Shown here piece by piece: positions 1 to 64,000 of a DNA stretch of 64,000 nucleotides. Both the position numbers and the translations under genes were made by a program. The stretch covers positions 6,448-70,447 of the forward strand of contig JBBQRQ010000007.1 of assembly GCA_038214755.1 (NCBI GenBank). The letters are read 5' to 3'. Source of the stretch: Verrucomicrobiota bacterium. Lineage in GTDB: Bacteria; Verrucomicrobiota; Verrucomicrobiia; Limisphaerales; CANJXF01. A model generated the notes under the pieces. It did not search any database and was not told the origin of the DNA. It saw only the letters and a list, made by a program, of their open reading frames with translations. Numbering within the stretch: position 1 is the first letter of the stretch; every line of letters starts with the position of its first letter.

Positions 1-210
1 CGCGCGAAAATCCACCGTCGACAAAATCGTCCAACCAAATTTTTTCGCAGACTCCAAAGCGCCGCCGAGCGGAGAACTATAGCCAGCGCCACGCAACATT
101 TCTTCACCGCGCAAAATGGTGAAATCGCGCAATTCAGTCGTGCCTTCCACAAACGTGTGCGTTTCGTGAAACAGACCGGCAAAAAGAATGCGTCTTGATT
201 TTGACATCAT
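1..210 (-). CDS. M81/MlrC-family metallopeptidase, N-terminal part (runs off the window)
   Basis: Manual translation from the ATG at 210: MMSKSRRILFAGLFHETHTFVEG... matches the MlrC-family N-terminal 'G(F/L)xHE(T/S)NTF' motif. Not in the ORF track. Confidence 0.75.
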   Translation of the reverse strand, partial: MMSKSRRILFAGLFHETHTFVEGTTELRDFTILRGEEMLRGAGYSSPLGGALESAKKFGWTILSTVDFRA

Positions 211-363
211 GAATTGTGGGGTCGCGCCACAGACAACCAGCTATGCCTTCTTTTTAAGTTTATCTTTCAAAAACCCTGCGATCTCGATCAACGCTTCCGA
301 ACCCACCTTTTCACCTTCAGGATTTATTTCAAAAATTCTGACGCGAACAGTTTCGAGTTGATG

Positions 364-1500
364 CTAAGCTTGCCTAGCTATGTCTTCGTTTCTACTAAAC
401 TTTAGGATTTCCCGGAATTCCTCGATCAAGACTGCTTGACTGATCCCGTCAGGCAGCCCATCCCAAATCTCAAGAAGTTGAGTGATAGAGTGCAGAATCC
501 AATCTTCATCAGTCGGGTGAGTCATTCTGCCCCGCAGCATCAATTTTGCTATGAGTCTTTGCGACGACCTCAATGGCTCAAGACTTTCTTCTCGCCGTTT
601 GAGATCTTCAACTTTGGAGAGAATTCTTGCGTTAGGTTGATCTACGTTGAGATGCTTTGAAACTTGAATAGGCGGAACTGTGGGGAATCTATTCCTTGAA
701 AGCTCCTTTAATGCGACCTCGATTATCTCATTTTCCCAATCCGCGTTGAATGGTGAAAGAAGGATTTTGTTTACGAATCGAGAGGTATCTACACGAATAT
801 CATGGCCACTGCCTCTTCTGCTTCCTCCGGGCAATGATTTAAAGATCCGGAGTTCTTTTTCATGCTCAAACGCTCGGCGTTTCAAGAGCCAAGGATGTTT
901 TACGTAAAATGGCGGCAAATCATTTAGTTCATCTTCATTTCGATAAATGACCGGCGCGATAACCCAAGGTGTGTTCTTTTCGTATTGATCAGGCATTGCA
1001 AAACCGTCAACTGCGGTTGCGAGTTGCTTAACAGTACTAAAAATCGCGGCCCCCGTTCGACCCGAATAGATTTTCCACATTGCATCCGATTCTTCAGCAT
1101 TTAAATGCCAACAATTGCAAATTACTCCGTCTGCCCATTCCCTAATTTCAAACACCGTAATCAGTTCACGAACAGATAACAGGTCGGCAGATTCAATCTC
1201 GTTCCGAATACGTTGAATTGTGCTTACGCGCTCCTGCAATGAGCCATTTAACATCGGCCCCGGAAAAAGGGCCAAAGTTACTGCCCAATGCCGAAGCTCT
1301 ATCAAAGATTCGTTCGCGTAACGCGCCGGGGGCCACAAGGTGCATTCATACGGATCACTCTGCTGATAAGAAGCCAGTTTTGGAAAAAATATCGTTGACT
1401 GAATGATGAGCCGAAGAAGTTTTGAAAATGATAAATAATGACAAATCGCCCCATCTTCAACGCCTTCAATAACACATTTTTGTGGCAAAGCTTCGGTCAT
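364..1500 (-). CDS. DUF2971-like hypothetical protein
   Basis: Motifs 'CNCWHLNAEESDAMWKIYS' and 'KRRAFEHEKELR'. Start moved to ATG 1500, which overlaps the upstream stop as ATGA. Confidence 0.65.
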   Translation of the reverse strand: MTEALPQKCVIEGVEDGAICHYLSFSKLLRLIIQSTIFFPKLASYQQSDPYECTLWPPARYANESLIELRHWAVTLALFPGPMLNGSLQERVSTIQRIRNEIESADLLSVRELITVFEIREWADGVICNCWHLNAEESDAMWKIYSGRTGAAIFSTVKQLATAVDGFAMPDQYEKNTPWVIAPVIYRNEDELNDLPPFYVKHPWLLKRRAFEHEKELRIFKSLPGGSRRGSGHDIRVDTSRFVNKILLSPFNADWENEIIEVALKELSRNRFPTVPPIQVSKHLNVDQPNARILSKVEDLKRREESLEPLRSSQRLIAKLMLRGRMTHPTDEDWILHSITQLLEIWDGLPDGISQAVLIEEFREILKFSRNEDIARQA

Positions 1501-2834
1501 TGTTTCCAATCTATCGCATGTCTCGCAAAAGCTTTCTCCGCTTTTTGCAATGCTTCCTGAATATCCTGTTCGCGATGCGCCATGCTGATGAACCAGAGGC
1601 CGCGTTCGATGGCGCGGACGCCTTCTTCCAAAAGACAGCGACGCAGATGCGTCCAGCATGGCGCGTCGTGGCGGCGGACGTAATCGCGATAGTTTTGCAC
1701 CGGGCCTTCAGCGCAACCGGCGCGCAACATGACGGTGTGGAAAACCAATCCCGGCCCTTGCGGTCGCAGAGCAATTGCATATTGATCGGCGAGTTTTCTC
1801 AAACCGCTCATTAATTTTTGTCCGAGCGAAATAATTTCCTGCGGATGTTCGTCTCCTTGCGCCTCGACAAAATCCAAACACCATTTGCTGGCGGCGAGGC
1901 AGAGCGGATTTCCATTCAACGTTCCAGCGTGAACGACTTCGCCTTTGATAATTTTCGCCATCGCCGATTCCTTGCCCGCGAGCGCGGCAAACGGCAATCC
2001 GCCTCCGACCGCTTTGCCCAGAATCGTGAGGTCGGGAACGAAGCCAAAATATTTTTGCGCGCAACCCGCGCCGAAACGAAAGCCGGTAATCGTTTCATCG
2101 GCGATCATCAACATTTTTTCCTGATCGCAGAGTTCGCGAATGGTTTCGAGCATTCTGGGAACTGGCTCCATGCAACCGGTGTTGCACAGCACTGGTTCAA
2201 AAATAATCGCGGCAATTCTGCCTTTGAATTCGGCAACGCGCCGACGCAAGTGATCGGGGTCGTTCCAGCGCGCGACGACGAATTGTTCCAGCACTTCGGG
2301 AATCACGCCTTGGCTCGGATGCAGCCGCGTGGGATTATCTTCCGCGCCCCATTTGTCCGGCGGCGGCGCGAAACCAACGAGACCTTCATCCGCCCAGCCG
2401 TGATAATGACCTTCAAATTTCAGAATCAGCGGACGGCCCGTGTGTGCGCGAGCAAGACGGAACGCGGAGAGCACGACTTCTGTGGCGGAATTGCTGAAGC
2501 GCATCAGTTCCGCTGACGGAATCATTTTTTGCAAGCGTTCGGCGACCTCAATTTCCAGTTCGGATTGCGCGGCCCAGTGCGTTCCGAGCCGGGCCTGTGC
2601 AGCAATTGCGTCGGCCATGCCTTCCGGAGCGTGACCATAAAGCAAAGCGCCCTGTCCAATTTGAAAATCAATATATTCGTTGCCATCGACATCCCAAAGA
2701 CGCGGGCCATTGCCGCGCTCGAAATAAAGCGGGACCGGCTGTTCCATTTTGCGGATGCCGCTGTTGACGCCCGCGGCAATGCTTTTGCAAGCGCGTTCGT
2801 AAAGGCGGCGTGATTTGGTGAACTGGTAAGGCAT
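1497..2834 (-). CDS. Class III PLP aminotransferase (glutamate-1-semialdehyde aminomutase-like)
   Basis: 'DVDGNEYIDF', 'FEGHYHG', 'DETITGFR' and 'GKAVGGG' (PLP lysine). Start taken at MPYQF (2834). Confidence 0.9.
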   Translation of the reverse strand: MPYQFTKSRRLYERACKSIAAGVNSGIRKMEQPVPLYFERGNGPRLWDVDGNEYIDFQIGQGALLYGHAPEGMADAIAAQARLGTHWAAQSELEIEVAERLQKMIPSAELMRFSNSATEVVLSAFRLARAHTGRPLILKFEGHYHGWADEGLVGFAPPPDKWGAEDNPTRLHPSQGVIPEVLEQFVVARWNDPDHLRRRVAEFKGRIAAIIFEPVLCNTGCMEPVPRMLETIRELCDQEKMLMIADETITGFRFGAGCAQKYFGFVPDLTILGKAVGGGLPFAALAGKESAMAKIIKGEVVHAGTLNGNPLCLAASKWCLDFVEAQGDEHPQEIISLGQKLMSGLRKLADQYAIALRPQGPGLVFHTVMLRAGCAEGPVQNYRDYVRRHDAPCWTHLRRCLLEEGVRAIERGLWFISMAHREQDIQEALQKAEKAFARHAIDWKQ

Positions 2835-2841
2835 GTCGAAA

Positions 2842-3621
2842 TTATTTTGCCGTATAACCGCCATCGACCGGCAAGTTGGCAGCGGTGATGTATCGCGAGG
2901 CTTCACTCAATAAAAAGACAATTGCTCCACCCAGATCGTTTTCGTTAGCCATGCGGCCCAGCATCGTGTGCTTGTTGTAATTACTGAGGAATGGTTCAGG
3001 CTGGTTATTAAAAAATCCACCGGGCGAAACGCAATTGACGCGCACATTATTTTTTCCATAAAGGCCGGCGTAATAGCGCGTCAGATTAATCATTCCGCCT
3101 TTATGAAAAAAATAATCGGGCGGCGGAACTGGCATATTTGTGCCTTCGTAAAGTTCAAAGCTTGGACCGGCCATACCCATGGTAGAGCCGATGTTCACGA
3201 TGCTGCCCGAGTTTTGCTGGCACATGATCTGGCCGAACGCGCGGGTCATCAAAAAAAATCCAGTCGCATTCACCCGCATCGATGCTTCCCAAGTCGCAAG
3301 AGTGTCGTCCGGGCCATTCATCGTGCGTGTGACAGAATTATTTACCAACCCGTCAACGCGTCCAAATTTTGTTAAAACGCGGTCGCGTAAATCGAGAATG
3401 GATTTTTCATTGGCTTGATCGAAAGCTTCGCAGGAAACGTTGCCGCCCCGCTGGTTCTCGACGTTCGCGATCTCCTGCAATTTTGCCACATTGCGTGAAG
3501 CAACAATCAGTGTCGCGCCAGCCTGAGCAAGCGCGGAAGTGAATTGACGTCCGTAGAGTCCCGCGCCGCCGGTCAGGACGACGACCTTCTCTTTCAAACT
3601 GAATTGATCGAGGATGCTCAC
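2842..3621 (-). CDS. Short-chain dehydrogenase/reductase (SDR)
   Basis: TGGAGLYG Rossmann motif, YxxxK ('YFFHKGG') and C-terminal 'VDGGYTA'. GTG start at 3621. Confidence 0.9.
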   Translation of the reverse strand: MSILDQFSLKEKVVVLTGGAGLYGRQFTSALAQAGATLIVASRNVAKLQEIANVENQRGGNVSCEAFDQANEKSILDLRDRVLTKFGRVDGLVNNSVTRTMNGPDDTLATWEASMRVNATGFFLMTRAFGQIMCQQNSGSIVNIGSTMGMAGPSFELYEGTNMPVPPPDYFFHKGGMINLTRYYAGLYGKNNVRVNCVSPGGFFNNQPEPFLSNYNKHTMLGRMANENDLGGAIVFLLSEASRYITAANLPVDGGYTAK

Positions 3622-3625
3622 TGAA

Positions 3626-4429
3626 TTATTGATAAACAGATTTCGCTGCTGCCGTCGGAGCCTGCTTTTGAAAATCGGCCATTCGCTCAGCGAAATATTG
3701 CCCCGCGCCAATCACGTCAGCGCCAATGTTGAATGCCTGATATCCTTCCTCTTCGAGCGCGGCCCTCGAGCCGAACAGTCCCGCCGACATGGCAAACTTT
3801 CCATTCGCTTTGGCCGCCGCCGCAACCCGTCTCCGCGCCGCGATGACTTCTGGATTTGTAACCTGCCCGGGCTTGCCGATGAGATGACTGAAATCGCCCG
3901 GTCCAAAAAGTAAAATATTGAAGCCGGGAACAGCCGCGATTTTCTCGACGTTGTCCACCGCTTCCGGAGATTCAATTTGAAAAATAAGCACGCGTTCTGT
4001 GTTGCTGTGATCGATATAGTCGGCGAGCGGAATCTGGCAGTAAACACCATCGACATTTCCACCGTCAATTGCGCGACGTCCCAGCGGATGAAAACGCGTC
4101 ATCTCGACAATGTGTTTGGCTTCCTCTGCTGTAGTCACATGTGGCACCATGATGGCTGTGGCGTCTGCCTCGAAAGGTTTGACGTAATCGCTGTAACTGC
4201 CCTTCTCGACCCGGACGATGGTGTCCATGTCATAAAGTTTCGCGGCGCGCACTTGATTTTCGAGATTGAACCAATCGTTGGCCACATGCTCATTGCAAAG
4301 CCAAACTGCCGAAAGTCCTGCCAGCCCGCACAGTTCAACGATGCGCGGATCGGAGAGGTTCATTTTCATACTGGCTGGACATTTGCCCGCGCGAAGTTCT
4401 TTTAAAATACGACTGGAGCGGAGTTTCAT
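3626..4429 (-). CDS. HpcH/HpaI-family aldolase
   Basis: 'EH', 'VPHV', 'QIESPEAV' and 'FGPGDFS' motifs. Confidence 0.9.
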   Translation of the reverse strand: MKLRSSRILKELRAGKCPASMKMNLSDPRIVELCGLAGLSAVWLCNEHVANDWFNLENQVRAAKLYDMDTIVRVEKGSYSDYVKPFEADATAIMVPHVTTAEEAKHIVEMTRFHPLGRRAIDGGNVDGVYCQIPLADYIDHSNTERVLIFQIESPEAVDNVEKIAAVPGFNILLFGPGDFSHLIGKPGQVTNPEVIAARRRVAAAAKANGKFAMSAGLFGSRAALEEEGYQAFNIGADVIGAGQYFAERMADFQKQAPTAAAKSVYQ

Positions 4430-4431
4430 AA

Positions 4432-5394
4432 TTATTTAGCAGCGATATCGGCGTAAATTTCTTCGAGCTTCACACTGCGTCCGTTTTGTACCCGGCTGCG
4501 AATTCCAGCAATAATAACGGCCATGAGTTCAACTGTTTGTTCAAACGGAAGCGGTGGCTGCCCGGTTCTCAACATGTCGATGAATGAAATCAATTGCTCA
4601 CGAAACGCTGTATAGGTATCTCGCAACGTCAAGGTCAATTGTCCTTTTGTTCCATAAACATGCACGGTACCAAAGCTGCCGTAGGCGTCGTGAATGGCCG
4701 CTATTGTCACTTGAGTTCCGCTCTTATGAGTGAGATGAACAATGTCCGAACCTTCCTGGTGATTTGTCTGCGCGCTGATGAATCCCGGGCCAAGTCGAGG
4801 AGAAATCGCTTCCAGCGCGTGAATGCCGTAACGCTCCCAGGTGTTGCAGGTAAAACTTGTGATCCAGCACAGATCTCCAGTTTCTTCGCAGCACTCTTTC
4901 ACCAGTTTCATCTCTGGCATGTAACGCATGCCGCTCGTTGAAAGAATTTTCGCGCCCGCCTTCTGCCATGCGATGAATTGTTTTAAGTCCGGCAGATTTA
5001 TGGCCAATGGTTTATCTATAAAGACAGGCAGGCTTGCCTCGACAAAAGGGGCAACGCGTCCAACATGATCGTTGCCGTCGTCGGTCGCGATAATTACTGC
5101 GTCCACTTTGCCTATCACATCCTCAGGCTTGGAAACCACATTTTCAATTTTGCTTGCGGCTGCAACTTTTGGCGCATCGCTAGGATTATCGGTCCAGATG
5201 TGAGTGACTCGCGCGCCTGGGATTCGAACCATTTCCAGAGGTTGCTTGCCCAGATATTGCGCAATGACCGGGTAGGCACATGATGCCATTTTATCCGGAT
5301 TGTAACCATTGATAATGGCCGACCATGAATAAGGATGACCATTGCCTTCGATCATTCCGAGCATCGCAAGCCGAATTTCTTGAGTAGAATTCAT
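4432..5394 (-). CDS. Gfo/Idh/MocA-family oxidoreductase
   Basis: 'VDAVIIATDDG..H', 'PVFIDKP' and 'YGIHALE'. ATG 5394 overlaps the upstream stop (ATGA). Confidence 0.8.
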   Translation of the reverse strand: MNSTQEIRLAMLGMIEGNGHPYSWSAIINGYNPDKMASCAYPVIAQYLGKQPLEMVRIPGARVTHIWTDNPSDAPKVAAASKIENVVSKPEDVIGKVDAVIIATDDGNDHVGRVAPFVEASLPVFIDKPLAINLPDLKQFIAWQKAGAKILSTSGMRYMPEMKLVKECCEETGDLCWITSFTCNTWERYGIHALEAISPRLGPGFISAQTNHQEGSDIVHLTHKSGTQVTIAAIHDAYGSFGTVHVYGTKGQLTLTLRDTYTAFREQLISFIDMLRTGQPPLPFEQTVELMAVIIAGIRSRVQNGRSVKLEEIYADIAAK

Positions 5395-6509
5395 ATTGTC
5401 AAAATCCGATCGCGCGCGGTCGTCCTCCACCGTTCTTTGGCTTCGCCGTTCTTTATCACCACAACTTCGGAATGCAAAGCGACGGTTGGGCACACGTGCC
5501 AGGGGACGCCATACAAACATGCGCCGACGGGAAACTCTCCGGCGCGCTCGGTTTCAACGACCAAATGTTCTTCACTATGGATCACCGCTTTAGCGTCAGG
5601 CAGATTCAGGAAGACAACGCGCGGATGAGGATTTTCGGCGGCAACGGCTTTGTGGCCGAGATCAAGACAGAGACGGTTAGGGCCGGGTTTGCTGACGACG
5701 CGCGTTAAGAGAACGGCTGCGTGAAGAAAATCCAAGTCGCGGCAACGCGAACCATAGCCTTCGTCCCATAAAACACACGTTCCCGGGCTACACTCAACAT
5801 CCGGTCGTTGCGCGTGAATTGGAAATGTGGGTGTTCCGCCGGCAACAATTCGGGAAACAGAAAACCCCGCCTGCGAAAGTTTTTCGCGTAAGGCGGTCAC
5901 GATGGCAAAACCTGCATCGCATTTTTGAGTTCGAACGGCTGGATCACTGTCGGCCAGATGTCCGTCATAGGCATGAAGCCCGGTCGGTCTTACTCCAGGT
6001 AATGCGTTGAGCAGACGATACAGCGCGATGGCTTTTTCTTCATTGGAAATTCCGGTCCGATGCATCCCACAATCGATGTCGAGAAAAACATCAATGGTAA
6101 GCCCGGCCTCGGTGACTGCGCGCGATAGACTGCGCAACGCTTGCTCATCATCGATCAACACCGAGAAATTTATTTTTGGAAATTTTTTGGCGAGTTGAAT
6201 GAGACGAAGCAGTTTTGGGCCGACCGGTTGGTAAGCCAGTAAAATATCAGAGGCCCCGCAATCGGCCAGCATTTCAGCTTCGGCAATGGTAGCGCATTTG
6301 AATTTTCTGATGCCGAGATTCATTTGCATTCGGACAAGTTCAGAAAGCTTATGCGTTTTGACGTGAGGACAAAGTCGATTTGGATCGCCGACAAGAGCAA
6401 TCAGGCGGCGCACATTTTCTTCGACGCGCTCGGGATAAATCAGCAACGCGGGAGAATCAACCTGGTCCACGTTGGAAACCTCGTACCAGCATTTGTTTGC
6501 GTTCGTCAT
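5391..6509 (-). CDS. D-threonine aldolase / DSD1-like PLP enzyme (alanine racemase fold)
   Basis: 'PHVKTHK' (PLP lysine), 'CATIAEAE', 'GMHRTG', 'AYDGH' and 'SEEH...PWHVCPTV'. Confidence 0.88.
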   Translation of the reverse strand: MTNANKCWYEVSNVDQVDSPALLIYPERVEENVRRLIALVGDPNRLCPHVKTHKLSELVRMQMNLGIRKFKCATIAEAEMLADCGASDILLAYQPVGPKLLRLIQLAKKFPKINFSVLIDDEQALRSLSRAVTEAGLTIDVFLDIDCGMHRTGISNEEKAIALYRLLNALPGVRPTGLHAYDGHLADSDPAVRTQKCDAGFAIVTALREKLSQAGFSVSRIVAGGTPTFPIHAQRPDVECSPGTCVLWDEGYGSRCRDLDFLHAAVLLTRVVSKPGPNRLCLDLGHKAVAAENPHPRVVFLNLPDAKAVIHSEEHLVVETERAGEFPVGACLYGVPWHVCPTVALHSEVVVIKNGEAKERWRTTARDRILTI

Positions 6510-6639
6510 TTCACCGTAGCGAGACTATTCGGTTCAACTTGGTTCCCTGGGGTTCCTTCGCGTCATTGCGGCGTTCCCCAAACGAGATACTCCAGTCTGG
6601 ATTGTTGTGCTTCTCTCCTTCGTCCCGAACCGATCCACT

Positions 6640-7010
6640 CGCAGGCGCAGTGATTGCGTGGGCCAGTATTCGTTCAATTTTGCATTGGCCTTCGGTCACT
6701 TCACCGACTTCGCGACTGGCTTCGGGCGTCATTTTATGATAAGTGACGGTCTTCAGAAACTTTTCCACCCCAACACCACCTGTATAGCGCGCTACGCGAC
6801 TCGGGGGGGAGAATGTGATTGGTGTCGATTGATTTGTCGCCGTAGGCAACAGTTGTTTCTTCGCAGATAAATTACGAACCGTAAATAGTCAAATCTTCGA
6901 CATAATCTTTATCTTCAACATGTAGTTCCCAGTCCTCCACGCGTAGTCATCGCTTAGTTCGACGGCTTCATCCATAATCAGCAACACGAACCATCCCGTT
7001 GTCGCGCCAC
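6640..7010 (-). pseudogene. Decayed histidinol dehydrogenase-like gene (HisD/HpsN-type), C-terminal remnant
   Basis: Across frameshifts and stops it reads DEAVELSDDYA...EETTVAYGDKSIDTNHILP / SRVARYTGGVGVEKFLKTVTY...LAHAITA, the HisD-family C-terminal signature. Confidence 0.7.
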
Positions 7011-7167
7011 CCTCGTGCGTTACGCCTCTAATCACGTGCAGCATCTCAACAGGCTTGGCCGCAGTTTCAATTTATGGTTTTCAAAAACACCCAGTGCGCA
7101 CCTCCTCCACCTTCACCGATGATCTGCACGCCGCACAAAATGTCTGTCGGCTTTAGGTCGCTAACAC

Positions 7168-8310
7168 CAGAGCAAATTCAGCGAAGCGCAGATTATGGGG
7201 ATACGCCGAGAGGCCGGTGGTGACACGCCGGTCAAGGTGGTGTGTCCGGCATGACGTGAGCGAAGCGACGTTTTACAAGTGGCGCTCCAAGTAAGGCGGG
7301 ATGGAGGTCAACGAAGCGCGCAGATTGCGTTCTTGGGGGGAGGAGAACGGCTGGTGGAAGCGGTTGGTGGCGACCAAGCCGTGCAAATCCAGATCCTCAA
7401 GGAGGTGAACTCAAAAAAAAATGGTAAGCCCGTACACCGGGTCATCGAAACGGGATTGGACACGACGGCAGAAGCCTGTCGCGACGTTAGACTGGCCCGA
7501 TCGAGTTATTACTGCAACAGCACGATGAGCACTGCGAGAATCGAAATTTCCAAAAAGCAGATCGTACGTTTGAGTCAGGATCATCCGCGTTACAGGTATG
7601 GGAGGGTGACGGCGATGCTGCGCCGAGATGGTTAGGAGATCAACGCCAAGCGGGTGTAGGGAGTCCAAAGAAGGGGAGGATTGCAAGTGAATCGAAGGCA
7701 ACAAAAGCTGCGCCGATTGGGCCTCTCGACGGCGCGGCAGCGAGCGATGGAGGCCAATCAGGTTTGGAGCTGGGACTTTGCCGAGAACCAAAATGAAAAC
7801 GGGACGCGGTTGCGAATGTTGACGTCGATTGATGAATACACGCGAGAATGCCTGGGGATGCGGGCTGGTCGATCCTGGCAGGGGACGGCATCACGGTGGT
7901 GGAGGCGGCAATGGGGCGTTACGGCTTGCCGACGCATCTGCGCATTGACAACTGGACGGAGTTCATCGCCTATGCGATCAAGGACTGGGTGCGAGACAAG
8001 AACGTGAAGACGATTTACATCACACCGGGTGCGCCGTGGGAGAACGCTTACATTGAAAGCTTCCACGACAAGCTTTGGGACGAGTATTTGAACCGCAAAA
8101 TCTTTGGCAGCCTTTTGGAGGCGCGGGTTGTCATCGAGCAGTGGCTCCTTTATAATAACGCGGAGTGGCCGCACATCTCGCCGGGATCTCAGAGGCCGAG
8201 CGAGTATGCTGGCCGCGCCATCCGCCGTTCGGAACTCCGGTCGGGCTACGCCCTTCCTCCGTCCCGAACTGTCTAACAAAGTCTCGAACCCATGGCAGAA
8301 CCATAGATTG
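7168..8310 (+). mobile_element. Degenerate IS3-family (IS407-like) element
   Basis: OrfA remnant 'SKFSEAQIMG...SEATFYKWRSK*GGMEVNEA', A9 slippery run at 7413-7421, and OrfB DDE remnants 'WSWDF', 'RIDNWTEF', 'ENAYIESF'. In-frame stops and frameshifts; ends not resolved. Confidence 0.85.
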
Positions 8311-8323
8311 TTCTATTGCGAAA

Positions 8324-9841
8324 TCATTTAGTGAATGAAGGTATGCCAATTCCCATCGCAGCAATGTCGGCACCGATCCCCGGAGGAAAGTCATTTGTTT
8401 TTACATCATGCGCCAGCCATTTGCGAAAATCGAGTTGGCGCACCTGAGACTTGGAATCTTGTTTTGAGGCGAGTTGGTACGCCGTAAATTTCTGAAGCGG
8501 AAAGAATACGTTCTCAAGTCCGATTTGGCCAATATCATAGATATTTTCATCGGCCAACCAGTTTCCCCCGGACCTGATCTCAACCTCGTAATTGCTTCCC
8601 CCGAGGATGAGGGATTTGGTGAGTTTCAGCGATCCCCCTTTTGCCACCACCGTTGATAAATGGTTCACAGTGATCCTGCTGGCCTCCAGAGAACACCTGT
8701 CGCTTACAAGAATCTTGCTGGAACTTTTTTCCGGCATTTGAGAACCATCAAACACAACGTTCTCCATTTGCAGGAGGCAATGATCCCAGCCCTCATGTAA
8801 AGCACCGCGTGCCGGATCGGCCAGCCATTTATCGTTGCCGAATTGAGTCATTAAACTGAGCGGCGCTACATTACCGTGAACCTGGATGTAACTATTCTTC
8901 AAAACATGCGTGCCGCCCCCGTAATAATATAGGTCAACTCCATGAATATTTTTGGTGACCAGATGGTTGATAACGTCGTTTCCGCAGTTGGCTATCCCCG
9001 TGGCACAACCGTCAACTTCAAAGCCGTCCACTCTCAATTCGGAGTCGGCATGAGAGCTCATTCCATCATCGCAGCATTCGATCGCTTTGATATTCTCATA
9101 CACAATATCACGAATCTTATAATTCCTTTCTGAAGGCGCAGATCCGCTGGTAAGGCCAAACCCGTCATTAATCACGTGAGTAGCGGTAATGTTTTTGATG
9201 ACGATGTGACTCACATTACCCCAGATTTCCGTTCCACTGACTCTGGTCGGCACACGAATGTGATAACTCGCCAAGGTTCTCTTTGGATCAATTTTAAGTA
9301 AATAGGCATGCTCATTCTCCTCCTGGTATGTCCACTCGCCGATCTGCAGGTCCGCAATAGATTTATAAGGATCTAAATGGCCTTTGCCTGAACGGCCCAT
9401 TCGGTTTAGTTTCCCGTTCATGACCAGCGCGAAGCGCATAAGAAACGCTGGGCTGGAAGAGATTGGTTTGAAATAGAGGATGGTATTGCGATATAGACCT
9501 GGACTTATCTCATGCCAATCGCTTTCCACTAAAGGGTCGCTTCCATCGATAACTGCTCCATGACCATCCAGGGTAATAGGCTTGCCGGGTTCCCCAGACT
9601 TATTTCGAAATTCAACACACTCTTTAGTATAGGTTAATAGCGCTAGATGGATTGTATCTCCAGGCTTAGCTGTTTTGATTGCGTGAGCAATTGTTTTAAA
9701 AGGACCGTTTGTGGCCTTAATCTCTGAGGAAAGTCCATTCGCTGTATCACCGCCGGTTTCCGGATTGACGTATAAATCAGCAGCGTATCCTTTTGAGAAC
9801 CACATGCTCAAAATAAGGAGAGGAATAATATATCGACTCAT
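8324..9841 (-). CDS. Secreted right-handed parallel beta-helix protein
   Basis: Signal peptide, 'LYVNPETGGD..NG...PFKTIAHAI...PGDTIHL' cap, and beta-helix repeats ('NDGF', 'DDGMSSH'). Confidence 0.7.
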   Translation of the reverse strand: MSRYIIPLLILSMWFSKGYAADLYVNPETGGDTANGLSSEIKATNGPFKTIAHAIKTAKPGDTIHLALLTYTKECVEFRNKSGEPGKPITLDGHGAVIDGSDPLVESDWHEISPGLYRNTILYFKPISSSPAFLMRFALVMNGKLNRMGRSGKGHLDPYKSIADLQIGEWTYQEENEHAYLLKIDPKRTLASYHIRVPTRVSGTEIWGNVSHIVIKNITATHVINDGFGLTSGSAPSERNYKIRDIVYENIKAIECCDDGMSSHADSELRVDGFEVDGCATGIANCGNDVINHLVTKNIHGVDLYYYGGGTHVLKNSYIQVHGNVAPLSLMTQFGNDKWLADPARGALHEGWDHCLLQMENVVFDGSQMPEKSSSKILVSDRCSLEASRITVNHLSTVVAKGGSLKLTKSLILGGSNYEVEIRSGGNWLADENIYDIGQIGLENVFFPLQKFTAYQLASKQDSKSQVRQLDFRKWLAHDVKTNDFPPGIGADIAAMGIGIPSFTK

Positions 9842-9844
9842 GCT

Positions 9845-11314
<1,470 letters not shown>

Positions 11315-11323
11315 CCGAAGATG

Positions 11324-14300
11324 TTATTGTTTCGTGACGGTTTCATCGAGGTTCAAAATCACCTGTGCGACGGCAGTCCAGGCAGCGAGTTTTAGTTCAT
11401 TGATCTGCTGTGGGCGCTTGGATTCTCCAGCGCTGATCAACTCGACGGCTGACGTCAGGTCTTGCTGATAAGTGTTGAGCATTTCCTCGTAAATATCGCT
11501 CAGAATTTTTTGTTCCTTGAGCGTGGGCAGACGTGCCAAAGCAACCTTATAGGCATAGGCAAGATGCGATGGAAGGCTGTCCCCGCCTTCTCGCATGATG
11601 CGCTGGGCAAAAACGCGCGCCGCTTCGACAAATGTATCTTCATTCATTGTCACAAAGGCCTGCAGCGGCGTGCAAGTTATGCTGCGTTGTTCCGTGGAAA
11701 CCGTTCGGTCCGGCGCGTCGAACGTTTTGAACATCGGGTAAGGCATCGACCGTTTCCAGAGTGTGTAGAGGCTGCGGCGGTAAAGATCAACGCCGTGGCT
11801 AACTTCGTATTTCTCTACACCTTTATACAATATTTCTTCCCACAAACCTGCCGGTTGATAAGGCCGTACACTTGGCCCGCCCAATGTACAATCGTAGAGT
11901 CCACTGTAAGCCAGCACACCGTCGCGAATCATTTCTGCGGGGAGCCTGAATCGCGCGCCACGGGCCAGCAGCCGATTAGCCGGATCGCGCGCCAGTAATT
12001 CTTTGCGAGTTTTGGAGGACTGACGATAAGTCGCCGACATCACGATTTTCTTTTGCAGCGCTTTGATGTTCCACCCGCTGTCGATGAACTCGCGCGCCAG
12101 CCAATCAAGCAACTCCGGGTGTGAAGGCAACTCACCTTGACTGCCAAAATCATTCCCAGTTTTGACCAAGCCTGTTCCGAAATAAAGTGCCCAATAGCGA
12201 TTGACCGTCACACGCGCCACGAGCGGATTATTCGGATTGACGAGCCAGTTGGCGAGAGTGAGCCGATTGGTCTTCGAATCAGCCGGCAGCGGCGCTAAAA
12301 CCCGCGGGACATTAGCAGTAACTTGTTCGCCTTTGTTTCGATAATCGCCGCGAATACGAATTCGCGTTGGCCTCCGTTCGGCCATCTCTTGCATCACTCG
12401 TACGGTTGGGATACTTGCCTTCAAGTCTTTTTTGGACTTTTTCAATTCCCTGAGCCGTTGGTTGAACTGTTGGACTTCCGGCAAATGGTTCTCGCGAAAA
12501 TATTGCTCTACTTCGGCCATCTGTTCAGGCTTTCGTTCAGTGGCGGATAGCTTCAATATTTTTTTTATTGCCGTGAATTTTTCATCACCAGATTCCCTAT
12601 CGGTCGAAAAATAGAATCCGTAAGTACCATCGTAATTGATAATTTTAAGAAGCAATTTGTTTTCGCCTCGCTTCAACTCTACTTCTACTTCGTCCTGGTT
12701 CGGTGCGGCCTCACGTCGAATGTCCTTTGCGATGATTGCCTTTCCATTCAGCCATCCTTTCAGGGCGTCGCCACTTCCCATGTAAAGCGCCACCGTCTTG
12801 GCCGCTTCGACGGTAATAGTCCTATACAAGTAAGTGGCGGCATTCTCGCCCGATAAGGTTTGAACCGCGCTATCTTGCCAAGAAGGCTGCGGTACCCATT
12901 TTAACTTGCCGTCCTCATAGGTTTTGGCCAGGTCCATCTCTTGTTCCGGAGGAAATGCTTTGGCATAGGCCTCAGAGCCGGAGGCGGCAGTGAAAGGACC
13001 AATAGAGGACCAGTCACTCAACAACACTGGCGGATTTACTTTTTCATTCGCCAAGACGCGGTGTGCCCACTCAGCTTGAGCCGCAGGCCATGCCGGATCG
13101 GTTGCTGCAAGCAAGGCTTTGCGTTGCGCATCAATCTGCGCCAGCTCAGCATCCACCTTGGCCATGGCAGCACGCTGTTCAGCATTGGGCACTTCGACAA
13201 ATGGCGGCGCGGGATCAACGTCTAAACCCTCCTCGGGAATCTGGTTAAAGAAATCGTAGAGCTGATAATATTCCTTCTGGCTGAATGGATCGTATTTGTG
13301 GTCGTGACATTCTGCGCACCCGATGGTTGATCCAAGCCAAACGGTAGAAGTCGTATTGACGCGATCCGTGACATGCTTGTTCAGATACTCCTCTGGATCC
13401 GCGCCACTCTCGGTGGTGCTCATACCGTTTCGGTTGAAAGCGGTGGCGATTCTCTGATCCAACGTCGTGCCCGGCAACAGGTCGCCAGCAATTTGCTCGA
13501 CGGTGAATTGATCGAATGGTTTGTTTTGGTTGAATGCGTTAATAACCCAATCGCGATATTGCCACATGGATCGTGGCGAATCCCTATGGTAACCGTCGGA
13601 ATCAGCATAACGCGCCAGATCCAGCCACTGTTGCGCCATCCGTTCGCCGTAATGCGGTGATGCCAGCAGACGATCGACGGTTTTTTCGTAAGCCTGCGAA
13701 CTCTTGTCACGCAGAAATGCGTCCACTTCGGACACCGTGGGCGGCAAACCAGTCAGGTCAAAAGAGAGCCGCCGAAGCAGCGGGCTTCTGTCCGCTTCCT
13801 GCGATGGACTGATCTCTTCTTTCTCCAAGCGAGCCAGTATCAAATAATCGATTTCGTTGCGCGGCCACTTCTTATTTTTTACCTCAGGCAGAGGCGGTCG
13901 CTCTGGTGGAATGTACGCCCAATGCCGCTTCCAAGCCGCGCCTTGCTCGATCCACCGGCGCAGCAAGTCAATCTGGGTTTTGGTCAGGCGTTTGCCGGTC
14001 TTCTTCGGCGGCATCCGGTCGTCCTCGTCGTCGGACGCAACCAGCTCGAGCAATTTGCTTTTCTCCGTATCGCCGCGGACAATGGCGAAGTCCCCGGATT
14101 CCAGTTTACTGAAAGTTTCTTCCTCACGGTCCAGACGCAGACCGGCCTTGCGTTTGTTCTTGTCTGGACCGTGACAAGCGTAACAGTTTTCGGAAAAGAT
14201 CGGACGGAGATCACGGTTGAAGTCAATCGGCGGTTTGGTATTTGCCTGGACCCGGAGTTCTTTCGCCTGTGCTATGAACGAAAAGGTCAAGCAGGTGACT

Positions 14301-14350
14301 GCCAATCCAAGCCGAAGGAATTCAACGAAGCATTTGAAGCTATGAAACAT
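11324..14350 (-). CDS. PSD1 / planctomycete cytochrome c protein (DUF1549+DUF1553)
   Basis: CYACH and CAECH heme motifs, 'WLDLARYADSDG', 'PSHPELLDWLA' and C-terminal 'LNLDETVTK'. Confidence 0.92.
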   Translation of the reverse strand: MFHSFKCFVEFLRLGLAVTCLTFSFIAQAKELRVQANTKPPIDFNRDLRPIFSENCYACHGPDKNKRKAGLRLDREEETFSKLESGDFAIVRGDTEKSKLLELVASDDEDDRMPPKKTGKRLTKTQIDLLRRWIEQGAAWKRHWAYIPPERPPLPEVKNKKWPRNEIDYLILARLEKEEISPSQEADRSPLLRRLSFDLTGLPPTVSEVDAFLRDKSSQAYEKTVDRLLASPHYGERMAQQWLDLARYADSDGYHRDSPRSMWQYRDWVINAFNQNKPFDQFTVEQIAGDLLPGTTLDQRIATAFNRNGMSTTESGADPEEYLNKHVTDRVNTTSTVWLGSTIGCAECHDHKYDPFSQKEYYQLYDFFNQIPEEGLDVDPAPPFVEVPNAEQRAAMAKVDAELAQIDAQRKALLAATDPAWPAAQAEWAHRVLANEKVNPPVLLSDWSSIGPFTAASGSEAYAKAFPPEQEMDLAKTYEDGKLKWVPQPSWQDSAVQTLSGENAATYLYRTITVEAAKTVALYMGSGDALKGWLNGKAIIAKDIRREAAPNQDEVEVELKRGENKLLLKIINYDGTYGFYFSTDRESGDEKFTAIKKILKLSATERKPEQMAEVEQYFRENHLPEVQQFNQRLRELKKSKKDLKASIPTVRVMQEMAERRPTRIRIRGDYRNKGEQVTANVPRVLAPLPADSKTNRLTLANWLVNPNNPLVARVTVNRYWALYFGTGLVKTGNDFGSQGELPSHPELLDWLAREFIDSGWNIKALQKKIVMSATYRQSSKTRKELLARDPANRLLARGARFRLPAEMIRDGVLAYSGLYDCTLGGPSVRPYQPAGLWEEILYKGVEKYEVSHGVDLYRRSLYTLWKRSMPYPMFKTFDAPDRTVSTEQRSITCTPLQAFVTMNEDTFVEAARVFAQRIMREGGDSLPSHLAYAYKVALARLPTLKEQKILSDIYEEMLNTYQQDLTSAVELISAGESKRPQQINELKLAAWTAVAQVILNLDETVTKQ

Positions 14351-14410
14351 GTTCGTCCATTTACTTTTCTGCTCAGGTACCGATGAGATAGCTTCAAGGC
14401 AACCACCCCG

Positions 14411-15427
14411 TTAGCAGGCCGTCAACTGTTGACGAGTAAGCTCATTCAGTAACGGCTTACCCTGCAAGAATCGATTTAGGTTTTGGCTGAAGATGTCCCA
14501 GACACGAGGCAGGAAACACGGGCTTAAGCTGGACCCTGAGATATGCGGGGTCATTATAACATTGGGCAATCGCCAGAGCGGATGATCTGGCGGCATTGGA
14601 TATTGGAAATGAGTATCCAACGCTGCACCCGCAATCCATCCTTCTTTGATTGCCTGAAGCAAAGCTTGTTCTTGAATCAGAGGACCTCGTGCGGGGTTCA
14701 GCAAGAAAGCTTTGGAAGGTAAGGCCCTTAATTCCGGTTCACCTACCATGCCACGAGTGGTCGAATCGAGAGGAACGGCTAACACGAGAAAATCCAAGCC
14801 GCTAAGGAATTCTTTCTTTTGGTCCATGGTATAGTTGGCATCTGGCAGCGTACCTTCTGGATCACCAGACCCCGGAACGCGGTAACTGTCAGACCTTGAT
14901 TTTACTCCCCGTCGAGTCAACACATGTATCTTGAGGTTCAGCGCCTCCTTGCAAATGCGCGCCGTTTCGCGAGCTAAACCACCGTAACCCCAAAAGCCAA
15001 CTGTCATTCCACTAATCTCGCGCTGGAATCGCGCGTCGCGATCCCAAATCCCGCCCTCCTGATTGCGAATCATGGCACGAAGGTCGCGCGCCAAATTGAT
15101 CATCATGGACACGCACCATTCAGATATAGGTATATCAAATACCCCTTGTGCATTCGTTGCTCGAACATTCCGCGCGGGAAGACCAAGGTCCAGCAATTGT
15201 TCAAACCCCGACGAACATACTTGAATCCACTCGAGCGCAATCAAGTCATTGAAATTCGTTGGCGGTACGGAACAAAAGAGAATGTTCGTCTCGCGCAAGA
15301 TATGTGCTGGCAAAGGGCGAGGTTCATCTGTAATCGGATCAGCCACGACTACCCGGACGCCATTAATAGTTTGCAACCGATCCACCACGGGTGGGTGCAA
15401 GGGAACATCAATCAGGATTTGTTTCAT
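14411..15427 (-). CDS. D-2-hydroxyacid dehydrogenase
   Basis: GYGGLA nucleotide-binding motif, 'NPARG', 'AALD' and 'TPHISG'. Confidence 0.9.
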   Translation of the reverse strand: MKQILIDVPLHPPVVDRLQTINGVRVVVADPITDEPRPLPAHILRETNILFCSVPPTNFNDLIALEWIQVCSSGFEQLLDLGLPARNVRATNAQGVFDIPISEWCVSMMINLARDLRAMIRNQEGGIWDRDARFQREISGMTVGFWGYGGLARETARICKEALNLKIHVLTRRGVKSRSDSYRVPGSGDPEGTLPDANYTMDQKKEFLSGLDFLVLAVPLDSTTRGMVGEPELRALPSKAFLLNPARGPLIQEQALLQAIKEGWIAGAALDTHFQYPMPPDHPLWRLPNVIMTPHISGSSLSPCFLPRVWDIFSQNLNRFLQGKPLLNELTRQQLTAC

Positions 15428-16664
15428 GACAGTTCAAGCTCTCTTCCTCCATGATTTTCCCTGGCACGCTATTAAACTCGCCACTACCCGGAACGAACGG
15501 AAACCGGTTTTTCAGTTGTTCGGTGACTATAATTCCAAGACCAGGGCTTTGCGGCGGAAGCACTCGTCCTTCCCGCATTTGAAACGAATCTCCCATCATT
15601 TCGCTGTGCAAAGGACCAAATGCTGGAGGCACCTCAACAATAAGGGTATTCTCACAAGCGAAAGCGACGTGAATATTCTGCATGAGCGAAGCGCCTGATC
15701 CCCACGAATGGGTAGCGATTCGACGATCATGTTGAGCGAGCATATCCGCCACTTGCAGGACTTCCCCAAGACCACCGGTAAATGACGCATCGGGCTGACC
15801 AATGTCGAAGCAATCGCGTTCGACGAAAACTCGCCACTCATAGGTTCCGGTCAAGCATTCGCCACCCGCTATAGGAACTTCCGTGCTTCGGCATAATTCC
15901 GCGTAACCCTGGGGGTCAGTGTAGTGTAAGGGCTCTTCAAAGAACAATAACCTATAAGACTCGACTGCCTTCATGACCGCTTGAGCTGTAGCCAGAGTCC
16001 AGGTTTTTGACGGGCTGTTCCCCATGTGCCCATCCAGCATCAACTCGATGCCGATCCCAATTTTGCGGCGGACGAACTCCAACTTGCCGGCTTCAAAATC
16101 GGCGGCTTGGTTTGGATCGTCGCTAATGGTGAAGCCGTGATCTGTTGAAAATGCTCCAACGCCAAGCTTGATTCCCTTAAATCCAAGGGAGAGGTACAAA
16201 TCCAATTTCGCTGCCAGCGAATCGATAGGATAATTCGATGGCCCACCAGAAGCATAGGCGAGCAAGGAATCGTGTTTCAGTCCACCGAGCAATTCGTAAA
16301 CAGGTTGGTTGTGCAGTTTGCCTTTCAAATCCCAAAGCGCAGCTTCAATACCATTGAGCACCGCCAAGCCTAAACCGACGCGGCACCAGAAATTACCGCA
16401 TTGATACATTCGACTCCACAACTCATCAATTCTGTCCACGCTTTGCCCCAGAAGGATCGGCTTAAAAAAATCGACAATCCCGGGCACAACCTCCGGACAG
16501 AAATACCCCGCATAGGTTTCACCTATCCCGGTAACATTCGTATCGGTATGGATTTCAATTAACGCAACGCTTCGCCGCCGACGGCACTCGCTGATGAAGG
16601 GGTCCAGCGTAGCGGGGCCAGTCAGTAAGATGGTTCTTACGTCGATGATTTTCACGTCTTTCAT
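15408..16664 (-). CDS. Mandelate racemase / muconate lactonizing enzyme family (probable acid-sugar dehydratase)
   Basis: 'ALWDLKGK', KxK, and metal ligands in 'LDGH', 'FEEP', 'GGE', 'QPD'. Confidence 0.9.
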   Translation of the reverse strand: MKDVKIIDVRTILLTGPATLDPFISECRRRRSVALIEIHTDTNVTGIGETYAGYFCPEVVPGIVDFFKPILLGQSVDRIDELWSRMYQCGNFWCRVGLGLAVLNGIEAALWDLKGKLHNQPVYELLGGLKHDSLLAYASGGPSNYPIDSLAAKLDLYLSLGFKGIKLGVGAFSTDHGFTISDDPNQAADFEAGKLEFVRRKIGIGIELMLDGHMGNSPSKTWTLATAQAVMKAVESYRLLFFEEPLHYTDPQGYAELCRSTEVPIAGGECLTGTYEWRVFVERDCFDIGQPDASFTGGLGEVLQVADMLAQHDRRIATHSWGSGASLMQNIHVAFACENTLIVEVPPAFGPLHSEMMGDSFQMREGRVLPPQSPGLGIIVTEQLKNRFPFVPGSGEFNSVPGKIMEEESLNCHETNPD

Positions 16665-16705
16665 GAGGCGAACATTGGAAACATTGGATACAGCATACCG
16701 TCAAT

Positions 16706-17782
16706 CTAAGGCCCCTTCGCGGATGAATGCCTTGCAAGAATTTCCCTGTTACGACTTGGAGCTTGGCGCACAGACTTTATCAATCCTGTCGCAGTTTCGT
16801 AAAACAGCATTTCAATTTGCTGTTGCGTCAGGCCAACCCGTCTTGCCGCGCGTCGCATGCCTCGAAGCTGTTCGTAGCGCGTAAAAGTCATGCGCGGGTC
16901 TGCATGAACCAGGCTCAGTGAATGGTTCTGTTCTGACAGAAAGGACCAAGCGAAACCAAAGGTGATGTATTTGCCCCGCATCACCCCAATCGGGATATCG
17001 TCGCTGCCGTACATTACTCTTTCAATGCCAATCTCAGAGTAAAGGGCATCAAAAGCATCTGTTTCGCACACCGATGAGGTATCGTACCAAATGTTTGGAA
17101 ATGTCCGCAAACGCTTGGCCGCTTTTTCAATGGCCCATGAGGAATAGCTCCTGGCGCAATGAGCCAGAATCCACTTGGCGCCGGGGTACTGCTGAGTGAG
17201 GAAGTCCAGATCATCGATGTTTTCCGGATCCGCGATGGCATTTCGCTTCGATAAATGCATCATAATGATGAGACCGCGACGATGTGCCACCTCGATTTGG
17301 TGTCGTGGCAGGAAATCAGTGATGCGACATTCCACCACATCGCCCGTTACCGAATAGGTGCGATAGGGTTTGAATCCCAGAAAGCCACAACGTTCCACCT
17401 CTGCCTCAAGAAAGTCCGCACTCATGGAAGGGTTAACCAGCATCAGTGCTCCTGAGGCCAAATCATGCTGTGTTTGTTTGAACACAAACTCATTTGAGGC
17501 ACGGAAGTCGCATGAAGGCGAAAATGGAAAAGGAAATACCAGACGGCTTACTTCCCGGCCGGGCATCAGGAGTCGATCACAAGAATCCAGAGCTTCCCAA
17601 TCAGCTTTCGGAAAATCCCGGCCGATAAAGTTGTAGGTAGCGCTATCATCCTTCTGGGGATCGGTGTTGAAGGTCCAACGGTAGGCATGGGTGTGAACAT
17701 CAAAGACACGCTTCGGTACAAACTCTTCCAGCTCTTCCTGCCAAATACGGCGGTCCATGTCATTCAATTCAATGGTTTTCAT
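16706..17782 (-). CDS. Amidohydrolase_2-family metallohydrolase
   Basis: 'DVHTH', 'GFKPY', 'LAHCA' and 'YGSDD'. Confidence 0.85.
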   Translation of the reverse strand: MKTIELNDMDRRIWQEELEEFVPKRVFDVHTHAYRWTFNTDPQKDDSATYNFIGRDFPKADWEALDSCDRLLMPGREVSRLVFPFPFSPSCDFRASNEFVFKQTQHDLASGALMLVNPSMSADFLEAEVERCGFLGFKPYRTYSVTGDVVECRITDFLPRHQIEVAHRRGLIIMMHLSKRNAIADPENIDDLDFLTQQYPGAKWILAHCARSYSSWAIEKAAKRLRTFPNIWYDTSSVCETDAFDALYSEIGIERVMYGSDDIPIGVMRGKYITFGFAWSFLSEQNHSLSLVHADPRMTFTRYEQLRGMRRAARRVGLTQQQIEMLFYETATGLIKSVRQAPSRNREILARHSSAKGP

Positions 17783-17864
17783 TTCGCGACGGCTACCACG
17801 GCATGCTGCTTTGACATTCGACTAAAGTCCTGCTTCATAAATGTCGCTGCGATACATCATTTGA

Positions 17865-18800
17865 TCAGGACTGATGCCATTTGAGCAAGAACTCTGCTCC
17901 CATCTGCCGCCACGAGTCGTCCACCGAGTGACCAGGCGCTGCCATCGCCGAAGAAATAAACTCGATCTTGGAAGTGCCACGACCCTTCCGAACATTCGCT
18001 TCCAGCAGATCGAGAAAGAATCGACTGCAGGTCAGCGCACTCACCCGATCATCTGAATTATTAATCACGAGGAAGATGGGCTTACCTGTCAGTTGCTCAA
18101 CGTAGAGAGAAAGGTTTAGCTTCGGAAGATATTCGCGTTTTCGGTCGGCGGCAAACTCAGCAAGAACACCCCAATCTGTCACCGGCGCGATTGCTGCCAC
18201 AGCGGCCACGCGCGTATCGACCGCGAGCAACCGCAACGCCAGATAACCGGAGCGGGAAATGCCATAGATCACAATCCGTCCGGGATCTGCCAACCCAGCC
18301 TCGATACTCCAACTGATAACTGCGGAAGCCTCCTTCACGAACATCGTAAACGGGTCTTTGCCATCAACGAAAGCATTGCGCCAACCCACCAGTCCCTCCC
18401 CGTATTTGTCCGCGCGCGTGCCTTGGTTTGGAAGGTCGAAGCTCAACACTCGGTGTCCTTGTTTCAAAAATAGATTCGCGGCCAGCAAGTAAGGATGAAC
18501 CGTCAACGAAACTTCACGGCTCGTCGAAAGGTTCAACAGCAAGAGGGGTTTGGCCGCTAGTCGTTCTGGCTGGGGAGAAATGAGCCGGGGGATGATGGTA
18601 TGGCCATCGACTTCGACTTTAAATTCTTGAGAGACAACAGGGCCAACCTGTTCCTTCTTGTTCTGCCCGAGCGCTTGAGTTTCTTTGCTTAAGGCTGAGT
18701 ACTGTGGCAAGACAGCTAGGCTCGATTGGATCAAAAGTCCGGAGCCGCCGACGCCTTGCAGGAAATTCCGTCGGGTAATATGACCTTCCCTATTTGTCAT
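17865..18800 (-). CDS. Tat-exported alpha/beta hydrolase
   Basis: 'TRRNFL' Tat motif, GxSxxG ('GISRSG'), 'DDRV' and 'GH'. Confidence 0.75.
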   Translation of the reverse strand: MTNREGHITRRNFLQGVGGSGLLIQSSLAVLPQYSALSKETQALGQNKKEQVGPVVSQEFKVEVDGHTIIPRLISPQPERLAAKPLLLLNLSTSREVSLTVHPYLLAANLFLKQGHRVLSFDLPNQGTRADKYGEGLVGWRNAFVDGKDPFTMFVKEASAVISWSIEAGLADPGRIVIYGISRSGYLALRLLAVDTRVAAVAAIAPVTDWGVLAEFAADRKREYLPKLNLSLYVEQLTGKPIFLVINNSDDRVSALTCSRFFLDLLEANVRKGRGTSKIEFISSAMAAPGHSVDDSWRQMGAEFLLKWHQS

Positions 18801-18863
18801 GACTCTTGCGTAGAGGATGAATATTCCTAGCTCAAACCTGTAGACTAGAGTCAAGTTCAGTCC

Positions 18864-19367
18864 TCATGGTAAACTTGGCTTGGGATGAGGGCATCCACCT
18901 TTCGCTTTCCCAGCTTCCATGATCTGCGAGCCTTCGTTGCTCAATTTTAGAAACCATCGTTCCTCCTCCAGTGAACTGACAAGTATCCCATTCTTTCTAC
19001 TCTCCAACGCAAAACCAATAGTCGATTGTCCACCGCCCCGCTTCATTTCCTCCTCAACTTGCCGCTTTACTTCAGGAGTGAATGTTTCCAAGAAGGCAAT
19101 GAAATTTGTCGGCTTTGAATTAGCATCGCATATGAAAACGTAAGCGCGCACGCCGGTTCCAGGACCAGACTTGGTGTCAATCGGCGGCACGCTCATATCG
19201 GAGGTAGGGAATAATTGATGCGTTTTCAAATTGTAAAACCAAATATTCCCCTTCGGTCGCTTGTTCGCGTTAAAGCTCCGCGTGATAAGGAAATAGCCAG
19301 CGGCAGCGATGCATAACACGGCCAAGGTCACCGTCAGTTTGGGCCAACGATCGATAAGGTTACTCAT
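18864..19367 (-). CDS. Hypothetical single-pass membrane protein
   Basis: N-terminal hydrophobic helix followed by 'WFYNLKTHQLF...PPIDT...GVRAYVFIC'. Confidence 0.65.
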   Translation of the reverse strand: MSNLIDRWPKLTVTLAVLCIAAAGYFLITRSFNANKRPKGNIWFYNLKTHQLFPTSDMSVPPIDTKSGPGTGVRAYVFICDANSKPTNFIAFLETFTPEVKRQVEEEMKRGGGQSTIGFALESRKNGILVSSLEEERWFLKLSNEGSQIMEAGKAKGGCPHPKPSLP

Positions 19368-19492
19368 AATTCAAATATTGAGGTTAATGAGGACGGTCCG
19401 TTTAGGTTTACTTCTTCGTGAAACGAATTAATCACTCCAAGGTTCTTGGTTGTTATCATGACTAAGGGCGCATTTTTTTTTCAAAGGATCGA

Positions 19493-20821
19493 TCATTTCA
19501 TTTCTTCCACATGCGCAAAGATAGCACGGCGCAGGGCTTCAAAACCTTGGCGCGAAATGCCGTGGCCACCCACTGGATCGTTGAAGATTTCCTTTTTTCC
19601 AGGCAGATTGTTATAGGCTGCATAGATACTTGTCGGTGGGCAAACCGTGTCGATGAAGCCGACGCCAATGATTCCTGCCGCTTTAGTGCGCGTGGCGAAG
19701 TTCATCGCGTCGAAGTAACGCGCAGTTTCGATTACGCTGGGATGCGGCTTACCATCGGGACCGAGAGGATAAAGGATTTTTGGCCATCCGCCCACGCGGC
19801 CTGCAACACTGCCCGTAAGATCGCATAGTCCGGTAACGTTCGCCGCGAAAAATGTCACGCGGGGATCAAGACCAGCGGCGACGAAAGCTTGCGCGCCACC
19901 CTGGCTTCTACCGTGCGTGATTACCGTGCGTCCGTCCCACTCTGGTTGCGAGGCGAGAAAGTCATTCGCCCGGACCAGGCGGAGGAGCATGCCCAGCCAA
20001 TAACTCTTCTCGCGCGATTCGCGGCCAAATCGGGGATAGTCCTTCAAATCGCCAGCCGCGAGATCAGCATAGAACTTATCCGGCTTGCCGTTGGGAAGGC
20101 CATGGGCGTTGATGTCGAGGGCTAGAAAATTTTCTTTCGCCCAACTCACCGCATTAGTGAGGTCCGATCCACTCACACCCACAACGTGAGTGAGAAGGAT
20201 TATCGGCAAACTCTTCGGCTTCGCTCCAACGGGCCGTGCGAAGTAACCGGACACGGGTGCTCCAACACAATCAGCTTGCAGATCGAAACACACAATGCTG
20301 GCCGCAGGAGATTTTACCGACGTGAGGCGCGGATTGATGGGGACCGCTGCCAGTTTCTTTTTTTGTGCAGACCAGAATGGGTCAAAGTCGTCCGGCACCG
20401 GTAAGCTTGGTTTGATTTGCAACGGATCAATGGCAGCGCCAGCTATTGCTGCGATCTTCTTATCTGGCGTCTGAAACGCGGCATTGAGTTGCAAAAAACC
20501 AGGTTCATCCAGTTTACCGGTAACTGTGGCTGTGCCTGCCTTGAGTTGTACTGTACACAAGTGCGACGGAGGCACGCCATCTTTTGAAGTATTCCATTGC
20601 ACTTCAGCGTCATTTACCGGTTCGTTATCGTGCAGCAACTTGATCGTGAAGGTGACCGTCTCGCCTTGCTTGTAAATTCCATTCGTGCGGTCCGCGACAA
20701 CCGTTAGCACGTAAGCCTTGGATAACTTTCCTCCTTGCGCGTGAAGAACAGGAACTGGCGCGGAGATAACGAGAATAACTGCTACGAAGATCAAACATCT
20801 GAATAAAGAAGAGGGTTTCAT
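19493..20821 (-). CDS. Secreted acetylxylan esterase (CE7/AXE1-like)
   Basis: Signal peptide, 'PDDFDPFW', nucleophile 'GRSQGG', 'GFIDTVCPP' and 'GGHG'. Confidence 0.85.
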   Translation of the reverse strand: MKPSSLFRCLIFVAVILVISAPVPVLHAQGGKLSKAYVLTVVADRTNGIYKQGETVTFTIKLLHDNEPVNDAEVQWNTSKDGVPPSHLCTVQLKAGTATVTGKLDEPGFLQLNAAFQTPDKKIAAIAGAAIDPLQIKPSLPVPDDFDPFWSAQKKKLAAVPINPRLTSVKSPAASIVCFDLQADCVGAPVSGYFARPVGAKPKSLPIILLTHVVGVSGSDLTNAVSWAKENFLALDINAHGLPNGKPDKFYADLAAGDLKDYPRFGRESREKSYWLGMLLRLVRANDFLASQPEWDGRTVITHGRSQGGAQAFVAAGLDPRVTFFAANVTGLCDLTGSVAGRVGGWPKILYPLGPDGKPHPSVIETARYFDAMNFATRTKAAGIIGVGFIDTVCPPTSIYAAYNNLPGKKEIFNDPVGGHGISRQGFEALRRAIFAHVEEMK

Positions 20822-20834
20822 ACCGGGATTTGAA

Positions 20835-22070
20835 TTAAGGTAAGGACCGGTTGCGCGGTTTCACTAGAAGCAGCAGCCCGGCGCACACTGCTAAACCAGT
20901 CGCACCGAACAGAAAGAGCTTGCTAACGTCCACCTTTGCGTCGCGCAATGCACCACCCGCGTAAATCGTTGCGCCGCCGACGAGAGAAGCAAAAAGGTTC
21001 AACACCCCCAAGCCGGTCGCGCGATAACGCGGATCATCAATCAGACAGACGATTGGCATCAACTCGGTGTCAGCAAACGAGCGCGTCAATCCATAAAGCA
21101 CAAGGCCGCAGATCGCAAACGGAAGCAGGTCCGTGCTCGACAGGAGCAAAATGCCGGGCGTTGCGGCGCACAGCCCAATTACCGACACGAAAATGCACGC
21201 ACGCTTATTGGTGAGACTCCAGCGATCGGCCCACGCGCCGCCCACCAGCAAGCCGAGCAGTGATGCTACGTTGAGATAAATGGTCGCCAACAGACCAGCT
21301 GTGCCCTGCGTGAGATGAAAGTGTTCTTTTAGATAGGTGGGCATCCAGCCGACTATCATCCAACCCGCGAGGCCAAGCAGACCAAAGTAAATCAGCATGA
21401 GGATAAACGCGCCGCGACTGAACAGGCTTGTGATCGCTTCGCCGAGCCGAACTTTTTGCCCTGTGTCCGTTTGCGGGATTGCGTCGGCACTCTGCCGAGG
21501 CACATCACGTAACAATAGAATGAGCACGACCGAGAAGACGATACCAATAAGGCCGAATAGGCTGAACGCATAACCCCAGCCGTGTCGCTCGGCGAGCCAG
21601 CCGCCTAACCCGCCCAAGCCTGAGCCGACCCGGACGCTGCCTAGAAAAATACCGGTCGCGAGCGAGCGTGTAGCAGTCTGGTGATAATCCGCGACGAGCG
21701 CAAGCCCTGCCGGGATGAAGCACGCTTCGCTGATCCCCATTAGTAATCGGGTCGCAAGCAACTGCTCATAGTTCTTCGCGTGCGCGGTCAACCATGTGAT
21801 GAGCGACCAGACCAATAAGCTCACGATGATGACGCGGGAGCGGTTAAACCTGTCGGCCAAAAAACCGGCAAAAGGACTCAACAAGGCGTAAACCAATAAA
21901 AACGACGTGGTAAGGAGTCCGAACTGCGCCTCGGTCATTGGGATCGCCTCATTCAACGAACTACGCATCGTCGTGATCATCACGCGATCAAGGTAATTGA
22001 GACATCCGACCACCCAAAGGAGTGCTACGACCAACCATGCTCGCGAAGGCAGCTTAGTGTCAGGTATCAT
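20835..22070 (-). CDS. MFS transporter (ACS-like)
   Basis: 'LNYLDR', 'GFLADRFNRS' and about 12 hydrophobic segments. Confidence 0.92.
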   Translation of the reverse strand: MIPDTKLPSRAWLVVALLWVVGCLNYLDRVMITTMRSSLNEAIPMTEAQFGLLTTSFLLVYALLSPFAGFLADRFNRSRVIIVSLLVWSLITWLTAHAKNYEQLLATRLLMGISEACFIPAGLALVADYHQTATRSLATGIFLGSVRVGSGLGGLGGWLAERHGWGYAFSLFGLIGIVFSVVLILLLRDVPRQSADAIPQTDTGQKVRLGEAITSLFSRGAFILMLIYFGLLGLAGWMIVGWMPTYLKEHFHLTQGTAGLLATIYLNVASLLGLLVGGAWADRWSLTNKRACIFVSVIGLCAATPGILLLSSTDLLPFAICGLVLYGLTRSFADTELMPIVCLIDDPRYRATGLGVLNLFASLVGGATIYAGGALRDAKVDVSKLFLFGATGLAVCAGLLLLVKPRNRSLP

Positions 22071-22153
22071 GAGAGTGACGTTAATGAGCCGAAGTTCGAG
22101 GACATAGTGCGCGGCTAATAAAGGCCATCATTAAACAGGCTATTTACTCCCAC

Positions 22154-25100
22154 TCATTTCCGTAATTCTTCCGCAGTCCAAGCGGTCTCTCGGTTCGCAG
22201 TGGTAACGCGGACGTCGTTTACGTCGGTGGCTAAAACCGGCGGAGCATCTGGTCCGAAGTCGGCGCGAATGAACGTCAGCACGTCCGCGATCTGCTGGTC
22301 GTCCAGCCCGGCCATCGAGGGCATTGGTATGGGGTTCTGCATCACGAACGGTTGGCCAGCGACCGTAAGCGTGCCATTGAGGCCATGCAAAAGAATCTTG
22401 ATAAGATTCTCCTTGTCGCCACGCACCCAATCGCTGCGAACAAGTGGCGGGTAGGTATTAGGCAGACCCTTGCCGTCAGGCTGGTGGCATGGCAAGCAAG
22501 CCATTTCGTAAACAACCTTACCAGGCGAAGGTGGCACTCGAGGTGTGCTGGCAAGTTTGCGGACGTAATCAGCCTGGGTGGCGCTACCACCGAAAGTTAG
22601 ACGGTGGGCCGCCAGCGCCGGTCCCCACTGCGGTTGCAGGGCGCGGATGCTTTGAACCAGCGCGTAGTCAATGAAACGATCACGCGGAGCTTCGATCGCT
22701 TGCGTGATGACTTCCACGGCTTCCGATTTCATAACGTAACTGGCCGCGACAATAGCTTCGAGTCGGACGCGCGGATGCCCGTCACGGATGCACTCGCACA
22801 ACAGCGCCAACGGGTCAGCCAAGCGATCAGCCCACGCGCCGATCACGCGTGCGCCATAGGCCCGGACACGCGGGTCTTTTGCCGCGAGCAGCTTTGCCAG
22901 AAGAGCAGGCCGAACTGTCTCATGCGCCTCGAAGACACCTATCACTTCGAGTAACAATCGTTCATAGTCTGCCATGGCAGGCTCAAGCGTCGCCACCCAG
23001 TCGTCAGCGGCTTTCAGCACATCGGTCGACGGAGTATCGAAGAGAAGTCTTTTGGCTTGATAGCGCGTCCAGCGTTCGGGCGAGCGGAGCTGTTCGAGCA
23101 ATTCGACGGGCTTCATCGCAGCAAGATTGGGCTGCTTGACTGGCTCGCGGCCTTTCGCCGAAATGCGCCAGATGCGGCCATGTGTCTTGTCGCGGCGCGG
23201 ATCGGCGTAGCTGGCCTGGTAGTGGCCAATGATAGGATTGAACCAGTCCGCCACGTAAATCGCGCCGTCCGGACCGATGCTCACATCCACCGGTCGGAAC
23301 GCAGCCGTGGACGACTTTAGCAGCTTGGGCAACTGCGTGGTCTTGAAGCCCGACCCGTCGTCGTGGAAGCGATGCAGTTCGACCACGTTGTCGAAATAGC
23401 CGCCAATGACCGCGCATCCTTGAACATCATCCGGCAGCGCCCGTGTGCCGATGATATCCAGCGACGTTGTCTTTAAAGTAGTCGCGAAGAGCGAGCCGAA
23501 AGGGTGATATTCGTCGGGGTTCGCCAGTCTCACCATACCCGGCACGGTATAGTAGCCCTCGGGCCGGTCTCCGGACTTGTGGAAGACTTGGTTGTAGTCG
23601 TCGAACGCGACGCCCCAGCAATTGGCGCCGGCTTTACCACCGCCGAAAAAGCCGTCGAGACGCAGCGTGCGCGGACGCAACCGCCACACCGCCGCCTTGT
23701 CGAGCCGTGCAATTCCCCATGGCGTCTCGACGCGCGAGAAAGCGTGCAGGCCTTGCGTGAACCATAGGCTGCCGTCCGGTCCGTGCGTGATGGAATTAAT
23801 GAGCTGGTGCGTGTCGCCAACGCCAAAGCCGGAAAACATCAAACGGCGCGAGTCGGCGCGGCCATCGCCGTCCGTGTCGCGTAGATGCACAAGCTGGTCA
23901 AAGTCGCACACGTAAAGTCCGCCATCGCCAAGCTCCAAACCCTGCACCATGGTCAGCCCTTCTGCGAAGCGGCGCGACTTGTTCGCGCGTCCACCCCCGT
24001 TGGTATCTTCGAGAAGGACAATGTAATCCGCCGGCTTCGCGCTCGCGTGCGTTTGTGGATACGTTGGCGAGCAGGCCACGTAGAGGCGCCCGCGCTCGTC
24101 CCACGAGATTTGAGTGGGCTTCGCCACGCCCTCGCGCTCGGAGGCAAACAGATTCACCTCATAGCCCTCGGCCACCGTGAACGTGGCGAGTTCCGCCTTG
24201 GGAGACATCACTTCCAATTCAGGCGACGGGGCCAACTTCGGTTCCGGAATTGAAGCCACCTTCTCGCCGCGAGTGAGTGCGTGAATCTGCCGATCCGCCT
24301 CGGTCACGAGCGGCTTGTAGTTTTCGAAATTTTCCCTCAACGAAGGCATGGAGCCGCCCGCCTTGCCATACATCTGCGCAACACGATCACCATAGACGAA
24401 CGACCAATTAGCCGGACGCCAGCAGTCGAACCACAACCGGTTCTTCTCCACGATGGCGACGCGTAGGGGATCAAGTTCCTTTGACCACTTGGCCTCTGCG
24501 CCCAGTTGGCGGGCGAAAACGTGCGCCACTTCTCGCAGTCCATCGGCGGTCAGATGAAGTCCGTCCTCCGTAAGCCGAGATGAATTCGCGCGCCGTTTTG
24601 ATAGGGGCGTGAATAAATCAACAAACACTGCGCCGCGTTGCTTGGCGATGTCGCGCATGACATTTGCGTAAGTGCCCACATCGGAATTACGCTTGCTAAT
24701 GTCCGGCGCGTGCGACGCCGTTGGCTTCTCAAAGGGCATCGGCGATACGAGCACCAGCCGCCGCGTCCGCGCGGCGAATTGGTCGAGCAGTCGGTGATAC
24801 GCTGCTGAAAACTCCGGCAGCCGTCCAACGCCATCCAGCGCCTCGATTTGCCCGAACTGCGCTACCACGATGGTCGCGCCGGCCGTCTCCAACTGCCGCG
24901 TCCACGAGCCGAAATTCAGGTCGCGCCATTGCTCATAAACCGTGTCGCCCTCCCACGCCATTGAGCGAAAGCGCGGGCGCTTGGCCGCGAAGCTCGACGC
25001 GAGCAATGCCTCCAGTTCACCCGACTTCTGCTCGCGAATAAAATTCTCCTGACCAGCGAAGATTATAACTTCGTTTTCCTCCAGACTGAATTTGCCTTGC

Positions 25101-25804
25101 GTGAACGACCGGGGCGTCCAGTTAGGCTGCCTCTCGGCAAACCGGTTGAGTATTTCAGGCTCCGACGGCACGACAGGATCGGGTAACAGGTCAATCGTGA
25201 TGTTGCGGAAGGAAATCTCTGCCTTGCAATTACCGTGAATTTGCAAAGCGATGAGGCCATCGGTTTCGATGCCCGGCTCGCGCTCCGAGTAAGAGACTGT
25301 TCGCTGTCCATTGATTAAGAGCATGATTTGCGGTCCGATGGCGACGATTTCGTAAGAGTTCCAGTCACCTGGCTTTTCGACCTTCGCAATCAATTCCTTC
25401 TCCGCTGTTGCGAGTGTCTTTTTCCGCCGGGACTCATCATAAAGGGAGCCGGAATTACCGGCGCCAATGTCCGCCTGGTAGCCGGACATTTCATTGGATG
25501 GTTGCGAAATGCGCTTGCTGCGGAACTGCACGCCTCCGTTCACGAAGCCCTCGGTGCCGACCAGCTTGTATTCAAGCTTGAGATGGAAGTTCCGGTAGCT
25601 CTTGCGTGTGGCTAGAAACTCATTGCGGGGATTGCCTTCCAACGACCCGCCTACGATTGCGCCGTCTCGCACGCGCCAGACCTGTTTCGTCTCGCCTTCC
25701 CAGCCGGCTAACGACTTGCCATCAAAGAGCGGCAACGGTGTCGCATTGACAATGGCAATGAGTAGCACAAAGTGAAACAAAGGAAGATAATGACGCCACT
25801 TCAT
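22154..25804 (-). CDS. Multidomain DUF1080 + SGNH-like + PVC-type beta-propeller dehydrogenase + HEAT + cytochrome c protein
   Basis: 'LFDGKSLAGW...IALQIH...FRNI' (DUF1080), 'DGLHL' (SGNH-like), 'GYEVNLFASE...FRPVD..GPDGAIYVADW' propeller, and CLPCH heme motif. Confidence 0.85.
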   Translation of the reverse strand: MKWRHYLPLFHFVLLIAIVNATPLPLFDGKSLAGWEGETKQVWRVRDGAIVGGSLEGNPRNEFLATRKSYRNFHLKLEYKLVGTEGFVNGGVQFRSKRISQPSNEMSGYQADIGAGNSGSLYDESRRKKTLATAEKELIAKVEKPGDWNSYEIVAIGPQIMLLINGQRTVSYSEREPGIETDGLIALQIHGNCKAEISFRNITIDLLPDPVVPSEPEILNRFAERQPNWTPRSFTQGKFSLEENEVIIFAGQENFIREQKSGELEALLASSFAAKRPRFRSMAWEGDTVYEQWRDLNFGSWTRQLETAGATIVVAQFGQIEALDGVGRLPEFSAAYHRLLDQFAARTRRLVLVSPMPFEKPTASHAPDISKRNSDVGTYANVMRDIAKQRGAVFVDLFTPLSKRRANSSRLTEDGLHLTADGLREVAHVFARQLGAEAKWSKELDPLRVAIVEKNRLWFDCWRPANWSFVYGDRVAQMYGKAGGSMPSLRENFENYKPLVTEADRQIHALTRGEKVASIPEPKLAPSPELEVMSPKAELATFTVAEGYEVNLFASEREGVAKPTQISWDERGRLYVACSPTYPQTHASAKPADYIVLLEDTNGGGRANKSRRFAEGLTMVQGLELGDGGLYVCDFDQLVHLRDTDGDGRADSRRLMFSGFGVGDTHQLINSITHGPDGSLWFTQGLHAFSRVETPWGIARLDKAAVWRLRPRTLRLDGFFGGGKAGANCWGVAFDDYNQVFHKSGDRPEGYYTVPGMVRLANPDEYHPFGSLFATTLKTTSLDIIGTRALPDDVQGCAVIGGYFDNVVELHRFHDDGSGFKTTQLPKLLKSSTAAFRPVDVSIGPDGAIYVADWFNPIIGHYQASYADPRRDKTHGRIWRISAKGREPVKQPNLAAMKPVELLEQLRSPERWTRYQAKRLLFDTPSTDVLKAADDWVATLEPAMADYERLLLEVIGVFEAHETVRPALLAKLLAAKDPRVRAYGARVIGAWADRLADPLALLCECIRDGHPRVRLEAIVAASYVMKSEAVEVITQAIEAPRDRFIDYALVQSIRALQPQWGPALAAHRLTFGGSATQADYVRKLASTPRVPPSPGKVVYEMACLPCHQPDGKGLPNTYPPLVRSDWVRGDKENLIKILLHGLNGTLTVAGQPFVMQNPIPMPSMAGLDDQQIADVLTFIRADFGPDAPPVLATDVNDVRVTTANRETAWTAEELRK

Positions 25805-26005
25805 AGATATGATTCAAATGACAGTGCAGGCGTTGTTGTGGGAAGATTTCTTGTGCAAGATATTCTTCGCTGTCTTGAAGACTTTTAGCAGCTTGACGAA
25901 CAACTGATTGGCAATCGGCTCCATGTCAACTCAGCGCAGCCGTTCATGCTTGGCGGGTTCCCGAACGAGTCTTTGCGTCCACCTGGATGATACTAAAAAA
26001 GCTCA

Positions 26006-27316
26006 TTACGTTAGCCTCAAAAATCCGTTGTGGCAGACCGATGTTTTTAAGGACTTAGCTGGGTTTCCTCGTTGCAGCGCCTTAGCGATAAAAGCAAAAG
26101 CCTGATCTGCCGCATGAAGATAATTTACAATATCCTGTTTACGATGCGCCAAAGATGCATACAACGCGGTGGTCGCAAGAAAACCTTGACTGAGCATCTC
26201 CTGGGTAAAGAGGGTCTTTAAGACCAGCGGATCTTTGTCATCAAAACTAAAATGCGCCAGCGGATTCATCCCGGAAACCGTGATTCTTAAACCATGCCGA
26301 AGAGCTAGCTTTTGCCATCCGGCTTTAACGGTCTCTCCGATGGAATCAAGGTGCGCCGGAACGTTTTGCGCTTTCAATTTCTTAATGGTGGCCAAGGCCG
26401 CCACGGGGCCGATGCGCTCGGTCCAATAAGTACTGCTGATAAAAGAACTTTCGGCCGCTCTCATTACCTGGCGACGTCCGATAATTGCGGCCATGGGATA
26501 ACCATTGCTCATCCCCTTGGCAAAAACAGCAATGTCAGGTTCTACTTTAAACTTCAAGTGTGCGCCGCCAATGGCCAGCCGCCATCCAGAAGAAACTTCG
26601 TCAAAAATTAAAACGATGCCTCGCTTTGTGGTTTCAGTACGGACCGTCTCCAAAAAACCTTTCTTAGGCTCATAATTGCGAATCGGCTCCATCACCACCG
26701 CGCCCAATTGATTTCCATGTTTTTTGATCAGCTCAAGAAATCGTTCGGTGTCGTTATAATAAAAAGGGACCGCCGTGCTTTTTAATCGGCGCGACACACC
26801 TGCGGGATTCAGGCCAGGCAAAAGATGTCCATTCAACCGTTTGTTACCAGCCAAATTGGCGGATAGATACCAATCGTGCCATCCGTGGTAACCGCAAAAT
26901 AGAATATTACTTTTACCCGTATGTGCTCGGGCGATACGCACCGCAACCGTCAGAGCCTCCCCGCCAGTGCGGGCGAATCGAGCCATCTTTGCCCAGGGAT
27001 GCAGCCGGCACAAAAGTTCAGCGAGCTCAACCTCCTCCGGACAGTTTAGTGTTGACATGGTCCCCTGTTCGATTGCGTTCTTGACCGCCTGATCCACGTC
27101 CGGGTCCGCATATCCTAAAATGCAGGCGCCGATGCCCATATAACTGGCGTCGGTATATTGTTTACCGTTTAGGTCCCATACGCGGCAGCCTTTGGCCTTT
27201 TGATAATAGGTCGGCCATAACCCGGGCAAATGCAGTTCGGGACGCTTACTCAAAAGCTGCGTGCCGCCGGGGATCAATTTTTTTGCTCTTGCGTACAAAG
27301 TTTGGTTTTTATCCAT
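26006..27316 (-). CDS. Second class III PLP aminotransferase (type usually found in surface-glycan gene clusters)
   Basis: 'IPGGTQLLSKRPE', 'GYHGWHDWY', 'DEVSSGWR' and 'AKGMSNGYP'. Confidence 0.88.
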   Translation of the reverse strand: MDKNQTLYARAKKLIPGGTQLLSKRPELHLPGLWPTYYQKAKGCRVWDLNGKQYTDASYMGIGACILGYADPDVDQAVKNAIEQGTMSTLNCPEEVELAELLCRLHPWAKMARFARTGGEALTVAVRIARAHTGKSNILFCGYHGWHDWYLSANLAGNKRLNGHLLPGLNPAGVSRRLKSTAVPFYYNDTERFLELIKKHGNQLGAVVMEPIRNYEPKKGFLETVRTETTKRGIVLIFDEVSSGWRLAIGGAHLKFKVEPDIAVFAKGMSNGYPMAAIIGRRQVMRAAESSFISSTYWTERIGPVAALATIKKLKAQNVPAHLDSIGETVKAGWQKLALRHGLRITVSGMNPLAHFSFDDKDPLVLKTLFTQEMLSQGFLATTALYASLAHRKQDIVNYLHAADQAFAFIAKALQRGNPAKSLKTSVCHNGFLRLT

Positions 27317-27507
27317 GAAAGGTATGTCTTATGTTTTATTCTAACGAAAGTATGGCGCCGCGAGACAATGCATCGATGGAAATTAGAACCATCGAGACGC
27401 CACATCGTCGGCACAACGCAGGGGAAAAACTGCGTCGTCGTGAGAGGCGATAGTTAGTTACATCTTCATCATGCTTGATCGGCTACAAAAACAATAAGTG
27501 AGTAGGA

Positions 27508-29667
27508 CTACTTCGGCCGTTTCTTGAATGCCTCTTCGTTCTCTTTTTCCGTGACCTCGCTGAAGGTGCCGTTGTCCTGCCGAATCCAAAGACTTTTCCA
27601 GGCGAACTCCGCCAGCCGCATGTCGCGGCGCTGATCCATGAACGCCTGGAGCACTTTCTCGCCATCGGTTCCGAGCTTGAGCAGCGCGTTTCCCACAGGC
27701 CGATAGCCCCAGTCGGCGTCGGCGCGCTGACAGCCAGCGCCGAGCTTCGCATAGAGATTTTTCAACGCTTCGAGAATCTTCGGACGCAGCGGGTCCAATT
27801 CCTTTGCACGGCTCGTGGCAATCACGCCCAGCGAAGTTGCGGCGCGGTCGGACACCACGGGATCGTCATTACGGGTGGCTTCGATGAGCACTTCCACGGC
27901 TTTGGGGCTGCGGGAAACGTTGGCCAGTGCCTCGGCGGCAGCGAAGCGGACGGGGCGCTCGGAATCGTTTAGCCCCTTCGCCAAGGTCGGCACCAACTCC
28001 TCGTTCGCTGTGCGGCGGAACGTGCGCATGGCCGTGAGGCGGACCATTGGGTTCTTGCTCTCGACGGCAGCAGTAGCGAGTTCGGCGCGCGGGAACGGCT
28101 GGATTTTCGTCAGGGCGATAACTGCACTCTCTACCAGCGGATGCGTGCCCGCCCGGTCAACGGCCGCGAGCAGTTTGGCAGCGCTTTCGGGCCGATTGAG
28201 TTCGCGCAAAGCTTCCGCGGCCACGCAGCGCACGCCATTCTCGGCGTCCTCCAGACCCGCCTCGATGATCGGCAGAGCTTGCAGGTCTTTCGATTTGCCT
28301 AGCGCCAGCAGGGCCATCCGGCGGACGAGCAGGTTCGCATCTTTGGTCAGCGGCGTGAGGTCGGCGACGGTGGCCTTGGTTTTTCCGTGGATAATCTGCG
28401 AGAGCGCTTTGAGCCGTGGCACATCGTCTTTTCCCCGCAAGACATCGAGCGGCTGCGCGGGTAGGTTGGCCCGGTCGAGGTAGGCGTCGTCTTCGCCCAC
28501 GGCGATCGCTGTCGCCACGCCTCGGTCGTGAAATGGTTTCCAGCGTTCGGCATGAGGACTTGAGGTGATAGCGGAGACGGAAGTCCTCGTTTGCCGCGTC
28601 AGCCAGAGCAGGTCTTCCGTCGCGTGCAACTGCATCGCGGAACTGCCATACGCGATGAATTCGTCCACGATGCCCTCGCGCACCCAGGCCTCGAGATCGA
28701 AGTAGATGTGGCCGCCGGTCATCATCAACTCCGGCACGTTCCATGGCTGCGGGAAATGCGTCTGCCCCGGGTTGATGAACATGCCGAGCTTCTTGCCGCT
28801 CTTGGCGAGTTCCGCTTTCAGTTCGCGCAGATATTGCGTGACGTATTCGCCGCGCAACGCATACCAGTCATCGCGGCTGGCCATGCGCGTGAATGGCTTC
28901 GCGCGGATGTCGAGGCCGGTGCGTCTCTTGAACTCTTTCACGATCGGCTCATTGAAGCCAAACTCGTCCTGGAATCGTGTGCTGAAGTTCTCGGCGTAGG
29001 TGAGAAATATCATCCCATCATAGCCGTCGCGCTTCATAAACTTCATGTGCAAATCCACCAATGCGCGTCGCGCCTCGGGATAAGCAAACTCAATCGGCCC
29101 ACCTTGGCGCAGCACGCCGTGGCGGTCCATGGGCACCCATTCGGGATGCGCCAGCCGAAGGCGCGACTCGGAGTTGTGCGGGAAATCGCCAGAGCATGGC
29201 GTGTCTGCTGAACTGCCCCAATCAAACATCGTGGCGACACCCCAAATCTCCATCCCGCGCCGATGCGCCGCTTCAACTGCCGTGCGATCAGGATCGACCT
29301 CCTTGTATAGCCGGTGGCACCATTTCCACCACTCAGCGTAACGACAGTTCTCCTCACGGAAGAGAAATGTGTCCATCCAGGTTGCCTCTTCCAGTCCGCG
29401 CCAGTAAACGCGCCGCACGCCTATTTTTTCCAGCAAATTAAACGACGCCTCAATCGACGCCTTTGAATCAATCGGCAACCATGACCCGAGCCAGTGATTG
29501 TCGCCGGTACTGATGAAGCAGTCGAAGATGACGGTTTTAGATGGCGTGGATTCGGCGGCGACCAACGGGACGACGAGCGCAAACAGCAGCAGCGCAATGA
29601 TCACGCCGAGGCCGCGCAGGAAGTGGCGGCGGTTCAGGAGCCAGTTTTGGGTAAGAATGTTGCTCAT
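27508..29667 (-). CDS. Glycoside hydrolase-like (GHL10/DUF187-type TIM barrel) + HEAT-repeat protein
   Basis: 'VYWR', 'AVEAAHRRGMEIWG', 'HPEW', 'FAYPEARR', 'FGFNEP', followed by tandem HEAT repeats. Confidence 0.7.
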   Translation of the reverse strand: MSNILTQNWLLNRRHFLRGLGVIIALLLFALVVPLVAAESTPSKTVIFDCFISTGDNHWLGSWLPIDSKASIEASFNLLEKIGVRRVYWRGLEEATWMDTFLFREENCRYAEWWKWCHRLYKEVDPDRTAVEAAHRRGMEIWGVATMFDWGSSADTPCSGDFPHNSESRLRLAHPEWVPMDRHGVLRQGGPIEFAYPEARRALVDLHMKFMKRDGYDGMIFLTYAENFSTRFQDEFGFNEPIVKEFKRRTGLDIRAKPFTRMASRDDWYALRGEYVTQYLRELKAELAKSGKKLGMFINPGQTHFPQPWNVPELMMTGGHIYFDLEAWVREGIVDEFIAYGSSAMQLHATEDLLWLTRQTRTSVSAITSSPHAERWKPFHDRGVATAIAVGEDDAYLDRANLPAQPLDVLRGKDDVPRLKALSQIIHGKTKATVADLTPLTKDANLLVRRMALLALGKSKDLQALPIIEAGLEDAENGVRCVAAEALRELNRPESAAKLLAAVDRAGTHPLVESAVIALTKIQPFPRAELATAAVESKNPMVRLTAMRTFRRTANEELVPTLAKGLNDSERPVRFAAAEALANVSRSPKAVEVLIEATRNDDPVVSDRAATSLGVIATSRAKELDPLRPKILEALKNLYAKLGAGCQRADADWGYRPVGNALLKLGTDGEKVLQAFMDQRRDMRLAEFAWKSLWIRQDNGTFSEVTEKENEEAFKKRPK

Positions 29668-29763
29668 GGTCGTGCGGGGGCAGCGTTTTTGGAATAGTTC
29701 GTTGAGCGCGAGAGATTCGACGAGCGTGGTGGAATTGGAAATCCAACATGCTCGCCATTGAGT

Positions 29764-30606
29764 TTACTTCCGAACGGATAGTGTAATTTCCAACTGATCC
29801 ATGGAAATCGTGCCGGTGACCTCATTGGAAAATCCTAAAAAACAGAAGCCATGACAGAAACTCCCCTTGAGAGCCTGATCCAGATTTGCTGGGCTTGTCG
29901 GTGTAGCCGACCAGGTTCGTTGCCAAAGAGACTCCTCGTTCGTCAGAGTAAAGGTTTGTTTAGGCCCCCAACTGCCTTGTTGAATCTGGAGCGGATGCCC
30001 CGTATAAACCCACCGTGTGCCGTTAAAAGCCCAGAAAAAGCACTTCGCGCCCTTCAAATCCAGCCCATCTCCTCGCAGGTAAACGGACACCTTGGCGTTT
30101 CGTAAGTCCAATTCTCCACGGCCAAAAGTCGTTACCTTGAACGGGACATCGCCATTCCCCCAATCCCGGTAGAGTATTTTTAATTCGGGTAAAATTAATT
30201 TTAAATTCCGGTAGAGGATGAAAGGGAAAATTATCTGAGGACTCTCCGGTGTATCAATGCGCCACCGGGAATCGTCGGCCCAAATGTGGCCAGAATTCGT
30301 GACGCCTCCAGTCTTTTCCCAGGTTACCGGATAGAACGAATTCCCGCCACTGGCGATACCTCCATTATAGTCATAGATATACCAACCTTCCGGGCCGTTT
30401 TCAAAGCTGCTTTCCAGGGTCCGCTGTGGCTGCGCATGGGCGCAATTAAAAGAAAGCCCAATGCAAATAAGTCCCGACATGGTGGCTGCCATCTTCCGTA
30501 GTGTGATCCGGCATGTAATTTCAGCCATGCGGTTATAAGTGCGGGCGATCACGGCACAGACATCGGCGGCTGCGACGAAGATTGGAAGCAGATGGATCGT
30601 TCTCAT
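29764..30606 (-). CDS. Secreted hypothetical protein (jelly-roll/CBM-like); start uncertain
   Basis: Signal-like '...FNCAHAQ', then 'SSFENGPEGW...LDLRNAKVSVYLRG...GTISMDQLEI'. Confidence 0.55.
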   Translation of the reverse strand: MRTIHLLPIFVAAADVCAVIARTYNRMAEITCRITLRKMAATMSGLICIGLSFNCAHAQPQRTLESSFENGPEGWYIYDYNGGIASGGNSFYPVTWEKTGGVTNSGHIWADDSRWRIDTPESPQIIFPFILYRNLKLILPELKILYRDWGNGDVPFKVTTFGRGELDLRNAKVSVYLRGDGLDLKGAKCFFWAFNGTRWVYTGHPLQIQQGSWGPKQTFTLTNEESLWQRTWSATPTSPANLDQALKGSFCHGFCFLGFSNEVTGTISMDQLEITLSVRK

Positions 30607-30735
30607 TTTACTTTCGTTGGATGTTGCTAATTTTTTGCCGCTCGGCGGGTGCTGTTCATTGAAACTGGTTCTTTGTTCCCTTCGTTCGCTTCTCTTGAGC
30701 CGCCCGGACAAGGTCGTCCAATTCTCAAGAAACTG

Positions 30736-31593
30736 TCATGGCTTGGTGTGTTCCGGGAAATCCTTCGCGTAGCGTCCGAGCAGCTTCGACACGTCGTTTG
30801 GCATGACGTAAATCTTGCCGCGGATTTTCTTCGTCTCGCCAGCCCGCAAGCCGCCGAGCCGAAAATCCGCATGCAGACAGCGGCCCACGCCCTGGAAAAG
30901 TTCCTGATAAGGTTCCCAGGCGGTTGCCCAAATCAGTTTCTCGTCACCACTGAAGCAGCCGATGAGGCCGTTGCTCGGCACGAGCCGGCTGAGCGGGCGC
31001 GGATTCACATCGGTGCGCGGCACGTGTGCCGGGCACCAGACCTGGCCGGGAACGTAGCGCGCGCGCTTCGCCCAATCGCGCGTCGGCATCCGCTCCAGTT
31101 TGCCATTGAGGAACAGAAAACACTTGGGCAAATAATCATCGAGGTCTTTGCTCTTCGGATCATTGAAGCCGGTGAAGTCGCCGAGGCGCGGACACGCCTG
31201 CGCCCAATGCGCCTCGGAGCGCGTGGTGTTGGGATTGCTCGCGACGAGTTGGAAGTCCACCTCATCATCTTTCGCCGTGATGGTGTGCTCGACGATCACA
31301 CCGTCGATGAGCGCGTCCTTGAGTTTGAGCACTTTTTTGTCGTCGCTCAATGAAACGAATGCCGACGCATGCTTGATGACTGTGTGTTCGATCCAATCGG
31401 CGTCGGTCGAGCCGGCGCGACAATACGCTTCGAGGTAGTTAATGCGAATCGCGCCGCCGGGAAGCTGCGGCCCATGGACGATGAGAAAATTATTAGTGCG
31501 CGAAAGCGTGAGGCCGGTCGGTGACTCTGCTCGGACCGCTACTAAATGAACAAACGTGGCGGCCACCGTCAGGATGCGAGAATAGTTGCTCAT
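30736..31593 (-). CDS. Secreted hypothetical protein
   Basis: 285-aa ORF with a signal peptide, GC-rich third positions, co-oriented with its neighbours. Confidence 0.7.
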   Translation of the reverse strand: MSNYSRILTVAATFVHLVAVRAESPTGLTLSRTNNFLIVHGPQLPGGAIRINYLEAYCRAGSTDADWIEHTVIKHASAFVSLSDDKKVLKLKDALIDGVIVEHTITAKDDEVDFQLVASNPNTTRSEAHWAQACPRLGDFTGFNDPKSKDLDDYLPKCFLFLNGKLERMPTRDWAKRARYVPGQVWCPAHVPRTDVNPRPLSRLVPSNGLIGCFSGDEKLIWATAWEPYQELFQGVGRCLHADFRLGGLRAGETKKIRGKIYVMPNDVSKLLGRYAKDFPEHTKP

Positions 31594-31660
31594 AGGTTGC
31601 TCTGGTTTGCGCCGAAACGGCCTTTCAGGAGGATTGTCTTCAGTCGAAAAAACGTTCTGT

Positions 31661-32347
31661 TCACACGACCTCCAGCATCCTCGGCCTCACGCTCCGTAAC
31701 GCCTCGGCATACTTGGCGCCGCAGGCCAGCCCGCGATAGCGCGCGAGCGCCGTCTTGGAGTCTATCGCACCATTTTTTGCGGGATCAAAAGGCGCGTTCA
31801 TCATGAAAGCAAAGAGGCCTCCGAGCCACTTGGTGGCAAGCGGCCATTCGTCGGTGACATCAACGTAGGTATCGGGAGTGAAGTCGATGGTGTGACTGGG
31901 GCCGTTGTCGAACCAGAAGATCTGGCTTGGAGCGCGCGCGTTCTCTTTGCCGATGAGGCGCGCAGGCTGGGTCAGAGCGGCGTGCGCGATGGCACTGGCG
32001 GCCTCGTGGTCGGGGTTGCGGTCGTGACGCCAGAGCATAAAGGCGGTATCCGGCGCAACCTCGGCGACCACTTCGGCCACGGCGCGTTTGGTGGCGAGCG
32101 TAGGCTCGAAGCCCATGCTCGCGTGCTTGAGAAAGCGCATTTCGATGCCACACTCCTTCGCCATGTGGATGCTGAGGTCGATGAGCTGCTGCTCGCGGCT
32201 TCGCACAGGTGGCCAGTTGGTGTAGTCGCCGATGAGGTTGAGAATGACCACGCGATAATGCTGGCGCACGGCTTTCAGGAGAACTCCGGAAATTCCGAAG
32301 GGGCAGTCATCGTAGTGGGCACCGATGGCCAGGATGCTCTTGGGCAT
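31661..32347 (-). CDS. PIG-L / LmbE-family deacetylase
   Basis: 'AHYDD', 'NPDH' and C-terminal 'RG...G.KYAEA'. Confidence 0.85.
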   Translation of the reverse strand: MPKSILAIGAHYDDCPFGISGVLLKAVRQHYRVVILNLIGDYTNWPPVRSREQQLIDLSIHMAKECGIEMRFLKHASMGFEPTLATKRAVAEVVAEVAPDTAFMLWRHDRNPDHEAASAIAHAALTQPARLIGKENARAPSQIFWFDNGPSHTIDFTPDTYVDVTDEWPLATKWLGGLFAFMMNAPFDPAKNGAIDSKTALARYRGLACGAKYAEALRSVRPRMLEVV

Positions 32348-32400
32348 AAGGCTTTTTATTCGGAGTCGTGACCAGTTTAAGAATCTGCTCTGGAGGGCCG

Positions 32401-33960
32401 TTACTTTCCTCCTTCGATCCCTCGGCGCAAGAGGTTCTGTGTGATCTGCTGCACGCGTTCATCCGGACCGTGAGGACGCGTCCAGTGGGTCCAGGGAAGA
32501 GTGTGACCCGGCGGAGAACTAAGACCCTGAGCCCAGAAGATTGTCGAGGCGTTGAATACGAAATTATTCTTTGGACCGGGATAGATCGTCGCAGTCCAAT
32601 GCTGGGGACTGGTGCCGTTGACCCAGGCGGTGCCTTCGCCAACTACCTCTAAGCCGGGGATGTCACTTGGGGGATTGCCGTGGTATTCCCAGCCGACGAG
32701 GCCGGGAATCCGGTCACCCTTCTTCATGCCGGTTCCCTCGAAGATCCAGTTATCGGGTTTCACACAGACCCAATCACCGCCACCGTTGACTGGCTCAACG
32801 TTGCGGGCTCCGATGAGGTAGCCTTCATCGGGTCCGCGATGGGGGAAAGGCCCATGTTCTTTCTCGCGCTGCTCGGCATGCTTAGCTTGCCCGCCATACG
32901 GGCCGCCTCGAAACATGATCCGCGCAGGACGGCCATCGGTGGAAGGCTTCAATGGCGTAACCCAGCAGACGGCGTTGCCCGAGAGGAACAGCAAGTTCAC
33001 GCCAGCGTCGCGCATCTTCGTGACGCTTTCATACTGGCGGATGTCCCAGTACTCGTCGTGGCCGACGCTGATGAAGACCTTGCACTTCAGACCATGCTCC
33101 GGAGTGGTCATGTCGCTGTTGGCGCAATACGACACGTCATAGCCGTGTTGTTCCAGGAAGTAAAGGAGCGGGAACTCAAACGGCAGAAACTCGCCCGAAC
33201 CAACGGTGAGCGGATCGTTGACAATGCCCTGGAACTGAGCCTCGCGCCCATAAGGCCGGTCGAAGCTCACATCGGCCCAAGGCCCTTGGCCTCCCTTCGG
33301 GTGGGTATAGACCGAGTAATGCGTGGGCCAGCGGTTGTACGCCTGCCATGTGTTATCGGAACATTGAAACAGGATGTCAGCAGGCCGGTCGTCGCGCACG
33401 ATAAACACGATGTAGCTCTGCCAGTATGAGGTCTGCTCGTCGTTGGGCAACGTTGTCATCCGCCCCAAGTATATGCCGCTAGGCCAATCCTGAGGAATCG
33501 TCAGGCTCGTGGTCTTGTCCCATCGGCATTCGTGCAGGTCTTTCGGACCGAGCGTCGGTGTGGGCTGGGCTTTGCCTTGAAACGGTCCGAGCGTTGTCAT
33601 CAACCTAGCACCTTTTCCCCCGTAGTAACCCATGCGGAAGATCTCGACCTTGAACCTCACGGGCGGGTCGGTGGAGACCATGATATCGATAGCCTCGTTT
33701 GCCTTGACGCTCTGTTTCGAGCAATAACCCTCGATCCAAGGGCAGCGGAAGCCATTGATGTCGTCCAGCCGTACGCGCGTTAATTGCCAGTCCTTCGCGC
33801 CCGCCTTGGCGTTCTCGCGCTGGAGCAGCGTCGCATCCCGCTTCGGATTGCCGGTCGTTTCCTGAGCCGAGCAACTCAGCGCCAGCAACCCCATCGCACC
33901 TATCGCCAGAAGGCCGGCGAAACTCTTGCCTCTGATCGTCACCTTAGGCTTGTTGTTCAT
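32401..33960 (-). CDS. N,N-dimethylformamidase beta-subunit-like domain protein, exported
   Basis: 'IFRMGYYGG.GAR', 'TWQAYNRW', 'VSFDRPY', 'SVGHDEYW' and 'FLSGNA'. Confidence 0.8.
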   Translation of the reverse strand: MNNKPKVTIRGKSFAGLLAIGAMGLLALSCSAQETTGNPKRDATLLQRENAKAGAKDWQLTRVRLDDINGFRCPWIEGYCSKQSVKANEAIDIMVSTDPPVRFKVEIFRMGYYGGKGARLMTTLGPFQGKAQPTPTLGPKDLHECRWDKTTSLTIPQDWPSGIYLGRMTTLPNDEQTSYWQSYIVFIVRDDRPADILFQCSDNTWQAYNRWPTHYSVYTHPKGGQGPWADVSFDRPYGREAQFQGIVNDPLTVGSGEFLPFEFPLLYFLEQHGYDVSYCANSDMTTPEHGLKCKVFISVGHDEYWDIRQYESVTKMRDAGVNLLFLSGNAVCWVTPLKPSTDGRPARIMFRGGPYGGQAKHAEQREKEHGPFPHRGPDEGYLIGARNVEPVNGGGDWVCVKPDNWIFEGTGMKKGDRIPGLVGWEYHGNPPSDIPGLEVVGEGTAWVNGTSPQHWTATIYPGPKNNFVFNASTIFWAQGLSSPPGHTLPWTHWTRPHGPDERVQQITQNLLRRGIEGGK

Positions 33961-34074
33961 AGCAACTGAGAGGGGTTTGCATTTATGATGCTGATCTGTT
34001 TAGAGAGTTCATAGGGACTTCGTAAGAAAGCTGTGAGATCAATCGACACCTTCACGACGCCTTTGGCACGTCGC

Positions 34075-35886
34075 TCACTGGCTTGCGGTTTGAAACTGGG
34101 CGTCCTCGCCATGCGATGCGCCGGTAGAATTTATGCCGACCAAACGGTAATGAAACGTGCTACCCGGCTTCAGTCCTGAAAGCAAGGCGAACACACTCCG
34201 GGGAGTGACTTGCAGGCCGCCGTATTGTGGGGCAGTTTCCTGGCCGTAGTTGGTATCGGGTCCATACTCGAAGTGGAACTGTGTTTTTTTCCCGAGGGGG
34301 TTGAGCCGTCCTTCCACTTTAGCCGACGCGTTACGAATCCGGCTGGGCGGGCCGGTTGTAACTTGTGGTCGAGTGTCGGAGGGAATCGTAAAGATCTGGT
34401 CTGTTCCGTGACTGGTCCCGGCGGCACTGGTGGCCACCACCCGGTAGTGATATGTTCCACCCCCCTTCAGATCGCCTATGTCCTGGTTGACGTGATACCA
34501 GTCGTCATCCGTTTGCATCACGGCTCCCGAGCCAAACAGTTCGATCTCGCCCAAGCCCCAATGTTCCGGCTTGTAGCCAGAGAGGATTCGCACGCGCGCT
34601 TGGCGGGCGGGGGCATTGAAGCCTCGTTCAAGGAGAAAGGCAAAATTGGGACCGGACGGAGAGTTCCTGGACAACTCTTTTTTAAGCAGGGGCTTCCAAG
34701 ACTGTCCGTCATTGGAGACTAGAATTTCAATTCCTTCGCTGGGCCAAACCGGATGCTGGTGGATCTGAATAGTTTGAATGATTACGGGATTGCTGAATGA
34801 ATAAATGAACTCAAGCGGAGTGGTGGGAGTCGCGGCGCTGCACCACATGCGGCCCGGACCATTGCGCCAACCGTCGGTCAGCGTGGCTGGATCGTCGAGA
34901 GCGCCGGCGGGAGAACTCAACAACCTGCCTCCGTTCGACGGCAACAGTAGGGAGTAGTTGCGGTAGGCCATTTCGAAATCATCGAAGTCGATCGATCCTC
35001 TTGGTGGATTCTTCGGGTCGACATAGGCCAGCAAGTGAAAGAAATCGCAACTCACACCAGCCAAGGAATTGTTAATCGGTGCGTAGGAATAGTTGGGTCG
35101 ATTTTGTGCCAGATTGTTACCGGCGTAGGTCCAATCCTGGGAGTTGTTGTTCAATCGGTATTCGACTTTTTCCCATTTGCCGGAGTCAAGAAAATCATTA
35201 AGGCTGAAACTCGTGTAGGCCCAGTTAGCCCGCCTCCAATCGGGGCTGTTCTGCAACAACACATCGTGGTCGCTCTGCAACCACCAGAGACACTCTGTGC
35301 CGTTGGGAATCCACTGGTTGCCTCGGACACTGATCTTCACCCTGGCATCGCGGAGGTCGGGATCGCCTCCACTCAAAAAGGCATGTAGGTCGGCGGGACC
35401 CGGGTGAGTTGCGGGATAGAAGTAGCTGGCAAGATGCAAGGCGCCAATTCCATCGTCATGGTTGCGGTCGAGAGCGCTCGGCTCCGAAAATCTCACGAAT
35501 CCTTTTGATGCGCCTCCCTCGGCATGATGCACCAAATCCTTCCCATTCAAGCCCCCCATCCAACCGGCGAGGCCATCATCCCAACTTTCGCCATAAAAGG
35601 CTGCGAGGCGAGGAGGAAGGGGATGTTCAGCGGTTCTGGATCCGTAGCTCGGCGTAACACCGTATTCAAAATAAGCGGAGGTGGGAAGCGTGTGAGGGTT
35701 GATTCGGCCGTTGGCGGTGAAGCCCGTTAAGCCGAGTGAACTGGCAGGCTGCGATTCCACCGTCGGGGCCTCGCCTTTTCCTCCGGCCACCCTCTTCTCA
35801 TTGGCCAGGCCGACACGATCCTTGGAGGCAATATTGCCCGGGACGCCAATGGCGAAGACACCTAATAGCATCAATACCCTTTTCAT
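34075..35886 (-). CDS. Secreted FN3-like + discoidin-like multidomain protein
   Basis: FN3-like 'FEYG...YG...GLKPGSTFHYRLV' units and discoidin-like 'LTDG...VSNDGQSW...ARQARVRI...LGEIELFG'. Confidence 0.7.
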   Translation of the reverse strand: MKRVLMLLGVFAIGVPGNIASKDRVGLANEKRVAGGKGEAPTVESQPASSLGLTGFTANGRINPHTLPTSAYFEYGVTPSYGSRTAEHPLPPRLAAFYGESWDDGLAGWMGGLNGKDLVHHAEGGASKGFVRFSEPSALDRNHDDGIGALHLASYFYPATHPGPADLHAFLSGGDPDLRDARVKISVRGNQWIPNGTECLWWLQSDHDVLLQNSPDWRRANWAYTSFSLNDFLDSGKWEKVEYRLNNNSQDWTYAGNNLAQNRPNYSYAPINNSLAGVSCDFFHLLAYVDPKNPPRGSIDFDDFEMAYRNYSLLLPSNGGRLLSSPAGALDDPATLTDGWRNGPGRMWCSAATPTTPLEFIYSFSNPVIIQTIQIHQHPVWPSEGIEILVSNDGQSWKPLLKKELSRNSPSGPNFAFLLERGFNAPARQARVRILSGYKPEHWGLGEIELFGSGAVMQTDDDWYHVNQDIGDLKGGGTYHYRVVATSAAGTSHGTDQIFTIPSDTRPQVTTGPPSRIRNASAKVEGRLNPLGKKTQFHFEYGPDTNYGQETAPQYGGLQVTPRSVFALLSGLKPGSTFHYRLVGINSTGASHGEDAQFQTASQ

Positions 35887-35911
35887 TGAGCCAGGCAGGA
35901 CCGCTATGCAC

Positions 35912-37060
35912 CTATTTTATTAATTTCCAGCCGGTCTCATCAACTTTGAGGCCGGTGAATCCCTTGTATTGGTCATACACTTGTTGCATCTGCTCAATGG
36001 AATCAAAGTAGCCAACTATAAATGCTGTACTAAACGATTGACCGGCTTTCACCGGGCTGGCTGGGCCGACCTCTTGTATAAAGCAGACGTAGCGGACATT
36101 GTTGCACCAAGCCTCGTGCGTGCCGGCTGGGTTGAGCGTCATGCCTGCGAGCCACGGCCCGTCCGAACCAGTCTTTGGGTCACGCAGTTTGTAAGCACGG
36201 ATGAAACGCTGCGGAACTCCGTCGCGATCGCGCCGATAGTTGAACTTCTGCTCCGGCATGAACTTCTCGCGAAACTGACTGGATGGCAGCCGAGAGCCAT
36301 CCGGCCCGCCGTGATAGCTGAGGTAAATCTCGCTGAACGTGTCCCCGTCGTTGTGCTTGATGTGCCCGGGCATGTCGATCCGCAGATACACCTGTTCGTA
36401 ATCGTTGGCGCAATCAATGCGGTCTATCGAGACGAAATACCGCTTGCCTTTCTGGAAGACCAGGTACTGCGTCCACTTCGAGCCAGGCTTGTATGGCGGG
36501 GCGGCGGTCGTATAGGTGTGAGTCGTTTCAATAGCAACGAAACCCTTGCCTCGGATAACCCGTGGGTGCTGTTGAGGCACCTGGCACATCTGCGGCCCTT
36601 CGAGCTTTCGTTTGGGACGGTCTCCGTGGATCAGGTGGACGATCTCCGGCTCGTGCCGATAGCGCATATCCTCGGGTAGTTGATCTTCGTACGCATCGTC
36701 AGAGCCATCTTGCAGTATCCAGTCCACCGCATCCAGCCCGTAGCCGGGGTCGCGGAAGCCCGTCCGCTTGTCTAAAAACGATGTAGCCGCTACACCGGTG
36801 GTCAATGGACCTGGCGGTTTCTTTTTGCGGAAAGTGGCCGTCAGCGTATCGGTCTCCAGGTAGATGCCCGCCTCGTCCTCAGTGATTTTCGCCCAGTCCT
36901 CTCCTGCCTGAACACGACTGGACAGAGTGTTCGACGAATAGACCAGCGAGTTTGATGCTTGTTTGCTGGTGTCGGGTTGAGGAGCAGTCCGACCGGGTGA
37001 TACCCACACCATCAAAGTGAGCAGGGTCCAGCGGATCGTCATGAACGTGTGATTACTCAT
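35912..37060 (-). CDS. Secreted hypothetical protein
   Basis: 382-aa ORF with a signal peptide, closely spaced in the operon. Confidence 0.7.
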   Translation of the reverse strand: MSNHTFMTIRWTLLTLMVWVSPGRTAPQPDTSKQASNSLVYSSNTLSSRVQAGEDWAKITEDEAGIYLETDTLTATFRKKKPPGPLTTGVAATSFLDKRTGFRDPGYGLDAVDWILQDGSDDAYEDQLPEDMRYRHEPEIVHLIHGDRPKRKLEGPQMCQVPQQHPRVIRGKGFVAIETTHTYTTAAPPYKPGSKWTQYLVFQKGKRYFVSIDRIDCANDYEQVYLRIDMPGHIKHNDGDTFSEIYLSYHGGPDGSRLPSSQFREKFMPEQKFNYRRDRDGVPQRFIRAYKLRDPKTGSDGPWLAGMTLNPAGTHEAWCNNVRYVCFIQEVGPASPVKAGQSFSTAFIVGYFDSIEQMQQVYDQYKGFTGLKVDETGWKLIK

Positions 37061-37100
37061 AGGAATTTGCTTTCATAATGCTACGCAGTTTATTCGTGAA

Positions 37101-38855
37101 CTAATACCCTACTCGATAGAAGAAGCCCCCGTCATGCAGGCCCAAGCGGATGAAGTTCAACACCCCGTACCGCTGTCCAGTGGGACCATAGTATTTGCCA
37201 CCGAACATCATTGGATCCTCGGCGACGAGATAATGCACCCGTCCGGCCTCGGGTTTGAACTCGTCGGCATCGGTCACTCGCACCGCGAAACCCAGAGTCG
37301 AATCGAGCGATGCCAGCGCAACCTTCAACGTATAGGTATCGTCGCCGTCAGACTGAAGTGAAGCGCGTTTGGGATCAAAACCAGCCGGCAGCGCCAAGGC
37401 GGCTTTGGGCTGGCCCTCTTGCTCCTTGTAATACATGCCCAAGCGAACGACACCCTCGGGGTTGCCGTCCTCTGGCGAAGTGTCGCGCGCGGCTGTGGCG
37501 TGCGGGCGCAGGTCAAAAAAGAACTCGATCGCATCACAAGCCTGCCAGGTAGGGCTGCTCAGGAGGTCTATGGGTGCATTGATGCGCTGTCTCGCCCGAG
37601 CGGAGATCTTATATGCGTCAAAGTGGTCTTGCGCGCAGACTTTGTGCGGATCGTTCACGTGAAATCGAATGCTTACAGCCTCGGAGGTTCGTTCCAGCGA
37701 GAGCCTCGTGATCGGGCATGGAAGCTTGCCCTTGTACGTCGCTGACAGCGGTCTGAACTGACTGGCATTAAACGAAACTCCGGGTGGCGCGGCAGGCAAG
37801 ATCGCCGCATAATGGAATAACGCGAATCCCGAAGCGAAACCGTCCTTGGCACGGAGCATGAGATAGAGCGGCTGTGTGCCCGCGGTGGCGGAAAAATCCT
37901 TGGTCGGCACGGAAACTGTGAACCTCCTGGACTCTTTAGGCGCGAGCGTTACGCGGCCCACATCATAAGTCTTATCAAGGACAGCAACCATGGTACCTGA
38001 GCGCGGCTGATCGCTCAGGTTTCGCGCGGTGATCCGAACTGTTAGTTTCCCGTCTTTTGGAAGCAGGTTGACATCATCAGCGGCGGTCAATTCGACCGTG
38101 GCCGGACCACCGGCGCGGATCGGTGGGCGTCGGCCATCTTTAGCCAGCGGCAAGCCCACGCCCATGCCATCCAGGATGGCTGCCGAAATGCATGCTTCGC
38201 CGGTCGGCAAAGGATGGATCACGTCAGGCGAAAACTCGTACCGCGGGTCCTTTTGCCACGCTTCGTGGAGTCCGCGTACGTAGGTCGCGTGGACATCAAT
38301 GACCGGAACGTCCTGCTCGCGCGCCATACGAATGAGCCCCGCTGCCAGCCGATCCAAGACCACGTTCATTTGGTTCTCGAACTGGGCCGGTTTGTCATTA
38401 TGGGAGAAAGGCGTCTCGGCCAGGAAGACGAGTTGGATTTTGTGCTGACGCGCCAGGGGAGCGAATTGCCGCATCCACTTGAGAAATTCCTGCTCCTTCT
38501 CGTCAGCGTGGTCCGGCCGCATTTTGAGGTCATTCACGGCAAGCATGACCAGGGCAACGGTTGGCGCTCCGCCGTTGTCAATGTATTGGCGCAACGTTTC
38601 CAGCCCGCCCCGCGACGCCTGCCCGCCAACCGCTTTATTCGTGATAGAGATACGGTTCCCAGGATAAACGGCATTGAGCACTCGCTCGATCTGAGAACAA
38701 AAAACACCCCGAGCGGTTATCGAATCGCCGATAACAACAATGCGATCGTCCGCCTTCAAGAATGAATACTCCTCGGCATCGACACTCCCAATAGTGAGGA
38801 ACAGACAGATGGAGAGACTGAAGAGTATTCGATTCAGCGGCGAAGGAATAAGCAT
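37101..38855 (-). CDS. Secreted SGNH/GDSL hydrolase with C-terminal extension
   Basis: 'GDSIT', 'NKAVGG', 'AVND' and 'DVIHP'. Confidence 0.85.
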   Translation of the reverse strand: MLIPSPLNRILFSLSICLFLTIGSVDAEEYSFLKADDRIVVIGDSITARGVFCSQIERVLNAVYPGNRISITNKAVGGQASRGGLETLRQYIDNGGAPTVALVMLAVNDLKMRPDHADEKEQEFLKWMRQFAPLARQHKIQLVFLAETPFSHNDKPAQFENQMNVVLDRLAAGLIRMAREQDVPVIDVHATYVRGLHEAWQKDPRYEFSPDVIHPLPTGEACISAAILDGMGVGLPLAKDGRRPPIRAGGPATVELTAADDVNLLPKDGKLTVRITARNLSDQPRSGTMVAVLDKTYDVGRVTLAPKESRRFTVSVPTKDFSATAGTQPLYLMLRAKDGFASGFALFHYAAILPAAPPGVSFNASQFRPLSATYKGKLPCPITRLSLERTSEAVSIRFHVNDPHKVCAQDHFDAYKISARARQRINAPIDLLSSPTWQACDAIEFFFDLRPHATAARDTSPEDGNPEGVVRLGMYYKEQEGQPKAALALPAGFDPKRASLQSDGDDTYTLKVALASLDSTLGFAVRVTDADEFKPEAGRVHYLVAEDPMMFGGKYYGPTGQRYGVLNFIRLGLHDGGFFYRVGY

Positions 38856-38907
38856 TGGAATTTGGTCTTTGGACCGTCGGAGAGACATCGCAGAAGCGAA
38901 AAGAATA

Positions 38908-40551
38908 TTATTCCGTTACGTAGAGCGCAAAGACATGGGCTTTGCTGTTGGCAGGAAACTTCACTTTTCCGGCCAATTGCTGACCCGTCGGCAACGATGC
39001 GGTCTTGGTCTTCGGCCACACGATTTGTTGCTGTGTTCCGTTGGCAGTGATCGTTGCCGCATCAGCTCCTGAATAGCCTGGCACCGGCCTATCATGGCCA
39101 TCAAGCAGTTCAACGGTTAGCGGCGCATCGGACGTGATGCCATCGGCGTTGAGCAGGAGCTTGCCGCCCTTTCTGCTCGCGAAGGGAGCAGTAATAAAGT
39201 GGGCGTCGTTGCCATCCTCTTTGCAAGCGAGATAGCCGAAGCCATCGCGGCGTAGAGTGGCAAGGCCGATTTCCATAGACTTCAGCTTCCCGCCCGTGTC
39301 CCAATGCGAATACCAAAGCATGGTCTTTTCACCCTCATTCACAAACGCATGACCTTGGATCAGCGCGATGTCGTCCCACTCGCCCTCCTTGCCGCGCGCA
39401 ATCACTTTGAAGTCCGGCACGGGTTCGCGGAAATGAATGCCGTCGTTGCTCATAATCAGCCCCAAGTCGATATGTACGCCTAGATTTGGCATCGCTCCCT
39501 TGGGGGGCACAGGTGCATTCAGCCACATCCCGTACAGCCCCAGCATTACGTTGCCACGATTCCACAGCCCAGCGCCCATGTGTACCTGTTGAGCCGTACC
39601 ATAACCTCCCACAAGCGGGTTCTCTCGATTCCACGCGCCCGCCTCCGTGTGAACCGGTTGGGCCGTTGGGAGCGGATTTCCAAGCTGACCATGGCGTGCA
39701 AACGAAAGAGTCTTTGCCTGTGACCAATTCACGAAATCAGGTGAGCGATAAGCCAACATTACACGGCCCACATCACTCCCATCGGCACGCCAGGTCCAAG
39801 GGGAGATCAACTGCCCGGTCGTGTAGTAAAAACCGTCGAAGCGGTAGAGACTGGAGACCTCGAAGCGCTCGCCTTCGGCATTTGCGGGACGATCTCCGAC
39901 GATCTTCCATCTCAGTCCATCAGCGCTCGTTGCGCAAATGGTGACAGGAAGGCGAGTTTTCGGGTTGACGGGGGAACGCTTGTCTTTGACTCCGATCTTG
40001 CTCATGCCTCCACGAATGTCCTCGTATTGCGGGTGCGCAATATAGGCGGCCTTGTAGCGGCGTTTCGGATCGGGATCGTTCGGCTCATACAGAATGGAGA
40101 GGAAATCATCCACCAATGTCAGAGATCGAGGCTCGCCTTCGATCAGGCAGATGTTGTTGCGCTTGTTGCCGTTTAACTCCACCAGTCCAAGTTCCGGCTT
40201 GGTCCAATGCACCCCGTCCTTGCTCTCCGCATAGCACATCGGTCGCCACCAGCCGGGAGCGTTTAAACTTTTGAGTTCTGTTTCGATCATGCCGAGATAC
40301 CACATGCGAAACTTGTCACCGTCCTTGATGACCGTTCCGTAAAGAACAGCGTGCCCATGATCGGGCGCTCCCTCAGGTCCGCGCCGCAGCACGGGGTTTT
40401 CGGGGTGCTTCTGCGCTGCGACGAGCGTGACTTTCAAATTATGCTGCCACGGGATGCTGTAGTCATCGAACGCGAAGAAGACGCGCTCCTCGGCGTGCGC
40501 CGCGATCGAAAGACTAAGAACAATCAGAGCGGTGGTGAAGTGCGTACTCAT
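38908..40551 (-). CDS. Secreted five-bladed beta-propeller glycosidase-like protein
   Basis: 'KHPENPVL', repeated 'S.DG..W/F' boxes and 'IGLATLRRDGF'. Confidence 0.65.
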   Translation of the reverse strand: MSTHFTTALIVLSLSIAAHAEERVFFAFDDYSIPWQHNLKVTLVAAQKHPENPVLRRGPEGAPDHGHAVLYGTVIKDGDKFRMWYLGMIETELKSLNAPGWWRPMCYAESKDGVHWTKPELGLVELNGNKRNNICLIEGEPRSLTLVDDFLSILYEPNDPDPKRRYKAAYIAHPQYEDIRGGMSKIGVKDKRSPVNPKTRLPVTICATSADGLRWKIVGDRPANAEGERFEVSSLYRFDGFYYTTGQLISPWTWRADGSDVGRVMLAYRSPDFVNWSQAKTLSFARHGQLGNPLPTAQPVHTEAGAWNRENPLVGGYGTAQQVHMGAGLWNRGNVMLGLYGMWLNAPVPPKGAMPNLGVHIDLGLIMSNDGIHFREPVPDFKVIARGKEGEWDDIALIQGHAFVNEGEKTMLWYSHWDTGGKLKSMEIGLATLRRDGFGYLACKEDGNDAHFITAPFASRKGGKLLLNADGITSDAPLTVELLDGHDRPVPGYSGADAATITANGTQQQIVWPKTKTASLPTGQQLAGKVKFPANSKAHVFALYVTE

Positions 40552-40822
40552 AGATATGTAACGTTTCGTGATTAAGATTTGTTTTTTGGATGCAGTGATA
40601 CTTTGAAAAATATGCCCTTGGTTTTAGCTCAAATTCCTTAATCTTTCTTGTCTTTGGCGATATTACCTTTATCAGGGTTTTGAGAAGGACGCTTCATTTG
40701 GAGCTAATTAGAATTTCCCGACGACTAGGGCCATGGATCCCCAGAACCCAGTGGGTAGTTGATACCGTTAAATTCGCCACGCATCCACATGGCCGCCCGG
40801 CAATGTTTTTTGAAAAACGTGG

Positions 40823-41620
40823 CTATGGCAAAGCCACTGCAGGAGGAATGTTTATGGAAAAATGCTCCCACCAATCATTATTAATGGGGTCATTGGAATA
40901 AGTGCCGGCGTTGGAACGAGCAATCACGCGTTGCCTATCACTATACCAAGCTGCGTGGGCGTCCGTGTACGCGACATTGTATCCAGTTTTGTGAGCAAAA
41001 TCTCCAACGCCCGATGGAAAGAAATCCGAGCTCAACGCTCTGATCCCGGGGCGCTCGATAGCCGTCAGCTTATTCGGTTTATCCTCACTGGTGGAACCAG
41101 TGTATAGATAAATATACCAAATATTGATGCCGTTATTACCGCCGGTCGTAGGTCTTGGGAAGTTGTTCTCCCACCCATACGGTCCGCTATATTCCAACGC
41201 TCCCTCATAACCAAAAAATGTCTGCGTCTTCGAAGGACAATAAAACACTCTCGGTTGCCGGATATAGTTTGGATAGAGCTTCCCCAAGCCGACAAGAGAT
41301 GAGATCGCCTCGTCGGTATTCCTCGGAATCGGATCACCAAAGAGGATGTTTTGAACGCAATAGGAAGTCACGCCGCGCTTCGGTAGAACTTGATTGTTAT
41401 CGCTCGCGTACATAGTCAGACCCAGCGCCTGCTGGCGAACATGGTTGAGGCATTGCGTGCGTTTCGCTTTCTCCTTAGCCTGACTGAGAGCCGGCAATAG
41501 CAGGCTGGCTAAAATGGCGATGATGGCAATAACGACGAGCAACTCAATCAAGGTGAACCCGCAGGGGGGTAAACGCATGCACAAACGAGTTGATTTTAAA
41601 TGTTTCAAAGATTTGTTCAT
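40823..41620 (-). CDS. Prepilin-type N-terminal cleavage/methylation protein (DUF1559-like, H-X9-DG type)
   Basis: '[25 protein letters not shown]', 'FYCPS' and '[13 protein letters not shown]'. Confidence 0.9.
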
Positions 41621-41666
41621 AATGAAATATCGGTTGTTGGATCTTCAGACGACTACTTTTAAGGTC

Positions 41667-44600
41667 TTAAGGTAAAGTGAACGCATAAATTAATCTATAG
41701 AATTTTTTACCCGCTCCCACGGTTACGGTATAGGGACTGGTCACAGGAGTTGCGTTGCTATTCAGTGGTACATCCGTCCATCCCGATGGATTTGAAACGT
41801 CGTCACTCTGTTGCAATCTGAACCCGGCTCCCGACCACGACAATGTCAATTGACCCCCAGCCAAAACAGTGGTGATTTTTGGTTGAGGGGCTGAAATCGG
41901 CCCCCACGCTTGCACGTCGTCCACGTAATCGAGACCCGTATTATTGCCGTTTTTGAACGAGAGACCTTTGATGACCGTTCGGACGGGACAGGCGTAGTTG
42001 GTCGAAACGCCGTTGGCCGCCACGAGGACATTGGTGGAACCCACAACATAATCGGCCTCCAGCTTAACCCAAGTGTTTGCGGGTACGGTCACACCTTTGG
42101 CTATATGAGCGGTGCCGTTAAAGACCGTGACAGTAAGTTGCGTAATGCCGATGGAAATAATTTGAGCGAAGGTATCCGCCGACGGACTCGTCGTGTCCAG
42201 ACCCATTTGTGAAAACCCCCCGACGAAGTGATAGATCCAGGCCTCGTAATGCAGGGTACCATTAGTCACACTCGCCGTGAATGCCGGATGCGCTATACGT
42301 TGGGAAGCAGTGGCGCTATTCGGTCGTTCGCTAATCAGGTACTTCAAGCCTCCGTGCGCCCCTGGGTCAGGGTTATCGGTCGTGATGGTAAGGAATGGCA
42401 ACGGAGGATAAATGTTATAGGAGCCAATTTGGGGTGCATCAGGAGCGGTGTTCGGGATGGAATTTTCAAAGGTGTCGGCGAAAAGCAGCGGCGAAACCAC
42501 CGCACTAATATCGTCCACATAGCTTACACCCCCATCAGCACCATTTCTGAACCAGAGACCTTTCACCACAGTTTGCGCGGGAACGGAAAAAGCGGCTGGC
42601 GTGTTGTTGACCGTCAGGACGATGTTGGTGGAGCCGACCACATAATCGAGCGCAAGTTTCGTCCAAACTCCCAGAGCGTTGGTCAGTCCTTTGTCCACGA
42701 ACGTCGTGCCGTCCCAAACCCGAACTTTCCCATCCTGACCAAACGCAGCATCCGTGTGGAAGGAATCCCCAGCGGTGTCCAAACCCATTTCCGCAATCCC
42801 GCTCCCGATGGGCAAGTTGATCCATGCCTCCACGTGTACTGAACCATTGCTTAGAGGGGCAAAGAAGGCCGGGCGGGCAATACGTACCGTAGCCGCCGTC
42901 ACTCGTTGGATGACCAAATAGTTCGAACCGCCATGCGCGCCAGGGGCGAGGTTATTTGTCACCACGGCGGGGTTCGTCTCGACGTTATATGAGCCTGCCT
43001 GAGGCGCATTCGGGGCGGATCCAACAGCGGCGTTCTCAAGGTTGTCGCTGAATAAAACAGCGCTGTAGGAAGGAATATTATTTGCACGAAAATTCTCACC
43101 TGGCCCCGCGCCCGTCGGCTGGGGATAAGAGGCATTGGTGGTTATTAGAATTTTATCGATGATAAAGCCGTCTTCGCGCATCCATATATGAAACTGATGA
43201 TCGCCGGGTGAGGTCACGTCGAATGCCACCGGTGTGCCATCCAAGTTGGTGTTCAGCCAGACCCAACCGGCGCCTGCCGGGAAACGGCCGATACGACGCG
43301 TCGTGGAAAGCAATACCTTGTCCAGTCCGGCATGCACCACGCCGTTGTCGGTGGTGCCAACAGTTCCATTATCGCGTCCTCTCACCCAAATGTAATGAGT
43401 GCCAGTGGTGAAGAACCTGACTTTGTAATCCAAGCGGGGACTGTCGCTGACATCGTCTCCAACGTTGACCCCGGTATTGGGCACAGCTTGCATCGCTCCC
43501 TCTCCAGAATACCCTGGATCAGAGTTAGTGCCTGTCCAACGTTGGGCTAGAACATTAGGCAATACGTTGCGGTCAAAACGTTCCGCTTCAATTACCAGGA
43601 GTCCGTCCGCGCTCTCTTGCAGCGGCGGCCGGGTGTTCAAGGTGCTGATGATGGTGTAAGTGATAGTATTGCTGTTCACGTTGCCCGGAAGCGCGTCATC
43701 ACTGTAAACTAACTGAACCGTGTTGGTGGCTTCTTCCGGTTGAATTGGAGGCTGGTAACTTATGATGGTGAGATTAGTGCCACTCGGCCTGGTGATGGAG
43801 GGCAAAACCGGAACGCCGTTAAAGTATAGCACCAGTGAATTAGTGTTAACCTTTTGCGTCCCGTCCTTTACCGTAAAGACGACATTGGTGGTTCGTGATA
43901 CACCGGTCGCTCCGTCCGCTGGTTGCGTTGATACTAGTAAGGTCTTGACGCCCGGAAGCAAGTATGCCTGCACGTCGTCCACGTAGTTCGTAGCAGGCTG
44001 GCTGCCGTTCTTGAAAAAAAGGCCAATGATGCTGGTGGTTATTCGGGGAGTGGCATAATTCGTAGTTGTGCTGGGATCGTCGTTGAGCGTCAGGGTCAAG
44101 TTGGTCGTCCCCATCACATAATCGAACGCCCATTTATGCCAGGTGTTCAGCGCCAGGGTCTGACCTTTGTCCACGAAAGTCGCATTCTCAGGAGAGACAC
44201 GGACGGACGTGCCGTTAATGCCCATAACGTTCGCTATGAGATTACCCGCAGTGATCGGAGTTATGACAAATCCAATTTCCGCAAAGGGCGGGGTCGAACC
44301 TGATTTGTTGTAAAACCAATTTTCGACATGCAACCTATTACCAGCTTCGGTCACGGCGCGTGTGAACTGCGGGCGCACTATATATGAACTTGAAGTGGCG
44401 CTATCCAATCGCCTCGTGATCAGGTAATTCGCGCCCCCGTGAGCGCCGGGGCTAAGGTCATTCACCACGCGGGTTAGGTTTGTCGTCTCCATGTACGACC
44501 CGAACTGGGGCGCGGACGGGACAGCACCGACCGTGTTGCTTTCAAAGTTGTCGGCGAAAAGAACTTCGGGGACAAACGGAATTGCGTCGTAATAAACAGT

Positions 44601-45284
44601 CGAGCCAGCGCCACTGGTCTCCAGCCTGATGCCAGTGGCGTTGCCGCCCGTGCCACCATAGGAAGATTGGGAATTCCTCGTTTCGAAGGTCGTGCCATTG
44701 ACCGAAACTGACCACGAACCGCTGCCGTTGGTGTGTTGCAAAACTACAGTATTCCATGCGAGGAGGTTGTACGTCTGAGTCAGAACCTGGGGGCCAGGAA
44801 TACTGCCGTCGTAGATGCTGATTGACCCATTAGCCAAGAAATCAATTTCACCACTGTCCGCCGCACCAGACATGGGAAAAGCGGCGGCACCATTGGTATC
44901 TACATAGATGGAAAAGCTGATCCGGACTAAATCGCCTGTACCACTATTAGTCGCAGCGCCAAACTCACCAACTGCCGTGATTGTTGGACTGCCTGGTGTA
45001 CGGGCGAGGCGCAAGAACTTACTGCCTTCAGTGGCGCTGATGGCAGCACCAAGACGATTGGTCGCGGCAGCCACAACTGCCAAGCTGTTGCTCAAACCAT
45101 TATTAGACCAGTTACCCACTAATGGATCGTTCGCACCAGGAACCGAACCGACAGTGCCGTTCTCAAAATTAGCGTTGAAGATGGACTGACTCTTAGTGAC
45201 GTTGAAAATCACGAAAGCATTGGCTGGGGGCGTCAGACAGAGAGCCCCGAGGGCAGATAGGACAAACAATTTTGTTGGTTTCAT
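41667..45284 (-). CDS. Large secreted/surface protein with internal repeats
   Basis: Signal peptide, three ~190-aa repeats 'LF.D.(F/L)E...P.APQ.GSY...PGAHGG..YL...YVDD', an Ig-like and a CBM-like middle, and C-terminal 'LTLSWSG..F.LQQS...KKFYRL'. Confidence 0.85.
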   Translation of the reverse strand: MKPTKLFVLSALGALCLTPPANAFVIFNVTKSQSIFNANFENGTVGSVPGANDPLVGNWSNNGLSNSLAVVAAATNRLGAAISATEGSKFLRLARTPGSPTITAVGEFGAATNSGTGDLVRISFSIYVDTNGAAAFPMSGAADSGEIDFLANGSISIYDGSIPGPQVLTQTYNLLAWNTVVLQHTNGSGSWSVSVNGTTFETRNSQSSYGGTGGNATGIRLETSGAGSTVYYDAIPFVPEVLFADNFESNTVGAVPSAPQFGSYMETTNLTRVVNDLSPGAHGGANYLITRRLDSATSSSYIVRPQFTRAVTEAGNRLHVENWFYNKSGSTPPFAEIGFVITPITAGNLIANVMGINGTSVRVSPENATFVDKGQTLALNTWHKWAFDYVMGTTNLTLTLNDDPSTTTNYATPRITTSIIGLFFKNGSQPATNYVDDVQAYLLPGVKTLLVSTQPADGATGVSRTTNVVFTVKDGTQKVNTNSLVLYFNGVPVLPSITRPSGTNLTIISYQPPIQPEEATNTVQLVYSDDALPGNVNSNTITYTIISTLNTRPPLQESADGLLVIEAERFDRNVLPNVLAQRWTGTNSDPGYSGEGAMQAVPNTGVNVGDDVSDSPRLDYKVRFFTTGTHYIWVRGRDNGTVGTTDNGVVHAGLDKVLLSTTRRIGRFPAGAGWVWLNTNLDGTPVAFDVTSPGDHQFHIWMREDGFIIDKILITTNASYPQPTGAGPGENFRANNIPSYSAVLFSDNLENAAVGSAPNAPQAGSYNVETNPAVVTNNLAPGAHGGSNYLVIQRVTAATVRIARPAFFAPLSNGSVHVEAWINLPIGSGIAEMGLDTAGDSFHTDAAFGQDGKVRVWDGTTFVDKGLTNALGVWTKLALDYVVGSTNIVLTVNNTPAAFSVPAQTVVKGLWFRNGADGGVSYVDDISAVVSPLLFADTFENSIPNTAPDAPQIGSYNIYPPLPFLTITTDNPDPGAHGGLKYLISERPNSATASQRIAHPAFTASVTNGTLHYEAWIYHFVGGFSQMGLDTTSPSADTFAQIISIGITQLTVTVFNGTAHIAKGVTVPANTWVKLEADYVVGSTNVLVAANGVSTNYACPVRTVIKGLSFKNGNNTGLDYVDDVQAWGPISAPQPKITTVLAGGQLTLSWSGAGFRLQQSDDVSNPSGWTDVPLNSNATPVTSPYTVTVGAGKKFYRLIYAFTLP

Positions 45285-45761
45285 AGAGTTAGTAGCTGTG
45301 AGTATCTTGATGGTATTCCGATTTTCGCAGAGGGAGGTCTGTTGCTGTTTTTAATTTTTTTTCCGGACTTGAGACAAGTTTTAGAGATGGCTCCGCACTT
45401 GATTGATGCACGGAGAACCAACGCCGAAGATCAACTCCTTATTAGAATTTTCGTACATCTGCATAAAAGTTTCGGGTAAACAACCACGAACCTTGCCACT
45501 AGGCCACCCATATCACCAAGATACTGCAGTCTGTTAAACATGGCAGAACTTCCCAAGTTTCGCGCGCAAATGCCTTTTCCTATCCCCGACGTGCCGTGGC
45601 GTATCCCACGCTGAAGGGAATGAAGCGTTTCTCAAGGAGCAGGTTGATTTTGCAGTCGGTCGCGGCACCAAGATGTACGCGGTCAAAAAGCGGGGTAATA
45701 CCCCAGCGCAGCACCCGCGTGTCCGTCGAGAATGCGATGAACGGCCGTGTCATAATTGTGA

Positions 45762-45771
45762 TGGTATACAA
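45762..45771. promoter_or_regulatory. Putative GntR(FadR-type) operator
   Basis: TGGTATACAA, one mismatch from the palindrome TGGTATACCA. Related sites at 45930-45939 (TGGAATACCA) and 45311-45320 (TGGTATTCCG). Confidence 0.45.
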
Positions 45772-45987
45772 TGCGAGAAATTCTTGGCAAGCTTTTTTTT
45801 GATTTATTTTTTTCAAGAATAAACATGCCAACTACTATGAAATCCGATGCTCGAACGTGGTTCGGGTGGGCGACGGACAAGGGTCTAATCGACTCCAGAC
45901 TGGAAAATGCTTTGACAACTGACACGGAATGGAATACCAAGGTGGCAATAGGTTGTTTGAGAGTCACCACCGTCAGGAAAAATCGCT

Positions 45988-46629
45988 ATGTTATCCGAAA
46001 AAGTCTACAAGAAAGTTAAGTCGATGATCTACGATGGACACTTGCAGCCAGGTGAGCGTCTGGTGGAGCGAGATCTTTCCCGGAAGCTAGGCACAAGCCG
46101 CATTCCCTTGCGTGAGTCTCTGGTTCGTCTTGAATCCGAAGGGTTAGTACGCAGCATCCCGAACAGCGCCTCTTACGTTGAGGATTTTTCCCCGTCAGAC
46201 ATTTTGGAAATGTATTCGATGCGACTCGTGCTGGAGCCCTTGGCGGCGCGACTGGCCACGCTGCAGCATGAGGATTCCTTGTTGGACAAACTGCGCAGGC
46301 TTTGCGAACTGATGACCACCTGCACAAGAAACTGTGATTGGACTGGACTTGATCGCGCCGACTACCAGTTTCATCGCTTGATCGTCGGCGCATCAAGCCA
46401 TAAACTTTTGATTCGTACCTATGACAACTGCCATATCCAAGTCACCGGCAGCCGCCCTTCATACGCTCACTTGAAGCTCCTTACCCCTGATACTACCGCT
46501 AAAGAACACGATGTCATCATGCAGGCTATTGGAAAATGGGATGCCCACGCTGCGGAGGAAGCTACCCGCGATCACGTAAGACTTGCTCTCGGTCAACTGG
46601 AGGAATACTTAGGAGTACGGCTGAAATAA
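45988..46629 (+). CDS. GntR-family transcriptional regulator (FCD domain)
   Basis: 'LQPGERLVERDLSRKLGTSRIPLRESLVRLESEG', 'DYQFH' and 'EH..I..AI...D'. Confidence 0.93.
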   Translation: MLSEKVYKKVKSMIYDGHLQPGERLVERDLSRKLGTSRIPLRESLVRLESEGLVRSIPNSASYVEDFSPSDILEMYSMRLVLEPLAARLATLQHEDSLLDKLRRLCELMTTCTRNCDWTGLDRADYQFHRLIVGASSHKLLIRTYDNCHIQVTGSRPSYAHLKLLTPDTTAKEHDVIMQAIGKWDAHAAEEATRDHVRLALGQLEEYLGVRLK

Positions 46630-47125
46630 AGGATCGGGGCATTAATGCCAATGCTACGGCACCAAACATATCCATCCGGGCATCCTCGCTCTTCCACGGA
46701 ACACGTTTTGGTGGCAACCGGAATCCGAGTTCATCCGAAAATTTGTCGGCAATGATTTGAGCGATCTGATGTTTGGTGCCGTGTCCATCAGGAACAAAGG
46801 TACGACTCACCTGCTCGCGCGGAAACAACAGGACAGTGACATTGCGTTTTTCCGCCCGGAAGATGATTCGCTTGGTGAGCATCCGAATCCTCGTTGAACG
46901 CCGGAACGGTTTAATGGAAGTATCTTCAAGAACCAGTACGTCAGGCTCATAATGCTCGATCATCTCTCTTACCCTCGCAATTGATCCATTATTCTTGTCT
47001 CCATCAATTGCCTTCAGACCCCAATCGGCCAAGATGTTCTGTCCTTCAAGGAGCGCAAAACCGAGACCTCGAGTTGAGAGAGCTATTCCAAGGATACGAG
47101 GATATTTCGGGAGAGTCTTTGTCAT
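46562..47125 (-). CDS. RuvC-like (RNase H fold) protein, probably catalytically degenerate
   Basis: 'RILGIALSTRGLGFALLE', 'PDVLVLED', 'TK.QIA' and 'MFGAVALAL'. Confidence 0.65.
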   Translation of the reverse strand: MTKTLPKYPRILGIALSTRGLGFALLEGQNILADWGLKAIDGDKNNGSIARVREMIEHYEPDVLVLEDTSIKPFRRSTRIRMLTKRIIFRAEKRNVTVLLFPREQVSRTFVPDGHGTKHQIAQIIADKFSDELGFRLPPKRVPWKSEDARMDMFGAVALALMPRSFISAVLLSIPPVDREQVLRDRG

Positions 47126-47136
47126 GATGTTCTGGG

Positions 47137-47469
47137 TTAAGAAGCCGCAAGGTCAGCGAATGCTTCGCGTTTACGAACGCTCTGGGAACTAGGTTTGCCG
47201 AAATCTTTTCTTTCCGATAAAATCTTGGCCCGCTCGGTTACTTCTCCTTCGACTTTTTGATAGAGACCAGCAAAGAGTTCACTGGTTGATCTTTTGTAAA
47301 CGACCTCGAACGCCAAGGCGGTTCTCAAACTTGGCTCACGAGCAAACCGTTCGTAACGGGAAATCTTGGCTCCGCTTCTAGTGCCCAACAGAAAAGCCAC
47401 TTCATCTTGGGATAAAGCAAGGCGCTTTCGGTTTGCTTTGAGGTAATTGGGTAGTTGTGGCGAAGACAT
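47137..47469 (-). CDS. XRE-family helix-turn-helix protein
   Basis: 'LKANRKRLALSQDEVAFLLG....ISRYERFAREPSL'. Confidence 0.88.
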   Translation of the reverse strand: MSSPQLPNYLKANRKRLALSQDEVAFLLGTRSGAKISRYERFAREPSLRTALAFEVVYKRSTSELFAGLYQKVEGEVTERAKILSERKDFGKPSSQSVRKREAFADLAAS

Positions 47470-47541
47470 GGAATTGATCAACTCTGAATGAGTTACAAGT
47501 TACAGTATCCGATCACTCGGATTACCTCACGGGGGCAACCT

Positions 47542-47559
47542 TTGCCGGAATCGGCAAGA
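47542..47559. repeat. Palindromic box TTGCCG-N4-CGGCAA-GA, copy 1
   Basis: TTGCCGGAATCGGCAAGA; 16/18 identical to 49959-49976. Confidence 0.7.
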
Positions 47560-47713
47560 TTTTACAAAAACACCGAGCGTTTTTGCTCGGCGCTATCGGA
47601 AATATAAAAGCACATTTCTGGAGATTTGTACAGTATTCTTTGTGATTCAACTTGCCTAAACCTACAAGCTTCACCGTCTGCCTCGCCGTATAGAGATGGG
47701 TCAGACTTAAGTG

Positions 47714-47884
47714 ATGAAAATTGAGCAGACCCAGATCGATGAGTTGAATCGCATTTGTATGGAGTCCTTTCAAAGAAATTTCTCCGAAACCGAATTACAG
47801 GAGATTGCCCAAAGGATCATTCGCTTTCTCAAGAATACCGAAGGCTTCCCCGCTCCACTTTCGCACGACGTTGACCCGGATTAA
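47714..47884 (+). CDS. Small 56-aa helical protein upstream of the recombinase (below the ORF-track cutoff)
   Basis: MKIEQTQIDELNRICMESFQRNFSETELQEIAQRIIRFLKNTEGFPAPLSHDVDPD*; co-oriented and 31 bp before the LSR. Confidence 0.55.
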   Translation: MKIEQTQIDELNRICMESFQRNFSETELQEIAQRIIRFLKNTEGFPAPLSHDVDPD

Positions 47885-47915
47885 CGTCGTACGTTAAGCT
47901 AGAACAATCCCTTCC

Positions 47916-49754
47916 ATGACCCCCTATGTAATTTACAGTCGAAAATCGCTGGAGGATGAAGACAGTCAAGTGCAATCAATTCCGTCCCAAGAGAAGGAAA
48001 TGAAATCGATTGCGGCTAAATTCAATTTGACCCTCGTCGAACCTCTGCTGAGTGAAGCCAAATCCGCCAAAGCACCTGGCCGGCTTGTTTTCAACGAGAT
48101 GATGGAGCGGGTTGATAAAGGTAAAATCAAAGGAATACTTTGCTGGAAACTTGATCGGCTTGCCCGCAATCCCGTTGACGGCGGACGGATCATTTGGGCA
48201 ATCAAGCAACATGGTTTAGTCATCAAGACCCCTCACCAAACTTTCTCCCAGGCGGAGGATAACTTGATTCTCATGTATATCGAGTTTGGGATGGCTCAAA
48301 AATATGTTGATGATCTCAGTAGAAATACCACAAGAGGTTTGAAGGCCAAAGCTGAAAAGGGCTGGTACCCCGGTGTAGCTCCAATGGGATATTTAAACTC
48401 CAAGATAGAAGAACGTGGCAGTAAAACCATCCTGAGTGACCCGGAACGATTTGCGGCTGTCCGGCGAATGTGGGATCACATGCTCACGGGCAATTTCAGC
48501 CCCGCACGCATCCAGAAGATGGCAAATGCGGAATGGGGATTTCGCACTCGCCAAACCAAACGAACGGGAGGTAAAGCCATTTCAAGAAGCACGGTCTACA
48601 AAATCTTTTCTGATCCCTTCTATTATGGTCGGTTTGAATATCCAAAAAGAAGCGGGCTATGGTATGAAGGCCAGCATGAACGGATGATTACGGAGGCAGA
48701 GTTCAACTGCGTCCAAAAGATACTTCACCGCGAGACTAATCCGCGGCCTCATACGGAATTTGTTTTCCATTTCCGAGGATTGATTAGATGTGGAGAATGT
48801 AATTCAAGTATTACAGCCCATTGTAAGGAGCAAGTGCGTTGCACCGGGTGTCATTACAAATCGTCGGTCAAGAACCGCGCTTCCTGTTTTAAGTGTGGTC
48901 TATCACTCAATGACATGAAAGCTCCGAAGCTCAGGCAATACGCGTATTACCATTGCACGCGCAAGCTCAATAGAGCTTGTCGCCAACAATGTATTTCTGC
49001 CGATGCCCTCGACAAGCAACTAACGGAAAAGTTGAAGGCTTACCGTCTGCCACCCGAGTTCCGGGATTGGGGCTTGAAATATATTGAAAAACTAAAGGAT
49101 CAAGATCGTGCGGAGAGAAAGCAAATCTTTGAAGAACGCAGAAAGACGTACGACCAATGTCTATCTCGCTTGGAGAATCTGGTTAAGCTCAAGACAGCCC
49201 CCGAGAATGCTGACGGCAGTCTTCTTTCCGATGAGGAGTATCAAAAACAGCGCTCCGATTTACTCAATCAGAAAGGCAGTCTAGCAATGGATACTTCCAC
49301 CTTTGAGATCGAATTGGAGAGCAAGACGCGCGTGGCAAAGGAAGCCTTAAACACGATGGGCCAAATAGCCGAACCGACCTTCGATGGGGATGTTTTGAGA
49401 AAAAGAGAGATTCTGGCTGCTCTGGGATTGAACCACGTCTTAAAGGAAAAGGAGCTAGAGATTAGGCCGGAATTTCCCTTCTCTGACTTTCCATATGATG
49501 GAAAGCAGGATCGATCTAGTATTGACCCGATTGAACCGGAAAATATGCAGGAGGGACCAGGCTTAAATGGGGATACTATCTCTCCTTGTCCGAGACTGGA
49601 GCGGGACGTGGACGAAGATCGAACCAACGCATTGAAATCGTGCCTTCAATCAATCTGGAAAAAGATTGATCCATCATCGCCGATTTTCAATCGCTTTCCT
49701 TTTAAACTAGGGGCACCAATTGTCCCCGTTCGTCGCGGGAGACGGCTAATTTAG
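47916..49754 (+). CDS. Large serine recombinase (resolvase + recombinase + zinc ribbon + coiled coil)
   Basis: 'YSRKS' with catalytic Ser11, 'WKLDRLARN', 'APMGY', 'GQHERMITEAEFNCVQ' and 'GLIRCGEC...YYHC'. Confidence 0.93.
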   Translation: MTPYVIYSRKSLEDEDSQVQSIPSQEKEMKSIAAKFNLTLVEPLLSEAKSAKAPGRLVFNEMMERVDKGKIKGILCWKLDRLARNPVDGGRIIWAIKQHGLVIKTPHQTFSQAEDNLILMYIEFGMAQKYVDDLSRNTTRGLKAKAEKGWYPGVAPMGYLNSKIEERGSKTILSDPERFAAVRRMWDHMLTGNFSPARIQKMANAEWGFRTRQTKRTGGKAISRSTVYKIFSDPFYYGRFEYPKRSGLWYEGQHERMITEAEFNCVQKILHRETNPRPHTEFVFHFRGLIRCGECNSSITAHCKEQVRCTGCHYKSSVKNRASCFKCGLSLNDMKAPKLRQYAYYHCTRKLNRACRQQCISADALDKQLTEKLKAYRLPPEFRDWGLKYIEKLKDQDRAERKQIFEERRKTYDQCLSRLENLVKLKTAPENADGSLLSDEEYQKQRSDLLNQKGSLAMDTSTFEIELESKTRVAKEALNTMGQIAEPTFDGDVLRKREILAALGLNHVLKEKELEIRPEFPFSDFPYDGKQDRSSIDPIEPENMQEGPGLNGDTISPCPRLERDVDEDRTNALKSCLQSIWKKIDPSSPIFNRFPFKLGAPIVPVRRGRRLI

Positions 49755-49958
49755 TCATGAGACTCTTTACTACCCGATGACCTGAACGGGAGGAGGAGAG
49801 ACCTAGACTACCTGTAATATCTCGTATTGATGGAGAAATTCCTTCCCTTTCTGCCGTCTTTATAAAGTAGTTTCTTCTCAGTTATTGCTTTGAATTCCTG
49901 AACTGCCTCCGTGATGATCATTATAGTACGGTATCAAAACTGGAGTAGGAGTACAAGA

Positions 49959-49976
49959 TTGCCGGAGGCGGCAAGA
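49959..49976. repeat. Palindromic box TTGCCG-N4-CGGCAA-GA, copy 2
   Basis: TTGCCGGAGGCGGCAAGA, just upstream of the hicB -35 element. Confidence 0.7.
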
Positions 49977-49989
49977 AATCTACACTGCT

Positions 49990-50018
49990 TTGCATTTTGG
50001 GTTAAAGTTTTATAGAAT
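49990..50018 (+). promoter_or_regulatory. Sigma70-type promoter of hicBA
   Basis: TTGCAT-N17-TAGAAT; the ATG lies 6 nt after the -10 box. Confidence 0.6.
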
Positions 50019-50024
50019 GAAACT

Positions 50025-50273
50025 ATGAACCAATACACCTACTCAGTCGAAATAGAAGCAGCGGAAGAAGGAGGATATGTCGCCTCTGTCCCCGCATTGC
50101 CGGGCTGTCATACGCAAGGCGAATCATTGGATGAAACAGTTGCCAATATCAAAGAAGCAATTGAAGGATTCTTACTGTCACTCGTAAAACATGGCGAGCC
50201 GATTCCTGTTGAGCGTGAGTCGAGACATCCTCTGACTATAAGCATAGGGGTACGATCTCCGCTTGCTGCATGA
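50025..50273 (+). CDS. hicB: HicB-family antitoxin (short form)
   Basis: 'EEGGYVASVPALPGCHTQGESLDETVANIKEAI'. Confidence 0.93.
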   Translation: MNQYTYSVEIEAAEEGGYVASVPALPGCHTQGESLDETVANIKEAIEGFLLSLVKHGEPIPVERESRHPLTISIGVRSPLAA

Positions 50274-50497
50274 CGCGGTTACCTATTCTCAATTCTAAGA
50301 AAATAATTAAGGCTTTAAAACAAGCTGGTTTTGAAGAGGACATTCAACATGGCAGTCATTTGTATTTTTGGCATCCGATAAAGAAACTAAGGACGTGTGT
50401 GCCAATTCATGCCGGCAAAGATATTGGTCGTAGCTTACTGAGAAAGATTTTAACCCAGGCTCGACTTTCAGAGGATGAATTCCGAAAATTACTCTAG
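50270..50497 (+). CDS. hicA: HicA-family mRNA interferase toxin
   Basis: 'IIKALKQAGF...GSH...VPIH..KDI...LLRKIL'; ATGA overlap with hicB. Confidence 0.92.
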   Translation: MTRLPILNSKKIIKALKQAGFEEDIQHGSHLYFWHPIKKLRTCVPIHAGKDIGRSLLRKILTQARLSEDEFRKLL

Positions 50498-50704
50498 ACA
50501 CGAAAGGTGGTATTTTATTGCCCCGAAGTCCAAACCCAGCAAAGTGTTCCGTTCTCCTCACTCGATTAGCTGTCGAACAACATCTCTTCCTTGACCGTTT
50601 CAAAGAGAGACTGGAGTTTAAGAGCAGCTGGAGTGTTTACCTTGTTTACCATACAAAAGTGGGTATCTCTCCTTTTTGAGGTAAACAGTCGGCCTTAGAC
50701 CAAA

Positions 50705-50732
50705 GAAAAACCCCTAAGCTGAGGGGTTTTTC
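50705..50732. terminator. Intrinsic (bidirectional-type) terminator
   Basis: Perfect 11-bp inverted repeat GAAAAACCCCT-aagctg-AGGGGTTTTTC. Confidence 0.75.
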
Positions 50733-50761
50733 ATGGGGGCTATTCTTGCCAATTTGGCAAC

Positions 50762-50929
50762 TTGGAGCGGGACATGGACGAAGATCGAACCGTATCATTG
50801 AAGCTTGCTTTAGAAGGAATTTGGAAAAAGATCGTTCCTTCATTGCCGATTCTTGATCGCTACCCTTTCGTGAATGAAAAGCCAGTAATTCATGCTCTCC
50901 ATCGTGATGAGAAGGGTCGTTTTGTTTAA
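50762..50929 (+). pseudogene. Orphan 3' tail of a related large serine recombinase
   Basis: LERDMDEDRTVSLKLALEGIWKKIVPSLPILDRYPF is 24/36 identical to the LSR tail; 50763-50791 matches 49597-49625 at 28/29 nt. Confidence 0.8.
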
Positions 50930-50952
50930 GAAACAGATCCAATCAAATAATC

Positions 50953-51830
50953 CTAGAAGCCATTTCATAAGTTAAAAATTGTAAGTGCTTTGTACTTGTA
51001 CTTTTACGAAGGATTTGTGAAAAGCTGGGGATGCAAAAAGCATTCTTATCAGATGAGCAATGGAAAAAAATTGAGCCGCATTTGCCGTGCGACAAAAGTC
51101 GCGGACGGCCTTGGGCGGACAACCGCCGTGTCTTCGAAGGGCTATGGTGGATGCTTAAGACCGGCGCACGCTGGTGCGATCTACCCAAAGAATATCCCAG
51201 CCCCAGCACCTGCTGGAGACGCTTGCGCCGCTGGGAAAAGCAAGGCGTCTGGCTCAAAATCTGGCGGCAGTTTTTATCGGAACTGGACCAGCGCGGCAAA
51301 CTCGATTGGAGTGAAAGTTTTCTGGATGGCAGTTTTGCTCCGGCAAAAAAAGGGGCTTTGGCGTCGGCAAAACCAAGCGCGGCAAAGGCACGAAGTGGAT
51401 GGTGGTGGTCGACGGCCAAGGTGTTCCTCTGGGAGTCCAACTGGTCAGCGCCAGCCCGGCGGAAGTGACGCTGGCGGAGAGCACGCTGCAAAAAATTTCG
51501 GTGCCGCAGCGGCGCGGACGCCCGCGCCAGCGGCCTTTGCGCGTGGTGGCCGACCGCGCTTACGACAGCGATGCCTTGCGCTGGCGTTTGCTGCAACGCG
51601 GCATGGTTTTGATCTGTCCGCATCGCAAGAACCGCCGGAAACCCTCGCGCAACGACGGACGAGAACTGCGCCGCTACCGCAAGCGTTGGAAAGTCGAACG
51701 CACCTTCGCCTGGCTGGGCAACTTCCGACGGTTGCTGGTTCGTCACGATCATCATCTGAATATTTATGAAGCGTTTTTCCACCTCGCCTGCCTCATCATC
51801 ACCCTCAGGCACTTATGAAATGGCTTCTAG
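50953..51830 (+). mobile_element. Intact IS5-family (IS427-like) insertion sequence
   Basis: Perfect 20-bp terminal symmetry CTAGAAGCCATTTCATAAGT / ACTTATGAAATGGCTTCTAG, including the CTAG target; two overlapping transposase ORFs. Confidence 0.92.
51031..51818 (+). CDS. IS5 transposase, OrfA/OrfB joined by a -1 frameshift
   Basis: OrfA 'LSDEQW..IEP...GRP..DNR...TGARWCDLP', A7G4 slip site at 51345-51355, OrfB 'ADRAYD' and 'YRKRWKVERTFAWL'. Confidence 0.9.
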
Positions 51831-51904
51831 TCATTCTCAGATGCTATTACTACTCGGTTGACTCTAACTATATCACTCTCCCGCCGAATCTAAAAGAGAC
51901 GGCT

Positions 51905-52153
51905 TTAGGAACTACCCCACTTGATCCAATCGCTCTGATGAATATTCGACTGTTGGATCATTGTCTTGAGTGTTGAGATGGGATAACTCCCATGAGTAAT
52001 ATTCACTTCGACCCGTCTATCTTTCTCCGCACCTTCTCCGTATTTTATCCAGGCCTCATGCGAGCCTTTTAATGGTTTTAAAAATCTGAATCCGTTCTTC
52101 TTCAAAAAGTGCGTAACATCTCGATATGTCCAGTTGCGTAATTTTCTTGTCAT
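51905..52153 (-). CDS. hicA: HicA-like toxin (no adjacent hicB recognised)
   Basis: 'VTHFLKKNGF....KGSHEAW...Y...TLKTMIQQS'. Confidence 0.75.
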   Translation of the reverse strand: MTRKLRNWTYRDVTHFLKKNGFRFLKPLKGSHEAWIKYGEGAEKDRRVEVNITHGSYPISTLKTMIQQSNIHQSDWIKWGSS

Positions 52154-52570
52154 GCCCCCAGAATAATTCTGAGGACCGTTGAAATACAGACGATGGGATT
52201 TGACGACAGCGGCAAGTCTTTTTTAGACGTCAAATGATCTTCCCTCCGAGGCCGTAGGGAAACCATATTCATTCTACTCGCAGCCGAAAGAGCGAAATGT
52301 TAGTCTGACGCACTACTGAAAGAGCATATTCCTTACTGTTGACCTTTTTCCAATTTCTGAGGACGCCACTGCCCTACACCAGAATTTACCTTGTTGCCCT
52401 GCCGTCAATTTTAGCTCGCTAACCGATCCTGCCAACGATTACACAGGGAAGAGACTGGATGATAAAGGTAAAAGATAAAAGAACCGTATTCTTCCAGGCA
52501 CCAGACAGGCGTTTTATCTCTTTCGAGCGCCTGGATGTCAATTCACTTTCGCTGATTATATGCGAGTTGA

Positions 52571-52816
52571 TTACCCTTTCGACTCGCGAGGGTCTGCACT
52601 TCTAGGATAGGTACGCTCTTCTTGGAATCGAGCATTTTCCTTTTGGATTTTTACTGAACCGCCTTCCTGGCCAAGAACTTTCTTAAGCACCCCGCCTTTG
52701 GTCGCGTCCTCTTTGGTCTCGAAGGTTTTAACGACCCGGTTGGTTTTATCATTTCCAAGGTCCCAACGGTCCTTTTTCTCGTTATATTCCAATGTGAATT
52801 TTCGTAAATTTGCCAT
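52571..52816 (-). CDS. DUF2188-family protein
   Basis: 'W....TFETKEDA...GGSVKIQKENARFQEERTYPRSADPRESKG'. Confidence 0.8.
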   Translation of the reverse strand: MANLRKFTLEYNEKKDRWDLGNDKTNRVVKTFETKEDATKGGVLKKVLGQEGGSVKIQKENARFQEERTYPRSADPRESKG

Positions 52817-52964
52817 ATTTTTTTAAGTTAGTTCTTCGGTGGTCGACCGAGCACCGATATTGTTACAATGATATCAGTTATGGCAGGAATGTAAAGCTTG
52901 GTAGAATAGCGTTCTTGCCTTCCGTTCGATAACCCAGCATCTTGGCATGGTTGAGAACTGTCCT

Positions 52965-53444
52965 TTACAAGAGTTGTTCCATCAAGCCGGAAATCGCCCT
53001 AATCAATGGGTGAATCTCTCCCAAGAGGCATTTGAATTCGCCTCTACCGCGCGAGCTCGGTTTGCTAAAGGTGATCCAAAGACCAAAAAACGATTCTTTC
53101 CACTATCGCATCGAACTTAACCTAATCGACAAAAGCTTAGCATTGAAGCCAAGAAACCATTCTTTATCCTAGAAAATTCCGTGCGAGGTGAGGGATGTGA
53201 AAATCAAGAAATCGAACCTGAAATAATCCATGTGGAACGAGGACAGAAAGAGGCAAGGGCCTCTTCTGGTCCCGGATGGTGCGCCATCCGGGACGAAGAT
53301 CGAACATTTCCATTAAAAAGCGGAGAGATAGTTAAGTCAATTTACCACTTCTTTCGAAGCGAATGTTCGTCGCCTAAATTTAAGTTGTCCGAATGGGCCG
53401 ATTTAGGTCATGAAGAAAGCATGACAGAACAAGAAAAAATCTAA
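52965..53444 (+). pseudogene. Frameshifted C-terminal remnant of a third large serine recombinase
   Basis: NQWVNLSQEAFEFASTARARFAKGDPKTKK / ILSTIASNL / LSIEAKKPF...IEPE-x23-DEDRT; the IEPE-to-DEDRT spacing equals that in the intact LSR. Confidence 0.75.
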
Positions 53445-53491
53445 AGTGGGTCGAACTTGCCGGAAGTGATAAGAATCATCACCTGCTCTGT

Positions 53492-53715
53492 TTACAGCAA
53501 TTTTTGAAAGTCTTCCTCAGATACTTCTATTTGTTTCAAAATGAGTTTGAGCAATGAACGTTTTGGATCCTTACCATGCTTTGGCACGCACGTTGTAACC
53601 CCTTTATAGGATGTTTCAAAATAAGGTGACTACCGCGTTGCCTATCCACCACAAAGCCGACTCGTTCGAGAGCTTGAATAATTTTACGTGCCGATAGAGT
53701 CGGCTGGCTGCCAAT
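53492..53715 (-). pseudogene. hicA: Frameshifted hicA
   Basis: PTLSARKIIQALERVGFVVDRQRGSHLILKHPIKG / TTCVPKHGKDPKRSLLKLILKQIEVSEEDFQKLL*; no clear ATG. Confidence 0.8.
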
Positions 53716-53805
53716 TTCAAATATAAAAAATGACCGGTTGCGGACGGGATTTAGATAAAAGCTTGTTGCCAAGCGATCTTTTGGTTAAAAACTGCGGTCG
53801 ACCCA

Positions 53806-56800
53806 ATGGCAGTGATTTGCCCAATCCTTTTCTGCATTTTTGGTGCGGCGCTCGGGGTGGCTCACGCGGAAGCCGCGTTGCGCCCGCCAGTGCATCCGCG
53901 CCGCAACGTGGAGGATTTTCCGGTGGTGCCGGCCAAGTACGTTCGCTTCACAATTCTCAAGGCCACCAGTAGCGAGCCTTGCTTGGATGAACTAGAGATT
54001 TATCCCGAGGAGGACGCAACGCGCAACATTGCGCTGGCCAAGGGCGGCGCGCGGGCGACGGCTTCAGGCTCTTTGCCGGGTTTCCAGATTCACCAACTCG
54101 AATTCGTCAATGACGGAAGATATGGAAACGGCCATAGCTGGATCGCCGATAAAGCCAGTGCCTGGGTCCAAATCGAACTTCCGGAGGTGGCGCTTATCAA
54201 CCGCGTGGTTTGGGGTCGTGACCGCGAGAACAATTTCGTCGACCGCTTGGCGGTGGAGTATGGCATTGAGGTATCTACCAACGGCAGCACTTGGTGCCCC
54301 GTCGCTTCCTCCGCTGACCGGTCGCCGTTGGTCATAGGCGGAACGTTCGCCGGAGTCCAACCCATGACACGGCAAATCGTGACTCGGTTCGCGCCTGTCA
54401 ATAGCAGCTTCTCATTCGAATCGCAGAACAACTCCCCCGATTACAGAATCGACCGCTGGCAGACCGAGGACGGCCTGCCGGGGAATACGGTGACTTCGAT
54501 ACTTCAGACGCGCGACGGGTATCTCTGGATTGGTACGTTTGGCGGGTTGGCGCGGTTTGACGGGGTGCGGTTCAAACGATTTGGCGAGGCGGAGGGACTG
54601 AAGAACAATCGCGTTCTCTGCCTGTGCGAAGATCGGCAGGGCAACCTCTGGGTGGGCAGCGAGGGCGGCGGGCTTTTTCAACTTCGTGACGGTGTGTTTA
54701 CTGAACTGACGACCCGCGACGGTCTGCGGCACGATGTCGTCACGGCGTTGGCGGAGGGCCGGAGCGGCCGCCTTTGGATTGGAACCTACGCTGGCCTACA
54801 GTGCTGGCAGGAAGGACACTTTGTTATGGACCCAGCGGAACCGTTTCAGTCTTCCTTCCCGGTGACGCGGTTGCTCGTGGACCGCGCTGGCACGGTCTGG
54901 ATGGTCGTTAACGGTCAGTTGCGCACGGTGGTGGCCGGGCACGTGGTCACTCCCAAACTGGGGGGTGAACCGAGCGGTCAACTGGCGATCTCCGCGCTGC
55001 ACGAAGGCAAATCAGGGCAGCTCTGGCTCGGCGGCAACAGTGGATATGTGGCGTCGTCTAGCAACGGCGTCCTGAGGGTCTTACCACTGCCGCAGGAAAT
55101 GCCGCCTGACAATATTTGGGAAGTGCTGGAGGCAGGGACTGGCGACATATGGATGGGCACCGCCTCGAGTGGCTTGCGGCGCTGGCGCAACGACCGCGTT
55201 TTGGCGCTCACCACCCAAGAGGGGATGGCTGAGAATTCCGTACGTTGCCTCTTTGAAGATCGGGAAGGAAACCTTTGGGTGGGCACCAATGGCGGGGGAC
55301 TACAGCGGCTCAAGCCGAAAACTCTTCGACTCGTGACCACTCGTGATGGGCTGGCCCACAACGTCGTGATGTCACTCGCCGAAGAGGGTAGTGGGGAGTT
55401 GTGGATTGGTTCTAATTGTGGGGGGCTGAGCGCGCGACGCAAAGGAGTATTCACTCCCGCATACTTGAACTACCTGCTCGACAATGAATGCATTTGGTCG
55501 GTGCTAAGCGCTCGGGACGGTGCGCTGTGGGTGGGCACTTGGAACAACGGACTGTTTCGCAAAACTGGGGAAAAGCTGGAGCAGTTTAAATTGGCCAACT
55601 CCTACAGCGATGAACCAGTGCTGGCGTTATGCGAAGACCGCAACGAAGGAATGTGGGTGGGAACCTACCAGGACGGGCTGAAATTTTTTCGGGACGGCAA
55701 GTTTACCTCGTATCGCATAACAAATGGATTGTCGGCAAATTTCGTTACGGCGTTGGTGCAGGACGTGAAGAGTAGGCTTTGGATTGGGACGGCCGGGGGC
55801 GGACTAAATTGTTTCGCGGACGGCGTGTTCAAAGTCCTGAAGCGCCGAGACGGATTGGGCAGCGATTTCATTCGCGCTCTCCACATTGACGCGAATGGAG
55901 TGCTCTGGATTGGCACAGGCGGAGGCGGAGTGAGCCGGCTAAAGGACGGGGAGTTAAAGACGATCAGCACCCGCCAAGGGCTGCTTGATGATGTTATCTC
56001 GCAAATTCTTGAGGACGACAATGGTCATTTTTGGTTCGGTTCGAATCGTGGCATTTTCTACGTGTCCAAGGCGGAATTAGAGCGGGTAGCCGAGGGACGT
56101 GTAGGCTCACTTAATCCCATCACCTTTGGAAAAGCGGAGGGAATGGAGAATCTCGAATGCACCGGCGGCTTCTGCCCGGCGGGCCTGAAGACACGAGACG
56201 GCAGGTTATGGTTTTCGACAGTCAAGGGACTGGTGACCATTGACCCGAAAAACATTCGCAGCAACGATTTGCCTCCGCCGGTTGTCATCGAGCAGGTCAT
56301 TGTTGACGGGGTTCCCGCAGAAGTTGATGTAAAGAGGCTCACTTCTCAGATCCGAAACTCGAAATTGGAGATTCGAAATCGTCGGGGCATGTATGCATCG
56401 AATAATACGACTTTGAGAATTCACCCCCGGGCAAAACGCGTCGAGTTGCATTATACCGCGCTGAGTTTCACTTCACCGGAGAAGGTGCGGTTTCGCTACC
56501 GACTTGACGGTCTTGATTCGGACTGGGTAGAAGCCGACGGACGACGTATCGCGCAGTATCCATTTCTGCCGCCGGGACCGTACCGGTTCCGCGTTACCGC
56601 CTGCAACGAGGACGGCGTCTGGAGCCAGAGCGAGGCAGTGCTGGCGCTAACCTGCCTGCCGGCTCTCTGGCAGACTTGGTGGGTTCGGCTGCTGGGGGCC
56701 GCGCTAGTGTTGGGCGGAGCTGGTTGGACTGTGAAAGTGGGGGCAACGCACCGGCTGCAGCGTAGGCTCACGCTGCTCCAGCAGCAGCACGCGCTTGAGC

Positions 56801-57432
56801 AGGAACGGACGCGGATTGCCCGGGACATTCACGACGAGCTGGGTGCTTCGCTCACGGAAATTTCTCTGTTGAGCGATCATTGCCGGAAACGCCTCGACCG
56901 GCCTGGAGAAGTGGCGGTCGATTTACAGAGGATTTCCACCACCGCGCGAGAAGCCGTGCAAACTGCGGATGGCATCGTTTGGGCGGTCAATCCCCGAAAT
57001 GATTCGCTTGATCACCTAGCCAACTACCTCGTCCACTTTGCCGAGGACTTCTTCCGGCTGACAAACATTCGGTGTCGTTTGGATGTGCCAGCCGACTGGC
57101 CGCAAATTCCCCTACCTATGCAACATCGGCACCATTTGCTATTGGCGGTTAAGGAGGCTTGCAATAATGTCGCACGCCATTCTGAGGCGTCTGAAGTGTG
57201 GCTGCGCATGACGCTGACAGACCAGGAATTCAGCATCGAGGTTCGAGATAACGGTCAGGGGTTCCGACCTGAATCAAAACCGGAAGATAGTGACGGTTTA
57301 ATCAATATGCGTGAGCGCATGGCAGATCTGGGTGGGCGATTGGAACTATCCAGCGAAGCAGGTCGGGGAACGTCGGTGAAGTTGATTGCGCCACTGAACC
57401 AACTCAACTCATTCACATGTCCATCCGTGTAA
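53806..57432 (+). CDS. Sensor histidine kinase: discoidin-like + Reg_prop beta-propellers + Y_Y_Y + HisKA_3 + HATPase
   Basis: Repeated 'GL..N.V..L.ED..G.LW(I/V)GT', 'FRYRLDGLD..W', a TM helix, 'ERTRIARDIHDELG' and 'DNGQGF...GL.NMRER'. Confidence 0.93.
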   Translation: MAVICPILFCIFGAALGVAHAEAALRPPVHPRRNVEDFPVVPAKYVRFTILKATSSEPCLDELEIYPEEDATRNIALAKGGARATASGSLPGFQIHQLEFVNDGRYGNGHSWIADKASAWVQIELPEVALINRVVWGRDRENNFVDRLAVEYGIEVSTNGSTWCPVASSADRSPLVIGGTFAGVQPMTRQIVTRFAPVNSSFSFESQNNSPDYRIDRWQTEDGLPGNTVTSILQTRDGYLWIGTFGGLARFDGVRFKRFGEAEGLKNNRVLCLCEDRQGNLWVGSEGGGLFQLRDGVFTELTTRDGLRHDVVTALAEGRSGRLWIGTYAGLQCWQEGHFVMDPAEPFQSSFPVTRLLVDRAGTVWMVVNGQLRTVVAGHVVTPKLGGEPSGQLAISALHEGKSGQLWLGGNSGYVASSSNGVLRVLPLPQEMPPDNIWEVLEAGTGDIWMGTASSGLRRWRNDRVLALTTQEGMAENSVRCLFEDREGNLWVGTNGGGLQRLKPKTLRLVTTRDGLAHNVVMSLAEEGSGELWIGSNCGGLSARRKGVFTPAYLNYLLDNECIWSVLSARDGALWVGTWNNGLFRKTGEKLEQFKLANSYSDEPVLALCEDRNEGMWVGTYQDGLKFFRDGKFTSYRITNGLSANFVTALVQDVKSRLWIGTAGGGLNCFADGVFKVLKRRDGLGSDFIRALHIDANGVLWIGTGGGGVSRLKDGELKTISTRQGLLDDVISQILEDDNGHFWFGSNRGIFYVSKAELERVAEGRVGSLNPITFGKAEGMENLECTGGFCPAGLKTRDGRLWFSTVKGLVTIDPKNIRSNDLPPPVVIEQVIVDGVPAEVDVKRLTSQIRNSKLEIRNRRGMYASNNTTLRIHPRAKRVELHYTALSFTSPEKVRFRYRLDGLDSDWVEADGRRIAQYPFLPPGPYRFRVTACNEDGVWSQSEAVLALTCLPALWQTWWVRLLGAALVLGGAGWTVKVGATHRLQRRLTLLQQQHALEQERTRIARDIHDELGASLTEISLLSDHCRKRLDRPGEVAVDLQRISTTAREAVQTADGIVWAVNPRNDSLDHLANYLVHFAEDFFRLTNIRCRLDVPADWPQIPLPMQHRHHLLLAVKEACNNVARHSEASEVWLRMTLTDQEFSIEVRDNGQGFRPESKPEDSDGLINMRERMADLGGRLELSSEAGRGTSVKLIAPLNQLNSFTCPSV

Positions 57433-58037
57433 CTATCGTCGAAGATGAAGCTCGCGTGCGGGCCCAGTTGGCGAGAATAATCACCGAAGCCCAGGGGTTC
57501 AGTTGTCAGGGCATCTTCGGTTCAGCCGAGCAGGGTTTGCAAGAGATTCCGCGTCAACCGCCTGACGTGGTGTTGATGGACATCAACCTGCCGAAAATGT
57601 CTGGTGTCGAATGCACTTTTCGACTCAAGAAATTGGTGCCGCAAGTGCAAATTGTCATGCTCACGGTCTATGACGACAGCGAGCAGATTTTCAAAGCGCT
57701 GGAAATGGGCGCGAGCGGCTATCTGCTCAAGCGAACGCCGCCGGATGAAATTCTGAAGGCGGTAATGGAGGTGCATCGTGGCGGTGCGCCGATGTCAAGT
57801 TACATCGCACGCCAAGTGGTTCAATCGTTTGGGAAGCGAACCGCCCCCGACACGCCGAATCTTTCCCCGCGTGAAGCGGAAGTTCTGGCGCTGGTTGCCA
57901 AAGGATACATCAATAAAGAAATCGCTGACCAGCTGGGCGTGGGTCTGGAAACCGTCCGATCCTATTTGAAGAGCACCTACGACAAGCTCCATGTCCGTTC
58001 ACGGACCGAAGCGGCCATGAAATTCTTTCAACGGTAA
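57417..58037 (+). CDS. NarL/LuxR-family response regulator
   Basis: 'IVEDE', 'LMDINLP', 'GYLLK' and 'LSPREAEVL...KEIA'. Confidence 0.95.
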   Translation: MSIRVTIVEDEARVRAQLARIITEAQGFSCQGIFGSAEQGLQEIPRQPPDVVLMDINLPKMSGVECTFRLKKLVPQVQIVMLTVYDDSEQIFKALEMGASGYLLKRTPPDEILKAVMEVHRGGAPMSSYIARQVVQSFGKRTAPDTPNLSPREAEVLALVAKGYINKEIADQLGVGLETVRSYLKSTYDKLHVRSRTEAAMKFFQR

Positions 58038-58090
58038 CTCACACCACGAGGGGTTTAAGTTCAAAAGGCGGATGACGATTCTAAAACAAG

Positions 58091-58104
58091 CCCCCGTACG
58101 GGGG
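58091..58104. promoter_or_regulatory. Perfect palindrome, candidate response-regulator binding site
   Basis: CCCCCGTACGGGGG, 35 bp upstream of ATG 58140. Confidence 0.45.
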
Positions 58105-58139
58105 ATTCCAGACGAGTGAATCCAGATTACTGTTCATAC

Positions 58140-61100
58140 ATGAGAAAACATTCAATCCCTGGTCAGGGAGTGCTGACTATGGTACTCGCGACGATGGGAA
58201 TCAGCATGGTGGCTTCGATGCGACACAATTCGGCGCAGGCGCAACTTCTCATCGCTCCCAGTATCGTTTCTTTTACCTCTTACTTCGGCACGCGTTCGCC
58301 CGTGAATTTGGTTAATGGGTCGGGCCTCACCCTCGGGCCATCGGGAATCCTGGGTGATTCTGATTCGACGCACGGCTCTGATGTTGATGGGACGATGTGG
58401 TATTCGAATCCGTATATTGCCCCGCCCGACACGAGCCCAATTGTCACCTTCGACCTGGGAGGGGTTTACGACCTGCAAACGACACGCCTCTGGCAATATA
58501 ATCAACCTGGTGGCTTCACCGTGTACGGGGCCAAGAACATCGAGGTGTCCATCTCAGCCGACAACACAAATTTTACCGTGCTAAGCACGATTACGCCAGC
58601 GAGAGCAGGCGGAACCAATGGTGAACCCGCACAGGATTTCACCACGGCCGCCACGGGAGTTCAATACGTTCGGCTCCACATTCTTGACACTTTCGGTGGC
58701 GTTCAACCATCCGGGCTTTCTGAGGTTCGGTTTGTCGCGTCTCCGGGGCACGGTGGGGTGACGCTGTTTACAAATGCGTCCACGGTGCAGCTTGCCAATG
58801 ACCTCCAGAAAGTCTCTTTCGATAAGAGTTCGGACGGCAAGTTTCATATTACGACTTCAGTGTGGGATGGTTCAAGTTGGCGCTCATTCTTTGATGGAGC
58901 GCACCCTTTGATGGAAGGATCAAAATTTAACTTGGAGCCAACCACCTATTCCGTTCTCACAAACACAACCACGAAGAAATCTGTGCGTTTTCAGGGATCC
59001 CACACAAGCCCCACATATTCATTTGATATTGAGGTAGAAGTTCAGTCCGGCACCGATTTGGTTAAATTTCAGATTGCGAGCCATTTTCCGAGTGCCGTGT
59101 CACTGCCGAGTCCGCAGCCGACCGTCGGCCTGTGGATGAATCGTCCATCCGCCCAATTGGTTATGCACCAAGGCCCGCCCAGCGCGACGCGCGGGGCCTT
59201 TGCGGTTGATTTCAATTTTGGTTTCCCCGCCGCCTACTTATGGGATCAAAACCAGGAGGCGGCCATCTTTTTTGATATGACTCCTGCGACGTGGATGGCT
59301 GGAAATGGGGTAAGGCGGTTTTTTGATGTACAAATAAAAACCTTCGGTAACGGAACCCAGACCGGTTTGGGGATGTATCCTTATCATTTGTCCGGCAACA
59401 CCCTGCGCTCGGGAGAGATGTTGGTTAATTTCTATTTGTATGCGTCTTGGCGACCGCAAGGGCCGGCAAGGTTGTCCGATATGCTCGACAAGATGCTCGA
59501 AGTCTTCCAGCCCCTTCACCCTTGGACACCCACTTTTCCAACCAATTTTCTGGATGCCAGCGAGGTCAGTTGGAGAACCACCGCGGAGCGAACCATTACC
59601 GACCTAATGCTGCAGAACGTAACTTATGGCCATCGCACCAATGAACCCTATACCGATTCTCCGCTGCCGTTGGTTTCACTCCCCACCGAAATGATTGTTC
59701 ACCCCTCCTTCGTAGTGAGCAATTCGGCTGCTGCCCTTAATCAGTGGATTTTTCGACAGTCAATCATCATCTGGCCCCTTCGGTTCTCTACACGCGGCTG
59801 CACGATTCGCCCCAGGCCCAACACTTCGTGCAGCTCAAGAAGGACGCACTGCCCCGTTTCTATGATTCAAATTCTCGGCAAATCACAAGCGGCACCCAGC
59901 AACCCTCCCATGTCTTCGGGCTGGAGATTTCCTGGCAGACGCTCGTCTTTTATCAGGAAATGCTCGCCGTCATGGACTCGTTGGCAAAGGAGGATTTCAA
60001 CCCGGCTATTGGGGGTCGCTTCCTGATGGGGCTGGAAGGGCTGATCAATTATGCCCATCAGGTCAACTATGTCTTTTCAGTTTACTATGATCCGTTCACC
60101 AAAGTGCCGATGAACTTCGTAGAAAACCCGGGGCTGGGTGCCATCCGTGAGCCGTGGTCGGTCGGCTCCTATAGTTATGTAATGCTCGGTGGGTATGATT
60201 TGACGGGAGACCAGCAATATCTGGATGAAGCGCGTGCCGCCATGGACACGCTGATGACCAACATGACCTACACGGAATCCAACAGCTATTACACCGCCAC
60301 CTATTCCAACCCGATGGAAATGCCGATCATGGAATTGATGGGCAACAGTTATGGGGCAATTGCGGCCCAAAAGTTGTATCGTCTGACCAACGATCCCAAA
60401 TATCTGACTTATCAGCGGGATTTTCTCAATGTGTTTCTGAGGATGACCTCTTGGTTCGAAGATCAAACTGATCCGGTCAGTCGTGATCTTCATAACCTTG
60501 GGCTGTTTTATCCATTTGTTGGAGCGCCAACCCCCACCTCGTGGGAGACAGCGGAGGCTAACCTATGCCTGGCTTGGTTACTCAAATATAACCGCACCAA
60601 TGTTCGCGCGCCGCTACTTGCCAGATTGAGCAATTTGAACCGGATCAATTCATTTTACTTTTACCCGTTCACATTTACCCCTACCGTGCGCAACCTCCAT
60701 CCCGGTTTGCGTCAGGATGTCGGTCAATATTTTCCCACTGAAAATATGTATATGTTGGAATTTCCGCAAGGTTCAGGCGGCTCTCCGGCGCAGACGGCGA
60801 TCTATATGTCGGGACTTTCATTATGGAACAGTTGGCTCTACGAAGAGTTGGCAAGCGCCGCCAACCGCGATGTGCTCGTGCTTAATCTGGCGAGCCTCGA
60901 TGGTTATGAAGAATCGCTCCGCTCGGCACGCCGTGAATTTCTGGTTTGCAATCCTACTGACACCACAATTAGCACCACGATAACCAACCAGGCGCTTGAT
61001 CCCGGCGTCTATCAGGTCACGGTGACGGATCCCGGAGGCACCGTGCTCTCCAGCACCAATTATACACAAGGCCAATTGGTGGCGGGCCATTCCATCACTC

Positions 61101-62101
61101 TGGCACCGGAACAAATTGTGTATCTAAAGGTCCAGAACACGAATTCATCTAACATCTTGGCCAGCATTGATGTTTATCGGTCGGCGGGTAAGAGGTTATC
61201 GTATGCTTATCAGTTACTGCAAGTCAGAGCCCGGGATTATGGTATCGGCACAAATATTCAGCAACTGCGAGGCTTGTTTGGATTAGCACGCCAGGCATAT
61301 CAGGCGGGGGATTATGCCTCCGCATACAGTCAGGCAGATCAAATTGTCACCAATCTCCAGGTCGTGCCGCGCATAACTTTAAGTATCGCCCGCGTGTCCG
61401 ATCGCCTCATTGCTCCCAGTGTCGTTTCTTTTACTTCCTTCTTCGGCTCTCGTTCGCCCACAAATTTGGTTAACGGCTCTGGCCTGACAGCCGGGCTATC
61501 AGGAATCCTGGGGGCTGCCGACTCCACCCACGGCAACGCGGTCGATGAGACTATGTGGTATTCAAATCCATTTCTCGCTTCCCCCGACACCAGCCCAATC
61601 GTCACCTTCGACCTAGGAGGGCTTTACGATCTACAAACCACGCGCCTTTGGCAGTATAATCAATCGCCGTATGGCTTCACAGTGTACGGGGCCAGGAATA
61701 TTGCAGTGTCCGTCTCACCCGACAGCACGAATTTTACCCTGGTAAGAACGATTGCGCCGGCGAGAGCCGGTGGAACCAATGGCGAACCCGCGCAGGATTT
61801 CGCCACGGCCACCACGGGAGTGCATTACGTTCGCCTCCAAATTCTTGACACCTTCGGCGGTGCCCAAGCATCCGGGCTTTCCGAAGTGCGGTTCGTCTCG
61901 GCTAACACGGGGGTGGCAGTCACCCTCAACAATGGTGTGTTGGGATTGCACTATCGCGTGGAATACCGCAACTCGCTGAACCCATCTGACTCCTGGCAGT
62001 TGCTCCAGGACATTCCGGCTCTGAACAGCACGCCTCTTTTGGTTTATGACTCGACGCCGATTCAGACACAACGATTCTATCGCGTAGTCCAACTCCAATG
62101 A
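58140..62101 (+). pseudogene. Large secreted protein with duplicated discoidin-like domains, split by a single frameshift (or sequencing error)
   Basis: ORFs 58116-60026 and 59744-62101 join at 59745-59753 if one base is restored (QW-DFSTVNHH). It has a signal peptide and ends '...QRFYRVVQLQ'. Confidence 0.75.
58248..58740 (+). repeat. Intragenic direct repeat (copy 1; copy 2 at 61406-61900)
   Basis: LIAPS.VSFTS.FG.RSP.NLVNGSGLT...SGLSEVRFV is present twice with high nucleotide similarity. Confidence 0.9.
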
Positions 62102-62136
62102 CCTCATGAACTCAAACCAAATATCACCACAAACCA

Positions 62137-63573
62137 ATGAAGCCAATCCTGAAACTAATTTACTTGCTCAGCACGATTCTTCTGGCCGCAGTGTCAGGTT
62201 TTGGCGCGGACCATCGCTTGAACATCCTCTTCCTTTTCGCGGATGACCAGCGCGCCGATACCATCGCAGCTCTGGGCAATCCGCACATACGGACGCCCAA
62301 TATCGACCGGCTGCTTCGTTCCGGTCTGGCATTCAATCGCGCCTATATGCAGGGCGCGCTAAACGCGGCGACCTGCATGCCCTCGCGCGCCATGCTGCTT
62401 TCGGGGCGAGGAATGTTTCGCATTGATGAAAAGCTAATGCGCGATGAGACCTGGCCTGCCGCGTTTGGTCGGGCTGGTTACACCACGTTCATGAGTGGAA
62501 AGTGGCACAATGACGAAAACTCCATTTACCCCAGGTTTTTAAGGGGACCATGGCATAACGAGGAAAGTTCCATTGCCAAGAGCTTCCAAAGCGCCCGGGC
62601 CGTTTTCATTGGGGGCATGATCGACCCAATGAAGGCAAAGTTCAGCGACCTGGCCGACGGGAAACTCAGCACACCAAAAACAAATAGCCAGCACTCCTGT
62701 GCAGTCTTCGCCGACGAAACGGTACGTTTTCTGAGCGAACACTCCGGCGCACCATTCTTTTGTTACGTGTCGTTCAATGCACCCCACGACCCACATATAG
62801 TACCGGATGATTTTCCAATACACTACGATCCCGCCAAAATCCCGCTCCCTCCGAACTTTCTGCCACAACATCCTTGGGACAACGGCGAGATGCTCATCCG
62901 TGATGAAACGCTTCTGCCATGGCCACGTACGCCGGAAAGCGTGCGCGCCCTCAATGCCGAATACTACCGTTACATCTCGTACCTCGACGCGCAGATCGGC
63001 CGCATACTCGATGCATTGAAAGCCTCGTCGTATGCCAGAAACACCATCGTCATCTACAGCGCCGATTCTGGCGTCGCACGGGGCAGCCACGGATTGATTG
63101 GCAAACAGAACGTCTATGAACACTCTGTTCGTGTCCCACTTATCATCAGCGGTCCGGGCATTCCGAGGGACAAGCGGACGGACGCCATGTGCTATCTCTT
63201 CGATGTGCTACCCACACTCGGCAAACTCTGCGGCGTTCCCGCGCCCACCGCTAGCGAGGGCGTCGAATTTACCGGTACGCTTCAAGACCCGGCAAAAGCG
63301 GGACGCGCCGAGTTGATGTTCGCTTACCAAAATGTCCAGCGCGCAGTGCGCGATGACCGATGGAAACTGATCCGCTATCCGCTCGTGAACAAGACGCAGC
63401 TCTTCGATCTTAAAGTCGATCCGCAAGAGACGGACAACCTTGCCGACAAACCAGAGCACGCTGCAAGGATCGTGGAATTAATGGGGACGCTTGCGCGCGA
63501 GCAAAAGGAATTTGGTGACAACGCGCCGCTCACTGTAGAGAATCCAAAATCCGCGCAGTGGTCACCGCCATAG
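62137..63573 (+). CDS. Secreted formylglycine-dependent sulfatase (S1)
   Basis: 'NILFLFADD', CxPxR ('CMPSRAMLLSG'), 'GKWH', 'PHDP' and 'GKQNVYE'. Confidence 0.93.
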   Translation: MKPILKLIYLLSTILLAAVSGFGADHRLNILFLFADDQRADTIAALGNPHIRTPNIDRLLRSGLAFNRAYMQGALNAATCMPSRAMLLSGRGMFRIDEKLMRDETWPAAFGRAGYTTFMSGKWHNDENSIYPRFLRGPWHNEESSIAKSFQSARAVFIGGMIDPMKAKFSDLADGKLSTPKTNSQHSCAVFADETVRFLSEHSGAPFFCYVSFNAPHDPHIVPDDFPIHYDPAKIPLPPNFLPQHPWDNGEMLIRDETLLPWPRTPESVRALNAEYYRYISYLDAQIGRILDALKASSYARNTIVIYSADSGVARGSHGLIGKQNVYEHSVRVPLIISGPGIPRDKRTDAMCYLFDVLPTLGKLCGVPAPTASEGVEFTGTLQDPAKAGRAELMFAYQNVQRAVRDDRWKLIRYPLVNKTQLFDLKVDPQETDNLADKPEHAARIVELMGTLAREQKEFGDNAPLTVENPKSAQWSPP

Positions 63574-63753
63574 GCAAGGGATGCCAAATCCGCCATGCGC
63601 CAACGTAGGGGTAAACGGCGCTCGTGGCCGGACTGAACTACACCCGAACGGGGGATGCCAACGCGCGGCCACACATGCATAAAGTTAACGGATATGTGCG
63701 TAACACGAAAGCAATTCTCCCTGAACCACGGGTCGTCAAAAAGGCAAATTCTG

Positions 63754-64000
63754 ATGAGTCATTTTGTGATCTCGGTATTGGTGCTTCTGCTTCCTAGTGT
63801 GACAATGGCGATTGAAGGCGGTGATGGCAATCCTGGTCTGAAAACTCCCCAAGAGTCACTCAAACGCTGGCGATCGCTTCGCGTGGGGGCATTTATTCAT
63901 TGGACTCCTTATGTCTTGGCATCAGGTCAGGCTCGCCCCGCTGAGGGATACGATAATCTCTATAAGAGGTTCAGCCCGGAAAAGTTTGATCCCAAGGAAT
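63754..64000 (+). CDS. GH29 alpha-L-fucosidase-like protein, N-terminal part (runs off the window)
   Basis: Manual translation: signal peptide, then 'WRSLRVGAFIHW...YDNLYKRFSPEKFDPKE'. Confidence 0.75.
   Translation, partial: MSHFVISVLVLLLPSVTMAIEGGDGNPGLKTPQESLKRWRSLRVGAFIHWTPYVLASGQARPAEGYDNLYKRFSPEKFDPKE

Follow-up and report, generated by a model that had tools for sequence, protein, structure and literature searches.

Predicted tRNA-like attachment sites in and behind a serine recombinase gene in a Verrucomicrobiota genome: a likely variant of stacked genomic islands

A large serine recombinase gene in a Verrucomicrobiota genome is followed by further recombinase 3' ends and by small genes of the toxin-antitoxin type, which raises the question of how such a row of recombinase tails was built. 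We analysed the window, a 64,000-nucleotide stretch of contig C7 in a 175-contig assembly (G000), together with homologous loci in other genomes. A first-pass annotation had taken the locus for a minimal island, in which small elements repeatedly recombined within the recombinase 3' end and built an integron-like train of cassettes. On balance, at slightly better than even chances, we favour the reading that the island is what was left stranded of a larger mobilisable element, and that its further sites mark mini-islands that stacked at a tRNA gene and were excised together.

The genes named in the first-pass annotation (RuvC-like, XRE, small ORF, recombinase, hicBA, IS5, hicA, DUF2188 and a hicA pseudogene) are all where it had placed them. 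On the left, a gntR regulator gene (45988..46629, plus strand; Pfam GntR and FCD; GC 0.52) is likely host flank, and shares its final 68 bp with the read-through end of the gene for a RuvC-fold protein (46562..47125, minus strand). The conserved portion of the latter stops at about 46640, and close relatives diverge exactly at that gene's end, which supports the earlier proposal of a left junction near 46630 (here 46630-46640). An XRE-family regulator gene (47137..47481, minus strand; Pfam HTH_31/HTH_3) comes next, then a divergent promoter with the palindromic box TTGCC-N6-GGCAA, a putative operator (47542..47557), a small helical ORF (47711..47884, plus strand) that is conserved immediately 5' of the recombinase and has no Pfam match at cut-off, and the intact gene of the recombinase, LSR-A (47916..49754, plus strand; 612 aa), whose final ~50 residues lie beyond att site 1 (49597..49625, plus strand), a predicted attP-type junction within the gene. 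Unit 1 (49597..50762, plus strand; 1166 bp, GC 0.44) contains tail 1, a second TTGCC box (49959-49974), hicB (50025-50273), hicA (50270-50497) and a conserved non-coding end module (50634..50762), which is made up of TGTTTACC repeats, GGTAAACA, an A/T-flanked hairpin and a TTGCC-N5-GGCAA box. Predicted att site 2 (50763-50791) and open tail 2 (together 50763..50929, plus strand) are followed by an IS5-family element (50953..51830, plus strand; two ORFs, GC 0.56, CTAG at both ends and inverted ends that are perfect over 20 nt), which is a later insertion, by an orphan hicA-family gene (51905..52153, minus strand; Pfam HicA E 4e-5, below cut-off) and by a DUF2188 gene (52571..52816, minus strand; Pfam). 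A frameshifted LSR-A body remnant of a second clade (52953..53276, plus strand; profile positions 451-497) leads into predicted att site 3 (53277-53306) with an open tail 3 of that clade (53277..53444, plus strand) and a hicA pseudogene with a frameshift and no clear start (about 53492..53715, minus strand). The right junction probably lies between this pseudogene and a large sensor-kinase-like gene (53806..57432, plus strand; GC 0.58), likely host flank.

An empty site with gntR adjoining the kinase gene, proposed as a comparison, was not found among nine family genomes: gntR has a homologue in one of them (G007), with other neighbours, and kinase homologues occur in seven, never beside gntR. 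The two junctions share no persuasive repeat, direct or inverted, beyond 6-mers, no conserved end sequence was found after the RuvC-like gene, and in several relatives cargo extends to the left of that gene. That an assembly artefact or chance repeats produced this layout is very improbable. The assembly is in many contigs, and the only run that holds the region (X1) may be its source sample and hence not independent; against this, separately assembled X1 contigs covering 44500-51416 and 51393-55500 match the window base for base across the three sites, with an even depth of about 20, and break only inside IS5. The repeats are at most 79% alike, too divergent for mis-joining, and the layout recurs in 17 other loci. 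The region shows no misassembly in the X1 contigs, and the island and its repeats withstand the misassembly check suggested for them. No excised form was seen among the X1 contigs, a material in which rare variants are dropped.

LSR-A matches Pfam Resolvase (PF00239, E 1e-18) and Recombinase (PF07508, E 3e-9), both above cut-off, with zinc ribbon PF13408 just under it; the motif YSRKS occupies residues 7-11, and R9 and S11 are invariant in 64 sequences. Its structural model has a low-confidence linker (527-569) followed by a tail helix (567-584; pLDDT about 60). The sequence GGACGAAGATCGAAC is present three times in the window (49610, 50776 and 53291), and a site profile matches the three sites at E ≤ 0.009 in the 5.1-Mb genome, where no fourth match falls below E 0.2 (a weak match on contig C75, at a contig end, has E 0.21). 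Similarity among neighbouring sites begins sharply 12-14 nt ahead of the motif, and near-identical enzymes bear different tails, which by sequence comparison shows tails to have been exchanged at the att site and bears out the earlier proposal of recombination within the recombinase 3' end. Tail 2 with its site is 79% identical to site 1 and tail 1 over 106 nt (pN 0.29, pS 0.55 between the tails). The downstream recurrence of tails that the first-pass annotation had asked to be counted is found in 17 of 54 related loci, 3' of an intact recombinase. Extra sites occur downstream only: an upstream tail is present in none of 47 loci, and a left-hand att site was found neither in G000 nor in ten related genomes, two of which are single chromosomes. 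Each of the 26 orphan tails stays open over 28-61 codons, and ten pairs of them give a pooled pN of 0.17 against a pS of 0.43, in a set detected by a protein profile that favours open ones. Neighbouring tails are often near-identical (L104, 100% over 284 nt; L079, 97%; G750, identical over the arm shown), a likeness that stacking at a tRNA gene would explain only with re-infection by the same lineage or homogenisation. Tail 3, earlier taken for one more simple tail unit, is by its sequence a degraded recombinase end from another clade and not a clean cassette: the frameshifted remnant (about 52953 to 53444) matches P0068 at 48% and the window's own LSR-A at only 37% (E 0.085), has 76% DNA identity to L025, and holds about 110 codons 5' of att site 3.

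The recombinase-end site is predicted to be a tRNA-directed att arm, a feature that the first-pass annotation had overlooked. Each repeat resembles a tRNA 3' end in antisense with a 4-5 nt insert, and the site mirrors the acceptor and T arm with a fixed insert. Since relatives read into tRNA genes at the point matching the repeat, the tails are predicted to be attP-type junctions. The T-loop motif stands 72 nt from the enzyme body in 80 of 81 intact loci and 67 nt from it in 11 of 12 tRNA-linked loci (a difference of 4 nt in the window's subclade, L065), which agrees with the reported position of the attP arm motif ~5 bp further out than the attB arm motif (PMC3783163). Among 130 non-redundant loci, the gene is intact in 82 and reads into a tRNA in 12, and the C-terminal ends of P0026, P0029 and P0030 are, as we read them, antisense tRNA. 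The array of L065, whose enzyme is 75% identical to the window's LSR-A, runs from an intact LSR through tail and cargo to an LSR remnant ending in a complete tRNA-Thr; arrays are anchored at a tRNA there and in 12 other loci. Neither the window nor C7 contains a tRNA gene. Because only 1 of 54 loci has a tRNA downstream of an intact LSR-A, and the taxon-labelled tRNA-linked loci are Patescibacteria or unclassified, the stacking stage is rarely seen in Verrucomicrobia. L208 has a tRNA-Phe 4.7 kb downstream, at which no LSR remnant or end module was found, and an Rfam search for non-coding RNA gave no match below E 0.5.

Unit 1 has predicted att sites at both ends and no integrase or transfer genes, the composition by which a CIME (cis-mobilisable element) is defined, and segment 2 has only the broken LSR remnant, which would fit a CIME origin by ICE or IME decay. 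The end module recurs at seven other orphan sites (L038, L066 twice, L081, L104 and L136 twice), with a partial match in L210 and, by a strict pattern, none in 400 other genomes of the class; that of unit 1 has no match in the recombinase body or in other parts of the fetched loci. Its hairpin measures 19 bp, and the junction is a separate att arm. We disfavour its being a host tRNA flank: it is found again in arrays unrelated to one another and contains the box of the element. In all 9 distinct places a tail comes next and never a complete tRNA, an observation that runs against stacking at a tRNA gene. A unit of tail plus HicA, as first described, does not carry over to other arrays, whose cargo consists mostly of unrelated defence genes, with Gabija, Septu, Shedu, Avs4, CBASS and PDC as candidates behind tails; the first two HicA of the window are themselves only 28% identical. 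Cargo is varied and often anti-phage, and HicA is incidental. At the DNA level the orphan hicA is 67-68% identical to cargo next to tails in L071, L081 and L089. Units in L009, L010, L014, L079, L129 and L136 have a small-ORF and/or XRE gene of their own. A link to phages was also considered and set aside, with one viral-contig match only.

Of the companion genes, the RuvC-like ORF has a RuvC fold, confirmed at the level of its AlphaFold model (pLDDT 90.9), for which the best fold-search matches are bacterial RuvC (TM about 0.7, E 1e-7). Homologues occur in 72 of 142 loci, and XRE homologues in 84. At what we take to be the position of the first catalytic Asp of E. coli RuvC, in the first strand, the window and most homologues have Ala, and only 3 of the 58 homologues compared have Asp; the ORF lacks the complete acidic catalytic set of RuvC. 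With this fold and a first acidic position that is mostly lost, a transposase defining the left end was rejected. The box TTGCC-N6-GGCAA is matched exactly 3 times in the window, each time within the island, where 0.38 matches would be expected by chance in the window, and its density in the divergent-promoter region of relatives is about 0.6 per 200 bp against a background of 0.036. The small ORF, for which a script kept 92 distinct homologues at the same position (alignment A4), might be a directionality factor, a guess from position and size. Its complex predictions (0.00, 0.54 and 0.00) count neither for nor against that role, and its Atlas matches are all < 0.8.

Relatives place the module in a wider setting and do not support the description of the locus as a minimal island: in them the LSR-A module is embedded in much larger mobilisable elements with a second serine recombinase, LSR-B, at one end. 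These carriers encode a coupling protein, a relaxase-like gene and LSR-B, which splits comM or targets tRNA-Ser. Both ends were found in G042 and G043, where the elements measure 57.9 and 59.2 kb with comM split around each. Of 10 genomes traced outwards, 7 have LSR-B at one end; it reads into tRNA-Ser in G049, and in L117 a partial LSR-B is internal while LSR-A reads into tRNA-Gln. No description of a two-recombinase carrier was found in the literature searched. The absence of conjugation and replication genes, as first noted, is true of the window and not of the genome, since the relaxase and coupling protein that C7 lacks are present on contig C66, and relatives carry this backbone (Pfam TrwB_AAD_bind and Replic_Relax) linked downstream of the tails. 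In G750 the order is host DNA, tail, 1.76-kb unit, tail and backbone, an order that speaks for stacking at a tRNA gene but would also be expected if an element already holding the unit had integrated at a tRNA; on another contig of that genome an LSR reads into tRNA-Gln, and a 10-nt block is common to the two junctions. Carriage of the module by LSR-B would explain arrays that lie far from any tRNA.

If the island arose by stacking at a tRNA gene, LSR-A would join attP to the 3' end of the gene, with the crossover among the final bases of the acceptor stem (predicted within the shared TGGAGC block), and would thereby split its own gene, whose tail would stay behind at the opposite end. Mini-islands that have the same arms but no recombinase would use the same tRNA and stack head to tail, each inner junction rebuilding a left arm plus tail, and excision between the outer sites would give a circle in which the LSR-A gene is intact and the stacked units come after it. 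In Verrucomicrobia this circle would usually enter the chromosome through LSR-B, at comM, tRNA-Ser or other sites, so that the array ends up far from its tRNA; in the present genome, deletions would have taken away the backbone to the left and right and joined on the end of an element of the second clade. This last history is one that we infer from relatives, because no LSR-B was found in G000, whose comM is intact, and no empty site was found. Tandem islands with an att site in a gene, and units mobilised in cis, have precedents in the sections of two studies on which we draw (PMC3146451, PMC5704250).

The same gene order would result from in-place capture, in which a resident LSR-A inserts small circles of tail, cargo and end module at the site that its own gene contains, as in an integron, and each newcomer brings a new tail and displaces the old one downstream. 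We regard this as possible, at well below even chances. It is suggested by L009, which matches L022 except for an extra 732-bp unit placed precisely at the site, beyond which a tail of the L022 type now stands (91% over 292 nt), and by the similar pairs L136/L037 and L081/L089; the tRNA-free extra tails, the openness and low pN of orphan tails (subject to the bias of the profile), and the conserved ends with an operator-like box, together with the small-ORF and XRE genes owned by several units, point the same way. Recombination of attP with attP within one molecule is reported for LI/A118 and Ccr enzymes, but the intermolecular reaction proceeds only at background (PMC3783163), and both partners here have the long, attP-type arm. 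Arrays are moreover short (at most three sites in a row per recombinase among 144 loci), the cargo mostly faces the enzyme and is not read from a common promoter, and stacking gives the identical order by canonical chemistry, as seen in L065.

An unlikely alternative is that the units never moved alone and that the island is what deletions and homologous recombination between tail copies left of two or three tandem full elements. Every repeat has its left edge fixed at the predicted crossover, and a common non-coding module, unmatched in the recombinase body, closes unit 1 as well as seven others, both of which speak against decay and duplication only. Segment 2, which opens with a subclade-1 tail and closes in a frameshifted body of another clade, would fit it, as would the second, incomplete LSR within the array of G041, the near-identical tail repeats, which invite RecA-type events, and the loci L122 and L128, whose differences fall between the att site and the conserved non-coding block, as in hybrids made by recombination.

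The island likely belongs with the stacked genomic islands already described, as a variant of them, and is not a proven integron. Integrons have an IntI tyrosine recombinase and attC hairpin sites, and units enter beside the resident enzyme; the island shares with them an enzyme gene beside one site followed by short cargo units, and differs in its serine recombinase, its arrays of 2-3 sites and its double-stranded att arms, which encode a protein tail. SCC and SCCmec, compared by target and layout, are likewise serine-recombinase islands (CcrA/B/C) with inner att sites and cargo, whereas a single enzyme, a site inside the enzyme gene and a tRNA target are found here; LSR-A is outside the CcrA/B/C family, matching the SCC Ccr NCBIfam profiles at E 1e-13 to 1e-15 and 52-56 bits against cut-offs of 700-900. 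Integron cargo, like that of the present arrays, is rich in defence and toxin-antitoxin genes, in the portion of the source used here (10.1101/2024.07.02.601686). The ssrA islands of Dehalococcoides, as presented in the sections of that study on which we rely (PMC3146451), are closer in layout: the att site overlaps the 3' end of the serine recombinase gene dsiB, proposed to be complete only on the circle or beside a neighbouring island that supplies the 3' fragment, islands lie in tandem at a tRNA-like 3' end, and 15 of 31 have no integration module and are read as cis-mobilised. Compared by layout, the present targets are several tRNAs and not tmRNA, the crossover would fall in the acceptor stem and not in the T-loop, and the RuvC-like, XRE and small-ORF genes stand in place of a six-gene module (dsiB, dsiA, recF-, parB- and mom-like genes and a large ORF). 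Most copies here are intact, far from a tRNA and inside a two-recombinase element, and the window's array is not anchored at its target RNA gene. CIMEs are described, in the part of the review consulted, as integrase-less, att-bounded units in tandem with an active element, with joint excision and transfer possible (PMC5704250); the units resemble them and, unlike decayed CIMEs, often have the conserved end module and their own small-ORF or XRE genes, which may make them dedicated satellites and not products of decay. Mesorhizobium tripartite ICEs, in which three integrases act in sequence on three fragments according to the passages drawn on (PMC8627217), also have more than one site-specific integrase and att pair per element, whereas the two serine recombinases here seem to serve as alternatives, of which one is used while the other stays intact. 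Tycheposons likewise stack at tRNA genes, where they leave behind partial tRNAs and fragments of integrases; tyrosine recombinases are the enzymes of 474 of 501, and the sections of that study used here describe no att-in-gene tail (10.1101/2020.12.28.424599).

It follows from the LSR-B setting that an array of tRNA-targeting islands may sit far from any tRNA when a second recombinase carries it. The tails mark a defence-gene hotspot in soil and sediment Verrucomicrobia, and since candidate defence genes follow tails, the unannotated cargo behind them forms a list of defence candidates. The loci also offer readable, predicted attP/attB pairs of a family of serine recombinases with several tRNAs as targets, and in-place capture, if true, would be a serine-recombinase counterpart of the integron.

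The two-recombinase carrier is present also in Patescibacteria-labelled genomes, and backbone proteins are 65-83% identical between the present genome and one so labelled, which hints at DNA traffic, possibly by cell contact, between Verrucomicrobia and Patescibacteria. That a two-recombinase family shuttles between these groups, entering tRNA genes by one enzyme and comM or other sites by the second, with the gene of the idle enzyme acting as a serine "integron" that catches defence mini-islands with replacement C-termini, is a doubtful extension. The tail profile has matches in none of 300 other Patescibacteria-side genomes and in 19 of 400 in the host's order, which speaks against stacking at a tRNA gene. 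A Patescibacteria origin of the window's own cargo was not adopted, on mixed evidence: for DUF2188, 4 of the 6 organism-labelled matches among the best 120 are Patescibacteria, whereas HicA does not lean that way, its best matches reaching 53-59% in the order against 46-51% in Patescibacteria-side genomes (200 each).

The array in the window is real, site-specific and recurrent, and belongs with the tandem tRNA islands already known, as a variant of them. All genes listed by the first-pass annotation were present, within an island (~46640–53720) with a GC content of 0.42–0.47 excluding IS5, compared to 0.52–0.58 in the flanks. Its core is a module of a RuvC-like gene (46562–47125, minus strand), an XRE gene (47137–47481, minus), a small ORF (47711–47884, plus) and a large serine recombinase, LSR-A (47916–49754, plus), with a predicted attachment site inside its own 3′ end. 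Close relatives diverge precisely where the RuvC-like gene ends (L017 and L128 at 96%, L009 and L022 at 90%), so a left junction near 46640, close to the 46630 proposed earlier, fits. The RuvC-like protein has a RuvC fold, with the first acidic residue mostly missing. Misassembly, which the annotation had considered, was countered by two contigs from a sequencing run that is possibly the source sample of the assembly; these agreed with the region with zero differences and a sole break within IS5.

A 15-nt string occurs three times in the window (49610, 50776 and 53291), at sites 1–3 near 49597, 50763 and 53277, and an attachment-site profile made from 98 distinct sites matched these three alone at E < 0.2 in the host genome (5.1 Mb, 175 contigs). 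Unit 1 (49597–50762) holds the first tail, meaning the LSR-A C-terminus beyond the site, followed by hicB, hicA and a conserved end module. The supposed third tail, at the end of segment 2, was not a clean tail; a frameshifted recombinase from another clade ends there, its remnant starting ~110 codons before site 3. No tRNA genes were found in the window. Elsewhere in the genome, several ARAGORN ‘tRNA’ calls (contigs C5, C37, C79, C93 and C99) have abnormal ends and resemble one another, and are probably repeat elements. Two long ORFs that overlap in different frames at 58116–62101 suggest one large secreted-protein gene with a frameshift.

On the plus strand each site looks like a tRNA 3′ end in reverse complement, after which comes the T-loop motif TCGAAC. 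We fetched 138 homologous loci (58 from genomes and 80 of 261 from metagenomes), which left 130 after removal of 8 duplicates; 82 had an intact LSR-A gene with tail (two assigned by hand), 12 had LSR-A running directly into an opposite-strand tRNA gene (Gln, Asn, His, Ser or Leu), and the remainder were cut or unclear. Measured from a fixed point of the enzyme, the T-loop motif lay at 72 nt in 80 of 81 intact loci and at 67 nt in 11 of 12 tRNA-linked ones, matching the 5-bp shift between attP and attB motifs that PMC3783163 describes for serine integrases. The shift was 4 nt in the window’s subclade, in which L065 runs into tRNA-Thr. Among neighbouring sites (21 pairs from 17 arrays, with mis-anchored, tRNA-linked and remnant-site loci excluded), identity climbed ~12–13 nt ahead of the motif, with 118 of 147 matches at positions −14 to −8 against 85 by permutation (p = 0.0002), and was near background further left (52 vs. 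43, p = 0.05). This edge would place the crossover within the last acceptor-stem bases, such that the tRNA-like arm would move together with the tail. More distant serine recombinases, found in kin of the same order, run into tRNA-Arg, tRNA-Ala and tRNA-Glu (L003, L004 and L005).

As the annotation had anticipated, tails recur downstream of homologous recombinases: of 54 intact loci whose downstream sequence reached 1.5 kb or more, 17 had one or two further tails on the same strand (that of L142 being weak) and one had a tRNA downstream. No tail was found upstream in any of 47 loci with at least 3 kb on that side, and in ten whole genomes, including two single chromosomes, strong tail matches occurred solely at or downstream of LSR-A. 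Among 400 further genomes from the host’s order, 19 matched the tail profile, and the fragmented genome G516 had as many as 11 matches (C39, C68, C102, C151, C154, C155, C156 and C414; L194–L202); several of these stand in rows, with no tRNA nearby within the fetched stretches. Enzymes 98% identical before the site had tails 68–76% identical, and 11 of 28 enzyme pairs at least 80% identical had tails below 45% identity, indicating from sequence comparison that tails are exchanged. All 26 orphan tails, those away from an intact enzyme, had an open frame (28–61 codons), with pN of 0.17 and pS of 0.43 over 10 pairs, both results being biased by recovery with a protein profile. The predicted LSR-A structure shows the tail as a moderately confident helix, attached through a long linker of low confidence.

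We consider it probable, with modest confidence, that islands would stack at a tRNA and then leave together by joint excision. This route needs only ordinary attP × attB chemistry and has precedent, and L065, perhaps with the Saccharibacteria-labelled genome G750, would catch this stage. PMC3146451 describes a serine recombinase overlapping its own attachment site, tandem islands with integrase-less units, and a recombinase gene completed by a neighbour’s 3′ fragment, and accretion and cis-mobilisation are reviewed in PMC5704250; the word ‘tRNA’ is absent from the main text of a large survey of such recombinases (10.1101/2021.11.05.467528). Capture in place, with units inserted at the site inside the LSR-A gene, would explain why many arrays lack a tRNA and why units have dedicated end modules, but it requires recombination between two attP-type sites, which PMC3783163 puts at background level between molecules for LI integrase, and we regard it as rather unlikely. 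Decay and duplication alone would suit segment 2 but not unit 1, and we regard this explanation as quite unlikely. Neighbouring tails are often nearly identical, which neither accretion, in-place capture nor decay accounts for.

In relatives, the cargo is followed by a ~300-bp conserved non-coding block and then by genes for a TrwB-like coupling protein, a Replic_Relax protein and a primase, an ORF that we take to be ArdC-like, and a gene for another coupling protein. A further serine recombinase, LSR-B (~500 aa, 21–23% identical to LSR-A), lay at one element end in 7 of 10 genomes followed outwards and was not seen within the fetched stretches of G041, G047 and G048. The element splits comM in G042 (57.9 kb) and G043 (59.2 kb), where its junctions carry inverted arms; LSR-B runs into tRNA-Ser in G049, and L117 has a partial internal LSR-B with LSR-A running into tRNA-Gln. 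The simplest reading is one circle able to open at either recombinase’s site. One LSR-B subgroup ends at a common G-rich GGTTAGG...TGAGG motif instead of within comM (L179:13960–14000, L183:2400–2440, L189:4500–4540). The host genome carries a mobilisation backbone of this element family on contig C66 (3–17549 and 17933–27342; coupling proteins, Replic_Relax, primase and the ArdC-like ORF), cut by the contig end, with no LSR-B found and comM intact. The non-coding block ahead of the coupling protein (L021:19691–19990; C66:17237–17549), 74–81% identical across loci, may be a transfer origin or a structured RNA. Neither the RuvC-like/XRE/LSR-A module nor the two-recombinase carrier was described in the literature searched, which covered few subscription papers, and tRNA-free arrays within such an element are new.

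A range spanning Verrucomicrobia and Patescibacteria, which would also be new, is possible. In G750, host genes of lower GC are followed by a tail, a 1.76-kb unit, another tail and then the backbone, whose proteins are 65–83% identical to those of C66, and on another contig LSR-A runs into tRNA-Gln; L013 is part of an 813-kb contig in a 0.9-Mb genome labelled Paceibacterota. These occurrences may instead reflect binning or chimeric contigs; the same tail was found in none of 300 other genomes of the Patescibacteria phylum, and cargo tests for a Patescibacteria origin gave a mixed outcome.

HicA-like genes occurred in just 8 of 142 loci, so the ‘recombinase tail + HicA’ unit of the annotation is a local pairing. 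We listed 154 ORFs around 18 multi-site loci and scanned 102 and 50 of them against Pfam and PADLOC, respectively; strong defence matches appeared in nine loci (Gabija twice, PDC-S06 twice, Septu, Shedu with Avs4, CBASS, PDC-S60 and PDC-M48B), while four window proteins in the defence scan had no strong match. Conserved unit ends are a further new feature: a non-coding end module is common to eight orphan sites, including window site 2. Some other units have their own small-ORF and/or XRE gene, and both the divergent promoter and the stretches behind tails show enrichment of a TTGCC-N5/6-GGCAA box. L009 equals L022 plus a 732-bp unit inserted at the site, and L122 and L128, 98% alike in their left flank, differ from the tail region up to a conserved non-coding block. 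A second type of unit end (L218:12300–12400, L079:8640–8700, L129:13150–13200) has a T-arm-like GGTTCGA in reverse orientation tens of bases ahead of the attachment site. To the left of the module, upstream of its RuvC-like gene, RHS-repeat proteins are often encoded (L014, L016, L022, L024, L027, L028, L029, L060, L087, L090, L108, L125, L129 and L137), and two of them have nuclease tip domains. The C66 backbone adjoins an apparent type I-C CRISPR-Cas locus, and G041 has a CRISPR-Cas locus and its array, which by eye look like type I-C, between XRE and the small ORF and recombinase (L169:5821–17500); this locus is 66% identical in DNA to that on C66.

Follow-up and report, generated by a model that had tools for sequence, protein, structure and literature searches.

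A serine recombinase family that probably carries an attP-type site within its own gene and targets tRNA 3' ends

An intact gene for a large serine recombinase (LSR), P0001 (612 aa, plus strand, 47916-49754), lies in the 64-kb stretch of verrucomicrobial DNA analysed here (the window), and raises the question of why a 15-mer near its 3' end, GGACGAAGATCGAAC, is found again twice downstream and each time looks like the end of a tRNA. Exact copies are present at 49610-49624, 50776-50790 and 53291-53305 (copies 1 to 3), all on the plus strand. No further copy was found in the window with up to two mismatches allowed (expected count 0.17), and three copies were reached in 0/100 dinucleotide shuffles. 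The 5.1-Mb assembly contains the 15-mer only these three times, along with one single-mismatch match on contig C45, which is without LSR context and roughly at chance level. Copies 1 and 3 have symmetric arms, GTCC (49588-49591 and 53269-53272) and GGAC (49610-49613 and 53291-53294), with 18 nt between them, and in copy 3 the segments 53269-53279 and 53284-53294 are perfect inverted repeats of each other over 11 bp, with a 4-nt spacer between them. Copy 2 has no GTCC arm, and its similarity to copy 1 begins at TGG, the complement of CCA. Read on the minus strand, the last nine bases of copies 1 and 2 are the same as at the 3' ends of the host tRNA-Gly(ccc) and tRNA-Gly(tcc), and copy 3 ends like the host tRNA-Arg, tRNA-Val and tRNA-Leu, its inner part being not Gly-like. 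Compared with a real tRNA, the T-loop-like block lies further from the CCA, by 4 nt in copies 1 and 2 and by 5 nt in copy 3; the best host match to the site is modest, tRNA-Gly(tcc) agreeing at 22/28 positions once a 4-nt gap is introduced (median 16). A preliminary description of this DNA had recorded the three exact copies, the arms and inverted repeat, the displaced tRNA likeness and the truncated left side of copy 2, and each of these stands on comparison with the sequence, the shuffles and the host tRNA genes. Neither ARAGORN over the 64-kb window nor an Rfam scan (E<=10) of 46000-54500 detected a tRNA or tRNA fragment. The contigs of the sole public run containing the region hold no alternative joints at any copy, which is neutral on activity.

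P0001 has the make-up that defines LSRs, namely a resolvase-type catalytic domain together with a recombinase domain and a zinc ribbon into which a coiled coil is inserted. Pfam recovers Resolvase (PF00239, 1.3e-18, residues 5-149) and Recombinase (PF07508, 3.3e-09), with Zn_ribbon_recom (PF13408) at 21.7 bits, under the 25.3 cut-off; among 8000 scored sequences, 3520 are homologues at E<=0.001. Y7, R9, S11 and the D80-R81..R84 block are invariant over 112 homologues, and we assign S11 as the putative catalytic residue. An AF2 model (mean pLDDT 82.9) is folded over residues 1-525, with β-strands at 290-347 that carry invariant cysteines and long helices at 380-427 and 439-483. Residues 526-564 are predicted to be disordered, and this stretch contains codon 562, at which the recombination site described below is predicted to be centred; the exchangeable C-terminal part beyond it starts with a confidently predicted helix (565-583). 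The island that carries the gene has a low GC content (0.43-0.48), and the LSR was found in 0/8 genomes of the same genus.

The preliminary description had proposed that copies 1 and 3 are attP-like and that their offset from a tRNA is the ~5-bp displacement of the zinc-domain (ZD) motif which separates attP from attB. Both proposals are supported by a family skeleton, GTCC-N18-GGAC-N5-TCGAACC, extracted from 37 sites, and by the ZD-motif positions given in the relevant part of Rutherford et al. 2013 (PMC3783163), which are bp 16-24 in attP and 11-19 in attB. Copy 1 spans about 25 bp on either side of its dyad centre (49576-49625, plus strand). It consists of GTCC (49588-91), GGAC (49610-13), a 5-nt spacer (49614-18) and the T-loop-like block (49619-25), with the dyad centre and predicted crossover between 49600 and 49601, in codon 562. 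The 15-mer occupies positions +10 to +24 of the right half-site, that is, the linker and the zinc-domain motif. Across the family, long-form sites show GGAC, 5 nt and the T-loop-like block, and sites fused to a tRNA are without those 5 nt, so that 5 nt within the T-loop are what the tailed form has in excess of the tRNA form; the difference is visible in close pairs (L023 versus L024) and between the two ends of one element (attL versus attR of L023). The sites therein bear the attP/attB hallmark, with inner motifs in common and the outer zinc-domain motif shifted by ~5 bp.

Examination of 159 homologous loci revealed two C-terminal states, which break at the position that had been predicted. 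By a loose peptide pattern, on which these classes rest, 104 loci have the "D.(D/V)RT + tail" form, and in 23 the LSR frame runs antisense into a real tRNA gene that overlaps the LSR stop; the loci are mutually related, so a Fisher test overstates significance. The tRNAs concerned are those for Asn, Gln, Ser, Ile and His, and in all nine fused loci tested with Infernal they exceed the gathering score of 29, with 58.8-75.3 bits. The two states also occur for one and the same LSR. Its tRNA-His fusion, L127, and its long-tailed version, P0104, agree at 560 of 561 residues and part after ..CPGWG (P0104 was compared by protein only). Complete integrated elements show where the tail goes. In L023 the attL (at 4753) consists of a tRNA 3' end, the right half that is 5 nt longer, and the tail, and the attR (at 11680), 6.9 kb away, of the LSR fused to the tRNA. 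L081, L041 and L044 are further complete cases, all four being bounded by a whole tRNA gene and a tRNA-3'-end junction, a layout not seen in the tRNA-free window. L106, the closest DNA relative (75% identical), carries the same 15-mer and has an LSR remnant fused to tRNA-Thr, with a junction of tRNA 3' end, right half and tail 20 nt further on. Whether the sequence switches to a tRNA gene, to another tail or to a module, it does so at one single position. Thus, the tRNA 3' end as a target and the exchange of the C-terminus on integration, both suggested in the preliminary description, are borne out in relatives. A point against this is that most long-form LSRs occur in chromosomal contigs, where their attP-type site is intact and no tRNA is found within 10 kb; one complete chromosome is no exception.

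In light of these observations we propose that this is probably an LSR family with an attP-type site in its own gene, for which the 3' part of a tRNA gene serves as attB and the 15-mer as the outer right half-site. The attP-type site would lie among the ~50 codons that close the recombinase gene, and its chromosomal partner would be read on the opposite strand of the tRNA gene. The enzyme would recognize two motifs in both sites, one in the acceptor/T-stem part and one in the T-loop part, the latter being 5 bp further out in the enzyme's own site, as in the attP of serine integrases relative to attB; this displacement would explain why 4-5 bases are added in a site that otherwise looks like a tRNA 3' end. 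Crossover would take place near the discriminator/CCA, and would therefore leave the tRNA whole on integration. The residues after ~562 would be replaced by ones encoded antisense to the tRNA, and the original tail would move to the opposite end of the element. Copy 1 would then be the unrecombined site of the intact LSR, copy 2 would mark the far end of an LSR-less hicBA module of 1.17 kb that was inserted at the copy 1 site, with an older displaced tail behind it, and copy 3 would be the site that belonged to an older LSR from another subfamily, now decayed.

In copy 2 a right half-site that resembles a tRNA (50763-50791) precedes a displaced tail ORF (together 50763-50929, plus strand; tblastn and alignment), and no LSR is found to the left of this copy. 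Tail 2 matches P0001 residues 561-603 with 58% identity (tblastn). Copies 1 and 2 bound an LSR-less module of 1,166 bp (49601-50766, plus strand) that sits in the site and comprises the right half-site, the coding part of tail 1 (to 49754), a toxin-antitoxin cargo (50025-50497, plus strand), a terminator and a palindrome. The cargo genes are hicB (50025-50273; Pfam HicB_lk_antitox, 1.8e-11) and hicA (50270-50497; HicA_toxin, 4.6e-18). The conserved module end X (50674-50761) contains an intrinsic-terminator hairpin (50705-50732) and a 7-1-7 palindrome (50746-50760), and the terminator-palindrome module is kept in other metagenomes.

The preliminary description had regarded copy 2 as a hybrid scar and noted a terminator behind it, as would follow a tRNA gene; a terminator scan places such a hairpin on the minus strand (50732->50705), 30 nt past the CCA. 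One could accordingly take copy 2 for a plain attL scar whose left terminator and 30 nt are the trailer of a host tRNA, the tRNA itself and the remainder of the element having been lost later. The similarity to copy 1 that begins precisely at the CCA complement, the placement of the terminator, the genuine attL junctions of the same build in L023, L081 and L106, and a palindrome also present in the left flank of the L023 attL are all in keeping with this. However, the flank at 50674-50761 is homologous to those of extra copies in L109 (two) and L118 (one), with compensatory stem changes in both hairpins, so this flank travels with mobile DNA. Such a trailer is found behind 0/52 host tRNA/tmRNA genes, the palindrome is unique in the genome, and the DNA left of the flank is another mobile module (tail 1 and hicBA) and not host sequence. 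We therefore regard the plain attL scar as unlikely; of the hybrid scar, the hybrid junction is retained, and the host tRNA trailer on its left gives way to the conserved module end.

The insertion of LSR-less modules behind the recombinase, as proposed for copy 2, recurs in the family. Among the 35 long-form loci for which 3 kb or more of DNA is available downstream, 14 have extra copies of site plus tail there, and upstream or on the other strand such copies were found in 0/67 loci; the displaced tails have 80-92% DNA identity to LSR-attached tails elsewhere. L020 equals L066 plus a module of ~730 bp between two sites, and the exchange point of this presence/absence pair falls within 6 nt that contain the predicted centre. 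Comparison of these loci suggests that the modules move by LSR recombination. According to the account of site pairing in Rutherford et al. 2013 (PMC3783163), the combination of an attP-type with a right-half-attP-type site is not performed by canonical serine integrases. The arrays could instead be what homologous recombination and deletion made of full LSR elements arranged in tandem at tRNA genes, given that two LSR elements occupy one tRNA in L085, L091 and L106 and that LSR remnants lie to the left of copy 3 in the window and of the first extra copy in L164. This origin is very unlikely, since most extra copies have a terminator-palindrome end on their left without any LSR remnant, the L020/L066 exchange falls inside the predicted core, where the ~100 nt of shared similarity only just begins on the left, and no tRNA closes the arrays in the available sequence, which extends over 26 kb in one complete chromosome.

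Copy 3 adjoins such a remnant. The decayed 3' end of a second, paralogous LSR gene, with frameshifts and no N-terminal part, lies at 52947-53290 (plus strand): in blastn the stretch 52963-53290 matches ~60 LSR genes in their 3' parts at 68-76% identity (best E 8e-41), and the protein match to P0001 residues 539-591 is weak (E 0.32). The attP-type site of this decayed gene and its tail ORF extend over 53257-53444 (plus strand), with the inverted repeat at 53269-53294 centred near 53281/53282; the tail is of the "..SIYHFF.." type frequent in the family. Between copies 2 and 3 an IS4/IS5-family insertion sequence (50953-51830, plus strand; DUF4096 3.4e-26 and DDE_Tnp_1 1.3e-15 in two overlapping frames, with inverted ends) has a GC content of 0.60 against ~0.45 around it, and represents a later insertion directly behind tail 2. 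It is followed by small cargo on the minus strand (51905-52816), namely genes for a HicA-like protein (51905-52153; sub-threshold HicA_toxin, 4e-05) and a DUF2188 protein (52571-52816; 1.6e-07); the segment 51905-52192 resembles the DNA right behind the LSR genes of L121 and L152.

The preliminary description had named conservation explained by protein constraint alone as grounds for abandoning the site. The site arginine codon is CGA or AGA in 34/37 sites, the corresponding fraction for arginine codons elsewhere in the same genes being 355/1339 (27%). GTCC is present in 21/37 sites, where it is made by Arg-Pro, Ser-Pro or Cys-Pro codon pairs, and is thus retained while the residue before the proline varies. 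Judged from these alignments, codon choice at the site is constrained more than the protein requires. That the copies are leftovers of duplicated or paralogous recombinase gene ends, with a conserved D-E-D-R-T protein motif and an accidental tRNA likeness, would fit the near invariance of this motif (R569 is conserved in at least 90% of the 112 sequences), its position at the opening of the confident helix and the location of all three copies within LSR-tail reading frames, but is highly improbable in view of these fixed synonymous positions, the retained GTCC, the coincidence of tRNA, tail and module breakpoints at one place, and the 28/29 identity of copies 1 and 2 at the site against just 58% protein identity in their tails.

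Placed among known systems, the family with an in-gene site shares with the phage serine integrases (LI/A118, phiC31, Bxb1), as these are portrayed in Rutherford et al. 2013 (PMC3783163), the resolvase, recombinase and zinc-ribbon domains with a long coiled coil, and likewise short sites with a dyad, a central crossover and a ZD motif 5 bp further out in attP. It differs from them in having its attP-type site within the reading frame of the enzyme itself and in targeting tRNA genes; use of such genes is not known for serine integrases according to a 2014 database paper (PMC4383910) and a 2022 review (PMC9262239). Only one true relative was found among 2.9 million viral contigs, and the family is therefore mostly not one of phage integrases. 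An att site inside the integrase ORF is described, in the sections of PMC6070905, PMC4383910 and PMC7253208 on such integrases, for Mx8 IntP and the SSV type, where integration yields a new C-terminus (Mx8) or a split gene (SSV). The present family has this feature in common with them, a recombination site within the integrase ORF such that integration alters the C-terminus, and L127/P0104 display the same kind of C-terminal swap. However, those enzymes are tyrosine recombinases with unrelated chemistry, whereas this family is serine by Pfam, and with the crossover near the CCA end the last ~50 residues alone are exchanged. Islander-type tyrosine-integrase islands likewise have a tRNA gene at one end with the integrase gene adjoining, and the tRNA is whole after integration; in contrast to their long tRNA duplicates, the ends of L081 and L023 share few bases at the predicted crossover, and those of L044 share 17 nt. 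Here the element-borne half would resemble a tRNA solely because the enzyme must bind both.

The order of recombinase gene, docking site and a one-directional stack of small modules, each ending in an imperfect palindrome, is reminiscent of integrons, as is the cargo, which is hicBA here and includes the defence genes Shedu SduA and ThiF/E2 in L153 and L109. The likeness to the integron with its IntI tyrosine recombinase, attI and attC is one of layout alone, as the enzyme is a serine recombinase and the docking site is in-gene. Unlike integron cassettes, each module has a replacement C-terminal tail and its own terminator, and its movement is deduced from the single pair L020/L066. We advance only tentatively, as somewhat less probable than its contrary, the idea of an integron-like capture in which LSR-less modules are stacked one way at the in-gene site by enzymes that also insert whole elements into tRNA genes.

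As no tRNA gene occurs in the window and no tRNA-fused LSR in the window or the assembly, the target of P0001 is one that we infer, and it may be a tRNA-Gly/Thr-type gene. The P0001 copy is probably active, and a swap of the C-terminal tail, which the preliminary description had viewed as a built-in switch, may change recombinase activity. The LSR relatives inserted in tRNA genes occupy targets that serine recombinases were not thought to use. If the capture idea is true, each module would supply the enzyme with a replacement C-terminal tail, so that its C-terminus is rewritten at every capture, and would also bring a palindromic end, a terminator and cargo genes for toxin-antitoxin systems or anti-phage defence.

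The gene at 47916-49754 on the plus strand of the window codes for an intact 612-residue protein, P0001, which is a large serine recombinase (LSR). Its 3' end contains, as codons 565-569, the first of three exact copies of a 15-mer that the preliminary description had placed at 49610, 50776 and 53291 (copies 1, 2 and 3), and all three were recovered at these positions on the plus strand. The window holds no further copy at up to 2 mismatches, and three copies were reached in none of 100 shuffles. Across the whole assembly (5.1 Mb, 175 contigs), the three window copies are accompanied by a single one-mismatch match on contig C45, which was set aside because it lacks an LSR context and because chance alone should give about 0.4 matches of this kind in 5.1 Mb. 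Re-reading of the copies bore out the symmetric arms, the perfect 11-bp inverted repeat in copy 3 and the missing left arm of copy 2; likewise, alignment places the start of the similarity between copies 1 and 2 at the complement of CCA, and a terminator-like hairpin lies on the minus strand 30 nt past the CCA of copy 2. The minus-strand ends do resemble tRNA 3' ends with a displaced T-loop, the T-loop-like block being 4 or 5 nt more distant from CCA than it should be: copies 1 and 2 end in the manner of tRNA-Gly of the same genome, and copy 3 in that of its tRNA-Arg, tRNA-Val and tRNA-Leu. The region itself yielded neither a tRNA nor a fragment of one, and an Rfam scan of 46000-54500 (E<=10) returned only two sub-threshold snoRNA-like matches, both within an insertion sequence.

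Of 8000 scored sequences, 3520 are homologues of P0001 at E<=0.001. Examination of homologous LSRs reveals two alternative C-terminal states. Most of the best 120 protein homologues contain '..IEPEN..', followed after ~25 residues by D(D/E)(V/D)RT and then a tail (the long form), and a minority of these 120 switch at the same place to peptides of the antisense-tRNA type (P0026, P0029 and P0030) or to unrelated tails (P0014 and P0056). At the DNA level, 159 loci were compared, 79 from species genomes and 80 from metagenomes. The motif and tail are present in 104 of them, and in 23 the last part of the recombinase frame overlaps with an opposite-strand tRNA gene (tRNA-Asn in 12, Gln in 7, Ser in 2, and Ile and His in one each); the other 32 reach the contig end, are truncated or have different tails, some of which look tRNA-derived without giving a tRNA call. 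Infernal confirmed the tRNA in 9 of 9 tested loci, with scores of 58.8-75.3 bits. It had been proposed that homologues would end either in a D.(D/V)RT tail or in antisense tRNA sequence with a breakpoint at this position, and this is what they do, most clearly at locus L127, where a 562-residue frame fused to tRNA-His is identical to the 609-residue long-tailed P0104 at 560 of 561 positions and diverges from it after ..CPGWG. The contigs in which the clade is found bear the labels of Verrucomicrobiota, Patescibacteria and numerous other phyla, which are labels of metagenome-assembled genomes, some of them possibly mis-binned; viral contigs returned 6 loci, with L188 as the sole close relative.

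Most long-form LSRs sit in chromosomal contigs without a nearby tRNA, even in a complete chromosome. An explanation of the long forms as members of tandem arrays terminated by a tRNA was rejected, as it is true only of L085, L091 and L106; downstream of the remaining long-form loci, and along 26 kb of G041, a complete chromosome, no tRNA was found.

The 37 long-form sites share a common skeleton of GTCC, 18 nt, GGAC, 5 nt and a T-loop-like TCGAACC, and the tRNA-fused sites have this skeleton minus the 5 nt, as seen on comparing L023 with L024 or the attR of L023 with its attL. The dyad centre is located 9 nt left of GGAC, which in copy 1 puts it at 49600/49601, on the discriminator/first acceptor base, and the 15-mer occupies positions +10 to +24 from this centre. 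In the available text of Rutherford et al. (2013, PMC3783163), the zinc-domain motif lies at bp 16-24 in attP and bp 11-19 in attB, a 5-bp shift with which the 4-5 nt offset agrees, as had been supposed. Thus, with a tRNA 3' end as attB, the attP should resemble a tRNA with 4-5 extra bases. A crossover near the CCA would keep the whole tRNA body after integration, which fits the intact state of the fused tRNAs.

Given that the site is also coding sequence, its conservation could in principle reflect constraint on the protein alone. The motif arginine is, however, encoded by CGA or AGA at 34 of the 37 sites, as against 355 of 1339 arginine codons elsewhere in the same genes (Fisher p = 2e-16, a significance that is overstated because the sequences are relatives), and GTCC is kept at 21 of the 37 despite Arg/Ser/Cys variation in the residue ahead of the proline. 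Both features are retained beyond residue identity, and protein constraint alone does not account for them. Copies 1 and 2 are identical at 28 of 29 positions of the site, with diverged tails beyond it.

Relatives of P0001 preserve complete integrated elements that display both junctions. L023 has its recombinase joined to tRNA-Gln at 11680, and a second junction 6.9 kb upstream, at 4753, combines a short tRNA-3'-end-like stretch with a block that has the extra 5 nt and the common '..AERAAALIYAHF..'-type tail; comparable upstream junctions are seen in L081, L041, L078, L065 and L044. The closest relative with DNA, L106 (75% identity), carries the same 15-mer. Its recombinase remnant is fused to tRNA-Thr, and 20 nt further on is a junction of a tRNA 3' end with the right half and tail; the occurrence of the two junction types 20 nt apart therefore indicates that two adjacent tRNA genes were both used. 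The earlier proposal of a tRNA 3' end as the target thus stands for the family, on the strength of the fused loci, and for P0001, in its tRNA-free region, it would apply by analogy: tRNA-Gly(tcc) of the same genome matches the P0001 site at 22 of 28 positions and the closest relatives use tRNA-Thr/Gly, from which we infer that its target would be of the tRNA-Gly/Thr type. Among the tRNA predictions in this genome, ARAGORN also reported several odd 'tRNA-Cys/Ala' genes without CCA and with a common GGTTnAAAACC-type loop on contigs C5, C37, C79, C93 and C99, which may be a repeat family or false calls rather than real tRNAs, and tRNA-Leu(tag) at 43250-43333 of G000:C4 has an extended tandem array downstream, built of an 8-nt unit (caccaaac-type). 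The P0001 recombinase was not found in a search of 8 same-genus genomes, and no empty site was definable by a DNA search of 40000-59999 in them, the matches being only paralogous kinase pieces and repeats of 64-94% identity without synteny. In contigs of the single run that contains the region, possibly the assembly source, copies 1-3 show no alternative joint; the only joint there is a 215-nt skip inside the insertion sequence in one low-depth contig, plus loose ends from related sequences.

An AF2 model of P0001 (112-sequence alignment, mean pLDDT 82.9) leaves residues 526-564 without structure, with a pLDDT of about 50, and predicts a helix at 565-583 with a pLDDT around 90. The predicted crossover falls at codon 562, in the unstructured part and ahead of this helix, so that integration would take away a conserved helix. 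The swap of the C-terminus, with loss of helix 565-583, may affect the activity of the enzyme.

Extra copies of the site and tail are a common feature of the DNA behind long-form recombinases. They occur downstream in 14 of the 35 long-form loci having at least 3 kb of downstream DNA, and upstream or on the opposite strand in none of 67 long-form loci, the window included. The displaced tails are 80-92% identical to recombinase-attached tails at other loci, and the 55-codon frame headed by copy 2, with no recombinase ahead, shares 58% identity with residues 561-603 of P0001. In front of the majority of the extra copies, copy 2 among them, lie a terminator hairpin and a palindrome instead of recombinase sequence: the stretch 50674-50761 of the window is homologous to two stretches in L109 and one in L118, with compensatory changes in both stems, and other loci have different palindromes at equal distance. 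The window's stretch has no second copy in the genome, and none of the 52 tRNA/tmRNA genes there is followed by it; it is therefore read as the end of a mobile module. Hence, of the view of copy 2 as a hybrid scar, the start of similarity at the CCA complement is retained, and the left flank is reinterpreted as a module end instead of a host tRNA trailer. The difference between L020 and L066, which have ~90% DNA identity, is a single module of ~730 bp, flanked by two sites in L020. The point of exchange falls among the six bases that contain the predicted centre, where the similarity of the two sites has its extreme left edge.

The module cargo includes hicBA in the window. Behind related recombinases it includes a ThiF (E1-like) and Prok-E2 pair with an HTH gene (L109:16198-19757) and a Shedu SduA_C protein (L153:6966-8219), which are probable anti-phage defence genes. 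Copy 3 differs in being the terminus of a decayed recombinase remnant: over the stretch 52963-53290, whose reading frame is broken, DNA identity to the 3' parts of some 60 homologues is 68-76%. Since recombinase sequence flanks it on the left and it has a perfect dyad of its own, copy 3 is read as the unrecombined site of an older, decayed paralogue. Together with the long-form (5-nt) skeleton of copy 1, this upholds the description of copies 1 and 3 as attP-like. The layout and polarity of the arrays and one presence/absence pair raise the possibility, the boldest that the data permit and one that we consider tentative and somewhat doubtful, that they represent integron-like gene capture. Insertion of modules would require an attP-type site to pair with one that has an attP-type right half, which canonical serine integrases do not perform according to the available text of Rutherford et al. 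(2013, PMC3783163).

The region forms a low-GC stretch at about 46.6-53.8 kb (GC 0.43-0.48, versus 0.53-0.61 outside), with hicB/hicA, an IS4/5 element, a HicA-like gene and a DUF2188 gene between the copies. No att-like sequence was found at its left boundary at ~46647, which is the start of L109 homology and the 3' end of a 187-aa ORF. Upstream of the recombinase, the minus strand of 46562-47773 has three small genes: this ORF (46562-47125), which has no Pfam match, an XRE-type HTH gene (47137-47481) and an 83-aa ORF (47522-47773). These are candidate regulators, or may supply a directionality factor. The 187-aa ORF, the HTH gene and the stretch from 47767 just upstream of the recombinase are kept beside the recombinase in L109, and XRE-type genes also precede it in L029 and L050. 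The IS4/IS5-family element (50953-51830) has 20-bp inverted ends and a GC of 0.60 within an island of GC 0.45, and a 171-nt piece of it is 94% identical to the same-genus contig G007:C361; a programmed frameshift is suggested by the overlap of the two frames that contain its DUF4096 and DDE_Tnp_1 domains. Outside the island, a ~100-170-nt stretch at 41400-41560, near the 5' end of an N_methyl/DUF1559 gene (40823-41620, minus strand), matches dozens of places at 70-90% identity, both in its own genome and in each of the 8 same-genus genomes, and probably represents a conserved N-terminus of signal/prepilin type that a large gene family shares. For the Reg_prop/Y_Y_Y histidine kinase beside the island (53806-57432), at least three paralogous pieces, 73-81% identical, lie within 10 kb downstream (C7:67853-73870); these are a local kinase gene family.

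Genes for tRNAs are the classical targets of tyrosine integrases. In elements of the Mx8 and SSV types the attP likewise lies inside the integrase gene and the C-terminus is swapped on integration, but the enzymes there are tyrosine recombinases, whereas here they are serine recombinases (available text of PMC6070905, PMC4383910 and PMC7253208). Serine integrases are not known to use tRNA genes according to the accessible portions of PMC4383910 (2014) and PMC9262239 (2022), and the word 'tRNA' is absent from the main text of a large LSR survey preprint (10.1101/2021.11.05.467528). In the literature searched, drawn mostly from outside subscription journals, no description was found of a serine integrase that targets tRNA genes or has its attP in its own gene.

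A clade of LSRs that targets tRNA genes would revise the rule of thumb that serine integrases avoid them. If such a clade is widespread, searches for genomic islands would change, because Islander-type tools seek tyrosine integrases at tRNA genes. Since what they target is known, structured and almost universal, enzymes of this clade supply natural attP/attB pairs and make the 5-bp zinc-domain shift directly readable in genomes, which is useful for serine-integrase engineering. An enzyme whose C-terminus is rewritten by its own reaction would provide a testable model of self-regulation in serine recombinases, and, if the arrays are made by the enzyme, they would constitute a second, independent invention of cassette capture.
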